A DNA stretch of 64,000 nt from Monocercomonoides exilis PA203 (taxonomy: Eukaryota; Protista; Preaxostyla): positions 496,001 to 560,000 of the forward strand of contig LSRY02000003.1 in NCBI GenBank assembly GCA_001643675.2. The letters are read 5' to 3'. This document shows positions 1 to 64,000 of this stretch, in pieces. How positions within the stretch are numbered: the first letter of the stretch is position 1; each line of letters starts with the position of its first letter. The position numbers and the translations under genes were made by a program. The notes beneath the pieces are model-generated. The model was given only the letters and a program-made list of their open reading frames with translations. It searched no databases and was not told the origin of the DNA.

Positions 1-186
1 AGATAATAATTTTTTATTCCATGTATTCATTCAATTCATTATTTTTATTTTTTGTATAATTTATTTTACAAATAAAGATTAAACATCTAGTTGATTTCTT
101 GAACATTTTTTAACTAAAAAAATTTTCAAAAGAGAATATAAACTTCTTATGGGTTCTTTTTAAAACTACAAAACGTTAAAATCCAC

Positions 187-3100
187 ATGTCAACTGTATT
201 TGATTATGTTACTCAGTCGCCTCAGCGTTCGACGTCTCAGATAATGTATATTATTTTCATATTTTTGAACATCTTGTTCTTCTTTATTTAATCAATTTTG
301 AAGTGATTCAAGTTTTTCAAATTCATCATCGAGGCGGTTATCATCTCAACAGTCTCCAAATTCTGAATTTGCAGCAAAGCTAACTTTGTCGGATGAAGCG
401 AAAGGAGAAGAAACTTTTGAGTTTTCTTCGGAGATGCCTCCTGAAAGAGGTTCAGTGGAACAATTTCTTGAAAGCGAGACTGTGCATCTTCGTGATCGAT
501 TATTCAGTTTGAAAACTATTCTTTAAAATGTACTTTGAACCTTCTAACTGAAATATAGCCTTTTCTGAAACCTATCTGAAGGAAATTAATCAAACACTTC
601 AGGGAATCAAAAGATCTGTTGATAACCGGGACAGAGAAATTGCTCGCCTTAAAAAAGTTCATGAGCAAGAAATGCAGCAAAAATTGGTATTTCATCAACA
701 TTTTTGTTGAACTTATTTATTTTTTTCAAAGCATGAAATTGAAGAACTTCAAACTTCTCTTGACAAGGAAACTGGAAGAAGAATACACATCAGGAATTGT
801 CTTGAAAGGGCAGCAATTCAGCATGCACATGACATAGAAAATAAAGTTTGTTTCGAAATGTTGGCAAACTTAATTTTTGATAAAAATGATATTTCTTTTT
901 CTTTCTTTTTAACTTTTTTCCATTTATAATTTGTGAAGTACGCAAATAAATGGCTTGGAATTTGCTTTGATAGCTGGAGAAAGGGAGTTAGAGATCTTCG
1001 TGAAGCTTCAATGAGAAAGCAGAAAGCAAAGACATTTCATGTTTTGTTTATGGTCAAGAAATGTTTCTCTCGCTGGAGGACTTTCACTCTATTCAATGGA
1101 CTTTCTCGTGCCAAAGATCAGTGGACAATTGCACTGGAGAAGTCTAATGCCGAGCTGGCAGGACAATACGAACAGGCAATACAGCAGCTCCAGCAGCAGC
1201 TCTTCCAAGCGCAGGAGCAGCTGCGAAAGGAAAAGGCCGACAGAACAGCTTTCCACACTGATCTGCGCAATGCTGTGTTCCGCGGAGTGACTGCGCTCAA
1301 CCAGGAGACGATGAAAGCGCTGCAAGCACGCGCTGACCTGGGTCTGGATCTTCCACCACCGCCAGGCATCGGCACAGGCTTTCCTGGCCCTTCTGTCGCA
1401 GCCGGAGGCTCAGAACGGGTGCTGCTGCAGTTGGGGATGGCAATGGCCGACGGAATAGCAGCGGCAGGAGGTCTTCCATCGTCTGGTAATGAACAGCCCA
1501 GAGCGCCATCTGACATTCCCTTTCAGCAGCAGCAAGAGGAGGAGAAGATGATGATTGAGATGCTGTCTCAGCAAAGGGCACAGCAGCCGTTTTCGCAGAG
1601 AGGAAGCGAAAGCCAACTCCCGAAAAAGAGAAAAATACGATTTGAGCAGTCAGAGCAATCAATTGCTGGTAATCCCTCAAAGAGAAAAAGCAGTAATAAA
1701 GTCAAAAAGACGCCAACGTCGCAATTGAAGAAAGATTTTATTGGATTGACTGGAAAGAAATCGAATGGAGAAAATGAAATAAAAGAAAATCGGCTGATTG
1801 CTTCTCAAAGAGGAGATGCATCCGCACAGCAAGAAAGAGAAAGAGAAATAGAAGAAAGAGGAGAAGAAGAAGAGTATCCTGGCAATTTTGGAGAGGAGCA
1901 TCTGCCTGAAGATGAGATGGCTGCTCAGAACATTCCGCAAAAAGGAGATTTGGAAGGGAAAGACGAAGAAGTTGATAGAGAGGAAGAAATGGATGAGAAT
2001 GAAGAAGAAGAAGAACATGGATGCGTTGAGGTGAAAGAAAAGGAGATTGATGGTGAAGGAACAGAAAATGAAGATAAAGACGACGAAGAGGAAGACGAAG
2101 CCGAGCGAACAAGCGAGAGAGAGATGGAAGAAGAAGGTGACGAAATGAGAAGTGAAAGAGAAAGACCAGATGAAGATGAAGCAAATGAAAGCTTAGAGAA
2201 AGAGGAAGAAGATGATGGAGAAGATGGAGAAGAAGAAGAAGATAACTTAGCCGAAACAGACAAAGAGAATCCAGCACAAGCATTCACTCCAACAACACAA
2301 ACATCAGACTCCACATTCATTACGCAGCCGCGTCCGTTGAGGCAGTTTATTTCATCTGCTCCCAACACAGAGAAAGAGCAGCCACAGCCAACACAACAGA
2401 CACAGCAATCTTCTTTCATTTCATCGCTTATGACTGATCCAGCGAAGCCATCAGTTCATTCATCTGGCCTAGTGGCTCGAAGCTCTCCTATTCAATCACA
2501 GAACTCCCCTTCAGCATCTTCGTCGTCCTCTCCTTCTGCAACTGCAGCATCTTCTTCTGCTTCTGCTGCTGAAATGCATCCCCCCCAAGTGTCTGTGATA
2601 TCTACTTCGCCAAGCTCTCAGCTTTACTTTTCTACAGACACATTCGGAGCAGAAGGAGTTGATCCTTCGCAGATGCTGTTCCCTTCATTCCCAGGCGTCA
2701 ACCAGCACCAGCAGCCTCTTCCACCACAGCCAGCTCGGAGAATGCAGCAAAGCGATGCTCTTTACTCTCAATTTGCTTCAAACCCATCCATTTCTTCGAC
2801 AGCCACACTCGGAATTCTCCAGCAACAGCAGCAACAACAACAATTGTATCAACAAGAGCAATTTATGGCGAATGGATTCCAGGGCAGTGCCCAGTTTCGT
2901 GCTCCGCTTCACACAATGCAGCACATTGGCGCTGAACAGGAAGAGGAGCATGCGCCGTCCACAGAAGTGTTCTACCCAGGGGACATGGCAATGGGCGAGG
3001 GAATTGGAGCAGGAAGAGGCATTCCAGAGAGGAGAATTGAACAAGGAAGAGCGGGAGTTCTTGGAAGCCAGAGAAAAACAGGCAAGCAAGAGCGCTTGAA

Positions 3101-3614
3101 GAGTGCTTCAGATAGAGAAATGGATCGGATTACGGAGGCCAAAAGGATGGTTGAAGGAATGAGTCGCACGGAAGCAATGAAATTTACTCTGCAGCAGCAG
3201 CAAGAGCCGCTCCCGCAGCCCCGCCACCACATTGGGCCGAGGGCGCCTTCGCCGTCTTCTGCTGCAAAAAGAGGAACAGGTGCTGCTTCTTCTGCTGCTT
3301 TTAGTGGAAGTCTTCCAAAGCAGTCGCAGTTGCAACAGCCTCCTCGGCGGGCACATGCGTCTGCTTCTCCTGTTTCTACGGTGATAGAAAAAATTGTCCA
3401 CTCGCCTTCTATCTCTCCAGCAACGCAGCAGAGTACGAGCTTTTCGGATGCTGTCGTTCATGACATATCTCGTGTGCGCAGAGACGCACCGCCTGCTGCA
3501 CGAACATGGAACACATCTTCAAATCCCCGTTCAATAAGCAAATTCAAAGGCGTGCCGCCGCCGTCTCCGCAGCCGCTTACTGACCAGTTGCTTCATAAAT
3601 CTCGTGGTTTATAA
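187..3614 (+). CDS. POC5: POC5-like centriolar protein (centrin-binding) with long acidic/Gln/Ser-rich C-terminal extension; multi-exon
   Basis: ATG at 187 and short GT-AG introns join coiled-coil exons to ORF 933..3614. Sfi1-like centrin-binding motifs (ICFDSWR, KKCFSRWR) precede a coiled coil and LRNAVFRGVTALNQETM, which matches the POC5 box (AFMRGVCALNLEAM). Confidence 0.75.
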
Positions 3615-4002
3615 TTCTTATCCTTACAAGCTTTCTTCCTTCATTTCATAAAAAAGCACTTTCTCATCAAACTAACTTTTCCAAAATTATTTTATTTTTT
3701 TTTTTTTTCATATCACGTGTTGCGAAATGATTTCTTAATGAAACTCAATTGAAATTAAACAACTCTTCCGATGCTTAAATTGTAGCGCTCAACAGAATTT
3801 CAATTTTATTTTTTGAAAATTTTCTTTTTTTTCTTTATTAAAATAAAATTTGTGTATTACAAAATGGTTTTTGATATGAATCATTTGTTTTCAAGTGTTC
3901 AACGCAAATGTTTATTATTAAATGAATAATATGTGAAAATAAAACAATTATTCTTCTTAAATGAATACCATAAACAATAAAATTGTTATTTCTTTTGTCG
4001 AA

Positions 4003-5289
4003 ATGGGGAATGAACAAACGTCTTTGATCGACGCTATGTTTACTACTCCCACAAAAGTGCCTAAAAAGAAGATTGTTTGATTAATTTAAGCATTATCCTT
4101 GTTTTGTTATTATTAAAAATTGTTTAAGAATGATGCTGCAAGTAAAAAGCTGTTAGAGGAAACTCAAGTAAATATATATCAAAAACAATTAGCCCCATTC
4201 ATGCCGGTTCTTTCTCTTTCTCTCTCTCTTTTTTTAAAAGCTGAAATTGTTTTTGTGCGAATCAAAAATTGTTTAGGCACTTCTTTCAGAAGAGCTTCCC
4301 CCTGGAGTTGAAGAAGCTGACACATCTCAATGTCAAATATGCTGCTTTAATTTCGAATTCATTAATAAGACATCGTGCTGCGATAATGTTTGTGAGTTTT
4401 TTTGTCTTTCATACGTGCTTATTATTTTATATTTTGTTGAAGGATTTGTGCACAGACTGTTATTTTGCACTTCTATATGACAGTGTTGTTTCAGAGAAGG
4501 TGGAGCTTAAATGTCCTTTTTGTCAATTGGTTTTCTATTTTTATTTTTTCAATTTCATTTTCGTTATCTTTCAATATTTAGGCACCCCTTCTTCTCACTT
4601 TTAAAGCTCCAGAAAATATTCAAGACAAATTGCAAATGATCTCTCAACGAGAAAAAACAGTTAAAAAATCTTCTAATGCAATTCGGCCAACGCCACTTTC
4701 ATTTACCCATGAAGCAGATGAACTTAGGCCTGAAGATATGATTCCTTCAACAACGTTTTGGGGAACCTTGTCCGAAACGGAAAGAGAAATCCTCATGGGA
4801 GCAATGGCTGAAGATGTATGGGATGAAGATTTCGATCCCCGGAAAGTGAATATGGGGAAATTAACAATGATGCAGAGAAAAGGAATGTATATGATGGAGA
4901 GCGGCCAGATGCATTCATCTGGAAGCCATCAAATTGATCAAGAACCAATGGATGACTTTGAGTCCAATCTTTGGCAGCTTAATTTAGAAGCACCGGAGCC
5001 TTCGTTAAAGCTTCAGGATAGAAAAAAGGCTCCAACAGAATCATCTCATTCCACTTCATTTCTCACTCTTCCTCCTCATATGTTTGATTCAATTCTTGCA
5101 ATGTACCCAACAAATTCTTCAAAATCTTCATCACTTAAATCATCTCATAGACCTGCTAATTCTTCACCATCTTCTTCTTCTTCTTCTTCAACATTTCAAC
5201 CCCCGTCTGCAACAGAAAGAGGAAAGCTTCGAGCAAAATTATCTGTGGAGTTGTCTAATTGGCTTAATGAGAACGATGTGAGTGGATAA
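4003..5289 (+). CDS. SIP5/GW2/DA2-type RING E3 ubiquitin ligase-like protein; multi-exon
   Basis: MGNEQTS start (myristoylation-type Gly2). Spliced exons give KKLLEETQ..APFMP...CQICCFNFEFINKTSCC..LCTDCY...CPFC, matching the GW2/DA2/SIP5 pattern KLAPCYPG..CPICF..NRSRCC..ICTECF..CPFC. Last exon is ORF 4630..5289. Confidence 0.7.
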
Positions 5290-5825
5290 TTGTAAAGCTA
5301 TTGTGTATTTGATGTTTTTTTTCTAATTTTTTTTTGAAATTCAATATTATTTATTTTTGTGAACTGTTTTATTTATAAGAATTTAATCATTTCAATTCTT
5401 TTCATTTTTAAGCTGTGGCAAAACATGTTTCTTTTCAATTCACGTGTGTTGAATTTTAATACATGGCTTATCATTTTTGAAATCATATTTTTGTTCGAAT
5501 TTTATTCAAAAAATCTTGCTCAATAAAAATTATCAAATTTTCTTTTCTTTTTTCTTCAATAATTTCAACATAATATTAAGTCAAAATTAACTTATTCAGA
5601 TTTTTTTTTTCTGATATGGGGAAAATTTTTTTCATTTCATGCATTTTCATTGAAAAAGAATACACTTTTTATTGACTTTTTGTGAACAAAAAATATTATA
5701 AAAAAGGGTCCATTTATTAACATTCACAAAATGTCACTATGCTTTATGTTTTGATTTCAATGATGCCTGTTCGAGGATACGATAATCCAATTTTTTTTGA
5801 AATCATATGGGTGATTATTTTTGTA

Positions 5826-7850
5826 GGGTGATTTATAAACCCGAACTTTTTTTTAAATTTGGTTTGAAATAAAAAAAAATTTTTTTTCAAGCAATCATGT
5901 TTTAATTTTGAAAATTGAAATGATCAATATTAAACATAATCAACAAGTTCTCTTTTTACAATTTTTCTGGAATTTTTCTGCTTTGATTCATCATCCAAAA
6001 TATCATCATTCAAAATGTGGGATTTATTAAATCTTCTTTTTTGGGGCTTTTCAGCTGCGAAAAGAATTTTTTCTTCTTTTTCATCACTATTTTCTTTTCT
6101 TTTCTTATCTTCTTTCATTTTCTTTTCTTTTTTCCATTCTTCAAGAAATTTTTGTTCAGTTATAATTTTTCCATAAAAATCAAACCTGTGTGTTCTCTTT
6201 TTCAGTGTTACCGAAGGTTCCTTTGGAAGTGTTGATAGTACTGAATGCCACTCGTTTGAAAGCACGCCGCTTTTCTTGAACGAAGAAACAACAGTTGCAG
6301 GAAGTAATGCTGTCTGAAGAGCTTGTGGAAGAACGTTGGAAATGGCCTCACGTCGAAGAGAAATGGTAGAATCTGGAGGCACAGAGTAAAGAGAGTTGAT
6401 GCATTTTTTGAGGACAGCAAACACACCACGATCAAGAGGTTGTGTGATGTGTGAACTGTGTGGAATAAAAGTGACGACGTCAATGTTGTTATCAGCAAAT
6501 TTCTGCCAAATGTCAGGCTGAGCCCGAGAAGAATGAGAATCCAAAAGAAGAAGACATCTCTCGTTGGTTTTCATTATTATTTTCCTTCTTTCGATGATCC
6601 CAGTTAATAAAACCTCTTCTGCGTATCTTTGAAATATGCTTTCCGTCATCCATCCATCGTTGTTATCCCAAACATCAATGAATGCGCTCAGAAGAACTCG
6701 CATTTCCTTTGGTAATTTGTGGCATGGCCACAACACAATGCTTTTGAGAGAATATCCATCTGCAGCAGCTGTTACAACCAAAGTGGCATTTGGCATGTTT
6801 GTGGGTGTTGTATGAAATCCAGCTGGAACTCCTGTGGGGTGAATCACAAGAGTTTTGAAGGAATCCGATAAGCGGAGTGAAGATTCATCGGTGTTAAAGA
6901 TTAAAGAAGGTGAATAATGATGTGAATTGTGAAGATTTTGCAGAAGCTCGTAGAAAGGAAGAAGAACTTGTTGATTGGATACCGAAAGACGTTGGATATC
7001 CACATTTCTGGGCATGGAAGCTTTGAGCTCAGAATTCCTTTTTGCAAATAGATATGGATATGATTTGGACACACTGGTGTTCTCATCAACATCAGTTTCT
7101 GATCGTCTTTTTTTGTCGGAAAGGACGGATTCCATCTGAAAAATATTTATAATTATAAACGAAAGATAAATAAATGTGAAATCAAACTAATTCTCTTGTT
7201 CTCTTTGCATTTAAACTTGTTCCGGATAAACTTTCGATTTTAATAACTCCAACAATTATATTTTTGTCCTCTTCATTGAATAGTTCTGGCCTGCCAGGTT
7301 TTGCAACAGCTCTGCCGCTTTCAATTGCTGAAACTGCTCTTATTATTGCTGAACGAGAGAACTCTTTGGTATTTATTGCGTCAACGATTCTGACATGTCC
7401 ATCAACAACTATGCGCGCCATGCGTTCTAATCAATTTTCAATTCTTCGATATTCAAATGACATCATTTTTTCTCGAAGAATTAACTGTCCACGTTCTTTT
7501 TTATTTTTAACAACACTCATAACAAAAAAATTCTGGTAATGATCATTTTTTATTTTTAAAAAAAAATTTTTTTTGTAATGAAAAAAAATTAAAAAAATAT
7601 TTTCGATTAAATTCTAACTTAGTCAGCCCCGTTGCTATTACCTAATCTCCTCAGGGGAGGCACTAATCAGAGATGGAGGAGCTAACCCCCCCATCAGAGA
7701 TTAGGTATAGTAATTTAATCTAGAATTTCAGTCATTGATTTTTCCTTATATACTGAAAACAATATAAAAAATATAAAAAGTGTGAAAAATCAACTTATTA
7801 TTAAAAAAAAAGTCCGGGTTATTAAAAAAGTTCGGGTTAATAAATCACCC
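5826..7850 (-). mobile_element. pogo/Fot-like (Tc1-mariner superfamily) DNA transposon
   Basis: ~27-bp TIRs GGGTGATTTAT(A/T)AACCCGAACTTTTTT at 5826 and ending at 7850, with one mismatch. TA duplication at 5824-5825 and 7851-7852. Encloses a DDE_1 transposase. Confidence 0.93.
5930..7520 (-). CDS. DD35D transposase (N-terminal HTH region plus DDE_1), with a 52-nt intron and an in-frame TGA at codon 30
   Basis: Catalytic motifs FNTDES, LLLDSHSSR and QPLDRGVF, with 35 residues between the last two Asp. ATG 7520 is in frame with ORF 7182..7421 through TGA 7431-7433. GT..CAG intron 7187-7136 joins to ORF 5930..7135. Confidence 0.88.
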
Positions 7851-8722
7851 TAATCATAACTTTTTTCGGGGCGTTTGGTTTTCAAAAAATATTTGTTTTT
7901 GGAAAAAAATTTTGTTTCAAATGTTTATTTTATAACAACTGTATTTAATATAAATGTTTTTGCTCGAATAAATATGATGATTTCTCTTGCAAGCCTTTTT
8001 ATTTTTCATTATTTTTCCGTTAATATTTGAATGAAAATTTCGCACAGTAATTTTTGAAAGAAAAAATATGATATCAAAAATAATTCTCCATATTTTTTTC
8101 ATACAAAAATCTCAATGCAAAAAAATTTCTTGAATATCAATAAAAAAAAGTTTAAAAGTTAAAAGGCTTATTGAATGCATTTGAATCTTTGATTCGGAAA
8201 AACCATTTGTTTTTAATAATAATTATCATTCTTTTTCTCTTTTGAATTACAATTTTCTTTCAAAAACCAACAATCTTTGAAAAGTCAACACACTGAAAAA
8301 AGAAATGACATCAAAAACAATAACTCAAATAGATAACGCATTCTCGTCAAGGTCGTAATTTTTTTGCAAAATGGAATTTGCTTCTCTTAATTGTTTCTCA
8401 GATTATTCTTAAATTATTTTAAAATAATATGAGAATATTTTTATTATAATGACAACAATTATGTTTATGCATGGGAATGTTATTCTAACAAAAAATTTAA
8501 GTTTAAAAAGTTTGGAACAATACATTGTTATTTTCACAAAAACAAAAAAATGCCTTCCTTCATCAAAGAAGTGTTATGGATTTATTGTTTCCATAATTAT
8601 GATGATAATAATAATTATAATAAACAAAAAACAAATAAAAAACAAATAAAAAATATTGATCGAGAATTTTTATATAAAAAAATTTTCTAACTTGTATAAA
8701 AAATCATTCGAATAAAACCACA

Positions 8723-9447
8723 CCATTTATTATTCAAATTTGGTAAACTTATAATGCAAAATTAATAAAAATGAGTATTTTTTGTAAAAAAAATTATTTT
8801 GTATTAAGCCTTCCATTGATTGAGTGTCGAAAAGTGATTAAAATACAATATTCAGTCAATGTTCAAAATATTGATGAGAAATTGAACCTCTAATATTATT
8901 ATTTGTGAATTAACATGAAAATTTCTGACTTTTCTGATAAAAATCATCATCTTTGAAAACTAATAATTATCAAATAAATTCATCTCACATTGTTTAACTA
9001 TGAATTGTTCAATCAAAATATGTCATTTGTATCATTTCAAGATTTTGAAAACATTATTTTTTCATCATTGAAAAAATCTTTGAATGTTTTTTCAAAATTC
9101 ACTTTTTATTTATATATGCTTATCTGTATAAATTACTATACAAATAATATATTTTGATTGAACAATTCATAGTTAAACAATGTGAGATGAATTTATTTGA
9201 TAATTATTAGTTTTCAAAGATGATGATTTTTATCAGAAAAGTCAGAAATTTTCATGTTAATTCACAAATAATAATATTAGAGGTTCAATTTCTCATCAAT
9301 ATTTTGAACATTGACTGAATATTGTATTTTAATCACTTTTCGACACTCAATCAATGGAAGGCTTAATACAAAATAATTTTTTTTACAAAAAATACTCATT
9401 TTTATTAATTTTGCATTATAAGTTTACCAAATTTGAATAATAAATGG
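8723..9447. repeat. Long inverted repeat: 299-bp arms (8723-9021, 9149-9447) and 127-bp spacer
   Basis: Arms read as exact reverse complements wherever compared. Coordinate sums are equal (18170), so there is no net indel. Confidence 0.92.
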
Positions 9448-9493
9448 CGTATTTCTTCATTTCCTTTTTTTCATGAGATGAATAGGTTTCAAA

Positions 9494-9776
9494 TGATATT
9501 TGGGGGAAAATACGGACTTTCAAGCTTTTTATGCACAAAGCACAAACATTTTGTTCCACTCAAAACTTTATTTCTCTATCTCAGATTTCAAAATTATTTT
9601 GATTTTCATATCTGAAAGCAGGCACCATTGAAATTAAATCATGAAGTTTTGCGACATTCTGCATTTGTCAAAAAATGGACACATTTTCGTTGTGTTTTTT
9701 GATAGAAAAAAGTCAATGAATAGTGCATAATTTTTCAATGAAAAAGCTTGAAGTCTCATATTTTCCCCATTTGATA
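9494..9776. mobile_element. Degenerate MITE-like element
   Basis: Imperfect terminal inverted repeats ggggaaaatacggactttcaagcttttt and aaaaagcttgaagtctcatattttcccc. Confidence 0.4.
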
Positions 9777-10111
9777 AAGGTTTAGCTTTTTTATGATTTT
9801 TTCCATATCTTCGTATTGTTTATTGAAGATTTCCATTTGTTTTTCCAACCAGACTTTTTTAACAACAATAATTCTTAGTTTTCAAATGTTTGTGAATAAA
9901 AAGGTACTGATCTTTGTTTCAATTCAAATAAACACAAATTTTTTTCATATGAATTGTTTATTTTTTAACTTTAATTATTCTGATTGTTTGAATACAAAAC
10001 AATTGAGCTTTCCCATAATTATAGCAAAAATAATTTGATTTAAAAAAACTCTTCATGCTCATGTCAAAAGCAACAGATTTTAAAACTGCATCAAAAAATA
10101 GTTTCAAAACT

Positions 10112-11991
10112 ATGGATATGATGACAGTGAATGAAGAGATTGAATATTTTAAAAGTGGTTTTTATTAAAAAGTATATTCTTTGAAATTTGGTGCTCATAA
10201 CTGACAAATATTTTTTATCTTTTTTTTCAACAGAAATCCGGAAAAAAGAAATTGGAGAATTGGAGCCGCTGCTGATAAGATTTTATCATTTGCTAAAATT
10301 ATTGAAACCCAAGATTCATGAGTTCTACAAATCTTTTAAACACAAATACATTATTAATAAATTGAAGGACAGCTGTGGAGCTGTTGAAAGTCCTCGCGAA
10401 GTTTTGGCAGCTCGCGTTCTTGGGGGAATATCCCGAATTTTATGCCTTTCCAGCGATCTTTTTGAAGGAATATATAAAATGAGAATGAGAAAACTATCTA
10501 AGCCAGCGAAAAGACTAGCAAAATCAATTTCACTGTTTTCTGAAGAGGAAAGATACGAAGACATTGATTACGAACTGGGTCATTTGTGCGAACAGGATGA
10601 TGAAGATATTTGCCTGAATACAATTGCTTATTATAGATATCAAACAGTCAAATATGGTATTGAAATCTTTTTTGAGCAGTAATTTATTTCAAGAAATGTT
10701 TTAATTATTTATTTCTTTGACTTTAGGAGGCACTCCAATTATTGGAGAGGAAAGACATGCTTTTGTTGGGAATTGGCTGTTTAACCTTTTATCAAACAAA
10801 TATCATTCTGTTGTTATCGAAACAATCAAAATGACGAAAAAGCTGTCATCACTAAGAGTTTATTTGATATTTGGCAAGACGGTCAAAAAGAACAACATTT
10901 TGGCTCTTGATTCGTTTCTTCCAGATCCAAATGCATTCAATTCCAAACAAGCCTCTGCTGGATTGCCCAAATGCAATTCTTCTGACTGGATTCCGCCTGT
11001 GTACTCACGCGGTGCAATTTGCTGCATGGCATTTCAAGCCTTCGAGTGCTTGTGCAGGCTTTCAGCCAAACACATTTATGCATTTGTTCATATATTAACT
11101 TGTCAGGACAGAATTGTGGAAAAGGTGTTTTGTTATTTGTTTGGAAGCTGGACTGAAGAAGAATGGAAGGCTATTTTCCCTGGAAGCAGATTTTTGGATG
11201 CAAGTTGCCCTGATATTTATTCTTCAGGTGGCGCCAACTTCCAACACATGATCGATGGGTTGTATTGCGAAGAGCAAAGTGTGCAAAAAATGATTTCAAA
11301 GTTTCAGATGTGTGCAATTATGTTCATCAGATGCTTCCTTGTGAAGCAGACTTATGAGTCAATCACTCGATGCATGAAAAGAGATGTTATGAGAAGAATA
11401 GCTTCATTGTTTTGTGACACGACCAATGATAAGTTGAGACTGGAGGCAGCAAAGGCACTTTTGGATGGATGGGTCTGTGTATCATTGGAGGCACAAATAC
11501 GTCCACTTCGGGAGGATGTTGATGAAGAAGATATTGAAAATTACTCGTGCCTTCCGCAACCTTTGCGCGGAGAGCTAAAAGCAATGTTAGCAGAGGCGTG
11601 CGAAGAAGAAGGAGTTATTGACACGTTGAATGCCCATTTGGCTCCAAATTTATCAGAAGATGTTGTCAAAGCGAAGAAGGATGAACGAATAAGAAGAAGG
11701 CTGAAGGCAAAATGTGACCCAAGCATTTGCCCGGTTTGCGCCATGTATGCAGATGCAGATATCAATTATAATGAAATGGGAAGAGAAGATAAAAAAGAGA
11801 AAGAAAAGAGAGTGAAAGATACAGAGGTACAATTTCATGATCTTTTGGATTCAACAGTCAAAGAAGAAGAAAAATATTTTGGACTGTTAAAAAAATGTAT
11901 GAATGCAGGTGAAATGTCTTCAAATGTGTATTCGAAGATTCTATTTGGTGATGATTGGGCGAGCTATTATTATATTGACGATTGTTATTAG
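10112..11991 (+). CDS. Hypothetical helical (ARM-like) protein; 3 exons
   Basis: ATG 10112 exon splices in phase to ORF 10188..10682, then to ORF 10717..11991. Non-repetitive protein-like sequence with no recognised catalytic motif. Confidence 0.65.
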
Positions 11992-12073
11992 ACTAAGTGG
12001 AGTCTTTAGACGAAGAAGAAAAGAAAGATCATTGAAAGGAGCAAAAATGAGTATGATGATTTTCATGAATAAT

Positions 12074-12119
12074 GAAGAAGAAGAAGAAGAAGAAGAAGAA
12101 GAAGAAGAAGAAGAAGAAG

Positions 12120-12148
<29 letters not shown>
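12074..12148 (+). repeat. (GAA)25 microsatellite just downstream of the gene
   Basis: Perfect trinucleotide run seen directly. Confidence 0.95.
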
Positions 12149-12151
<3 letters not shown>

Positions 12152-12689
12152 TTTATGTATTTATTTGCCTGTTCAATTGTTCACGAAGCTTTTGAGGACT
12201 TCATTTTGGGATATATTTTTTGACAATTTGATACAGAACTTTATTTTGCTATTTTGAAAAGAATTTTTGTTTATTTTTTGAAAGCTTATGGATTCCTGTT
12301 AAAACAAGAATGTTGTGAAGATTTTTCATCTATTTTTGGTAAATTCAAGAAAATCAAATGATTCCCAATTCAAATTCTCTTTTTCTCAAAAATTCATAAA
12401 ACCAATTTTTGTTGAGTGTTGATTTTTGAATAGTTCGTTCGATATTTCATAAAAAATTTAGAAATGAAACGAAATACATCAGAATATTTCAAGAAGATTT
12501 TGTAATTTGAGATTGTTGGTGCTTTTTGTCTTCAAACCGTTTGGCAACTGAATGAAAATTCAACAAGCTCAAAAAACAGCATCTGTTTCTGATTTTTCAT
12601 GTTTCTCTAAATGCAGATAATGTTGAATGTTTTCGTTATGAAATTGAAAAAAAAACACACTTGTCAAAATGACCTTCTCATCTTTCTTG

Positions 12690-14050
12690 TTCAAAGTTTT
12701 TCTTTTTCATTTGCTTTTCTTTCTTTCCTTCTTTCTGCTGACAGCTTCCCTCTGACTTCATCAACATGCATCAATTGCCTCTGTCTTTTGAACTTTGTCA
12801 TCTCATTCGCTTCTCCAATCTTCTGCTTCTTTTTCAGCCCCATTTCTTCTTTCTTCATCTGCAACTCTTATTTTTTTAGCTTCCATTTTTGTTGCTAATA
12901 TTCATTCATTATCATCATCATTTCCTCCTCATATACTCCTCTCATTGAGATCTCCTCTTTCTTTATCATCCACTGCGATTCTTCTTTGTTCTTCATTCTG
13001 TTCATCTTCACCTTCCACAGCTCTTCCTTCTTCTCCTTCTGTTTCTGCTTTGTGATTCATTCTCTTTCACCTCTTTTGTCTGTTTGATCTTCTCTTTCTC
13101 TTTCTCTCTTTCTTTAATGTGCCTCTGCTAAGAGATCTTCATTCTGATCTCTCTGCCTCTTTCTTCCTTTCCTTCGATAACTTTCACATTGACTTCCATC
13201 ACACAGTCTTTTCTCGCTTTTCTGTTGTTCGTTCATTCTTGTGATTATAATGGCAATATCCTCTTTGAAATATTTCTTATTCATCATCATCTTCTTCTTC
13301 CCTTTTCTCTCTTCCTCTGCTCATCATTTTTCGTTTTTGTTTCCTTTTCTTTTCGCTGAAATTTCCTCCCTGTGCTTTGCTTCTGGCTCAACTGCTTCCT
13401 CCTTCTCCAAAAAAAAATAATTTCATTGAAGATTTTCTTCAATTCCACTGCTCATCTGCAAGTCAACTTTCTTTTTGATTGTTTTGTGTTTTGTCTGTTG
13501 GTGTGTTTCTTCTTTCTCCTTCATCAACCCATCTTTCATTTTCTTTTTCACTTTTCTGGCTTTTCTTCTTCAAAACCATCTAATCTTTCACTCTTTCAAT
13601 ATTTTGGATTAAAAAATAATAATCACTTCAAAAAAAATAACGATAGCAAACCTTCTAATCATTTTTATAAGCAATTTTCTGTTTTTTTATCCCATTGGCA
13701 ACTGCTTTCTTCAATTCAATTTCATTATTCCTTCCTTTTTCAAGTGTTTCATCATCTGATTCTCCAATCATCCTTTCCGTCAGTTGTTTCTCCATCAAAT
13801 GCATCGATTTCTGGTCCTTCTGAAAAATGCGAAGTTCATGCATTTTGCTCAATTCCAATCTCATCATCATTGAAAAATATCCTGTTTTATGTCAGTAAAT
13901 ATCATCTCCAATTCCCTTCCCAATCCCTTCACCCTGGGCACTTTCCATATGAATTTGCTGGCTCAACTCCATAGTCACCCTGCACAATGAGATATAAAGC
14001 TTTCATTCATTTTCATTCATTTCCGCCTGCTGCTTTGGAAACAATGCAAA
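12690..14050 (-). pseudogene. Degenerate Lys/Glu-rich coding relic
   Basis: Coding-like purine bias on the minus strand, broken into short frames such as 13655..13870. No recognisable domain. Confidence 0.3.
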
Positions 14051-14539
14051 AATTCATCTCATTCAAAGACAAATAAATACAAACTCAAACATTCTTTCTG
14101 CTCCCTTTCAGCCTTTTCGGTGAATTCAGCGAAGCATTTTTATTCAAAAACACTTTCTTAATTCTCCAAAATTATCATGTCTGCTTGAACTAAATCAAAA
14201 AAACATTTTCAAAAAATGAAAAAGAAAAAAAAAAAATAAATTCTCTTTTCAAGGGAAATCAAATCAAACATTTATCACATTTCCATTGAACAGCAAGAAC
14301 AATATATTCGTAGAAAAGAATTGTCAATAAAAAATCTTATATAAATTAATAGCAGAAACCACATCTATTACAAACACGAAAAATGCAATCTTCAAGAAAA
14401 TAAAATGCCTTTGTCATGATTCGAATTTTCATGCAAAACTGTGAATATTTGTAATTATTTTCACAAATTATTAATTGATCGCGTGCATAAATAATATTTT
14501 CATTTTTGTTATGTTTGGAAGTCGTTTATCTTGTGGAAT

Positions 14540-17500
14540 ATGAAAGGAAATTTGACAGCAATATTTTTATTGGCTATAATGTTGTGTTTGCTCACCAGAG
14601 GCAAAACAATAGAAAGCACTGTCCCAAGTGTGCAAGCGGAGAACGTTGGAAATACAAGATTCAATCATATCACATGTGTTGAGACAAGTCTGAATATCAT
14701 CAATTCATCAGTGTGTGTGACCCATCTCAACCTCATCCCTCTCACTGCTTGTCCACTCCTCACTGCCCAACACCACTCCACTGCCTCCATCTGCTCCTCC
14801 ACTTGCACCATTCACCCTCCTTCACTCAACAACAGCCACCACCACCACCACTGCCCCCTCTTCCTCTCTGCCCATGCCTCCCTCTCCCTCACAAACTTCT
14901 CCCTCATCACCCACCAACCAGCCATCCTCTCCTTCCCCCTCTTCTCCACCCCAAACAATCTCCTCCCACATGCCCACTCCCCAATCCCTGCCTCCTTCTC
15001 CATCTCCCACCCCTCATTCTCCTCTTTCGTCTCCCTCATCCAGCCCTTCCTTTTTTCTCCTTCTTCCCTCTCTTCCCCTTCTCCTTCATCATCCTTATCC
15101 TCATCCTCATCATCTTCTTTTTCTTCCCCATCCTCATCCTCTTCTTTTTCTTCCCCTTCCCCTTCCCCTTCCCCTTCCCCTTCCTCTTCCCCTTCCCCTC
15201 TCCATGTCCATCACCAATCCCATCCCCACCTCCAAATCCACCTCAATCTCCATCTCTCAAACACCATCTTCTCCAACATCTCCTCATCCCAATCCCCTCT
15301 ATCACTTCCATCCCTTCCTTCACATTCACTCAACCCATTCACCTCAACCACCTCTTCCTCTTCTCTCTCTTCCACCAACATCAACTCCAATATAATCCCC
15401 TCCTTCTCTCTTCACGCATCCCTCTCCATCCACTCATCCATCTTCAAACACACCCACAACCCCATTGATGGTGCCATTCTCCCTTCTCTCAATAGCCCAT
15501 CCACTTCTCTCTCTGCCTTCAACGCCTCTTTTCTCCACCAAACACGCTCTTCATTAAATGCTGCTGTTGTACATGTTGGAACAGAATCTCAAAGAAAAAC
15601 ACCTGGAAGACTGACTGCTTTTGACGTTAACAGCCATCGCTTCGAATGGTGTGAATGGAATAATTCAACTGGTGGATCAAATCATGGTGGTGCACTTTAT
15701 GTTACTTGCACGAATGCAAATCTCACAATAATTTCGTGCTCATTTTACAATTGTTCAGCTTCTGGAGAAGGAGGAGCATTATTATGTGCCTATTTGTTGA
15801 AAATGAACATTGCAAAATCCAATTTTTCCAGTTGCTCGGCTGCTCATGGAGGAGCATTCGCTTCATGGGGACCGCAACCTAATTCTATTTGGGCGTTCTC
15901 TGAAAATATAGTTGAAAGTTGTTTTATAACAAGTTGGTGTGGAACTTCTTGGTGCTTTGCTATCCAAAATGCCCAAACAAATGCTCAATTCCTGTTTTTC
16001 AAATGTAAGTTCATTTCAAATTCTGGTGGTGATTCTGCTGGTTCTCTCACATTTGCTAATCCTCCACAATATAAACCTGAGAAAATTTTGGTTGATGATT
16101 GCCAATTTATAAACAACAAATTGACATCAACTTCAACTTCATGGGGAGGAGCTGGGCTGTGTTGCACAGCAACTTATTCCTGGATGAGCGGAAATAAATT
16201 CATCACATTCTGCTTCTTCGATGGAAATACAGCAGAAAATGGCAGAGGGAATGATGTGTTCTTCAGTGGAAGCAGCATCACCCTATCACCATTTGAGAAT
16301 TGTGGCTTAACAACTCCAACCAAAAGAGTGTGGAACGCGGGAACTGCTGATAATGTTGAGTACAACAGTTGACTTCCGATCATCAACCAGAACAAAATAG
16401 TCTCAAATGGTGGAAGTGATGTCGATGCCTGTGGCAAAACACAGCAAAGCTCCTGTGCCACGGTGGAGTATGCCCTCGGATGCGTTGCTCCCTTCAGCGA
16501 TGCCTCCCTCTCTCTTCTCATCTCCACTTTCACTCCCACAAAGACTCTCACATTTCGTGCTCCAAATACAAAAATCACTGGAAATGGCACAACTGCCACC
16601 ACCATCGCCTCCAGTGGCATTCCCCAACCACAAAACCCACATTCACACTCATCACAATCAGCATCATCATTTTCTTCATTTTCATCAATATCAACATTTT
16701 CTTCACCAGATCCATCTGCCTCGTCTGCCCTCTTCCAACAGACCCAGGGCTCCCTCACAGTCTCTGCCCTCGCCATCGCCCACAACTCCTCAAACCAAAT
16801 CACTCCCATCCTCTTCCACCTCTCCCAAAACTCTCCTTCCCTCAACCTCAACACAACCACCATCACCGGAACAACCTCCAATTCAATCACCACACCCCTC
16901 TTCTTCCTCACTGCTGGCTCCCTCGCCCTCAACCACACAGCAATCACCCAACTCTCCCTCAACAGCCAGAGCATCTTCCACCTCACCTCCCTCACAGCTC
17001 CCCTCACCCTCAACTCCTCCAACATCACCCACATCACCTCCACTGCCACCCCCGCCAGCTGTGTCCTCTCCTCTGCCACCTCCCCTGCCCTCTCCCTCTC
17101 CCTCGCCAACTGCACCATCGCCAACATCGACTCAGCTCCACAAAACCAACAGACTGCCACCAATGGCGGATGCATCTCATTCGCCTCATCTGCCCCTGCC
17201 AACTCGTTTTCTGTGAGTGATTCCACCTTCTCCACCTGCTCTGTGAGCGAGGATACAAGTTCTGGAGGAAGAGGCGGCGCTCTCATGATCGAGTTCAATG
17301 AAGGCTCACAAGTGTCATCCACAACCTTTTCCATCACCAATATCGTGTTTTCAGCCAACAAGGCCTGTGTCGGAAGAGATGTGTATTTTGTGTGTGAATC
17401 ATTTGTCGCTTCTTTGAAAGAGCCCTTGTTCGCCTTCATGGGAAACATCACTCAGAAAGACAACTCGGTTGCTGGGCATGACAGAACAGAAGCATTCGGT

Positions 17501-20500
17501 GATTGGGATGTCGATTTATTCATATTTCTCGATGGATACTTTGATGATACAATATATGTGGATGGAATATCCGGAGTGGAGAGGGTATATTGTGGATTGG
17601 AGAAGGCGCCATGTTTGAATGTGAATTATGGGATGGAGCGTTTGAAGAGAACAAATGTTAAAGAAGAGATTATTGTTATTTCAAGTACGTTAATGGCGGG
17701 GTATGTGGATTTGGGAGGAATGTGCATAAAGGCAAAAACCGAGGCAATTGTAGAAATAGAATGCCAAAGGGAAGTGAGTGGATCTGAGGAATGTGTTCTG
17801 AAATCGGCATCACTGACAGAAATACAGTTCATTGGGATTGTTGTTCCATCGAGTTTTAGCAGAGCAATCACATCGGTGATTGGATCGAGCACTCAAAATG
17901 GGGAGTTGCACATGAAGAACTGTGAGATGAGTGTCGTTGGCGGGAAGGAAAACACGATTGCATATTTCTTGATCAAATCGACAGGGAAGATGGTTGAATT
18001 GGACTCTGTCACGATTTCAGATGTGAAATCAACAGTCTCGTTGTTTTCAATTTCGCTTTTCTCAGGAAATGTGAATGAGCAGGAATACAAAGTGAAACTA
18101 TTGAATTGCACACTGGAAGGATTGCAAATTGATGAAGGTGGAGAGGCAGCAGTGTTTGGAGGGAGTGTGGGAGTTGGGATGGCGATGAATGGAAGCAGAA
18201 TTGATGGAGCATTGTCGATGAAGAGTGAAGAAGGAGGGTCACTGAAGATAGTGTTGAATGAAGGAGGATATGTCTCCATTGATAATAGTTCATTTGTTGA
18301 ATGTATTTGCGAGAATATGAGTGAGGGAGGAAAAGGAGGAGGGATTTATCTGGATTGCAGCCTGAATGAAGAAGCATTTCAACTCACAGAGATATCGTTT
18401 TCTGGGTGCAGGGCAACAGTTGGGAAGAACATGTTTGTGAAGAGCAACAATCTGGTGAACAGTGTGGATACAGAGCGTTTCGCATTTGATTGCTCAGGAT
18501 ATTCTAATGATGGGAATGCATTTGTTGGGGAAGATGGGACTTATGAGGAAATGGATCTTCGAGTGTTTCTTGTTTCTTTGAAGTGGATGGATGTGTCTGT
18601 ATCGACTGGTGGTCATGACACATTGGAATGTGGAAGTGATGTGTTTTACTTGTTATTCGATTGATCATGGCCTTTTGCACCTGACATCAAAACCTGTTCG
18701 TCTAATATTCATTGTGGCAAAGAGCATGATTGAAGGAGAGATAAATCTGGAAGAATTGAATTTGAGCTCGAAGAGCAGGGAGATGTGCAAAGTTGAAGTG
18801 AAATCAGGGATTAAGAAAGCAAGGGAGGCATTGGTGAAAACAGCTGGAACAGTCTCATTGCTGAGAGTGAACTTTGTATTTGATCCAAATTTTGCTTCTT
18901 CACATGAATCATTGATATCACCAGAGGGAGGGATTCTTGAAATTATGAATTGCTCATTCGCTTCAAAACAATCCAATGAAGAAGAAAATGAATTTGCAAA
19001 CATTCCATTTCACATCATCAATATGGAAAAAGGAGAATTACAACTTGATGGATGCACAATATCAAATCTCATTCTTCAAGAATCTGCTTTGCATCTTTCA
19101 TCTTCTCTTCCATCAGCAATTGATTCATTAACCATTTGCAATTCAACAATTGAAATCTCTCTGATAGATATAAATGAATGCGGAAAATTGAATATGGAAA
19201 AGTTACGAACAGAAAATATCACAGTTGAAGGAAATGGAGAATCACTGATATCTTGCCTGTCAATGAAAAAGACAATTCAATTTACAAATTGCACAATTGG
19301 TGGAGTCAATTCACAGATTACAAAAGGTAAATTGATGAAATTGGAGGATTGCACAGATATGAAAATGGACAGTTGCATTTTTGATGGGAGTTCAAATGAA
19401 AGAAATGAACAGACTTTAAATGAGGGAGAAGAGATGTGCAGATGGGATGGATCTTTAGTGGATATTGTGAAGAGTTCTGTGATGATGAAAGACACAACAA
19501 TCTCGAATTCACCAGAAGGTGGAATAACAATGAGTGGAGGAAATATGATTATTGAGATGGGATTATTTGAGAACAATAATCCATCCATTGAAGGATATCC
19601 TTCATTGAGAAGAAATATCATCTGTTCAGATTCAGGAACATTGAATGTTAGAAGTTTGAAAGGAGGAGATGGATTGGAGAGAAATACATCGCTTTGGATG
19701 TTGAACAATGGGTGCAGTTTTGAAGGGATTGTTTCTGAGAGGGAATCGTCGTTCTTCATTCCTGTTCTGGAGAGTGTTGAGGCAAAAGAAACAATCGATA
19801 GAATGAAATTGATATTCAAAGGATTGCTTCTTTTTCCATGCAATCTGTCATTCGCAGTTGTGAAGAGAAAAGGAGAAGAGAAAGAGATTGAACATTTTGA
19901 TTTTGATATGGAAGGATTCTTGTCAGAAAGAGAAGTTGAAGGGAGTGTGGGAAAAGATCTGATCAGCAGTTGTGGAAATGAAATCGAGGTGAGTGTTTCT
20001 GTTTTGTTTGGGAATGCAGAATCTCCTTCTTCAACAAATTCATTCATTCTGAAAAATGCAAGCATTACTCCTCCAAAAGGAGATGAAAGGATTGTTGAAG
20101 GAGGAAATGAGAAGAAGTCGTGGTGGATTGTTATTGTGATTGCATGCTTCATATTTATGATTTTGCTGACAATAATTGTTGTTTTGGCTATTCGATGGAG
20201 GAAGGTTAAGAATGAAGCAGAAGATCTGAGAGAAATTGTGAATGACAACATCAGAAAAGATCCGAAGGCATTTGAGATGGTGACGATGGAGATGTCACCT
20301 GAGGAACAGTGGAGGAGAGCAGAGAGGGAGGCAGAAAAGAAGAACGATGAGAGAATTAAGAAGAGGGTGTATGAGAAAAACTTGGGTCATTCGGAGTCAT
20401 CAGAGCATCTTTTGGCTGAAAGTGGATCAACTGAATACATTTTGGGGAGAGATTCAGACAAGATCCCAGAATGGATGCTGGAGAAAGATGAAGAAGAAGA

Positions 20501-21479
20501 GATTAGGAACAGAACACCATCACCATCCATCTCATCCACTTCAACAACCGATTCAGATTCAACGTTTGTTCGAACAGAGAGTCTGTGTCCAACCACTTCG
20601 TCCATGTCGAATCTGGTGGATGCAATGGCGTGCTCATCACCTTATGAAAAGTTGATTGTCGATTTGCGAGATTCTCTGTTCATGCTGCTTCATGGGCGGA
20701 ATGAGAAGAAGGAGCTGGCGATTGGATCATTGAAGGAGAGGGAGCTGACAGGAGCACAGACCCTGTTCTGGGTGGCGAATGGGGCACTCCACTCGCTTGA
20801 AGATGAGGAAGACGAACTTCCCTCTTTACCGAACCTGAGTCCGCACATTGTGCTGTTCTCGGAGCACCTGGTGATCTGCATTGCCCTCCACTCGGACTTC
20901 TCATCAGGCTCAGACACCTCATCTGCATCGTCCACCTCCACCATTGTCACATCATCCTCTGATTGCTCAGCGATCAACAAGATGTGGAGAGACACACAGT
21001 TGCCTTCATCAGCATTTGAGGATGCAGACAATCAGTTTGAGTGCTTGCGGTGGAAGGCGCCTGAATTGCAGATGAACAAGAAGATGGGAGCGACAGAGAA
21101 GTCAGTGGCATTCTCGATTGGGATGATGCTGTGGGAGTGTGTGACACTCGAGATCCCGTTTGGAGAATATGAGGCAGCGATCGCTGGGCAGAAGATTGCG
21201 AATGGGGAGAGGCCGAATGAGCGGGGAATTGAAGAGAGCATGGTGAAGAATGTGGTGAATGCGTGTCTGTCAGCAGAGGCATCGAAAAGACCGGCACTCA
21301 CCGAAGTGAAGAGAGAGCTGGCTGGGCTGTTTCCAGATGGGACATTTGTTGTGACGATGACAGATGCGATCATTCTTGAGGAAAGCAGTGAAGAACGCGA
21401 AGAAAACGATGAGGGCAAGGGAAGAGAAAAAGAAGAGAAGCCAGATGCGAATGAGATGAAAAACTTGTTTGGCAAATGA
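14540..21479 (+). pseudogene. Large type-I membrane protein: signal peptide, pectin-lyase-like beta-helix ectodomain, TM helix and degenerate kinase C-lobe; disrupted by one TGA and one +1 frameshift
   Basis: Signal peptide MKGNLTAIFLLAIMLCLL; GGA(L/I) and FxxCxA repeats; TM WWIVIVIACFIFMILLTIIVVLAI (~20121-20192); RWKAPE...SIGMMLWEC...IPF...GERP...CL....KRP. ORFs 14531 and 16463 are in frame across TGA 16370-16372. An extra T near 18643-18646 shifts into ORF 18591..21479. Confidence 0.8.
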
Positions 21480-22260
21480 TGAGAGCTTAAAATAAACGGT
21501 TTATTCCAAACATGAAAACAAACTGTGAGAGAAAGAAAGTTGTTTTAACATCTTAGACTCAATTTAGATAAAAACTGAAATTCGCTTCGTTGAATTTTAA
21601 GATGAGTGCGAGAATATGATGAAAGTTTTTGGAGTATGAGAATTTTGGGATCGGTATTTTTGAAGTGAATGTGAAAGCAGTTTTGTATTACTGGGTTTTT
21701 TAAAGCCTTATTTTATTCATAAAATAATTCAAATTTGAAAAAGTATGTGGAATATGAAAAAAGAATTATCAAAAATTTTAATGTGAAGTGTAACTTATTG
21801 GGTCAGAAAATTTTCATTGAATTCATCGAGAATTATTTCAAAAAAACTCTGTTGTTTATTTTTTGATTAAAAACACAAAAGAAAAGTTGCAATAACATTC
21901 AAATTAGTTGTGAAATAAAGTTTCACTGCATGAAACAAAAACAACATCTTCCAAAACATATTTTAACAGAAATCATTCATCATATTCAAAGTTGTCACCA
22001 TCTTTTTCTTAACTTATATTATTAAATCCTTCGACAAAATGGAGTTTATTTTCAGAATCCATAGACATTTCTTCATCTTTGTAATTTTCTTTTCATGTTA
22101 TTCATAAAAAAAATTTCATATGAAATGACCAACATTTTGAGTGAAAACGATTGAAAAACAACGTTCTCCTGTGATTTTTCATCAAAATATTTTATTGGCA
22201 ATTCAAAATACAACAAAAATTGAATAAAGATATGTGAAGAAAAAAATGAGGATAAATATT

Positions 22261-22930
22261 GGTGATTATTTTTTTAATCATATATAGTTAGTGTTAATAA
22301 TGGTGGACACTTTCAATAACTGTGGACAGTGGCAATATCTCAACAACTGTTGATAATTGTTTTTTGACAATTAACACAACTATTCCTTCATTGAATGTGA
22401 ATTAATACGAATTGTTTTTTTCATTCACACATAACAATTAAATTTTGTCATAATAATTATTTATTTTCGGAGAAACTCGGAGAAATAAGATTCTCCGAGT
22501 TTCTCCGAATATTCAAAATGTGTTTTTTTTAAATTCTGCTGAGAAAGTTGTTTCATTTCTGTATGTCTTATAAATTCATATGCATTGAGGGAATAATTAG
22601 GTTAATTGTCAAAAAGCAACTTTTGACGGTTGTTGAGATAATGCAACTGTCCACAGTTATTGAAAGTGTCCACCATTATTAACACTAACTATAATTCAAA
22701 TCTGTTATTTCGATTTGAAAATATGTTTCGAACGTAAAGAACGTGCGCTGAAAAGGAATAATACAATTGATATGGCACAATCTTTTTGAAAAGTCGGAAA
22801 ACTTTAATTTCGAACCCACAAAAGATCACAAATTCGAAAACTCAATTTTTTGGCAATTTTTGTCTCTTATCATTCACAACATTTTCATAACATTATTCTC
22901 AAATGATTTATAGCATTAGAACAAATCACA
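22261..22930. mobile_element. Degenerate family-A MITE interrupted by the family-B MITE
   Basis: ggtgattattttttaatcata before the insertion and the sequence after 22694 align by eye with 61831-61900. The rejoined length is about 255-260 bp. Confidence 0.55.
22283..22693. mobile_element. Fold-back MITE (family B), ~410 bp, TA-flanked
   Basis: TIR TAGTTAGTGTTAATAATGGTGGACACTTTCAATAACTGTGGACAGT is perfect for ~46 bp and imperfect to ~130 bp. TA at both ends. Central 19-bp perfect hairpin at 22466-22509. Confidence 0.88.
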
Positions 22931-23449
22931 AACATTTTCCATATTTAAATTTTATAATGTTTCAGTGATCAATATGAACAATAATCTTAAAAAGATTGAT
23001 TATAGAACATAAGCACTTCATAAACATTGAGAATGTTTTTAGAAATTAATTTATCTTAAAGTTGAATGGATTAACATCTCGTTTAAATTCTTTGCAATCA
23101 GCCAAATTTTAAAGTTTGACAAAGCGATGAATGTTGTTTATTTAACAAACCAATCACGAAAATTTTTAATTGAATAATGTAACATTCCTTTTCTTGTTGT
23201 TTTCAATTCATTTTTGGCTTTATTTGTTATGAAATCAATACGCATTGTTATAATTAAGCGAAAACTGTGATTTGATGAATTTAATATGAAATAACGAAAT
23301 AAAAAAGGAAAGAAAAAAAAGAATTACAAATTTGAAAATACCTGTGGAATATTTCTATACTCAAACAATTGCACCAATCATGGAAATTGCTTTTCTAATT
23401 GTGTGTAAATTTGTGTTCATTGTTTTATTGGAACCTCCAATCCTCATAA

Positions 23450-26177
23450 AATTTTTAATAAACAAATTATCGAAAAGCCTTCATTTTCATCTTCTTCTTC
23501 CTATTCCACTTTCTTTTCCTCTCCTCCACCTATACACTTTCTGCAGACGAACTTATTGATGATACCAAACCAGTGAACGTAAGCGTTACCGAAATATTCC
23601 TTAATAAACACGATCTTGATGACGATGATCCTGCAAAAAATGATGATGGGGAAGTGCTAGTGAGGGAAAGCCTCAAATACTCACTCAATTTGCTGAACAA
23701 ATTGTTCTTTTCCTCTCTTTTTCTTTTTCTTTTTCTTTCTCTTTCTTTCACTGCACCTTCGCTGCCCTCCACTTCACCACCGATGGTTGCCTCAATTTCT
23801 CCACCTTGCCATTCTCATCTTTCAATCCTCTAACTTCAACCTCTCTTCTTCTTTGCTTCGCCTTCGCCTTCGCCTTCTCTTTTTCATTCATCATCATCAT
23901 CTTCCTCTTCTTCGTCATCAGCTTCTTCTGATAATTCATCTTTCTTGTCTGTATGCATTTGCGACAAATCCCATTCACACAAGGGACTTTCCAACAGGCA
24001 AAACGGGAGAATACTTTTCTCTTCTTTTGCAGTGAATAATTGGAATCTTCATCCATTAGGCTTCTTATCTGCGATAAATCATCACATATCCACAATCGTT
24101 GGTATCATCTTAGGCACAAAGCAGCAATCCAGCGGTTCAGATAGCCAACATTGACAGCCGCTCAGGTTCTCAAGGTCTTACTCTGCGAACTGTTGCATAT
24201 GACTCCGCAGGCCATATGCATATTGACTCTTCCACTTCCAGCAACTGGGAAGAGCAACAGCATCCACAGTCGCTCCAAACTTCACAAGACAATGGTGCGT
24301 CTTTTGCAATCCAGGAGCAGAATGAATCATTTCATTCTGAACTTTCTTTCCAAAATCAGATGGCGTGCGCACATCAGTCTGCTCTTCCTCTGCTATCAAT
24401 TCCACTGTCAAATGAGTAATGAAATGAATTGGGGAAAGAACGCTTTTGTGGAAGTGGAAACGTATGTGGTGTTGGTGGCGACAAAGATCAAAGAGATGAA
24501 GCAGGCATTGTTGGCTTTTTGAACACCGACTCTCTTTCATTTGTCAACATGGTATTACAGAATTAGCAGGCACAGCCAGAACGGGGAGAGTGCTTGTGGA
24601 GGAAGGGAAAGCAGCAGCTGGAAGATGAGGAGAAGTGAAACCAAAGAGACTTCAGTTAGGCAGAGAGAAGTGATTGCATGGTTGGTTGAGATGCTGGTTT
24701 GTGATAATTTGGACTGGGAAAGAGTCAGATAATTTTGGAAGTTTTGAAGAGGAAGAAGAAGAGGAAGAAGAGGAAGAGGAGAAAGAAGAGGAAGAGGAAG
24801 AGGAAGAGGAGGAAGAAGAGGAAGAGGAAGAGGAAGAGGAGGAAGAAGAGAAAGAAGAAGCAGAAAAGGCAGACAATGCAAACGGATGTTCTGAAGTCGA
24901 ATGACTCAAGCGAATCGAATCTTAGAGAGGCACTTTCGAGCTACTCTTCCGATGCTGCAGTGCAAAATGCTCGTTTTCTTCGTCGTTCACTCTCTGACTC
25001 CTGTGCTTCTTTGGCGTTCTCTGCCTTCTTGCTACACTTTGCTCTTCTTCTTCTGCCTTTTATCCAGCTTCATTGCCCAAGTTGAGGATTATCTCGCTAT
25101 CATACAGAATTTCTATCTCACTCACTTCTCTCCCTACATACACCAGCCCCGCTTTCTTCAACAGCCTCACTTGCTCATACTGCAGTTCCTCCTTCTCTCT
25201 TTCTTCTCTCCCTTCGCTCCTCTCTCTTACCACTGTTCCTCCTCTTCCTCCTCCTCCGCTTCCATCTCCTCCTCCTTTGCTGATTCCTCTATCACTCCCT
25301 CCTTCCCTTCCTCTGCTTCTTCTTCCCTCTCTTCCTCCTCCTCCTCCGTTTCCCAATTCGCACCATGGCGACAACCACTCGCTTTCAGGAAACACTTCAT
25401 CATCCTTCTTCATCTGCTGTATTATTATCTTCCTCCTTATCTATCTCTTCTCCTTCTCCCTCTGGTTTTGCATCAGGTTTCTCTCGCTCATCATCGTCGT
25501 GAACCCGCCGTCCGCACAAACCGCCAGAATGACCTCTTCTTTCCTCCTCTTCTTCTTCCTATCCTTCTATTACGCTTCTGCTTCTGCCTTTGTCTCTGCA
25601 TCGTCTGTCTTGTCGCTCCAGTTGTAAACATCAAACAAACTGAACCCTCCTCTCTCGTCGTCTGCCAGTCTATTGTCCTCTTCTTCCTCTTATTCCTCGT
25701 CTTCCTATTCTTCCTCATTGTAACTATCACAGGAGCCGGACTCTTCCTCTTCTCTCAGCATCATCAACCCGATGGAATCAATGCTTCCATTCAACGAACA
25801 TTTTTCTGCTTTTGCAGCTTCATCAGCTCGTGAAAGCACCGCAATCTTCTTCTTTCTAACTCTTTAACTCTGGACGAAAAAGAGGAGAAGGTGAGAGGAG
25901 GTGACATCGGGGTAGAGGAAGATGCAGGGGTGGGAATAAGGAGATGGACCGATGTGTGCAGAAAAGTGGGGAGAGGAGAAGCGAAAGGAGCAAGATGACG
26001 TGAAAACTTTTTGTGGAAGCCGGCGTTTGTATGTTTTGGAGACAGAATCTGGAAGGGTGAGTTAGAAGGGGTTGCATTTGGAGATTGTGAGTGAAATGGA
26101 TAGGATGATGGTGATGGTGGTGGTGATGATGATGATGAGGTGGAGAAGAAGACGAAGACGAAGAAGACGAAGAAGAC

Positions 26178-26209
<32 letters not shown>

Positions 26210-26900
26210 AGAAGAAAAAGAAGATATCATAGATAAGAATGAAGCAGTAGGAGAAGAAATATGACTGGAGAAGGAAGAAGAAAAAGAAAAAGAGGAGGAA
26301 GAGGAGAAAGAAGAAAGCAAATGAAACTACTTCGTTACCTTTTTTGACATTCTGCATTGTTTCCATAGACACTGCAATGATATATTCATCCAAATGCCAG
26401 ACACAACTTGTAATTAGCCAGTAACCTCCTATATTCCACTCACGCAATTTAAAACATTTCATTACTCATTCCACTTCCTTCAGAGCGATAGCAGCGCCTT
26501 CTTCAAAGCAAAGCCTGGGTAAACCTGTAGAATATCCAACGGAGTATTTTTTTTCTCCTCCGAATGATGGCGGAGAAAAGCTGTTTGAGCTTTTCGCATT
26601 TGAAGATGATGAGAATGTGCAGTGTTGCTTGAAATTCAACGAAGGAGCGAAAGATTGCTGTAGGAAAAGAATTCCAAGGAATTCTAGCTGATCACTGCGA
26701 TCGATAAGCATACCAAAGCCGGGCTGAAAAAAAGACGCAACCAAACAATCTGTTGCCAATGCTGGAGATCACGCAAAACTTCATCAGATCGACAATATTT
26801 TATACACAGTTGCGGGTAAACTTCTTCATTTTCCTGTTTCTCGGGACATTCCACTTTTCCATATCCTAATAGATTGCCATCTTCTATTTATAATGTGTTT
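23450..26900 (-). pseudogene. Fragmented Ser/Glu/Arg-rich coding region, probably a decayed gene
   Basis: Higher-GC coding-like sequence with consecutive minus-strand frames (26466..26759, 25791..26462, 24178..24540, 23748..24095) broken by stops and frameshifts. No family recognised. Confidence 0.4.
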
Positions 26901-28999
26901 CAAAAAGAAACATTTTCAACGAGTTTCTCAGTTCAGAATGAGACCTTATTTTATGCATCCAATCTTTAAAACTGTTTTTTTGTCAATCGAGTTGAAACAT
27001 ATGCTACGAATATGTAATGACCATAAACGATTAAATGCTGCTTTTTGAAAAAAAAAAACTGCAAAAAGCAAATGCAACAAACATATCTGTACTTGAATCA
27101 AAGGATTGGTTTTGGCAAATATGAAAAATGTTTGTTGGTTATATTTTTGCAACAAAAATAATTTAATAAGTGTTCACTGCGGCAGAAAACATTCAAACAG
27201 GAACATAATGCATTTTTCAATATATGTAATTTGAATATCTATAAGAAATTAACAAAATAAACCGTTGTTTCCTTGTAGATTGATGAAAGCAGTAAAAATT
27301 AAAAATACCTCCTTTCATATTTTTAATAAAAAATTCCATTCTGGCTTATCGAAAAAAACAAAAGGTGAGTATAGTTTCAATTTCATTGTTTGTACTGCAA
27401 TGAAGCGTTGTTGAAATATGACATATTATTTATTATTTGAAAAAAAGCAATTGCCAGACGATCTTTGATTTTTCAAAAAGAATTTCTGACCCGTTTCTTT
27501 TATTCTGCACACATGATGTCCATCTTGAGAATCATTCTTCCACATGGTTTGCTTTTGGAATTATGACAATTCTGAAAAAAAGCTTTCAAAAGTATTGTTA
27601 TTTATCCAAGATCAATAGAAATTCATTTCTGTTAGGTCTGTTCGAAGAAGAATATACACAATTATCCAATATAACGCAGTATTCATATTAAAATAAGATC
27701 AGCAACGAACGAAATACAAAAAAGAAAAGTTTTGATAAACTTTTTCTTATTCGAAAAGAAATTGATAGTTTTTAGGAAATAATTACATATATTTCAAGTC
27801 ATTTTCTCTTTATTTGAATGAATTGCTTTGACGTATCTTGGTTTGTTGCTGCAACTACGTATTTCGCTGTCATAATTCTTTATTTGAATTTTTTGTCTTC
27901 TTTTTGTGAAAATTGTCGAATTTTTTCAGAATGAAACTTCTGAAGAAATCATATTGGAAAAAAAACCGTGGAGCATCTCATCATGATTAAACTTGCCGAA
28001 GAATTTATCTTTCAAATTGAATCCAAACCTAAATTTTTTTAATAATGTTTGTGATTTCAACGTGTTCTTTAATTGCACCCCAACAAATAATTATGGATCC
28101 ATTATTTTCATCTTCCTTCCTTTCTTCTTCTCAGGGAAAGCTGAGATTTCAAATGAAGAGCAATTAAACGCTGTGTCTTCTGATCGTTTTCTTTCATAAA
28201 AGCGTCTGAGAAACCCTAAACAGGCTGCAAAATCGGTGGTGAAGATAAGTGGAGAAACGTCAATTATGGAGCAGTGGAGATTGAAATCAAACGTAGTAGA
28301 AGTTGTTGTTGCGAAAGAAACAATTCTCCCGTGTGTAGAGAAAGAGGCAGAAAAGAAGAAGGAATTGAAAGGAGCAAAGGAAGATGAGGTGGCTGAAGAG
28401 GGGGATTAAAGAAGTTGAAGTGAAATTTGAAGAAATTAAAGAGGTGAAGGAGAAGGAAGAAGATTTGGTTTTGGAAACGGGTGCAGAGGATGCAAATCAA
28501 GAAGAGGATATAGCAGAAAAAGTGGGAAGGAAAAAATGCAGATTGGGATGGAGGAAAATGAAATAAGACATAAATCACCTGTTGGAAAATGATACTTTTT
28601 CTTATTGATTCAACTCTAAATCAACTTTATCATTCATATTTTGTGTTAATTATTTTTTTCCACAAACAAAATTCAAACACTTCTTTAAAAAATTAGCGAA
28701 AATAATAATAGCTTGCTTATTAAGAACACTGAGACCAAGTGAATTTGAAATTTGAATTTTCAAATATTAAAGTGCCGTTCAAAAAATTAGTACATTCTTT
28801 ATTGATTAAAAGAATGAGCAAAGAGATGCACAACATACAAAAACCAAAAAATCGATGTCTGACACAAGATGAAATATGATGACGTTCAAAACAAAACTTT
28901 GTCAAGAGAAATTCACTCAAAATAATAAATGAAAATATTGAGGTTGATTTAAACAAAAATGCTTTTTCAGCAGAAAAAATTATCATCTTCATTTTATTC

Positions 29000-29810
29000 A
29001 CTCTTCAATCTCTGAACTTCCCAACGAGTTCCGTAGCTTTCGCAATTGTGCTTTGCTTGTCATCCAATGCGGTGTCCTTCAGGTTAATTGCATTAGTTAT
29101 CTTCACCTACGCTTCCCTTCCCCCAAAGCACTTATCAAACTCTCGCCGCAGCTTTCTCAACGTCGGCCGCTCTCCTGCCGCTTTCGATAGGCTCGCCCGA
29201 ACACCATTCTCGTCCGAGTTCCCCCTCAACCTTCTCAGGTCAGGTCTTTCTCCATTCACAATCTTCTGCCCTGCCACCTCAGCCTCGTATTCCCCAAATG
29301 GCATCTGCAGCGTCAGGCACTCTCACGCCATCATCCCGATAGAAAACTCCACCGTCTTCTTTGTCGCGTGCCCCTTTGCACCATTCAGCAGCTCTGACGC
29401 CTTCTACCGTATGCACTTCTTCCAGAGATCATCTTCGTGCTCGGACGTTGTGAAGCAGGAAGTAATTTTGTGAATATTAATTCTTCACAGAAACATCAGA
29501 GGAAGATGTGGCCATGGTGGAGGCTGAAAAGATGGAGGAAGTGTCAGAGTCTGACGAGCAGTCTAAGTAGAGCGCAATTCAGATTACCATTTACTCGGAG
29601 AATAGCGCAATCAGCGGATAGAGAGAGGTTTGATTGGAGTTTGCCTTTCATTTCGCAAAAGCAGTAAAGCGCGTGATTATCCAAGAAGAACAAGACCTGT
29701 ACAGCTGTTTGTTCTATTTTCTGCAAAGTGCAAATTTCCATTTCTTTCTTCTGGTTCTTTCCATATAGCAGTTTTAACAGCTTAAATATTTGATCGAAAA
29801 AAATTGTCAT
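29000..29810 (-). pseudogene. Relic of the pseudokinase C-terminus of the 14.5-21.5 kb receptor family
   Basis: MPFGEYEAEVAGQKIVNGERP compared with IPFGEYEAAIAGQKIANGERP; AVQVLFFLDNHALY compared with GAQTLFWVANGALH. Multiple stops and frameshifts. Confidence 0.8.
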
Positions 29811-31554
29811 AAGCTAATAATTTTATTTATCGCGACAAATGTTAATTCAAAAAAATACAAAAGAAATATTAATTTGTTATTTTCATTAGTCAAAAAATGA
29901 ATGTTAAAAAATAAATAACTTAAAATATTAATGATAAATAATAGAACATACACGATAAATATAATTTATACGCAAGCGATTACTCATTTCTGATTCACGC
30001 TCCATTTTCAATCATGAAAATAATTATACTTATAGTTGTTCATTACTAACGCATAATGAATAATCATTATCACCAAAAATAGTGTTGTGAAAAGATGTTC
30101 GAAAAACATACTATGAAAGCATGACTTCTTCACATATCAATGAAAATATGAATTGTTAGTGAATTAACCATTTCCCTTTAAAATTTATTATTATGAAAGC
30201 TATGTTGGTTTGTGGAAAATAACAAAAATTGAGAAATGTATTTTTCTTGTAATAAATATCAAAATGGTGCACAATCGTTTTTGGATACATTATTATTTAT
30301 TTCATAAAAAACAATAACGGGAAGATCTCTGATTTTTCAAAAAGATTATGCCATATGTCTAAATTTTTTTGAAAAGTTCCTTTTGTATAATTTTCTAATA
30401 TAACAAGGATTTCATATTTTGATCAAATTTATGTTCCCAATTATGAAACTTCACAAAAACGGTAATGATAACATTCTTTTGGATTTGTTTCCATTTTGGT
30501 GAAGTTTCTTGAGTAGGAACAAAAAATAGATGAAAATATGAAATTTATATTTTATTTGAAAATTAAATAAAAGGAACTTTTCAAAAAAATTTTGACATAT
30601 ATATATTTTTGAATTGCATTAATCTCAGTCATTGGCTTGTTGCAATAATTTTGAAATTTCAAATTTGAATCAGAAAAATTTTTGCAAATTCCATTGTAAG
30701 GAGTTATATTCAACATCCCGAAAAAAGATATGATTTCAATAATGATTTTACAAATATTTTGAATAACCTTTAAAAAAAAAAAAAAAGGGTGGGGGGGATT
30801 TTTAATTTTATTATTTTTGAACAATGTTCTTGAGCGATTCATAGAGAACATGTGGAACATTAACATAAGAAGGCTACATTCACAAAAGAATTATTCTAGA
30901 TTGAATTGATAAACATCCTTTTTCGGGCACATGATCGAATATTGCAAAAGACATGCTGCATTAGAAAAGAAAGCTTTTTCGATTTTCGGAATGAGGGATG
31001 CACATATTCAAAGCTGTTTTGAGACGTTCGTTACATATGTGGGATGATATTTTTTTGCTTTAAGAATTTTGTTCCATTCTATATATTAAAACCTATTTCT
31101 CATTTTTTTTTTATTTTTCTGTATTTTTTGACATGGAAATGAAAGACTTATAATGATAAAGTTGGAGAGAAAGTTTGGAACAAATCGTTGTTTTTTTCAT
31201 AAAAGCAAGAATTTTGTCCCATATCAGTTGGATTCTGACATTCACTGAATTTGTTGAGTCGCTTTGAAAAAATCATTACAAACTTTTTGAAACAATATTT
31301 TTTGAAATTCAAAATGCGCAAAGAAATTTATTATTTATCAAAACTTGTTCTATTTTGCAATATTAACCAATATTTTGTCAAATTTCTTAATATTTTAATA
31401 TTCTTTCCCCTTATAATGGAAGACTTTTTGCGATATGATATCAGAAAATAAAAGAACCTTGTATTGATATTTTCACAAATTCCAAAAATTTGCTCCATAT
31501 TTTAATTTCGGAAATAAAGAAATAAATATTTTTAAGGGTCATCTCTTTTGGACA

Positions 31555-34500
31555 ATGCGTTCGTCTCAAACGCAGAGAACTGAAAGAGGGCCAATAAAAT
31601 CATTTTCAAAGCGAATTATTTGCTTTATTCTGACATTTTCTGTTATATTTACGATACAGCTTATTTCTCATCCACATTATACTTTTAATAATACACAAAA
31701 AATTGTTTCATCCTCAGCGCATGGTCCACAAAATAACATCACATTTTCATCTGAAAATACTTCAATGATATGCGTCCATAAATATTCAAGAGCTTCTGCA
31801 GAAGAAGAAGACGAAGGTGACAATGACGAAGATACGTGCAAAATACCTGACATTCCAACATCAGAAAAATGCTTTTATATAAAAAATAATTGCGCAGATT
31901 ACGGAAGTGATGGATACATTCGATATCTTCCGTTGAGATATTGCTCATTTCCCCATTCGCCTCAACTCTTTTTCCTTCTTTCTGTTCTTGCAGTCGTTAT
32001 TTGGTTTATATTACTTGGAACAACTGCAGATAGTTATTTTGTTCCACCGCTATTGTTTATATCAGATAAAATGGGTCTTTCTGACTCTATGTCCGGGATT
32101 ACGCTTCTTTCTCTTGGAAATGGTGCTCCAGATCTTTTTTCACAAATGGCTGGAGCCGCGGGTGGTTCGCTTGCAATGAGTCTTGGAGAAGCACTCGGAA
32201 GCGGAATATTTACTGTAACAGTGCTTATTGCACTCATCACATTCATCCACCCATTTGTTATTGAGAAAAAACTGCTATTTAAGGATGCTCCAATGTACAT
32301 GATATGTGCAATTCTTCTAATGGTTGTAGTAGCGACACAGAAGATGACTTTAGCTTTTACAATAATATTTCCATTGCTTTATGTTATGTATGTGTTGTTT
32401 TCATATCTTCTCGAGAAATATGAAATGCACAAGCAAAGGAAGCAAGAGAAGGCTTTGGCAAATATGGATTCTCAGATAGAAGCTAATCTGATCTCTCGCG
32501 AAAGTGCACAAATTAAAACAGAAAACAGCGGGGCAGCGATCGTGTCTGGGGACATTTTTGAGGCGCAGCGTTCGTTTTCGAGAAAACGGAAGCTGACAAT
32601 GGACGAAAGGCAAACACACGAAATGGGGCTGGACAAGCTGAGCCAGTTCTTTGCAAAGAAGAGCGTGTTCCGAAAGGGCTTGCAGCAGTATGGAGGAGCA
32701 GTGCTCAGCGAAAAGGAGAAGGAAGAGCTGCGGATCCAGTGGGAAGGCGCGGGGACGTTTGGGAGGGCCGGGTTTCTTGGGGCAGAGATGCGAAAGAAAG
32801 AGCGTGCCAGAGGATTCACCATGGGCAGCAGCGGACGGAGGGACAACAGCATGAATAGTAGCACAAATGAGGATCTGATAGGAGGAAGCAGCAGTAGCAG
32901 TGGAAGTGGCAATGACTACAATAGGAGGAACGAAGGGCAGCGGCGCACAACTACAAAGCCCTCGCAGGCGATGCAGATGGGCGAGTACGGAAGCAGCGGT
33001 GACTTCCGGCAGCTGCAGCAGATGACACGAAAGAGCAGCGAGTTGGCGATTGATTCGCATCTTTTGGATGGCGGCGCATCGTCTTCGAGGTCGTTTCTCG
33101 CTTCTCAGTCTTCTTCTTCTTCTTCTGCCGGCAGCAGAACAGCGGATAGACTGAGGCGTCCGTCTTTTCTCTATCTTTCTGGGCAGATGTCACCTGAAGC
33201 AGGAAACTCGAAGAAGACAAACAGATCTCATTCTATTTATGGCAGGAAAGAGCGGCTGTGGCGGCGAGAAACGAAAGGGCTGGACGACGAAGGGATTCTG
33301 GCGATGGCTGATTTGGAGGAGGAGAGGGAAAAGGCGTATTATGTGCGCTTTGGAAGGTATCAGCAGGAAGATACGTCGCAATTGAGTGCGCTGTCAGCAG
33401 CCACTGCACATTATGTGCCGGCTGCTGTTTCGTCGACGGAGGAGGAGTACAGAGGCATGCCATCGTCCTCGCCGACGTCCAAGCCGTTTGTTCCGCTTTC
33501 GGTGGAGCAGATGAAAGAAAACGAGGAGAAGGAGAAGGAGAAGGAGAAGGAGAAAGAGAAGGAAATAGAAAAGGAGAAAGAACAATGCGAAGCTGAAACA
33601 TCCAAAGAAATCAGCCTATCAATTCCCACAAGCGATGCACTTGAGGAAGACGAAAAGGCACCAGAATATTCACCGACAGAACAGAAGGAGTCAGCCGACA
33701 CACTCAAAAGACCCGCAGGGCTTGCACAATATGGGAACAGCAGTGCTTACAGCATACAAAAAGATGAAGGAAAAGAAGGTGAAGAAGGAGAAGGAGGAGG
33801 AGGAGGAGGAGAAGAAGACGATGATGATGAGCCGAAGACGTTCAGTGGGCGGGTCATTGAGACGCTGAATGAGTGGACAGAATGGAGGGACAAAGGAATC
33901 ATCGGGCGGATGATGGCGATAATTGAGTTCCCTTTCACCATTCTGAGAGTGTTCACACACCCAACACTCGACGTGCAGCACCCGCTGCGCCTCGCCATCA
34001 CCACCTTTTGCACTCCTGTCTGTGCTGCTTTCTTGACACACGCCTACAACAACCCAATCGTCAAGCCATCTCCTGCTGCCCTTGCTGACGAAAATGCCTC
34101 TTACTGGCAGCTCAACCCGTTTCCCGCATGGCTGCTCTGCCTCATCGTCGGGGCTGCCCTGGTGCCTGTGATGCTGTTTGTGAACTTGCAGTGGCTGCGG
34201 AAGCGTCTGCCGAATGCTGTCAGCTTCTTCTTTGCGCTGTGGCGGCTGGTGATGTCGATCCTGTGGCTGAACCTGATAGCGACGGAGAATGTGAATGCGC
34301 TGCAGGCGATCGGCGACTTCATCGGCATCAGCCAGGCGGTGATGGGCGCGACGGTGCTCAGCTGGGGCGCAGCGCTGGGCGATGTGGTGGCGAACATCGG
34401 TGTGGCAAGGGCAGGGCGGCCGATAACTGCTGTGTCTGCATGTTATGCTGGCCCGCTGATCAACTCGCTGCTGGGCATCTCTCTCTCGTCGGTGACGCTG

Positions 34501-34719
34501 TTCATATCACGCGGCAGCGTACGCCCCATCCACGTCACTGCCAGCGCTGCCCTGTGGGCTATGACGATCGCCATCATCGCCTCGATTGCAGTCCAGATTG
34601 TCGTTGGGGTGTTCAGAAAGCGGAAGTTCGAAAGATGGTTTGCGCTGGTGCTGTTCTTTTTCTACATTGCGTTTGCTGTGGTTATTGTTTTGGTGGAGCT
34701 GAAAATTATTCCTGGTTAG
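31555..34719 (+). CDS. Cation/Ca2+ exchanger, CCX/NCLX (SLC8B1-like) family
   Basis: Intronless 1054 aa with two TM bundles. Alpha-1 repeat GITLLSLGNGAPDLF; alpha-2 repeat GATVLSWGAALGDVVAN...SACYAGPLINSLLG. Cys-containing N-terminal luminal segment and a ~500-aa central loop. Confidence 0.92.
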   Translation: MRSSQTQRTERGPIKSFSKRIICFILTFSVIFTIQLISHPHYTFNNTQKIVSSSAHGPQNNITFSSENTSMICVHKYSRASAEEEDEGDNDEDTCKIPDIPTSEKCFYIKNNCADYGSDGYIRYLPLRYCSFPHSPQLFFLLSVLAVVIWFILLGTTADSYFVPPLLFISDKMGLSDSMSGITLLSLGNGAPDLFSQMAGAAGGSLAMSLGEALGSGIFTVTVLIALITFIHPFVIEKKLLFKDAPMYMICAILLMVVVATQKMTLAFTIIFPLLYVMYVLFSYLLEKYEMHKQRKQEKALANMDSQIEANLISRESAQIKTENSGAAIVSGDIFEAQRSFSRKRKLTMDERQTHEMGLDKLSQFFAKKSVFRKGLQQYGGAVLSEKEKEELRIQWEGAGTFGRAGFLGAEMRKKERARGFTMGSSGRRDNSMNSSTNEDLIGGSSSSSGSGNDYNRRNEGQRRTTTKPSQAMQMGEYGSSGDFRQLQQMTRKSSELAIDSHLLDGGASSSRSFLASQSSSSSSAGSRTADRLRRPSFLYLSGQMSPEAGNSKKTNRSHSIYGRKERLWRRETKGLDDEGILAMADLEEEREKAYYVRFGRYQQEDTSQLSALSAATAHYVPAAVSSTEEEYRGMPSSSPTSKPFVPLSVEQMKENEEKEKEKEKEKEKEIEKEKEQCEAETSKEISLSIPTSDALEEDEKAPEYSPTEQKESADTLKRPAGLAQYGNSSAYSIQKDEGKEGEEGEGGGGGGEEDDDDEPKTFSGRVIETLNEWTEWRDKGIIGRMMAIIEFPFTILRVFTHPTLDVQHPLRLAITTFCTPVCAAFLTHAYNNPIVKPSPAALADENASYWQLNPFPAWLLCLIVGAALVPVMLFVNLQWLRKRLPNAVSFFFALWRLVMSILWLNLIATENVNALQAIGDFIGISQAVMGATVLSWGAALGDVVANIGVARAGRPITAVSACYAGPLINSLLGISLSSVTLFISRGSVRPIHVTASAALWAMTIAIIASIAVQIVVGVFRKRKFERWFALVLFFFYIAFAVVIVLVELKIIPG

Positions 34720-35040
34720 ATGAAGAGAGTTCTATTTATTTTTCATACTGAATAGTTAATGTATTTTAATGCATGTTTCTGTCTTGGTCTATTTTTTTCA
34801 TTGAATTAGTAATTTTTTAATCCAATTCTTAATTTTCAACTGATTGTCTCTGTTAATTTTTTCTTTATTTATTTTCATGAGTGTCAATTATTTTTAAACT
34901 GTTGATTGTCTTTGGTTTGCACATCTTTTTTTTTCATTAAGTCAATAACTTGTAATGACGCACCCTTAATATCAATTAATCTTCTGGAGCGAAAATTTAA
35001 GTTGTTTTTTGCAACAAGTTCTTGCAATTTAAATTGAAGC

Positions 35041-38000
35041 ATGTGGGGGTCAGGATCATCAACGGTTTTTAATTATTATACGGAACAATTTAATTTTTTA
35101 ATAATCTTTCTTTCTTTTGTAATAATATCCTTAACTTTTCCTTTAACACAATAATTACACAACGCTTCACAACATGTTAAACTGATTGCATGATGTATAT
35201 ATTTGTTTGAATTTTAGCCAAAAATACAATGGATCTCCCCTTCGGCTGTTGCACAGGAACAACTTAGAAAAGCAATTTCTCTTGATTCTTTTGGAGATCC
35301 GTCATTGTCAGGTGCTCCTTTACCAACTTCTTCACCAAACACATTTTATTCTCCATCAAGGCATCAAGAGCAATTCGATTCTTTTTCTGTATCTGAGGGA
35401 ATTCGTTCACCAAATCATGAACAAATTTCTGTTCAGTTGCAGAATTCAGATACATCAGATTTGTCGGTTTGCATTTCATTTTTTAATAACTTCTGTATAA
35501 TTCATTTTTGATATTTTTGTTTTGTAGCTTGATCTGCACTTAATTTCAACGTTTGAGCGTGATAAAGAGTTGAGTAAAGTCGAATTATTCAATCTATCTC
35601 GGCTTCACAAACAAGAACGAGATAAACAGTTAAAAGATTCTTCAGACGCAACGCAAGTTAGCGAGTTGAAGGAAAATTCACAAGATAAAGAAGGATCTAC
35701 TTCACAAAAAAAGGAACATGATGTGTCTAATCCATCTTCCCCAACAAAAGGTTTTCGTTTCAATATTTATCTAGACTAATTTATTTATTTTCATCCTTTT
35801 CTACTTAGTTATGAAACGTTTAACAGAAGCCTTAGAGTCTATCTATTCACAAGCCGAGCCTCAAACGACTTCTTTTTCACAGCTTTTTATGAGGACATCT
35901 CGGTCTGTGAATGCGTCTTCGCTCAGATCTTCTTCTCCACTTTCACAGCGCTCTTCACCTTCCACATCGTCTCCAGTGAACAATCTTGGGCAGCGGAATC
36001 GGAGTAAGCAAAGAGGGAGAGAAAGAGAAAGGGAGAGAGAAAGAGAAAGCAAGAAGCATCAGCAGTCGGCTGCTTCTGAGAACGATGCAACTGATTCTGC
36101 TGTGAGAGGGAAAAAAGATAGGATGATGAGAAGAACAAGGGAGAAAAGAGGAGATGAGGGAAAAGAAAACAACAAAGCAAGAAGTGCTTGTTCTTCTTCT
36201 GCATCGTCGTCTTCTTCTTCTTCATCTTCTTCCTCCTCCTCCTCTTATTCTTCCATTTCATCTTCACCTCCATCTTCTTCAATGAGGAACAAGAGCTCTT
36301 CTTCGAATTCAATCTCAACTCCTATTCACAGGGCGCATGCAAATGAGTCTTCTGCGACCTCTACTCCTCCATCTGCTTCAGCAAATGCATCAATTGCATC
36401 AACATCATCTTCACCTCCTCCTCCTTCTTCTTCTTCCTCCTCTTCAACTTCCTCTTCTTCTATAACATCTCATACCTCTTCTCCTCCAGCATCCAAACCA
36501 TCTCACACTTCACCATCATCCTCATCCTCATCCTCATCCTCGTCCTCTTCCTCTTCCTCCTCTTCTTCTTCTTCCTCATCTTCTTCCTCTTCTTCTTCCT
36601 CCTCACTCCATTCTCCTCCTCTCATTCCCCTTCCCTCCACCCACTCATCCGCCATCGTTTCATCTGATGTATTGGAAGGTATTCTTCCACAGAGCAAAAA
36701 GAAGAGAAATAGAGATGTGATTGTCATCAGCGACGAGACACAGGAAATGGGGGGGAGTACAGAATGTGAGGAGGTGGAAGAGGAAAGGGAAGAAGAAGGA
36801 GAAAGGGAGAAAGGGAAGGAGAAAGAGAAGGAGAAAGAAAAGGAAGAAGAAAAAGAGAGAAAGAAGGAAGAAGAGGAAGAAGATGATGATAAAATTGAGA
36901 AGGCAAACAGCTCAATCGACAAAGAAGGAGAAGGAAAGGGAAAAGAAGGAAAAGAAGGAAAAGAAGAAGATGAAAAAGAGAATGAAACGAATAAGAAGAG
37001 GACGACACTTGGCAGAGCAAGCAAAGGACAACAGAACTTGAGGCACAAGAGAATCAGGATAGAACAAGATGATAGTGAAGCATATTCAAATCCGAATATC
37101 ATGTCATGTTCAGACACATCTTCAAATTTGGATTCAATTTCAACTTCAATTTCAAATACGAAAACAGATGCAAATGTGAATGCAAATGCAAAACGTGAAG
37201 CTGATGTTGGTATTGAAGCAGAAGCAGAAGCAGAAGCTGAGGCTGATGCTAATGTTGATGTTAATTCTGAATCCAAGCTTTCTTCTGACAGTTCTGTTGT
37301 CTTTCTCACATCTCCACTCACTTCACATTCTTCTTCTCAATCGAATTCTCTATCAACCTCTTTGTTGAATACAAAGATTGCTTCATCGCCTGCTTCTTCG
37401 TCTGTATCGTCTGATTCTAATTCGTCTCAGAACAGTTTATCTAACTCTTTTCCTTCTCTATCTTCTTCTTCTTCTTCTTCCTCCTCTTTTCCTTCTTCTC
37501 CCTCCTCTTCCTCTTCTTCCTCCTCATCTCCTTCTTCCTCATCCATTCCCTCTCCCTCTCCTTCTTCCTCTTCCCTTCCATCCTCTCAAACAAAGCCAAC
37601 CACTTCCATTTCTTCCCTCATCTCTCGTTTCTCTCCTGCCCAGCAGCGTCTGAAGGCTCTTCGCTCAAACACACTTTCTCAGCACGCTTCACAGGCTAAA
37701 AGCTCACTTTCTAGTTCTTCTTCTCCTATTAATGCTATGGTTTCATCATCATCATCTTCTTCTTCTTCCTCTTCCTCTTCTTTTACATCTTCTTCTTCTT
37801 CTTCTTCATTAGCATCCGCATTATCATCATCTTCCTCATCTTCCTCTTCTCATTCACTTCATCCAGCTTCTTCTCAATCATCAATCACACACTCTTCTGC
37901 ACTCCCTCGTCTTTTGCCACTTGCTCCTCTGCAATCCACATCTTCTTCTGACTCATCATTGCAATCTTTATCTTCTCCTTCTTCTCTCTTTTCTTCTTCT

Positions 38001-38525
38001 TCCTCTTCTTCTTCTCTTTCTTCTTCTTCCCCTTCTTCTTCCTCTTCCTCTTCTGATTCTTGTTCTCCTCTCACTCCTTCTCTCTCCTCTCCTCCAACTG
38101 CCAGCCAAACACTGGTGAAGCCAAAGATCTCTTTGTATCGACGACTTTCACGCTCTCAGTCTATCTGCTCACAGACACTGCCTGCTATTGCTTCTCTTTC
38201 ATCTTCCTCTTCTTCCTTTTCTTCCTCAGCAGCATTAATCTCATCCCCAGCCACTTCTTCTTCCTCCTCTTCTACCAACACTCCAACCACAAATACAGAC
38301 ACATCTTCCATTTCAGCCATTTCATCACAAAACAGTTTGATATCATCACAAACACACAATCAGCCTTCTAATTCTCTTCCTTCTTCTCTTCCTTCTTCTC
38401 TTCCTTCTTCTCTTCCTCTTTTGCATTCTCTTTCTCTGCCTCCGCCTCCTCCTCCTCCTCCTTCATCTTCTCCTTCTCCTTCTCCATCAGCGCTGATGTC
38501 TTCATCATCTCGACCAAATTCTTGA
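35041..38525 (+). CDS. Very Ser-rich low-complexity protein with a charged central block; 4 predicted exons
   Basis: ATG 35041 (MWGSGSST), then exons at about 35218-35466, 35529-35750 and 35809-38525 flanked by GT/AG. Terminal ORF is 904 aa. Confidence 0.6.
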
Positions 38526-39022
38526 TATTTATTATAAATGCTGTTTTTAAGTAAAAAAGAAAAAAATTTTTCATTTCTTTCTGTTTATTCTTTCTTTTTT
38601 CTTTATTTCATTAAAAAATAGAAAAATAAAGTTTATTTTATTATGATAAAAAAAGGAACGTAAAAAAAAAAAATGTTGATTAATTGCATTGTTTTGTATT
38701 GTTTTGTTTTGCATCAAAAACTCAGGTGATGCGCAAAATAATATCAAGACGGTTAGTTCTTTATTTCTGTTTCGTAGAAGTCAAATAAATAAATGAAATA
38801 GAAATAGAAATAGAAAAGAAAGAATGAAAGAAAGAAATAAGAAAGTTAAAGAAAAAGGAAGAAGGAAGAAGAAGGAAGAAGAAGGAAGAAGAGAAGAAAA
38901 AGAGGTTTCAAAAACATAGTAGCACGCAGTAAAGGATGAGGCAATGTTTCAAACACATACACACAGAATAAGAATATGAAGAAGAAGGCAGCACAATTAG
39001 AATCACAGATTTGAGAAGAGAA

Positions 39023-39108
39023 GAGAAAAAAGAGAAAAAAGAGAAAAAAGAGAAAAAAGAGAAAAAAGAGAAAAAAGAGAAAAAAGAGAAAAAAGAGAAA
39101 AAAAGAGA
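39023..39108 (+). repeat. Tandem 9-mer (GAGAAAAAA), about 9 copies
   Basis: Seen directly. Confidence 0.9.
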
Positions 39109-39652
39109 AGAAAGATTTAGAAAAAAAAAAAGCAGATTTAATTTTATATAGAAAGAATAAAAAAAAAAATAAAATATAGAATTAAAAATTTATTTGTATT
39201 GAAACTGGGAATTAAAATAAATATCTCAACAAATCAATGGAACACCATTAAAAAAAAAGAGAGAGAGAGAGAGACAGAAAAAGAATGAGACAAAAGATAC
39301 AAAAAAAATATGTTGAATGTGCAACAAGACTCTTAATGAAAGATTAGCTCTGATTCTTTTCTTTTTCCCTTTTCATTGATCTTTTCTTTTCTTCTCTTCC
39401 CTTTTCCCCTCTTCTCGATTCAACAGCATTCCTTGTTCAAACACTCATAACCATTGTTTTCCAATCATCAAACATTCACATACTCCCTCTCTTCTTCACT
39501 CCTTTTCTTTCCTTTCTTTCTTCCTTCCTCTTCAACTCCAACCAAACACATCTCATCTAACCTCTTCACATCACATCACATCACTTCACTTCACTTCTCT
39601 TTTCTTTTCTTCTCTTCTCTTCACCTTTTCTCTCTCTCTCTCCCCCTCCTCT

Positions 39653-41382
39653 TTACTGCGAAGATCCAACTCCTTCTCCAATGCGAATATGTGCTGTCTT
39701 CGCATCCGGGTCAAAAGTAGCGCGGATGGAGTTGTTGAGAGTGGAGGTGGACAAAAGAATCGTCAGCAGGATGGCAATGTAGGCAAGTACATGATACAGC
39801 ACATACAACACACCATACACCTTTGTGGTGTTGGAGGAGTTGTTAACTGAAACATTAAAAAACAAACAAACAAATAAATTAAAATAAATGAATAAATTTA
39901 GAAATAAATGAAAAAGAATTTTGAAAAACAAAAGTTTGAGTCAAGAACAAATAATTCTTTCAATCAATCAATTTTTCAACAAATAAAATAAGCAATTCTC
40001 GTTCATTTCCTCTTTAACCACATCGTTTTCTCCCTCCCTCCTTTAAAAAAAAAAAAACTCACACACCATAAGTCGACTTCGCTTTTGTCCCAAGCTCTCT
40101 CATAACTGGCTTATACGCTGCATTCGAGTTCATCATCGTCAGAAGCAGCAGAAGCAGCAATATGGCCATTATACCTGCACTGATCATCACAAACACACTG
40201 AGCACCATGCTCCTCCTCACCATCGGGTGCTTCTTGTTCTTCGTCTGTCTGGTCGACGCGGCAAAACCAGAGCGGACAAGTGCATCAGGCATCGGAATCT
40301 TCCTCTTCTTCTTCACTTGCTGTGACGATGCTGATGACAGCGATGAAAGCCCATCTGATGGAACTTTGCCTTCTGCATTTTCTCCGCTTTCCTCTGCCTC
40401 AGCCCGCATGTCTGGCACGCCGTCGCTCATTGCCCCATCACTCGCAGGCACTTCAAATCCCAATGTGTCACCCACACTCTCAATTCCATCCATCCCATCA
40501 ACGCTATCGTCATCAGTCCACTTCTTTGCCCTCTCTTTCTCCCGCGCTCTCCACAGCGCACACGACAAGACTGCGCAGGTGAGCAGCGTCAGAAGCACCA
40601 GCACACCCACCACAATCACAAAGTAGTGCATGAACCCGTTCCGCTTCGTATCAATGTCGTTGTAGAAGACAAGAAGTGGAGACTCAAACGCAGAGTGGCG
40701 GAACTTCGGGAACAACGCAATAATCTCGGTGATCGAAAAATAGCACCCTGCAAACATTGAAGCAAGGATCATTGACTGTAAAAAAATTGAAAAATAATTT
40801 TGTATATGTTGTTTGAAAAATATTTTTATTATTCTAAGAGAAAAATATGATCATCCAAACTTCTTTCATGAAAGAACTGGAATATATTTTCCAATAGCAT
40901 CGCTCTTGAATAACCAAAGTAACTGTTTCAAAGACTCCAAATATAACTGCCATCACAAGAGCAGCCTGAGAATTAATTAAAAAAATGACATTTAATATGA
41001 ACTATTAAATTTAAATGCAAACATTAACACGAGGGAAGAAAGTTATAATGAAGTCTTTCGAGTGCACAGAATAGGAAAAGAATTGTAAAGAAAACAAAGC
41101 AAGATGAGGAACCATGACGAAATTCCAAGCAGAGATAAACAGATGAAGGCGCTTCGCATAAGTTCGAGCTTTGTTTAGAAGTGTAATAAACACTCCAACA
41201 ACCGAAAACACGAATAAATGTATGAAATACAGAAAGTAAGGAAGGCCTTTTGGAAATGTTGCAACCGAAGGGAGAAGTGAAATTCCAGATGTTATGCATA
41301 AACCCAGCAAAAGCACAAAGGAGCAAACGAATGTTATCGTAAGTCCTTTGTGAGTTGTGGAGCCTGTTAGTAATATAGTCAT
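39653..41382 (-). CDS. Seven-transmembrane (GPCR-like topology) protein; 4 exons
   Basis: Exons 41382-41029, 40965-40924, 40775-~40067 and ~39846-39653 splice in phase with GT-AG. Seven hydrophobic segments with a long charged loop between TM5 and TM6. Confidence 0.7.
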
Positions 41383-41495
41383 TCAATTTTTAAAAAGAAG
41401 CATTGCTCAAAAAGATTCAAAAAATGTATTTGCACACGTCGATCGATATCAATATCAGATGAAAACATAAGACAATTACTTGTTAGACTGCTTCA

Positions 41496-42325
41496 ATGAG
41501 TTATTAAAAATGTTTTTGATTGGAAAAATGACGATTTCTATTTCCTAAAGTCTCTTTCAAACCTGTTATATCGGATATGATTTTTATTAAGGTAGTTACC
41601 ATTATAGAGCTTATTTTCGAACAAATTTACGTTTTTTCTCATTACGAAAGCAAATGCAAGAAGAAAATAAAAGCTCCGAAAATGAAAATTTAAATTCAGC
41701 ACATTTTTTCCATTCATTACCATGCGATATAAACTATACAGGGCCAGTTGATTCAGAGAAGTATTTTTTCGTCCACAAGAGTTAGTGATTGCAATTACTT
41801 TGGAATTATTTAATATTGCATTCTCCCAATTTGTTTAAATACAAGGAACTGATGGAAAATATTCAGCACAACTTCGGGGCCGTGAACTCACAGTTTGATA
41901 TAACTGACCAACTATTTAATTATTATTGGAAATTTTTCGATTGTTTTATGCTTCAACAACAGGGGAAAATCGTGCCTTCTCCTAAAAGTCACGTCAGTGT
42001 GAAATTTTTTTAATTTTTTAAAAAACTTTTAAATTGAATTTCAATTGAAATACAAAAAGTGTCCGTTATTGGTTGTCGACCTCATACGCACAAAAATCCT
42101 ACGGAATGGGCAGCTGCACCTCTTGTGAAAGTTGGAGGAGAAGAACCTCAATTACTTGCATGGACTCATTGCAGTCACCATCCATCAGATATAGAATTCA
42201 AAAAAGCTTTAAATTGGATCGAAATTTCTGATGTTGTATGTTTTTCTTTGTTTCGTTTTTTATTAAATTGATATACTGCAACTTTTAAATGCAATAACTT
42301 TTAGCTTCATGGATTTGATGACTGA
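41496..42325 (+). CDS. RNASEH2C: Ribonuclease H2 subunit C; about 7 small exons
   Basis: Spliced reading gives HSLPCDINYTGPVDSEKYF...SAQLRGRELTGKIV...LLAW...KKALNWIEISDVLH, matching the RNase H2C motifs HxLPCxIxxxGP, FRGRxLxG and ALxWxxxxxxLH. The start codon is less certain. Confidence 0.8.
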
Positions 42326-43174
42326 ATATTTTTTGCATTCGATAATCAAGAACAGTTTAAAATCCTCTTATCTCCATTTCACCACTTCAATCCATGTAGA
42401 CAATCTCCTTGAATGTTCCTTGAAAAGATTTTCACTTCTAGGGCTTATTCCAAATTGTGAAGAGCTTATTTTTAATTTTTCCTTTTATTATTTTGAGAAG
42501 AACTTTCATTTATAGACTTTTTTTTTCTTTCTGGATTTTATTCTCAATTGGCACGAAATTTTTCTCTTTTCTGTGCTTTTGAAAAGATAAAAATAAGAGA
42601 TTAAAAAAATATCCAATTGATTGAAATCGATCAATTGTTCAAAATTCGGTTTTTTTGAGCAATAAAAATGTTATGAGTGCAAAAAATAATAAAAATATTT
42701 ATTAATAAAGAAAAAAGGGATGGAAAAAGCCTCGAAGACATGAAGATGAGATTGAATAGAGACATTAATGTAAAAAGTGAGTGAAAGAGTACATTATGCT
42801 CAGATACGCCACCAAAACAGTGAAAACAAATGAAATTTATTTTTTAATATAAAAGTTAAAATAAACAACGGTAGTTGCATGGAACTCATTCATTTGTGTC
42901 AACGCATTGCCCCACACAAAACCATCCCTTCAAAACTTTGATATGGTTCATTGAAAGACAATAAGAAATTGATAGAAAAAAAATACAGTAATAAGATAAA
43001 GAAGTATCTGAAAAGCTCATATAAACAGAGAAAAAGCAGAGATTTATTCAAAAATTACAAAATGATTTTATATCGTCAAAAAGATATATTGTAACCCAAT
43101 ATTATAATTAACGATGTTCTTATTCTCTAAAAACCATTCTCTAATGAATCTTCGAGAAATAGCTTTGCGAAGTC

Positions 43175-44177
43175 TTACTTCTTTTTGCAGTTCTTGAAGG
43201 TGAAACCACCACATGCCATCACAACAATAAAGAATATCACAATCTATTTTTGAATAGTGTTTAAGTACAAATATTTCAAATACATACATACACACATTGA
43301 AAAAGAAAAAAAGAAATAAATATTATAAATGAAATATGAACTTGTGAAACTTAATATAACAATCACACCAAAAGGACAACAATTATAACAACCCACAGTT
43401 TGCAGTTTTTCCACCACATAGTCTTTTTCAGTTGAACGGCTTTCTTTCTGTATTGCTTTGCTGATTGATTCAGATTTTCAGATTTGTCAACCAACAGTTC
43501 AATTTTCTCTTGTCGCACAAGGATTTTGTCTTCGTATTTTGAGGAAATTTTGTTTTCAAGAATGAATACGATAAAAGGATTTTTTTATAAACAAACCGAT
43601 ATTCTGTTCCACCTGTGTTCTCAATTCTACAACGGAATCTTTAACCATTTTTATCTTATCTGGTGCTTGTTTTGTGTATTGATCCTGAAAAGAGATTATT
43701 TGACAAAATGTGCATCAAACAAATACTTTTTTTAAAAAGATTTTGAAAAAATACCATCAAAGTACGAAGTTGAGCGTTAAAGGCTCGCATTCCATCTGAA
43801 GATGCAGAATACACAGAATCTCTATATTCAGCTCTAAATCTTTGACAAGTCTCTTCAAGAAAACCGAAAGCCACTCGGTTGTTGAAGCCTTTATCCGTCA
43901 TGCACAAATAAGTGATTCGATCCTGGACCATGTAATGAAATGTATATCTATTATTTTAATTTGATTTTACGAAAAATATTTAAAAAAAAAATGCAGCCAT
44001 TGTTTTCAAATCGAAAATGTTAAAGACACACTGTTCGTAGATGTACGACATTTTGCTATTTGTCTGCGGAATCTTTTGACAAATAGTTCTTGAGATTTGA
44101 GGGAAGTTACCTGTCGTGGTTGCATAGTCGCACAACACGACCGTGCCACGAGCAATAAGAGCGTAAATCACAGGCAT
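43175..44177 (-). CDS. VAMP7: VAMP7/VAMP71-type longin R-SNARE; 5 exons
   Basis: Longin domain MPVIYALIARGTVVL...YLCMTDKGFNNRVAFGFLE; synaptobrevin domain NIDKILVRQEKIELLVDKSENL...MWWKNCK; C-terminal TM ending CGGFTFKNCKKK*. Confidence 0.93.
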
Positions 44178-44412
44178 AAGTGAAAGTAAGGGAATTGATC
44201 GTATAGAAATTTTGGTTTCAAGAAATACAATATTTTCTTATCAAACAATATAATGATTGAAAAAACTTTCACATTAGCGAAAAATAATCAAAAAATAGTT
44301 CAAATCAAAATTTTGTTTGCTAACAAAAAAACAATGAATGAAATGAAAGAATAAACAATGGATTCAGTGGACGAAAAAGATTTACGCAATAAATACAAGA
44401 AAAATACAATTT

Positions 44413-45546
44413 TCACAGTTCTTCATTGTTTGCAATAGTTTTCTTCTTCTTTTTGTCTTTCTTTTTGTGATCACCATCTTTTCTCTTTCCCTTTGATTTT
44501 TCATCTTTTTTTGAATCAGAATTAGTATGACTCTCAGTCTGGACAAAATCCTTTGGTTTGACAGCTGCAATCCACGAAGCTGCTTCATTCAATTCTGCAA
44601 AATTAAGTTTTCCATCATACGATGCAACGCGTCCAAGTTTCACGCTATTTTCATCATTCAATTTTGAGTCAGCAGAAGTATTTTTCCCTGGAAATCGCAT
44701 TAATTCTTTTTCAAGTTTTATTCCTTTGAAATTGATCAAAAACAATGATGGATATTCAACAGATATTTCATCTGAATGAGAATCTTTTTCAGATTCCTGC
44801 TCTTCAGTTTCTTTTTCATTTTGATCATCCATTCTCGCCCTCTCATCACCTATCCATGTTGCTCTTAGCGCTCCTTGCCCTCTATCTTGTTCATCTAGTT
44901 CTTTAACTTTGTCCCAAACCTTCGTTACAGTTTCTGCTCTTGCATTCACAAATCCACATAATACTCCTCTTCGTTGTTTGTAGCAAACTTGCTTAAACAA
45001 TGGAGGAACTGTGGATTTTCCAGACAATAGCAGCAGTCTTGGAATATGAGCTGATGTATTGAAGAATTTGTTTATTCGCTCATCTTTTGTTAAAGTAGAT
45101 ATTTGCTTATCTCCAAGTTGATTGTTCAAGATAAATTGTCTCATTGTTCTCAAAGTCCTATCCTGGTTATAAACTATTGGTGTTTTATTGGGCCGGAAAA
45201 GCATGCACTTTGGGACTTGATACGTTTGATACATTTGTGCGAATTCTCTATAATGTTCAACGTTCATTTTTCCAACACGAATACCAATTGGTCGCATAGC
45301 TTTTGCCAATTTATCAAGTTCCGGGACCATTTGATGACATGCTGGACAGTTTGTTATATAAAACACTTTTGATACAATGCAAAAAAAGCTTTATATGTTG
45401 AATCACAGAAATAATCGCATACTAACAAAGTATGTGTTGTCATTTCCAAGTACTTCTTCCTTAAATAATTGCGGTGTGAGTTCAGCAATTGCTTGCGAAA
45501 ATCCTATGTGTATTGAGCACAGCAAAGAACAAATAATGAAAATCAT
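44413..45546 (-). CDS. ER thioredoxin-domain (PDI/P5-like) protein; 2 exons
   Basis: Signal peptide MIFIICSLLCSIHIGFS; thioredoxin fold ELTPQLFKEEVL..FVMFYITNCPACHQMVPE; second inactive thioredoxin-like domain; C-terminal NEEL. Confidence 0.82.
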
Positions 45547-45701
45547 TTGATCATGAGTATAACTTTTTAATTAGTCACTTGGAGCATATTGAAAGTCGCT
45601 CTCATTTAATTGCTCTCGAGCACAGAAGAAGATCATAATCAAACGTTTCTTTCTTTATAACTGCATTTGGCGTTTGGCCAAACTTAAAAAGATATAGCAA
45701 A

Positions 45702-48700
45702 ATGAACAAGCCACGGGCTTCATTTATGTCTCCTCAAAGGGTAAACTAAAAATCTTATTGTGCTTTGTTTGCTTAAATATGAAATTTTGAAATATCAATT
45801 TATAGCAGACAGGGGCCCCAGGTCAAATTATTTCAACTTCAGCAGCATCTTCTCAAATTGTAATAAATCCTCAAAATGTTCGATTATTTTAATTCATTTA
45901 ATTGCATTTTATTTTAAATCATTTATATATGTTTGCATTTATAAAATAGTATACTTTAAAGCGACCTCCGGAACTGTTAAACGTCGGACAAGCTCAGCAA
46001 ATGAACTGTTTGAAAATTTGAAATATTTTTTTATTTGATGTTCATTCCTGCGTGAAAACAAAAAAATGTTAACGTTTTGATAGATCCTATGTATCAAGAT
46101 CAATCTCAGTCTATTCCATCTATTTTTCAGGGATCTTCCATTATGCCCAAACCATCGTTGCTGAATTCTGTTCACAAGCCAACCCAGCAAGTGGAGAAGC
46201 AACCAATTTCGGACATTATTGTACGAAATCCTTCCAAACTCAGACTCCTTCCTATTTACACACCAAAGGGTGTACCAGACACAAAACCTCAAATACAAGT
46301 GCTTCCTGCTTTTAATGGTTTGGCTTTTTTAAAAATTCAAGAATAACAATTTCTTTATATTCCCTCGAATGTTAATCATAAAACTGCTATTTTTCTCAAC
46401 GAAATATATTCCTATTGAATGATCTTTTCATTTTCTTTTCCAATTCTTTTCACATTTTCCACAATATAATCACAGAGCTTCCAGTTTCCGAGCATCACAA
46501 CAACTTCCTCGCCAAGCTTGAGCAATGCTGTGTGATCTGCGATTTCTCTCCCTGCCCATCGCCAGCGCAGCTCCTCGACCGCGACACCAAAACGAGGTAT
46601 CTGAAGGACATTGTGCTGTACATCACGTCTGGCAGAAGTGTGTTCCCTGAAAGCTGCTGGGGCGCCCTGTTGAAGATGGTCTCTACAAACATCTTCCGTC
46701 CTCTTCTGACAGTGGAAAAGCCGTTTGCATTGGGTTTGTAATGAAGGGGTTGTTGCATTGTGAGAGGGTGAGATTGGTGTCGGGGGATGATTTGAATGAT
46801 GGGTTAATGTGCTTTTTTCCGATTTGAAAATTTTTTTGCTTTTATATTTCACGATAAAAATTGCATTTCTCTTTAACTGTTAACTTTTTGATGCTTTTAC
46901 CTTCTTTTTTTGAAAATGTTTGAATATTAATTCTCATTTTTTCAACTCCAACTTTAACAATTTTTTCTTTCTTCTCCACCAGAATTCGAAGAGGATGAAC
47001 CACAACAAGATCCCGCGTGGCTGCACTTGCAGTACGTCTACGAAATCCTCTTCCGTTTTGTGCTCTCAAACGAAGTCGACCCGAAAATCGCCATCAAATA
47101 CTTCACCACAGACTTCATCGCCTCGCTCATTGATCTCTTTGATTCAGAAGAGCCGAGAGAAAGAGATGGGCTGAAATCCACACTGCACAGAATATACTCC
47201 CGCTTCTGGCCGCGCCGCCCGTTCATCCGCTCATCGATCTCGCACAAGTTCCACCGGCTGATCGACAACCAGATCCCGTTCAATGGAATAGCGGAGCTGC
47301 TGGAGATACTGGGCTCAATCATCCACGGCTTCGGGGTGCCGGTGAAGATGGAGCATCGACTGTTTCTACAGCACACACTGCTGCCGCTGCATAAAGTGTA
47401 TGGCGATGGGGGTGGTTTAAGTTGTGGTGGTGGTGGTGGTTTCTTGTGAAACAAAAGATGAGCTTGGAAAAAGGAACTTCGAAATAGATTTTATTCATGT
47501 TATATTTGAAATAAGTCGTTTTTTCCTCCTTTCTTTCTTTCTTTCTTAATTTTTACTCATTTTTTTCATGTAATTTTCATTCGTTCAAACTTTCCTTATT
47601 TAAAAAATAATAAAAAAAAACAACAGCCCCCAAATCACCTCCTTCCACGTGCAGCTGTCTAACTGCATGATCCTCTTCATCGAGAAGGAGACGAAGATGT
47701 CGAGTGTCATCGTCAACGCCCTCATCCGCGTGTGGCCGAAAACAAACTCTTCCAAACAGATCTTGTTTCTGAATGAAATCGAAGACATTGTTGATTCCCT
47801 CTCACTGGATGACTTGATGCCTTTAACACCAGTCTTGTTCAAGAAGATTGCAGAGTGCATCCAATCGCCTCATTTCCAGGTGGCTGAGCGAGCTTTGTCA
47901 TTGCTGTCTAACGAATACATCCTGCAGCTGATCTCGCAAATGAGGGCGACAGCGATTCCGCTGCTATTCATGGCGCTGTATGCGAACACGAAGCAGCACT
48001 GGAACAACTCTGTGATATCTCTCACGTTCTCGGCGTTGAAGCTGCTGATGGAGATGGATTCGAAGCTGTTCTCGCAATGTGCCACTGTGTTTAAGAAGAA
48101 GAACGAGACAGATTTTTCTGTGAGGATGGCACGAGATGTCAAATGGGAAACAGCAGAAAAGCTGGCAATGAGCAAAAAGGAAGAAATGAAGTGGAAGAGA
48201 GATGACAGAAACAATAAGATTAATCCAGGTGTTGTTACGTCGCCTGCTTCTGAGACGATTCTGTCGAATTCGTCGAGTGTTCTGTCAGACGCATCGGGGG
48301 AGTTTATCAATGGAGGTGGGGAGAAGGAAGGAGAAGTGAATAGAGAAGGGAAAACGGGAGGAGGAGGAGGAGGAACAGGAGGAAGTGGTGGTGGTTATGC
48401 AGGTGATGGAAGAAGTTTCAGTATGTTGATGCGAAAAGGAGTTGATGGGTGGATGGGTGAGTGAGATTGCAAATGAATGAAAGAATGCATTATTGAAATG
48501 CAATCATTGCTATTTTTTGTTGAAATGAAACACTGCAAAGAAAAATTTTTTGATTCAATTTTATTTTTTAAAGGAAAACATTAGAAAAGTGCCTTTTTTT
48601 TTCAAAATTATTTCTTTTTCACAATTCTTTTTTCATTACATTATATTTTCCAAATTTTTTCCTTTTTATTCAAACAGAAAACGAGCCAAATCCATCTCCT

Positions 48701-50868
48701 TCTTCATCTCCAGCGATTGTCGGAGCTTCGTTTTCTTCTTTTTCTCCTCCAAAATCATCTTCTCTTTCTTCAAAGGCATCTTCCACTGCTTCGAATAACT
48801 CCTCCGCCAAAGTGATTTCTTCATCTCCAAGTGCTTCTTCTATTTCTTCTTCGTCCACTTTTTCCCCTTCTTCTTCTTCTTCTTCTTCTTCTTCCTACTC
48901 TTCTTCTTCCTCTTCTTCCTCCTCCTATGTTTCCTCCTATTCCCCCTCTCCTCCAATCACATCTTCAAATGGCCTGCACATGCGCCGTGCTTCCCTCACC
49001 TCTGTCCCTTCAGACAATTCTCTTTCTTCCCCTTCTCCTTCCATTTCTCCTTCTTTTTCTCCTTCTTCTCATAACCCTTCTCCAAATTTAACCCCAAGAA
49101 AAGCTGCTTATCTTGTTTCTTCCCCCACAAAATCACCAAATTTTGAGAATTCTTCTTTGTTTTCATCTTCATCATCATCTTCTTCTCCTTCTCCTTCTCC
49201 TTCTTTTTCTTCTTCCTCTCATTCATCTTCATCTTCATCTTCTTCTTCTTCTTCTTCTTCTTCTTCAATTTCATCAGCCTCCTCAAAATCAACATTGGCA
49301 GCCTCGTCTGCATCTGCAGGCGAAAACATGCCAAACAACTTCACATCACCTTATGTATCCAACCAACCACACACACAACCACACACACATTCTTCTAATT
49401 CTTCTAATTCTTCTAATTCTCCTTCTCCTTCTTCTCATTCTCCTTCTCCTCGTTCTCTGTCTAATTCACAATCAAAATCACAATCACAATCATATTCGCT
49501 CACTCGTTCCTCTTCCCTCTCCTCATCTTCCCTCTCCCCCTCTCACTCACCAGCACATCCATCGAATAGCACACATTCTCTTCTCCTTCACACTCGAATA
49601 CGCTCTGCTCGCCTCTCTTCGCAGGCTGATCGAAATTTCGACAGCAACAAAACAGCTTTCCAGCCGTCTTCCCCCCATCCTCCTTCCACTTTGGCTGCTG
49701 TGTCTTCAGCACCATCGTTGTCTACTGCTTCTTCTTCTCTTTCTTCTTCTCCTTCTTCCCCTTATTCTCTTGTACAATCAGCTTCTGTTACTTCCGTTGC
49801 TTCTGTTGCTTCTTCTTCTTCTTCTTTGACAGCTGTTTCGTCTTCTCCAAGACGTTCTTCTTCATTTGTGCCATTGTCTACCTCTCCATCACCTTCTTCC
49901 TCTTCTTCATCGTCTTCTTCTTCTTCTTCTTCTTCTTCCATTTATACAAAAACTGCAACTACAACATTATCTTCTTCCTCAACCTCTTCATCTTCATCAT
50001 CATCATCTTCTTCTTCTTCTTCCTCCCCTTCTTCCTCACCATCACCCTCATCATCCCCACCATCATCATCAGTATATGTAACTCACTCTTCTCGCTCTCC
50101 CCGTTTATCCTCTTCTCCTTACGCCTCCCACCAAACTTCCAACTCTTCCTCGCCCCGCCTCTCAAAAACAGCCAAAACAACAAAAACAGCCAAGCAAATC
50201 AGCAGCACTAGCTCAGGTATTGTTGTGAGTGTGAATATGAATTTGAATGTGAATGCGAGTACGAATTTGAATGTGAACACTGCCACAAACAGCAGCAAAT
50301 TGTCGAAAAGTCCTCGTCTGACACATCCGACTGCAGAAGTTGCAGGGCATTTGACAGCTTCGAATTCTTCTTCTGTTTCGAATGTGACAAATGTTGCTAA
50401 TGTTTCTGTTATTCCTGTTAGTCCAGTTACGTCAGCTGCGCCTGGAACAATTGTTTCTGTGGCTTCATCCTCTTCTTCTCCTTCTTCTCCTTCTTCTCCT
50501 CTTTCTTCTGCTTCAACTTCTTCCTCTTCTTCTTCTCTTTCCTCTTCCCCAAACACTTCTGTAGCTGCATCCTCCTTCACCTCTAATACTCCGAACTCTT
50601 CTTTTCCGCCGGAATTCTCCGGCCGCCCAACAAACAGGGCGCCTGCTGCTTTATCTGCAGCGTCAACACCAGTTTCTTCTGAATCTCTTATCCCATCAGC
50701 ACCTCCGCTCTCTTTTCCCACTCGCCCTTCGTCTGGCCCGTCCACACGCCCTTCGCACAGGCAGATGGCGGCGGGCAATGGCAGAGGAGGAAGCGCTGGT
50801 ATGTCTGTTTGTCTGTAAATAAATAAATATATATATTACAAGGCCAATGGAGTTATTTTCATAGAGAG

Positions 50869-50913
<45 letters not shown>

Positions 50914-51046
50914 GTTCATTTACTTGAATTTGCTTGTTTTGTAATAATTATTATTGTTAATATTTTATCATTTGTATTTATTAACTCTTTCTTTCTCTTT
51001 TTCTCTTTCCTTCTCTCTTTTTCTATTTCTAGTAGTGAAAAGATGA
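45702..51046 (+). CDS. PPP2R5: PP2A regulatory subunit B' (B56) with a ~700-aa Ser-rich C-terminal extension; multi-exon
   Basis: B56 motifs KLEQCCVICDF, PAWLHLQYVYE, LFDSEEPRERDGLKSTLHRIY, NGIAELLEILGSIIHGF, WPKTNSSKQILFLNE and SPHFQVAERAL. Intron 48421-48677 joins in phase to ORF 48812..50818. Predicted short final exon ends at TGA 51046. Confidence 0.88.
50872..50909 (+). repeat. (GA)n microsatellite in the predicted last intron of B56
   Basis: Seen directly. Confidence 0.9.
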
Positions 51047-52588
51047 ACGGCATTGTATATGTAAGTTAATTATATTTCGTTGAAATTAACTTACCCAGCT
51101 TATCCTTATGAATTATTTTTATTTTCTATCTATTTTATTATGTATAAATATAGCGTGGGTATGAGTTAAGTTATTTTCTTAATCTTCTTCTTCATCTTTG
51201 AATGGAGTATATTTTTTGTGTATGTCTTGTGAGGTCAGAAATAAGCAGATATTTGTCAATTTTCTTTTCTTTTTATTTTCAAATGTCATTTGTTGAATCA
51301 CACTAAAATTATTATGACCATCACGATAGAATATTTATTTTTTTGAATAAATTTCTGAAAGTATTTGCAAACGCATTGCCATTGTTATTATTTGATACTT
51401 TTGATTTGAAGCAGATAACAAGGCAATGAGAATTTTAAAAATTGGAGATTTTTTTAAAGATCATTTCAAAAAAAATTCTAAAAAAAAAAATCGATTGGTG
51501 AATTAAAGAATATATAACAAAAATGATTTTTCATAAAGTGTTTGGGTTTTATGATTATTGTCGATGTATATTACATTCACAGAAAATATGGTGCATATTT
51601 TATCTTGGCCTCAAAAATTAATCTCAACCCCTTTTTTTTGAAACTTATTTTAGCTTTTTTGATTTGTGAAAAGGCGAAAAACAAAAACAAATTAAATAGA
51701 CTTCTTGATATTTTTGTTTTTCAGAATTCTGTTGAAAAATTTTATGAAATTTTTATGTTCAAAAAAATAATCGAAATTTTCCTTTTTTGGACCCAGATCA
51801 AAGACTTGCTGATTATTCAGCAAATATTTCATACTGAACGTTTAAAGCCACAGCATCAGCATTCCACATTCATGTATTATTATTTTTTCTTGTTTTTAGC
51901 ATTATTAATTTTATTTTTGACCTTTTTTTTCTTATTTCACTGTTTTAGCTTAAAACACAATATTTCATTTAAACAAGTGTTTGTGTCAAATTTTATTAAA
52001 ATGAAAAAAATAAATAAAGTCTTAATTATCGTTTATTTGTATTAAGCATTGAAATGAAAAGGAACTTCTCAAAAATTTGTACTGATAAGCAAGTCTATGT
52101 GATTTTTTTGTTAATAAAATTATTAAACATATACAAACAAATAATTATTTTAACATACAAGAATCGTTTTATTTTAATAATGTTTATTTATCATTTCAAT
52201 AAATTTCAAAACAAATTTATATGTGTCCTTGAAATCGTGTTTTTTGAAAAAATGTGTGAAATGAGAAAAAGTGTAAAAAAAAACAAGTTGAGAAAGTTTT
52301 AAACAACTAAATTATATAAATAATAAACGATGTATTATGATTTGAAACCTAAAAACTTCTAATAAAAATTATTCGCTGGAAAAGCAGTAAGTCAATGATC
52401 AAAATACAAAATTATTATTATCCTCGATCTTTTTGTGAAACATGAAATATTGAAAAAAAAATACTGAAAAAGGAAATTAAAACATTTCAAACATTTCTAA
52501 TTATTTTTAATTTAGTGCAGGCTTGTGTAAAGCGAAAAGCATTACAAATAAAAAAAGGTCTTGATAAAATCATAGCCCTTATAAAAAT

Positions 52589-52629
<41 letters not shown>

Positions 52630-52723
52630 TTTGTTTGTTTGAATCATTTATTTCATTTTCATAATGTTCAATATTCTTTTCTGTCAAATATCGTATTTTT
52701 TTAATTTTTTAACTTCCATATTT

Positions 52724-52915
52724 TCGACATGGGGCAAAATTTTTGAAATTATGAAAAAAACTGAGATTTGTTCCAAACTTTTTCTGAAATCATTTCATAA
52801 TGAATCAATCGTAACAAAGCAAATTATTACAGAAATATTTGAAAATTGAGAAAAATATTCGTAAATATTGAATGAAACAAAATTCATGAAGCATAATATT
52901 TTGTCCCACGTCAGA
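52724..52915. mobile_element. Small MITE-like element (family C)
   Basis: Inverted ends gacatggggcaaaat and attttgtcccacgtc. Related end sequences at ~5611 and ~31161-31227. Confidence 0.45.
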
Positions 52916-52938
52916 TTATAAAAAACTTGTATTTATTT

Positions 52939-53193
52939 GTGTGATAATTTTGGAAATCATAATTTTTTCGGTGTGTCAGTTTTCAAAGATTGTCGGTTTA
53001 ATAAAAGAAAATTTCAATTCAAAAGTGAAAAAGCATGATAACTGTTTTTGAAAGCAAATCCTTTAACCGAATTGTGGATAAAAATGTCTTTAATAAGCAT
53101 TTTCACTTTTCAATGTTCATTTTATAATATTCAAGTGAAATTTTTGAACTAAAAATTTTGAAAGAAAAAATATGCTTTCAAAAATAATCACCC
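52939..53193. mobile_element. Family-A MITE, 255 bp
   Basis: Ends gtgtgataattttggaaatcataattttttcgg and caaaaataatcaccc; same length as 60404-60658. Confidence 0.75.
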
Positions 53194-53838
53194 ATTTGTT
53201 AATCATTTTCATTTTAATTTTATTAGTCAATAAAAAGAACGTGCATAAAAATAACTTAATTGCAAAATCGTCAGTCAGTTATTTTCAAAAAATGAAGAAT
53301 GTGAAAGAAAAAATTTAAAATTGATATTCTGACAAAAGCGAAAGATGAAACAAAACTGTTATTTTTCAAATACCATTTTTCTTATAATTTATTTTCTGAA
53401 TAAAAGTTTATTTAAAAAATTCACTTCCTTTTATAAAGTGAGATTTTTTTGGAAAAAATTTTATTCAATTATGGTGAAGCTTTGATCAAAAAAGCTAAAG
53501 ATATTTAAACTGTAATTTATTATTTAAATTTCAACAAAAAATGATAAATATCACAAATAAATTAAATTTGACTAATTGTTTTTCAAGTGATTAAATCACA
53601 GACTATTCGGTATTCTTTTTTTAAAGTCTTGAGTTTTATTTCATTTCATGATGACACCTTTTCGCATCTTTTTTTGCATTGTTTTTTATGGGGCAAAAAA
53701 AATATCAAAAGAATTTTACATTCAGTGCTGTTTACAATTTTCTTTGAAAAGAAACCAAAACAGTTTTGCGTATTTATTTATTTCTGTTGTTCAAAATTTT
53801 AACAACAAAATTTTTATTGTTATTTTTAGGAACAAGTT

Positions 53839-56800
53839 ATGAGTTCAAAAGATGTACAATCTGTTTCAAGCTCCATTGTCGCAGAAAGAAATGCTGTTCC
53901 TTACGCACGATTTAATGTTTTCGATCATTTGTTTGGACTATCATTTATTTATTGTTTTATGAACATTTTAATTGAATTTCTCATGTTTTAGGTTGTTTTC
54001 TTTTTTTCATCCTTATAAATTGGTTTGCAATGCTTTATATTGTTGAGTTTTTTCATAAATATTTTTTAAATAGCATTCAAGGCAAATATCGGATTCAGTG
54101 ATTATTGGAATTTCAATTTTGCTTGCTTTCCAATATGTTTTCGTTCCCCTTCGAAGAACTGATATACCTTTTCTGCACTTTACGGATGTATACCGAAAAA
54201 TTGGGTATTAAATTTATTTATTGTTTGATTTCAAACATTTGCTCCATTAGATTATATTTCGACCCTTCGTTTTATTCACCAACTTTTTTATCATTTGTAA
54301 TTTTCTTTGCACTAATGGGAACAGCTTTGATTCTTACTGTTGCACTTGGAGTTATTGTTTGTCTACTCGCAAAAAGAGAAGGAGGAGCACCCACTGCCCT
54401 CCATTACGTTAGCGATAAACTTGGAATGCTCGTATCAGTTACATTTGTTGCACCTTTCTGCATTGTTTTTTCAAAGCCTTGGGCATGTCTAATTCAGGAG
54501 GCTGTATCTCCAATAAGTGAGAACAACAATTTTACGTATTGCAACCCAACTGCTCGCATTCCTCTTCTTGTTTTTTCAGCCATTTTCCACATATCTCTAT
54601 TCGTATTTTCTGGATTATATCGATGCTTGATCTTCAATGCAAACTTGCGCTCGGCAAATCTCAACAGCACACGATGGGGCGCAACCACGTGCTTTGCCCA
54701 ATCTTTGGCTTATCTCAGTTCCTTTCTTGTTACAATTCTCATCGAGTTCCATCCAACAGTATCTGCTGTTATCCACACAGCAGTCTTTGCTATCCTTATG
54801 TGCTTCGAGGTCATTGTCCTTCCGCAGACAACGCCTCACTCCAACTCTTTGTTTTCGGCAATTTATGGAGCAGCCTTTGGATCGGGGATTGTGTCGCTTT
54901 TGATGCCATTTTGGAACACTCTCGCAGCAAACAGCACATCTGAAGGCAATAAGCCTCTGACTGTTTTGAGTGTCATATTCTTCTACGTGTCGTTGGTTGT
55001 TATCTGCGCAGTTTTTGCTGTATGTGCTGGACTGTTAGCATTCATACGGCACAGAAGACTTGCTCTTATCAAGCCTGTCTATTCACTTTCTGAGCAGCAT
55101 TCCAAGACTCTTCCTCATGAAGCTAATGCTACATATGATTCTTCGTCCCAGCGCAATCAGCTGGCACCTTTCAAGCACAATAAAAATATCATGAAGAACA
55201 AGAAGAAAGAAAGTAGCTTCAAAAAAAAGCCAATTGGCCTTCAAATTGTTATTGACGGTGCAGTTGTTACACATTTATTCAGCTCAGATGTTATGCCTCT
55301 ATCTCACTCGCAATCACACTTGCATTCTTTACCCTCTTGCCAATCTCCAAGCGCCTCTTCACACACACAGGTTGCTTCTTCGCCTTCTCAAAGCATCCAT
55401 TTCTCCACTCCCACTCAAATGTGCACACCGCAACGAATTTCATCATCTTCTACGCCTTTGCCATCATCATTGCCTTCATCCACAACTTCGCCGACTCCTT
55501 CGGTCTCGTCTTCTTTGTGCCCTTTGCCTGCTCGTAATATTGTTTCCTCATCGAGCAACCCTTCCTTCGACTCAGTCTCTCCTTTCATTGCAAACCAAGT
55601 CGGAATCATCAAAGCCATCCTGCGTTCGATCAGCAGTCCGTCTGCAATTTGGACTAAGATCAGCTTTTTGTCTGATCCAACATTCCGAAATCGACAGGAT
55701 GTGGTTGAGTTTGTGGACAATCTGTTCATCGCAGCGCTGAAAAAGGAGAAGTTCAGCGCGCGTTCTGATCTGATAGTATCGTACTCTCTTTTCCTCTCCT
55801 CCTTCATGAGCATCCTCCGCCGCCCGAACGCCCTCGCCACACAGCTGCAGCGCGCCTGTGAACAGTTCCCCAGCTGGGTTGATCGCTGGATGATATACGT
55901 GAAGTCGAAGGAGATGGAAGCGCTCATCCGGCAAAGAGAAAATTTCACTGGAACAGAAGGCGCCATTGGCAAAGGAAGAGGCTTCTCAGAGTTTGGCAGC
56001 AGTGCATCGTTTGTGTCTAACTCTTTTAACATTCGCATCCAGCTGCAACAGGCGGCGAAGAACGACGAGTTCAGCAAAGCGCACATGTTGCGCGTGTGGT
56101 CGCTTTTGTCACGGCGTTCAGTTGACATGCCAAAAGTGATGAACCACATCGTCAAAGCGCTGAAGTATGCACGCGATTCAGAGAACATTTATGTGCGTCT
56201 GTTGGAGCAGTCACCAGACAATCCGAATGTGATGCGGCGGCTGGCTTTGGTGCTGAGAGACGTCTACTCTGATGATGAGACAGCAAACAAGCTGCTACAC
56301 GAGGCAGATGAGCTGGAGGAGACGAATGACATGGAAGAGCTGCTGTCAGTGGGAAACAACGAGGACAATGAACCACTGCCAACAGCTGACGGAGAAGGAT
56401 TGGAGAGCACGTGGGGAAGCGGGGCAAGTGGAAGTGCGAATGACGCAGACGATAACAGCGATGGGGAAGGTGAAAGAAAAGAAAAGCAAGGAAAGAATGC
56501 AACAAATGGAATTTCAGTGAACTTTGGGAGTGGAGCTTTGAAAAACAAAAGTCAGTCCACGCTAAATGGCAAGTTGTCGAATTCTCCTTCTCAAGAAAAC
56601 ACCATAGCCGACGGAGTGCATCAGAATGGACATGACAGAAAATTGAGGAAGGCGAAAAGAGGGGAGCTAAAGAGAAAAGAGAAGGGAAGCACCCGACGAT
56701 CAAAAAAGAACTGGCTTGACATACTCACAAAAGATGAAAAAGAAAAATCAAAAATAATATTGAAGGCGTTAGTGCCAATTTTATTGAATGGAATCGGAAT

Positions 56801-59552
56801 TGCGGGTATCTCACTTTTGGTGTCCTACTTCCAAATCGATTCCCAATTCAAAGAGTCGACTGACTACATGGAAACTTCTCGCAAATCCATCAGGCTCAGC
56901 ATCTACCAGAGCCACATATTGTGTTTACTTGCGCAGTCACTGAGCTCCTTAGCAAACGCATTATCAGCGCCTACAAGCAAAAACATAGACACAAGCGGGA
57001 TGGCAAACCAGGCATTTGACCAAGAGTCCTTCGAAAATCAGCGGAATGAAGCGAAGGAGACGATCATTAGCCAGTCGCTGCTTTTACCAGAGCTGTTTAC
57101 AAGGACAGCTGACAGCTCAGCGTGGAAAAGCGACTTTGCCTCGTTTGTTATCTGTTTCATGGACAGCGCACAGGACAATCTGATGAAGGAGTTTGTGACA
57201 GAGAACTTAAACTTGATCACTCTCATCAAATGGTCTGAGGACATAGCACTGGATCTGACAGACAACAGCGTGAAGTACACAGATTATCGTTCTCTCCTTT
57301 CGTTCTTATACAGAGGCGCTGCTTGTTACATACTGAATTCTCCATTGTCAATCTCTTCAGAGCTGGAAACGCTTGCAATGGATGCCTACTTCAGAGTGAA
57401 TGACATATCAAAGCACAACCTGATAATGCTGATTATTCTGCTCGTGTTCTGCATTGCCGTCCTGGTATGCACCACCATTCTGCCAATGATCGTGTTCATC
57501 CGCATCGTCATCAGAGAACGAAAGAAGGCGATGCGGCTGCTCTGCACAATCTCTGCTGAATACGCCTCGAAAATGGTGGAGCGTCTCGAAAGCTCTTCAA
57601 ACGGGCATTCGCACAGCCATCAAGACACAATTACTCCAACAGAAACAGACGTATCGTTTACAGATGGTGTTGCAGATGATGCAACAAAGAACAGCACATC
57701 TTCTCTGCAAATTGCAATTTCCATTGACGAGAATTACGAAACTTCGCAGGCGATTCCCTGTGCTACACCCACTTCAACAAAACAGTTTCGGTTAGCTTAT
57801 TATTCACCGAATAACGCCTCAGCAGATGCATTTTGTAACTTCCCTGCTAAACATCAACAGAACTCTTTTGTTTCTCAACCATTTTCTGAACAACAACGGA
57901 ATCAAATGTTGCCAAATCCAGATAAGCAGAAAATGAGGAAGAAAGCAAAGCAACTGACACCTAAAGAGTTCAAGTACGAATTGGAGATGTATGGAAAGGG
58001 GAAAGCGAAGGAAAATCGAGAAAATGAAGAAGAGGAGAAGGAGGAGAAAGAGCGTATTGCACAACAGCGCATTGAGGATATGGATGAAAAACTGCGTGTG
58101 CTTGGAGGAGTTGTTCCGTCCTCTGTGAAGTTGCAGCTGATTCTTGGGGTGGTGCTGCAGATTTGTCTAGCATGTTCATTTTATGCTGTTTCAATTGTTG
58201 CTATCACAGGCACCAGCGACCATTCAGGGAAGATCATAATGAGTGGATACCGCCGCATTGCGCTGAAGCAACTTTCAGCACTTGCCTCGATGGTTGCAGG
58301 GAAGATCATGTTTCCTGTAGCTGATGAAAGTGTATTCTTCAAGGATCCAACTTCGTCATCGCCTGCCTTTCGAAACTCGACTTTCATGACAAGCTTGGAG
58401 AATGTGAAGAGCACGCTGAGTGTCCAGATGCAATTCATCCAGCTGATTTCGAAGCGCTTTCTGGTTGGCTCGTCAGAAGGGGCTGTTACATCAGACGAGC
58501 GTCTGGACTCCATTGTGATCACAAGGACACAAGGAACAGATGCACTCATTGACGAGATTATGGTGGAGCCAACGAAATGTCTTCTGATCAACCGCACTTT
58601 GTGTGACACAACAACACCTGGCGAGCGCATGCCTGGCGTGCCTTCTGAATTCAACGGGCTTTCAGAGCTGGTTGAGCGTGCAGCGACTGCTGTGTCAGAA
58701 CTTGTGAAGATTCCGGACGATGAGTTGAGTCTGAACGATATTAATTATCTCTTCATAAAGGGAATGACGTTCTTCGATGCAGAAGATGCGCTGGTTCGGA
58801 TTGGAGACGAGCTGCAGAAAAAGGCGAGCGATTTTACTTCGAGTTACTCGACCGTTCTGCTGGTTGTGTTCATCTCTATCGCAGTGCTTGCATCTGCCGT
58901 TGTAGGGATTTTTATTTTGCCAATTCCAGTGCATATACAAGCAGTGATGCAGCAGACAGAGGCGATTGTGGAAGTTGCCTGCAGAAGGGAAGTCGAAAGT
59001 GTGAAATGGAGCGAAGATCTTGCTACGTCTGTTGCGCGCATTGATGATGCACATTATGTAATGGTGGAAGGGATGAGGCAGCTTGTTGTGTTGGTCAACA
59101 ACAACGAGCCACACGAGAAGGTTCAAATGCTTCTTGATCAGCTGCTGGTTGTTACATTTATTCACTTCTCAGACGAGGAGAAGATGATGCTTTCGTGCAA
59201 ATATCCAAAGAAGCTGAGAAACGAGCATCTGATGGCACATATCCAGCTGCTCCGAAAGTTTGTCAACTTTATCGACAGGGTGAGCACTCGTCGTTTGCCA
59301 GCGACAGAAGTTGTCCTCTTTTGTTCAACGTGGATTGTCAATCACATTCAGTCACTTGATGCTGAATTGTCTTTGTTCTTGCTACAAAAGGGCGACCAGA
59401 ATGATCTGAATGGAGCAATTGATTTGAGCCATTTCGAGATGCCTGGCTCAATTGAAGCGTGGCTTGATAGCGATCAAGCCCCAATGAAAGAAAAAATGAT
59501 TTTTGAAGCAACAGTTGACAACGCAAAGAAAAGATGCAAATTTTTGATTTAA
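53839..59552 (+). CDS. TmcB-like multi-pass membrane protein with C-terminal hemerythrin domain; 3 short 5' introns
   Basis: N-terminal bundle of about 8 TM helices; TmcB-type TPR-like region (RVWSLL...IYVRLLEQSPDNPNVMRRLALVLRDVYSDDETA); two TM-ectodomain-TM modules; hemerythrin at 59007-59385 (WSEDLAT..IDDAH, HFSDEE, EHLMAH, WIVNHIQSLD). Confidence 0.88.
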
Positions 59553-59940
59553 GTTTCATATTTTATAATTGTTACAAGCAATGAAAAAAAGAACTTTCTT
59601 TAATTTTATTTCAATTATTTTTTTGATTATGTTGTTACAATTATCTTTTCAATAGTATTCCTTTTTATTATCTTTTTATTGTTATTAGATTTTATACTCG
59701 TTAATCGTTTTCAAATTTAGTTCTTTTTTTCTTTAAATGAAAATCGAACACATTTTTTTCGCTTTATATTCATTTCCAGTTTGTTGAAAATACAACTTTT
59801 GTTGTATGATTTTTGTGTTTCGGAATTTGTTTTTCCAATATAATTTACAACTTTTCTTTTCTTTTTTATTTGAATTTATTTACAAAGGTTTATTTTTTGG
59901 TAATATCAAAATGAAATGAAAGAAAAAAAGAAATTATGTA

Positions 59941-59988
<48 letters not shown>

Positions 59989-60029
59989 CTTTTGATTTCT
60001 TCAAAGAAAATTTTGTTGAAAAGAGAATA

Positions 60030-60237
60030 TGGCTGATCCTTTTTGAAATATAACTTTTGTTTGAGTTTTGATCAAAATTTTAATCTTAATGGGATTTAGA
60101 AAAACTGAACTAAAACTGATAATACAAACTGTTCATAATGTTATTATTGCAGAAACAAAAATTCTCCAAAAGTCTTATTGATGCGAAATTTGAGATCAAA
60201 ATTCGAACGAAAGAATGATTTCATAAAGGATCAGCCA
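60030..60237. mobile_element. Small MITE-like element
   Basis: Inverted ends tggctgatcctttttgaaat and atttcataaaggatcagcca; no clear target-site duplication. Confidence 0.5.
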
Positions 60238-60403
60238 CAAATAGTTCATGATATAATTAAAGAGAAACAAGTTTATTGATTAGAAAATTTTCATTAGTGA
60301 CTTCATTAATTTGAACAAAATACAAGATTATAAATAATTACCAGAAAAATTTCACACAAAATGGAACTTTTCAAAATAGAATTTAACACAATGAGATAGA
60401 TTT

Positions 60404-60658
60404 GGGTAATTATTTTTGAATCCATATTTTTTCAAACAAAAATATCGGTATGAGTCTTCACTTTAAATGCAGATTAATCGATACTGAAAAGTTATAGCTG
60501 CTCAAAAGATTGTTTTTTTAAATACGTTCTCGAATATCGTTTTTTCAAACAATTATTATGTTTTTTTTCACTTCGAAAGAATAATTCCTCTTCCCAGAAA
60601 CAAAATTTTAGGATTGCTTACACCCCGAAAAAAGTTATGATTACAAAAATAATCACCC
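60404..60658. mobile_element. Family-A MITE, 255 bp
   Basis: Ends gggtaattatttttgaatcc and ccccgaaaaaagttatgattacaaaaataatcaccc. Confidence 0.8.
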
Positions 60659-61019
60659 ATTTCGTAAAATGATGTTTCAAACTCTTCTAAAAACTTGTTT
60701 CGTTGAAACTGATTTCAACTTTGATAATTTTTTACCAAATAGGGGAAAGAAGGAAATATACGTGCGGACGCAATATATTTTTTGAAAGAAATCAGAATAT
60801 CAATTAATGTGCAAAGAAAGAAAATTTTTCTTCTTCACTTTCAAGCCCTAATGATTCTTCCTCAGTTTCTTTTCCTTCAAAAATTTATTCGATTTGAGCA
60901 ATTTTGGAATCTTTTTCTTCGATTTCCTTTTCTGAAAGATTTTCTTCTGTCGGTTCCGCTTCTTTGTTCTTTACGATAAAAAGCAAAATATCTTGCATTT
61001 ATTCTGTCATAATAGTATC

Positions 61020-61445
61020 TTCTTTGAACACAAATAAATGATCTACAATCAATAACTTTCTAACTCCATGCTTAAATGTCGATTTTCGCAATGTTCCCCA
61101 CAAGCCCTCTATCGTATAGGTGCATGCACACGTAATGGGATCTGCAAATTTTTTAAAATGGGAAACAGTTTTGTGAGTGAAATCGAATTATTCCAAAGTG
61201 GAGTATGCTTTCCACTCGTCGCTCATAATTGAAGTCCCACTTCGAATTGTTTCCAAAATGATGGGAAGAAAAGTTTCCCTTTTTCTGAAAGGCACAACTT
61301 TCACTAAACGAGAACCAGCTCCCTTTCACTCCAACCTCTCAACTCAACCAAATATCGATTAAAATTCCTTTCTTCTTCCCCTCTTATATTTTCTTCTTTT
61401 CAACACAGTCGCATTTATCTCAACCACTTTTCGTACTCCTCATTA
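61020..61445 (-). pseudogene. Merlin / IS1595 (ISXO2-like) DDE transposase relic
   Basis: Minus strand reads GVRKVVEINATV..KRGR..IFG*VER..VVPFRKRETFLPIILETIRSGTSIMSDEWKAYSTL..HKTVSH..FADPITCACTYTIEGLWGTLRK, the ISXO2 motif series. Contains stops and a frameshift and is absent from the ORF track. Confidence 0.85.
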
Positions 61446-61830
61446 TGTTATATGTTGAAAATACCAAATCTCCATAATTGAAACTCTGACTCTGCTGCTA
61501 AAGAATTAAACTGTTTTTTCATCAACTCCTGACATTCTTGATGTTAAATTGGAATTGAAATATTCTTAATTCTTCAAAATGATTCAGAAGAATTTTTGAA
61601 ATCCCAATTTTTTCCAATAAAAAAAACGTTTCATCATATACACTATTTGTCCTGTTGCATTTAAAACTACACCTATTAAAGGTATTCTTTTAGAAAAATC
61701 GCAAATACTTTATTTTCAAATGAAAAAAATTTCATATGTGTGATTATTTTAGAATTCATAACTTTTTTCGGAATTTCAATCTTTTAAATGTTGTTTGTCA
61801 CTGGGAAAATATGTTGAATTATCATGATAT

Positions 61831-62086
61831 GGGTGATTATTTTTGAAATCACATTATTTCATTCATGTTATTCGATTCGAATATTTCGCTTGAACATCCA
61901 AAAAAAGAACACTGAAAAATGAAAAGACAAACAAATGACATCATCATCTTTTGTTGAGCAAAAACATTTGTCAATGATACAGTTGTGAAGAGTTCAGCAT
62001 TCAAAGACAAAATCTTTTCTCAAAGACAAATTACCCTTGAAAAATCAACACCCCTAAAAAAGTTATGATTTCAAAAATAATCACAC
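61831..62086. mobile_element. Family-A MITE, 256 bp (another family-A end lies at 61738)
   Basis: Ends gggtgattatttttgaaatc and aaaaaagttatgatttcaaaaataatcacac. Confidence 0.8.
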
Positions 62087-62999
62087 ATATATTTCATCAA
62101 AGCCATTTCAAAAACTAATGTTTGAGCTTAAATTGGCATAGGTCTAAATGCGCTCCTTTTGCAAATTGCGTTTTTATTCATTATTATTATGATGAATTAA
62201 TAGTTGATAATTATTTAAAAACTTTTTATGGACCGATTTTTCGAAAAAAATTTTTCTTGTTGAAAAAAATGATTTTTGAAAAATGACCCATAAAAACATG
62301 AATTTCATCGAAAAATATTCAAATTGAAAAGAAAACGTGATTTTTGGACATCCAATGAGTTTTTATTATAATATAAATTTATTTTATTTGTTTATTTTCA
62401 TCACAAAAATATTTATCACAAATAAAAAATTTAATAAAATATCTTTGATCAGACCCACAATAAAATTTGACACAATATGAAAAGTTGATTATGCTTTTTT
62501 GAGCGATTATTATCATATTTTTCATATATTCTTTTATAAGCAATATTATTAAATAATATAATACCTTTTAATGTTAAACATGCTTTAATTAATTCGATAC
62601 TTTTGTTCAATCGTTGATTTTATTGTTATTTATCAACTATGTTAAGTGTATTTATCAATAACTCTAATCATTATTTGATACAGATTTATCTGCTTGTTTG
62701 CCTTTGAAGTTGAATGTTTTTCAATTCATTATGACATCTCATACTCTTTTTTTTTTGGATTTGTAAATATCATTTACCTAAAAGATAAATCAACACTGAA
62801 ATATCTTGATTTTAATTGAAAAAAATTTGTCATGATTATTAAACAAAGCAATTTCTTTCTCTTTTTTTCACTAAAATTCTGTTTTTTCATTTTTCTGCCG
62901 AAATAGTGCATTAATGAATAATAATATTTTAATATTATTAAATTTGCAAAAATATAGAAAGAAAATAACAATTAAGCATAGCTGTCAGTAATCAAAGAT

Positions 63000-64000
63000 A
63001 TTGATTTAACTAATTCAGCAGACAAATCACTTCGGTTTATGAAGATCTGCCGAATGGCTCATCAGTAAACATCTTCTTTATCATTTCAATCAATTCTTCT
63101 CCTTTGATTCCTTCTGTCAGCAATTGCACTCCGTCTATCGTCATCACTTGTGCTTCCTCGGCTTCACATTCGCTCAAAGGCACTTCCCCAGTTGTCATTT
63201 CATGAAGAATCAGTCCAAGTGTGAAAACGATTTCCTTTTAAATTTCTTCATCTTCATTTCCCACTTCTGGTGCCTGCCATCGCTTAATTTCATCCCTCTG
63301 CTTTTCATCCTCCAGTTCTTCTGTCAATACGAATATTTCATTATTTCCTTCCTCAATAAAGATTGAATATGGACACAATTGTTTTCCCATCACTTTCGCA
63401 CTTTCATCTCCTGTCGAAATCAGATGCTCAAATAACTCTGCAACTTCCAAAACAACTTCTTTCCAATTGCAATTCCATTCACAATAAATCTTCAAGCCTA
63501 AATATTTTATGCATTGAATCCAGTCATTCCATAAGTGAATTTTTCACATTCAATTGAGACTGAACAATTCGTTACACTGAGTGCTGATGTTGAATGAAGA
63601 AATGCACTTTTCCTCGGATTCAACTGACATTTCACAACGAATGAAAGTCTGCTCATTGGCAGTGAACTCGAACAATCAGCAAGTCATTCTTACGTGGCTG
63701 ATCCTTTATCACTTTCATTCACTGACATTCTCTCTCCATCTGATGATGATGATTCAATTCTGCCTGAAATTATCACATAAAGTAATGGTCCTGTTATTTC
63801 CTTGGTTTTTGACGAAGATAAGACAACCTCCATTTCATTCATTGATCTGCTCTATCTCGAGTTCGCTCTATAATAAACTGTCAAGCATCCAAAACATTCA
63901 CTTCCACGCTGCCTCCAATCGCATCCACAAATACACAATCAAATTCATCGTTCACTCCTGCTGCTGAATGGAATGAACATCCAATTATCACCAAATCTCC
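63000..64000 (-). pseudogene. Decayed fragment of a beta-helix surface-protein family gene, running off the window
   Basis: Minus strand GDLVIIGCSFHS...DCVFVDAIGGSVEVN resembles GGILEIMNCSF of the 18.9 kb ectodomain; many stops. Confidence 0.55.

Follow-up and report, generated by a model that had tools for sequence, protein, structure and literature searches.

The window analysed here (64,000 nucleotides of Monocercomonoides exilis DNA) carries at 53839-59552, on the plus strand, one gene of 1851 codons in four exons, whose predicted product is a membrane receptor-like TmcB-family protein ending in a hemerythrin domain with all seven di-iron ligands in place. A first-pass annotation of the DNA had proposed a protein of this kind, and all the features it listed, together with its start and end, were recovered. 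Monocercomonoides exilis is an anaerobic, mitochondrion-less protist, and sequence comparison indicates that the architecture is a Preaxostyla-wide expansion. Literature searches found no paper describing a TmcB-hemerythrin architecture. As an overall explanation we propose, at about even confidence and with the mechanism conjectural, a 12-TM TmcB-family receptor-like protein that uses a cytosolic hemerythrin as its sensing module.

Gene structure and selection

Comparison with paralogues marks the ATG at 53839 as the true start; it is joined to the long ORF (54105..59552) only via three short predicted introns (Table 1). Splicing of intron 1 is needed because the unspliced frame 1 meets an in-frame TAG at 53989-53991; the frame of the long ORF is itself interrupted by a TGA at 54099-54101, within exon 3. 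Exon 1 encodes a hydrophilic N-terminus whose last residues are ...VPYARFNVFDH. Its ATG and reading frame are kept in five paralogues with synonymous changes, its GT donor has an identical position in all five, and against a 78% paralogue conservation starts abruptly ~10 nt upstream of the ATG; the N-terminal motif agrees with annotated homologues P0010, P0024, P0030 and P0033. The exon 2 block is exactly 31 nt long in 5/5 paralogues, and its equivalent at loci L013 and L014 is FSFFYGYKV, with synonymous differences. Exons 1 and 2 sum to 123 nt (92 + 31), thus restoring phase 0 for exon 3, and their joined product fits the DxLLFxxxY motif of annotated homologues. Intron 2 has a GT(A/T)TG donor and an acceptor directly before conserved HS(R/K) codons in 5/5 paralogues. 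In the frame of exon 3, 18 codons differ from the 78% paralogue, 13 of them synonymously, and tblastn finds the peptide at L013, L014 and L025. The phases at intron 3 fit (GG + A, giving Gly), and many paralogue ORFs begin at the equivalent Y(L/F)DP position after it. From an internal Met at 54315 onward, exon 4 agrees at 100% identity with the public call P0001 (1745 aa); public M. exilis gene models begin at such an internal Met and omit the three short 5′ exons, which by these comparisons are new relative to public gene calls.

Table 1. Predicted features of the TmcB-hemerythrin gene (window coordinates)
Feature	Coordinates	Strand	Details
Exon 1	53839..53930	+	92 nt; start codon, 30 codons + 2 nt
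Intron 1	53931..53991	+	61 nt, GTTTGG...TTTTAG; GT and AG conserved across paralogues
Exon 2	53992..54022	+	31-nt micro-exon; G + 10 codons, LFSFFHPYKL
Intron 2	54023..54073	+	51 nt, GTTTGC...AAATAG
Exon 3	54074..54204	+	131 nt; 43 codons + 2 nt; carries TM helix 1, SVIIGISILLAFQYVFV
Intron 3	54205..54250	+	46 nt, GTATTA...CATTAG; less conserved than flanks
Exon 4	54251..59552	+	uninterrupted ORF, 1766 codons + stop; TM2 to C-terminus
TM helices 2-8, N-terminal 8-TM domain	54312..55028	+	hydropathy peaks 1.6-2.9
TPR_TmcB domain	56034..56327	+	PF25474, 53.3 bits (cut-off 27)
Module 1: TM9, 200-residue ectodomain, TM10	56766..57479	+	hydropathy
Module 2: TM11, 216-residue helical-bundle ectodomain, TM12	58137..58910	+	AF2 model mcb3eea6e9fd5, pLDDT 92.1
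Predicted cytosolic linker helix, TM12 to hemerythrin	58923..58994	+	AF2 helix 276-299
Hemerythrin four-helix bundle, seven di-iron ligands	59004..59390	+	TIGR02481, phmmer, AF2 fold
Conserved C-terminal tail, two short helices	59391..59549	+	AF2 helices 450-457, 463-479

Purifying selection acts over the full length of the gene. The lowest dN/dS values are those of the TPR_TmcB region (0.11-0.12) and of the linker with the hemerythrin (0.07-0.13); the C-terminal tail gives 0.06-0.14. It is therefore hardly credible that two genes, or a pseudogene, have been read through as a single ORF. A Blattamonas model, P0004, does look like two tandem genes fused in one, but here exon 4 is open throughout, the continuous layout is repeated in 56 loci and three genera, and TM12, linker and hemerythrin bundle follow one another without a break in the AF2 model.

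Membrane topology and domains

Kyte-Doolittle hydropathy (window 19) predicts 12 TM helices. The N-terminal eight, a number that the first-pass annotation had given approximately, comprise one in exon 3 (hydropathy 2.28) and seven in exon 4 residues 21-259 (exon 4 numbering throughout; adding 85 gives the full-length residue number). The other four, at 839-857, 1058-1076, about 1296-1318 and 1535-1553, bracket two loops and thus form the two TM-ectodomain-TM modules that had been proposed. Lys/Arg clusters lie after TM8, TM10 and TM12 and before TM9. Hydropathy and this charge distribution suggest that the TPR loop and the hemerythrin are cytosolic and that both ectodomains face outward. Two conserved Cys in the module 2 loop, invariant in 14 sequences and at least 90% conserved in 44, are consistent with an extracellular placement.

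The two modules align with each other (HHalign probability 85%, E 6e-6, 218 columns), a score that their TM ends may inflate. The shape of the second ectodomain recalls sensor domains of the four-helix-bundle kind known from bacterial chemoreceptors and sensor kinases: its fold neighbours are the sensor domains of PilJ, McpN, PcaY, NarQ, NarX and Tsr, at Z 8.5-13.1, a range in which chance matches between helical bundles can also fall. In the Atlas it lies close to bacterial TM sensor kinases, MCPs and GGDEF/EAL proteins, with TM 0.45 to PilJ-domain kinases.

What had been described as a TPR-like helical region is TPR_TmcB, sitting in a predicted cytosolic loop of 579 residues whose Lys/Arg-rich flanks adjoin TM8 and TM9. 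As the first pass had read it, there is no PAS or catalytic output: Pfam at E <= 1 finds no PAS, cyclase or any other catalytic domain in the protein, nor does Pfam find an MCP signalling domain, HAMP, F-box, LRR or RING.

The hemerythrin is recognized by NCBIfam TIGR02481 hemeryth_dom at 77.3 bits (cut-off 51.75); the Pfam Hemerythrin profile PF01814 scores only 21.6 bits, under its 25.3 cut-off. All seven ligands are present in canonical order (HHEHHHD), as had been read from the sequence: H in IDDAH (1601), H and E in HFSDEE (1638, 1642), both H in EHLMAH (1659, 1663), and H and D in NHIQSLD (1698, 1703); both conserved Trp are present too (KWSEDL, TWIVNH). The closest solved structure, by fold as well as by sequence, is the hemerythrin domain of DcrH, DcrH-Hr (2avk; phmmer E 7e-7), and the AF2 model superposes on it with a Foldseek TM of 0.85 (rmsd 2.1 A) and a VIA Z of 16.0 (rmsd 1.8 A over 132 residues), a predicted fold match far beyond chance. 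Sequence and model thus assign the domain to the bacteriohemerythrin/DcrH type, in keeping with the DcrH analogy drawn earlier. The residue following the fifth ligand His is Ile, the same as DcrH I119, a pocket residue of DcrH-Hr. Of 22 sampled paralogues, 14 can be aligned over the C-terminal tail.

The hemerythrin family in Preaxostyla

A hemerythrin-like domain ends 56 of the 69 TPR_TmcB loci in the M. exilis genome, and the same 56 are all but two of its 58 hemerythrin matches; our count of TmcB-hemerythrin receptors is accordingly at least 56. None of the 58 is a stand-alone hemerythrin: all end multi-pass proteins of 1200-3500 aa, or truncated copies thereof. The layout of TPR_TmcB, two modules and hemerythrin is shared by MONOS_10743, MONOS_10741, MONOS_957 and others (each an 'uncharacterized protein'), by Blattamonas nauphoetae KAK2957477 and others ('putative hemerythrin'), and by Paratrimastix pyriformis PAPYR_8313 and PAPYR_3728. 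MONOS_10743, located on the same contig at a distance of 497 kb, has a hemerythrin 85-87% identical to ours.

These counts do not support one part of the first reading, in which the hemerythrin occupied the usual place of a cyclase. No TmcB ORF in the M. exilis genome carries a cyclase, its four Guanylate_cyc loci all lie away from TmcB loci, and two PAS models have no match in the genome. Since the layout is found in 56/69 loci and in Blattamonas and Paratrimastix, the hemerythrin is the ancestral C-terminal domain of the TmcB family in Preaxostyla, not a replacement.

The ligand set is kept complete in only 14 of 81 Preaxostyla-type family domains, against 109 of 125 other hemerythrin domains. 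One ligand or more is missing from 67/81 domains, and the losses fall mostly on the two His of the O2-binding iron; E, H3, H4, H5 and D are nearly invariant. Most public paralogues and orthologues lack one or two Fe2 ligands, unlike the present gene, which by its sequence belongs to the intact minority. Gas binding therefore cannot be what the family as a whole does, and the domain must have a role independent of the canonical di-iron site, which could be the main one here too. On such an account the fold is mainly a structural or protein-docking four-helix bundle, or a mono-metal site, with a function common to the ligand-deficient paralogues, and the intact di-iron site is ancestral and does not gate signalling. 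The ligand counts and the near-invariance of the other five positions favour this, as does the fact that degenerate copies remain long open ORFs. We nevertheless think it unlikely for this gene: seven sampled M. exilis paralogues that group in a coherent clade keep the full set, as do Blattamonas P0005 and Paratrimastix P0058, selection on linker and hemerythrin is strong (see above), and two functionless Fe2 ligands should have drifted, as they have elsewhere in the family.

Bacterial single-domain hemerythrins have protective roles against O2 and peroxide, and a membrane-anchored buffer that shields oxygen-sensitive enzymes, with no sensing, would act in the same way. Karnkowska et al. 2019 (PMC6759080) assigned such a protective role to M. 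exilis hemerythrin, which they counted among bacteria-derived oxygen-stress genes. One would not, however, expect a stoichiometric scavenger to be carried by receptor-sized multi-pass proteins; in most copies ligands of the O2-binding iron are missing, and a kinase is present in one relative, all of which makes this account quite improbable.

That relative, Paratrimastix pyriformis KAJ4460679 (P0058, 'putative calmodulin-dependent kinase'), contains a homologous module of ectodomain, TM and hemerythrin (hemerythrin 750-866), which matches residues 799-1148 of the 1200-residue query. It lacks the TmcB TPR and ends in a Ser/Thr protein kinase domain (Pkinase, 960-1229, 167.6 bits), an explicit enzymatic output that the M. 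exilis protein does not have. A kinase behind the same module ties the module to signalling output.

Proposed mechanism and known systems

Returning to the sensing module, we suggest that the hemerythrin binds O2, NO or peroxide at its five-coordinate iron, or else reports iron and redox state there. What the di-iron site binds, or its oxidation state, would alter how the bundle packs on the linker helix, and this change, jointly with whatever the ectodomains bind, would set the signalling state of the receptor. As there is no enzyme domain in the chain, output would pass through partners that the cytosolic TPR loop recruits. Because they hold nearly all of the genome's hemerythrins (56/58 matches), these receptors are the best candidates for O2/redox sensing in M. 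exilis; sensing of O2, NO, iron or redox state by this hemerythrin is a suggestion.

The functional parallel would be DcrH, a methyl-accepting chemotaxis protein of Desulfovibrio vulgaris (PDB 2avk, 2awc) that likewise has a C-terminal hemerythrin. Both are membrane sensor proteins of anaerobes, in which a helical sensor domain lies in the periplasm or outside the cell and the hemerythrin in the cytosol (predicted in M. exilis), and their hemerythrins have in common the seven ligands and the Ile. Homology is confined to the hemerythrin, with an identity of only about 25%. The M. exilis protein has no MCP signalling domain or HAMP and, unlike DcrH, is eukaryotic, with introns in its gene; its 12 TM helices include an N-terminal domain of eight, and it carries two ectodomain modules as well as TmcB TPR repeats.

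FBXL5 of animals and BRUTUS/HRZ of plants use a hemerythrin-type di-iron bundle as a eukaryotic iron/oxygen sensor; both belong to the distant HHE branch of the hemerythrin superfamily and are soluble parts of E3 ligases. By their precedent, loss of iron or O2 could unfold the domain and alter receptor turnover rather than transmit a conformational signal, and both the conserved tail behind the bundle and the want of an output domain would suit this. We find it rather improbable, as the domain is of the bacteriohemerythrin/DcrH type, the protein has no F-box, LRR or RING, and signal transmission better fits a Paratrimastix module placed directly before a kinase. FBXL5 and BRUTUS/HRZ, although likewise eukaryotic proteins with such a bundle in a regulatory role, are absent among the sequence and fold matches of the M. 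exilis hemerythrin.

The family takes its name from tiny macrocysts protein B of Dictyostelium discoideum, like ours a large multi-pass protein with TPR_TmcB, and the Atlas neighbours of the M. exilis protein are TmcB clusters of Preaxostyla and Parabasalia. TmcB descriptions in the searched literature include no C-terminal hemerythrin, in contrast to the protein described here. To our knowledge, a role is known among TmcB genes only for the Dictyostelium gene. Work cited in PMC8516963 connects that gene with cAMP signalling in sexual development, and it shows late induction in hypoxia (PMC12750705).

Gene model and membrane layout

The first-pass annotation had placed the receptor gene at 53839-59552. 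Its ATG at 53839 is retained as the start, and alignment of the 5′ region with paralogues on contigs C25 (locus L015), C11 (L018), C50 (L013) and C35 (L014) predicts a gene spliced from four exons (see table). The single longest ORF of the region, 54105..59552 on the + strand, is in another frame than ATG 53839, from which a stop is reached after 50 codons if the transcript is unspliced. Conservation in the paralogue alignment sets in abruptly ∼10 nt upstream of this ATG, and changes 3′ of it are synonymous among paralogues (AGT/TCT Ser, GAT/GAC, TCT/TCC and others). A GT stands at an identical position in 5/5 genes, following ...FD(H/Q) and two further bases. A 31-nt block with AG and GT(A/T)TG at its edges is likewise present in 5/5 and translates to (L/F)(F/L)FSFF(H/Y)(P/G)YK(L/V). 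The third exon starts with HS(R/K) in every aligned gene and contains the TGA (54099-54101) met by the frame of the long ORF; of the 18 codons in which it differs from L018, 13 differ synonymously. The last intron, of 46 nt, opens into the long exon. Splice phases are consistent (92 + 31 = 123; 131 leaves GG, a codon completed by A), giving 1851 codons in all. Across the proposed junctions, annotated homologues (M. exilis MONOS_10741, the Blattamonas protein P0024, and the proteins P0030 and P0033) have N-termini of the form ...RF..(F/V)D(E/Q)LLF....Y.L.SRNIS...

The public call P0001 begins at an internal Met, 54315, as does, likewise internally, the NCBI model of the paralogue of 87% identity. 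An in-frame ATG at 54135 was also considered; its codon is not kept in the 78% paralogue. Starts at 54135 and 54315 were both rejected because the pattern of synonymous changes puts 54074-54204 in another reading frame. Logan contigs with the 78% paralogue match the genome at 100% identity, in the flanks as well, and therefore do not distinguish RNA from DNA. The four-exon correction is relevant to any expression construct. All similarity searches used exon 4 or its parts, with the other exons handled separately.

Features of the receptor gene, its product and other ORFs in the window (E4, residue numbering of exon 4; model, residues of the AF2 model of window 58098-59549)
Feature	Location	Strand	Basis
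Exon 1	53839-53930	+	paralogue alignment
Exon 2	53992-54022	+	paralogue alignment
Exon 3	54074-54204	+	paralogue alignment
Exon 4	54251-59552	+	paralogue alignment
Loop, 579 residues	between TM8 and TM9		hydropathy
TM9	E4 839-857		hydropathy
Module 1 loop, 200 residues	between TM9 and TM10		hydropathy
TM10	E4 1058-1076		hydropathy
Charged loop, 206 residues	between TM10 and TM11		hydropathy
TM11	E4 about 1296-1318		hydropathy
Module 2 loop, 216 residues	between TM11 and TM12		hydropathy
TM12	E4 1535-1553		hydropathy
C-terminal stretch, 213 residues	after TM12		hydropathy
Long helix from TM11	model 8-68		AF2
Helical ectodomain	between model 8-68 and 227-273 helices		AF2
Long helix passing down through TM12	model 227-273		AF2
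Linker helix	model 276-299		AF2
Four hemerythrin helices	model 313-334, 339-366, 371-397, 402-431		AF2, pLDDT >90
1054-aa ORF	window 31555-34719	+	two Na_Ca_ex domains, 126.9 bits
962-aa ORF	window 18591-21479	+	terminal partial protein-kinase domain

The whole protein has 12 hydropathy peaks; ahead of the long loop, exon 3 contributes one TM helix and E4 21-259 a further seven. Adding 85 converts E4 positions into those of the full-length protein. Lys/Arg clusters lie 3′ of TM8, TM10 and TM12 and ahead of TM9; by the positive-inside rule the long loop, the charged loop and the C-terminal tail would therefore be cytosolic, and the two ∼200-residue loops would face outward. The long loop matches TPR_TmcB (PF25474) with 53.3 bits, over its cut-off of 27, and has a weak TPR_14 match inside the same region (12.6 bits, cut-off 23.5); beyond these and Hemerythrin, no other Pfam family is found in the receptor at E ≤ 1. 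With TPR_TmcB over its gathering score in a large multi-pass membrane protein, the receptor belongs to the TmcB family, and its feature neighbours in the Atlas are TmcB clusters (0.94-0.97). Hydropathy and PF25474 thus bear out the layout first proposed, of eight N-terminal TM helices, a TPR region and two TM-ectodomain-TM modules.

The hemerythrin domain and its iron ligands

On the C-terminal tail the NCBIfam model TIGR02481 reaches 77.3 bits (cut-off 51.75), while NF033749 (75.7, cut-off 84) and PF01814 (21.6 bits, cut-off 25.3) fall under theirs. The receptor is a hemerythrin-family member at the domain level only. The HMM check suggested for the two domains is thus positive for each, TIGR02481 and PF25474 being over their cut-offs. 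The ligand pattern HHEHHHD occupies E4 1601, 1638, 1642, 1659, 1663, 1698 and 1703, with the motifs H, H-x3-E, H-x3-H and H-x4-D in order and at canonical spacing, and both Trp are kept. An AF2 model built from A2, a 44-sequence family alignment, has a mean pLDDT of 92.1 and places two short tail helices after the hemerythrin bundle; a model of the hemerythrin region from the single sequence (pLDDT 45) was discarded. DcrH-Hr (2avk) matches the modelled bundle with Z 16.0 and rmsd 1.8 Å over 132 residues (VIA), and in Foldseek with TM 0.85 and rmsd 2.1 Å. It is also the first phmmer match in the PDB (E 7e-7), myohemerythrin being next, and a bacteriohemerythrin cluster is the nearest ESM Atlas shape for model 301-436. 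The profile score, the ligand pattern and the fold match to 2avk together confirm the original reading of an intact hemerythrin with seven ligands and conserved Trp.

Ligands were counted in 22 M. exilis loci, from among all 58 copies, and in database representatives. HHEHHHD is kept in 7 of these 22 paralogues (the window gene, L015, L018, L013, L014, L006 and L017), and the full set in 14/81 Preaxostyla-type domains as against 109/125 of the remaining, mostly bacterial, domains. Losses are almost confined to the first two His, the first changing to R, K or N and the second to Q, V, M, A, T or S. Preaxostyla-type domains almost always keep the three Fe1 His and the bridging Glu and Asp. We take the first two His to be the ligands of Fe2, the five-coordinate O2-binding iron of established hemerythrin chemistry. 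Since it keeps the full set, the window gene is in the minority predicted still to form a canonical O2-binding site. In the linker and hemerythrin dN/dS is 0.13 against the 87% paralogue and 0.07 against the 78% paralogue, values that, with those of the TPR, are the gene's lowest. The domain might instead be a structural or mono-metal bundle, a reading that the frequent Fe2-ligand losses in the family favour and the complete ligand set of the constrained window copy opposes; we find it doubtful. The family offers a natural experiment, with one clade that has a full di-iron site and many other members in which it is precisely the O2-binding iron that lacks ligands.

The TmcB-hemerythrin family and its relatives

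A search of the M. exilis genome (82.3 Mb, 101 contigs) found 69 loci matching PF25474 and 58 matching TIGR02481. Pairing by contig, strand and distance placed a hemerythrin-like domain 3-8 kb downstream of 56 TmcB loci, mostly in one ORF of 1700-3500 aa; that the arrangement is an annotation artefact is highly improbable. The two unpaired hemerythrin matches are truncated copies on contig C47, and no stand-alone hemerythrin gene was seen among the 58 matches. Guanylate_cyc (PF00211) matches four genome loci, none in a TmcB ORF; the PAS models PF13426 and PF00989 have no match in the genome, and the window receptor has neither PAS nor a C-terminal cyclase (Pfam, E ≤ 1). Hemerythrin is therefore the usual C-terminus of the TmcB family in this genome and no substitute for a cyclase. 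For this genome the counts do not support the earlier supposition that hemerythrin has taken the place of a cyclase on a scaffold usually carrying PAS and/or a cyclase.

The two C47 matches, C47:470896-471465 (L006/L016) and C47:218873-219439 (L008/L019), are copies of the hemerythrin end of a 2650-aa receptor at C47:119058. A TAG breaks one of them, and the other forms an ORF of 522 aa; neither has a TmcB TPR upstream, and they are partial duplicates or pseudogenes. On C25, the contig whose positions 496001-560000 are the window, an 88%-identical copy, L015 (48469-58368 of that contig), lies 497 kb upstream of the window gene. The duplicated block corresponds to window 53678-59879, from ∼160 bp before the ATG to ∼330 bp beyond the stop. 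Synonymous divergence (dS) between the two copies rises from 0.07 over the N-terminal TM domain to 0.4-0.6 over the 3′ half, a difference suggesting that the 5′ end has undergone gene conversion.

Among database proteins the closest is ‘uncharacterized protein MONOS_10743 [Monocercomonoides exilis]’, with more paralogues under MONOS_ names. When the hemerythrin region, the TPR region or a 14-sequence profile served as query for a database search, nothing came back but the gene and two close paralogues, apart from one multi-domain PAS/HAMP/hemerythrin protein that matched the profile. An exhaustive phmmer search, for which the C-terminal 1200 residues of the receptor were the query, returned Blattamonas nauphoetae proteins of 1441-3353 aa (several named ‘putative hemerythrin’), M. 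exilis paralogues, Streblomastix strix TmcB fragments and Paratrimastix pyriformis proteins; by local profiles about 45 of the long ones (at least 600 aa) have TPR followed by hemerythrin. Two Paratrimastix TmcB proteins, P0074 and P0080, have a hemerythrin-like domain at the C-terminus (TIGR02481 E 5e-12 and 5e-8). In a further Paratrimastix protein, P0058 (KAJ4460679), a protein kinase domain (167.6 bits) comes after a homologous module of ectodomain, TM and hemerythrin, which gives this relative a kinase output. The survey proposed for the architecture thus succeeded in Blattamonas and Paratrimastix; S. strix gave only fragments of the TPR region. The 3353-aa Blattamonas protein P0004 (KAK2960695), with TPR, hemerythrin, TPR and hemerythrin in order, is probably two tandem receptor genes merged in one annotation.

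A tree was built from 206 hemerythrin domains; in it a single branch separates the 81 domains of the Preaxostyla type, together with five others, from the rest. The grouping is compatible with a single ancient capture from bacteria, but the branch has an SH-aLRT of only 79 and is no proof. One of the nearest outsiders is encoded on a bacterial-looking contig with integrase genes.

Hemerythrin-coupled sensors are known from bacteria and hemerythrin-like sensors from eukaryotes. To our knowledge anaerobic protists without mitochondria have no HIF pathway, nor do we know of any characterised eukaryotic membrane O2 receptor of the TmcB-hemerythrin type. The proteins themselves are already public, the M. 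exilis entries as uncharacterised and 5′-truncated models. A full-text search on hemerythrin in Monocercomonoides, Blattamonas, Preaxostyla and Paratrimastix found essentially one paper on the subject, Karnkowska et al. 2019 (PMC6759080), which treats M. exilis hemerythrin as an oxygen-stress gene acquired by lateral transfer and mentions no receptor fusion. In a 2016 survey of hemerythrin architectures, Naegleria and Nematostella are the only eukaryotes with long forms. In the literature searched, a eukaryotic multi-pass receptor family built on hemerythrin is undescribed. Salas-Leiva et al. 2021 (PMC8516963, mitosis/meiosis section) report the tmcB family in Carpediemonas and its absence from other sampled metamonads; the 69 M. 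exilis TPR_TmcB loci contradict this absence, as do those in Blattamonas, Streblomastix and Paratrimastix. The presumed role of the hemerythrin family shifts when it is found only as the putatively cytosolic end of receptor-sized membrane proteins, at no fewer than 56 loci. A membrane-anchored scavenger would keep to the oxygen-stress role within this receptor-like setting, and we judge it quite unlikely.

Ectodomains and candidate signalling

In fold searches model residues 33-260 match bacterial chemoreceptors and kinases at their TM-flanked four-helix-bundle sensor domains, with PilJ (8wdf) at Z 13.1, Vc1313 at 11.6, and PcaY, McpN and Adeh_2942 at 11.2, followed by NarQ, Tsr and NarX (Z 8.5-11.6 for all but PilJ); helical bundles reach such values without kinship, and we therefore speak of the modelled ectodomain 2 as resembling these sensors without assigning it to them. 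The ESM Atlas shapes nearest model 6-290 are PilJ-domain histidine kinases (TM 0.45), GGDEF/EAL sensors and MCPs, the PilJ kinases matching model 14-408. No sequence-profile match to a 4HB_MCP/PilJ sensor domain was found in Pfam at E ≤ 1. Two Cys in the module 2 loop, invariant in the 14-sequence alignment A1 and kept in at least 90% of A2, suit an extracellular domain. HHalign relates module 1 to module 2 with a probability of 85%, a score that the TM ends may raise, and BLASTP finds no similarity between them; module 1 may be an old duplicate of module 2. Prediction of a complex of ectodomains 1 and 2, as an intramolecular pseudo-dimer, scored 0.01, which counts neither way.

It is possible, though we hold it only tentatively, that the intact-site TmcB-hemerythrin receptors are the primary O2/NO sensors of the anaerobic Preaxostyla, among them the mitochondrion-less oxymonads. 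As eukaryotic counterparts of DcrH, they would join a bacterial hemerythrin, acquired in a single capture, to an extracellular four-helix-bundle sensor, and the ∼80% of paralogues without the two His of Fe2 would be a mono-iron or metal-free radiation tuned to other signals. DcrH is the nearest working analogue, in a separate family: the window receptor lacks MCPsignal (PF00015) and HAMP (Pfam, E ≤ 1) and, because it has no MCPsignal domain, is not an MCP. An FBXL5-like stability switch would likewise use a hemerythrin, and is unlikely; the F-box/LRR or CHY/RING partners of FBXL5/BRUTUS are absent from the receptor (Pfam), and neither protein is among its PDB sequence or fold matches. On the main reading of the window gene, which we hold about as likely as not, the hemerythrin would face the cytosol, where the di-iron site could bind O2, NO or peroxide, or report iron or redox state. 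The state of the site would alter the packing of the bundle on the linker helix under TM12, and the signal would leave through partners of the TPR loop.

Elsewhere in the window, the 600-900-aa ORFs at 933-3614, 14531-16372, 35811-38525 and 48812-50818 have no Pfam match. A ∼420-bp repeat at 22276-22698 recurs upstream of the C25 paralogue, at L015:1674-2090 and L015:2834-3242. It is palindromic or an inverted repeat, since its matches occur in both orientations, and is probably a dispersed mobile or foldback element.
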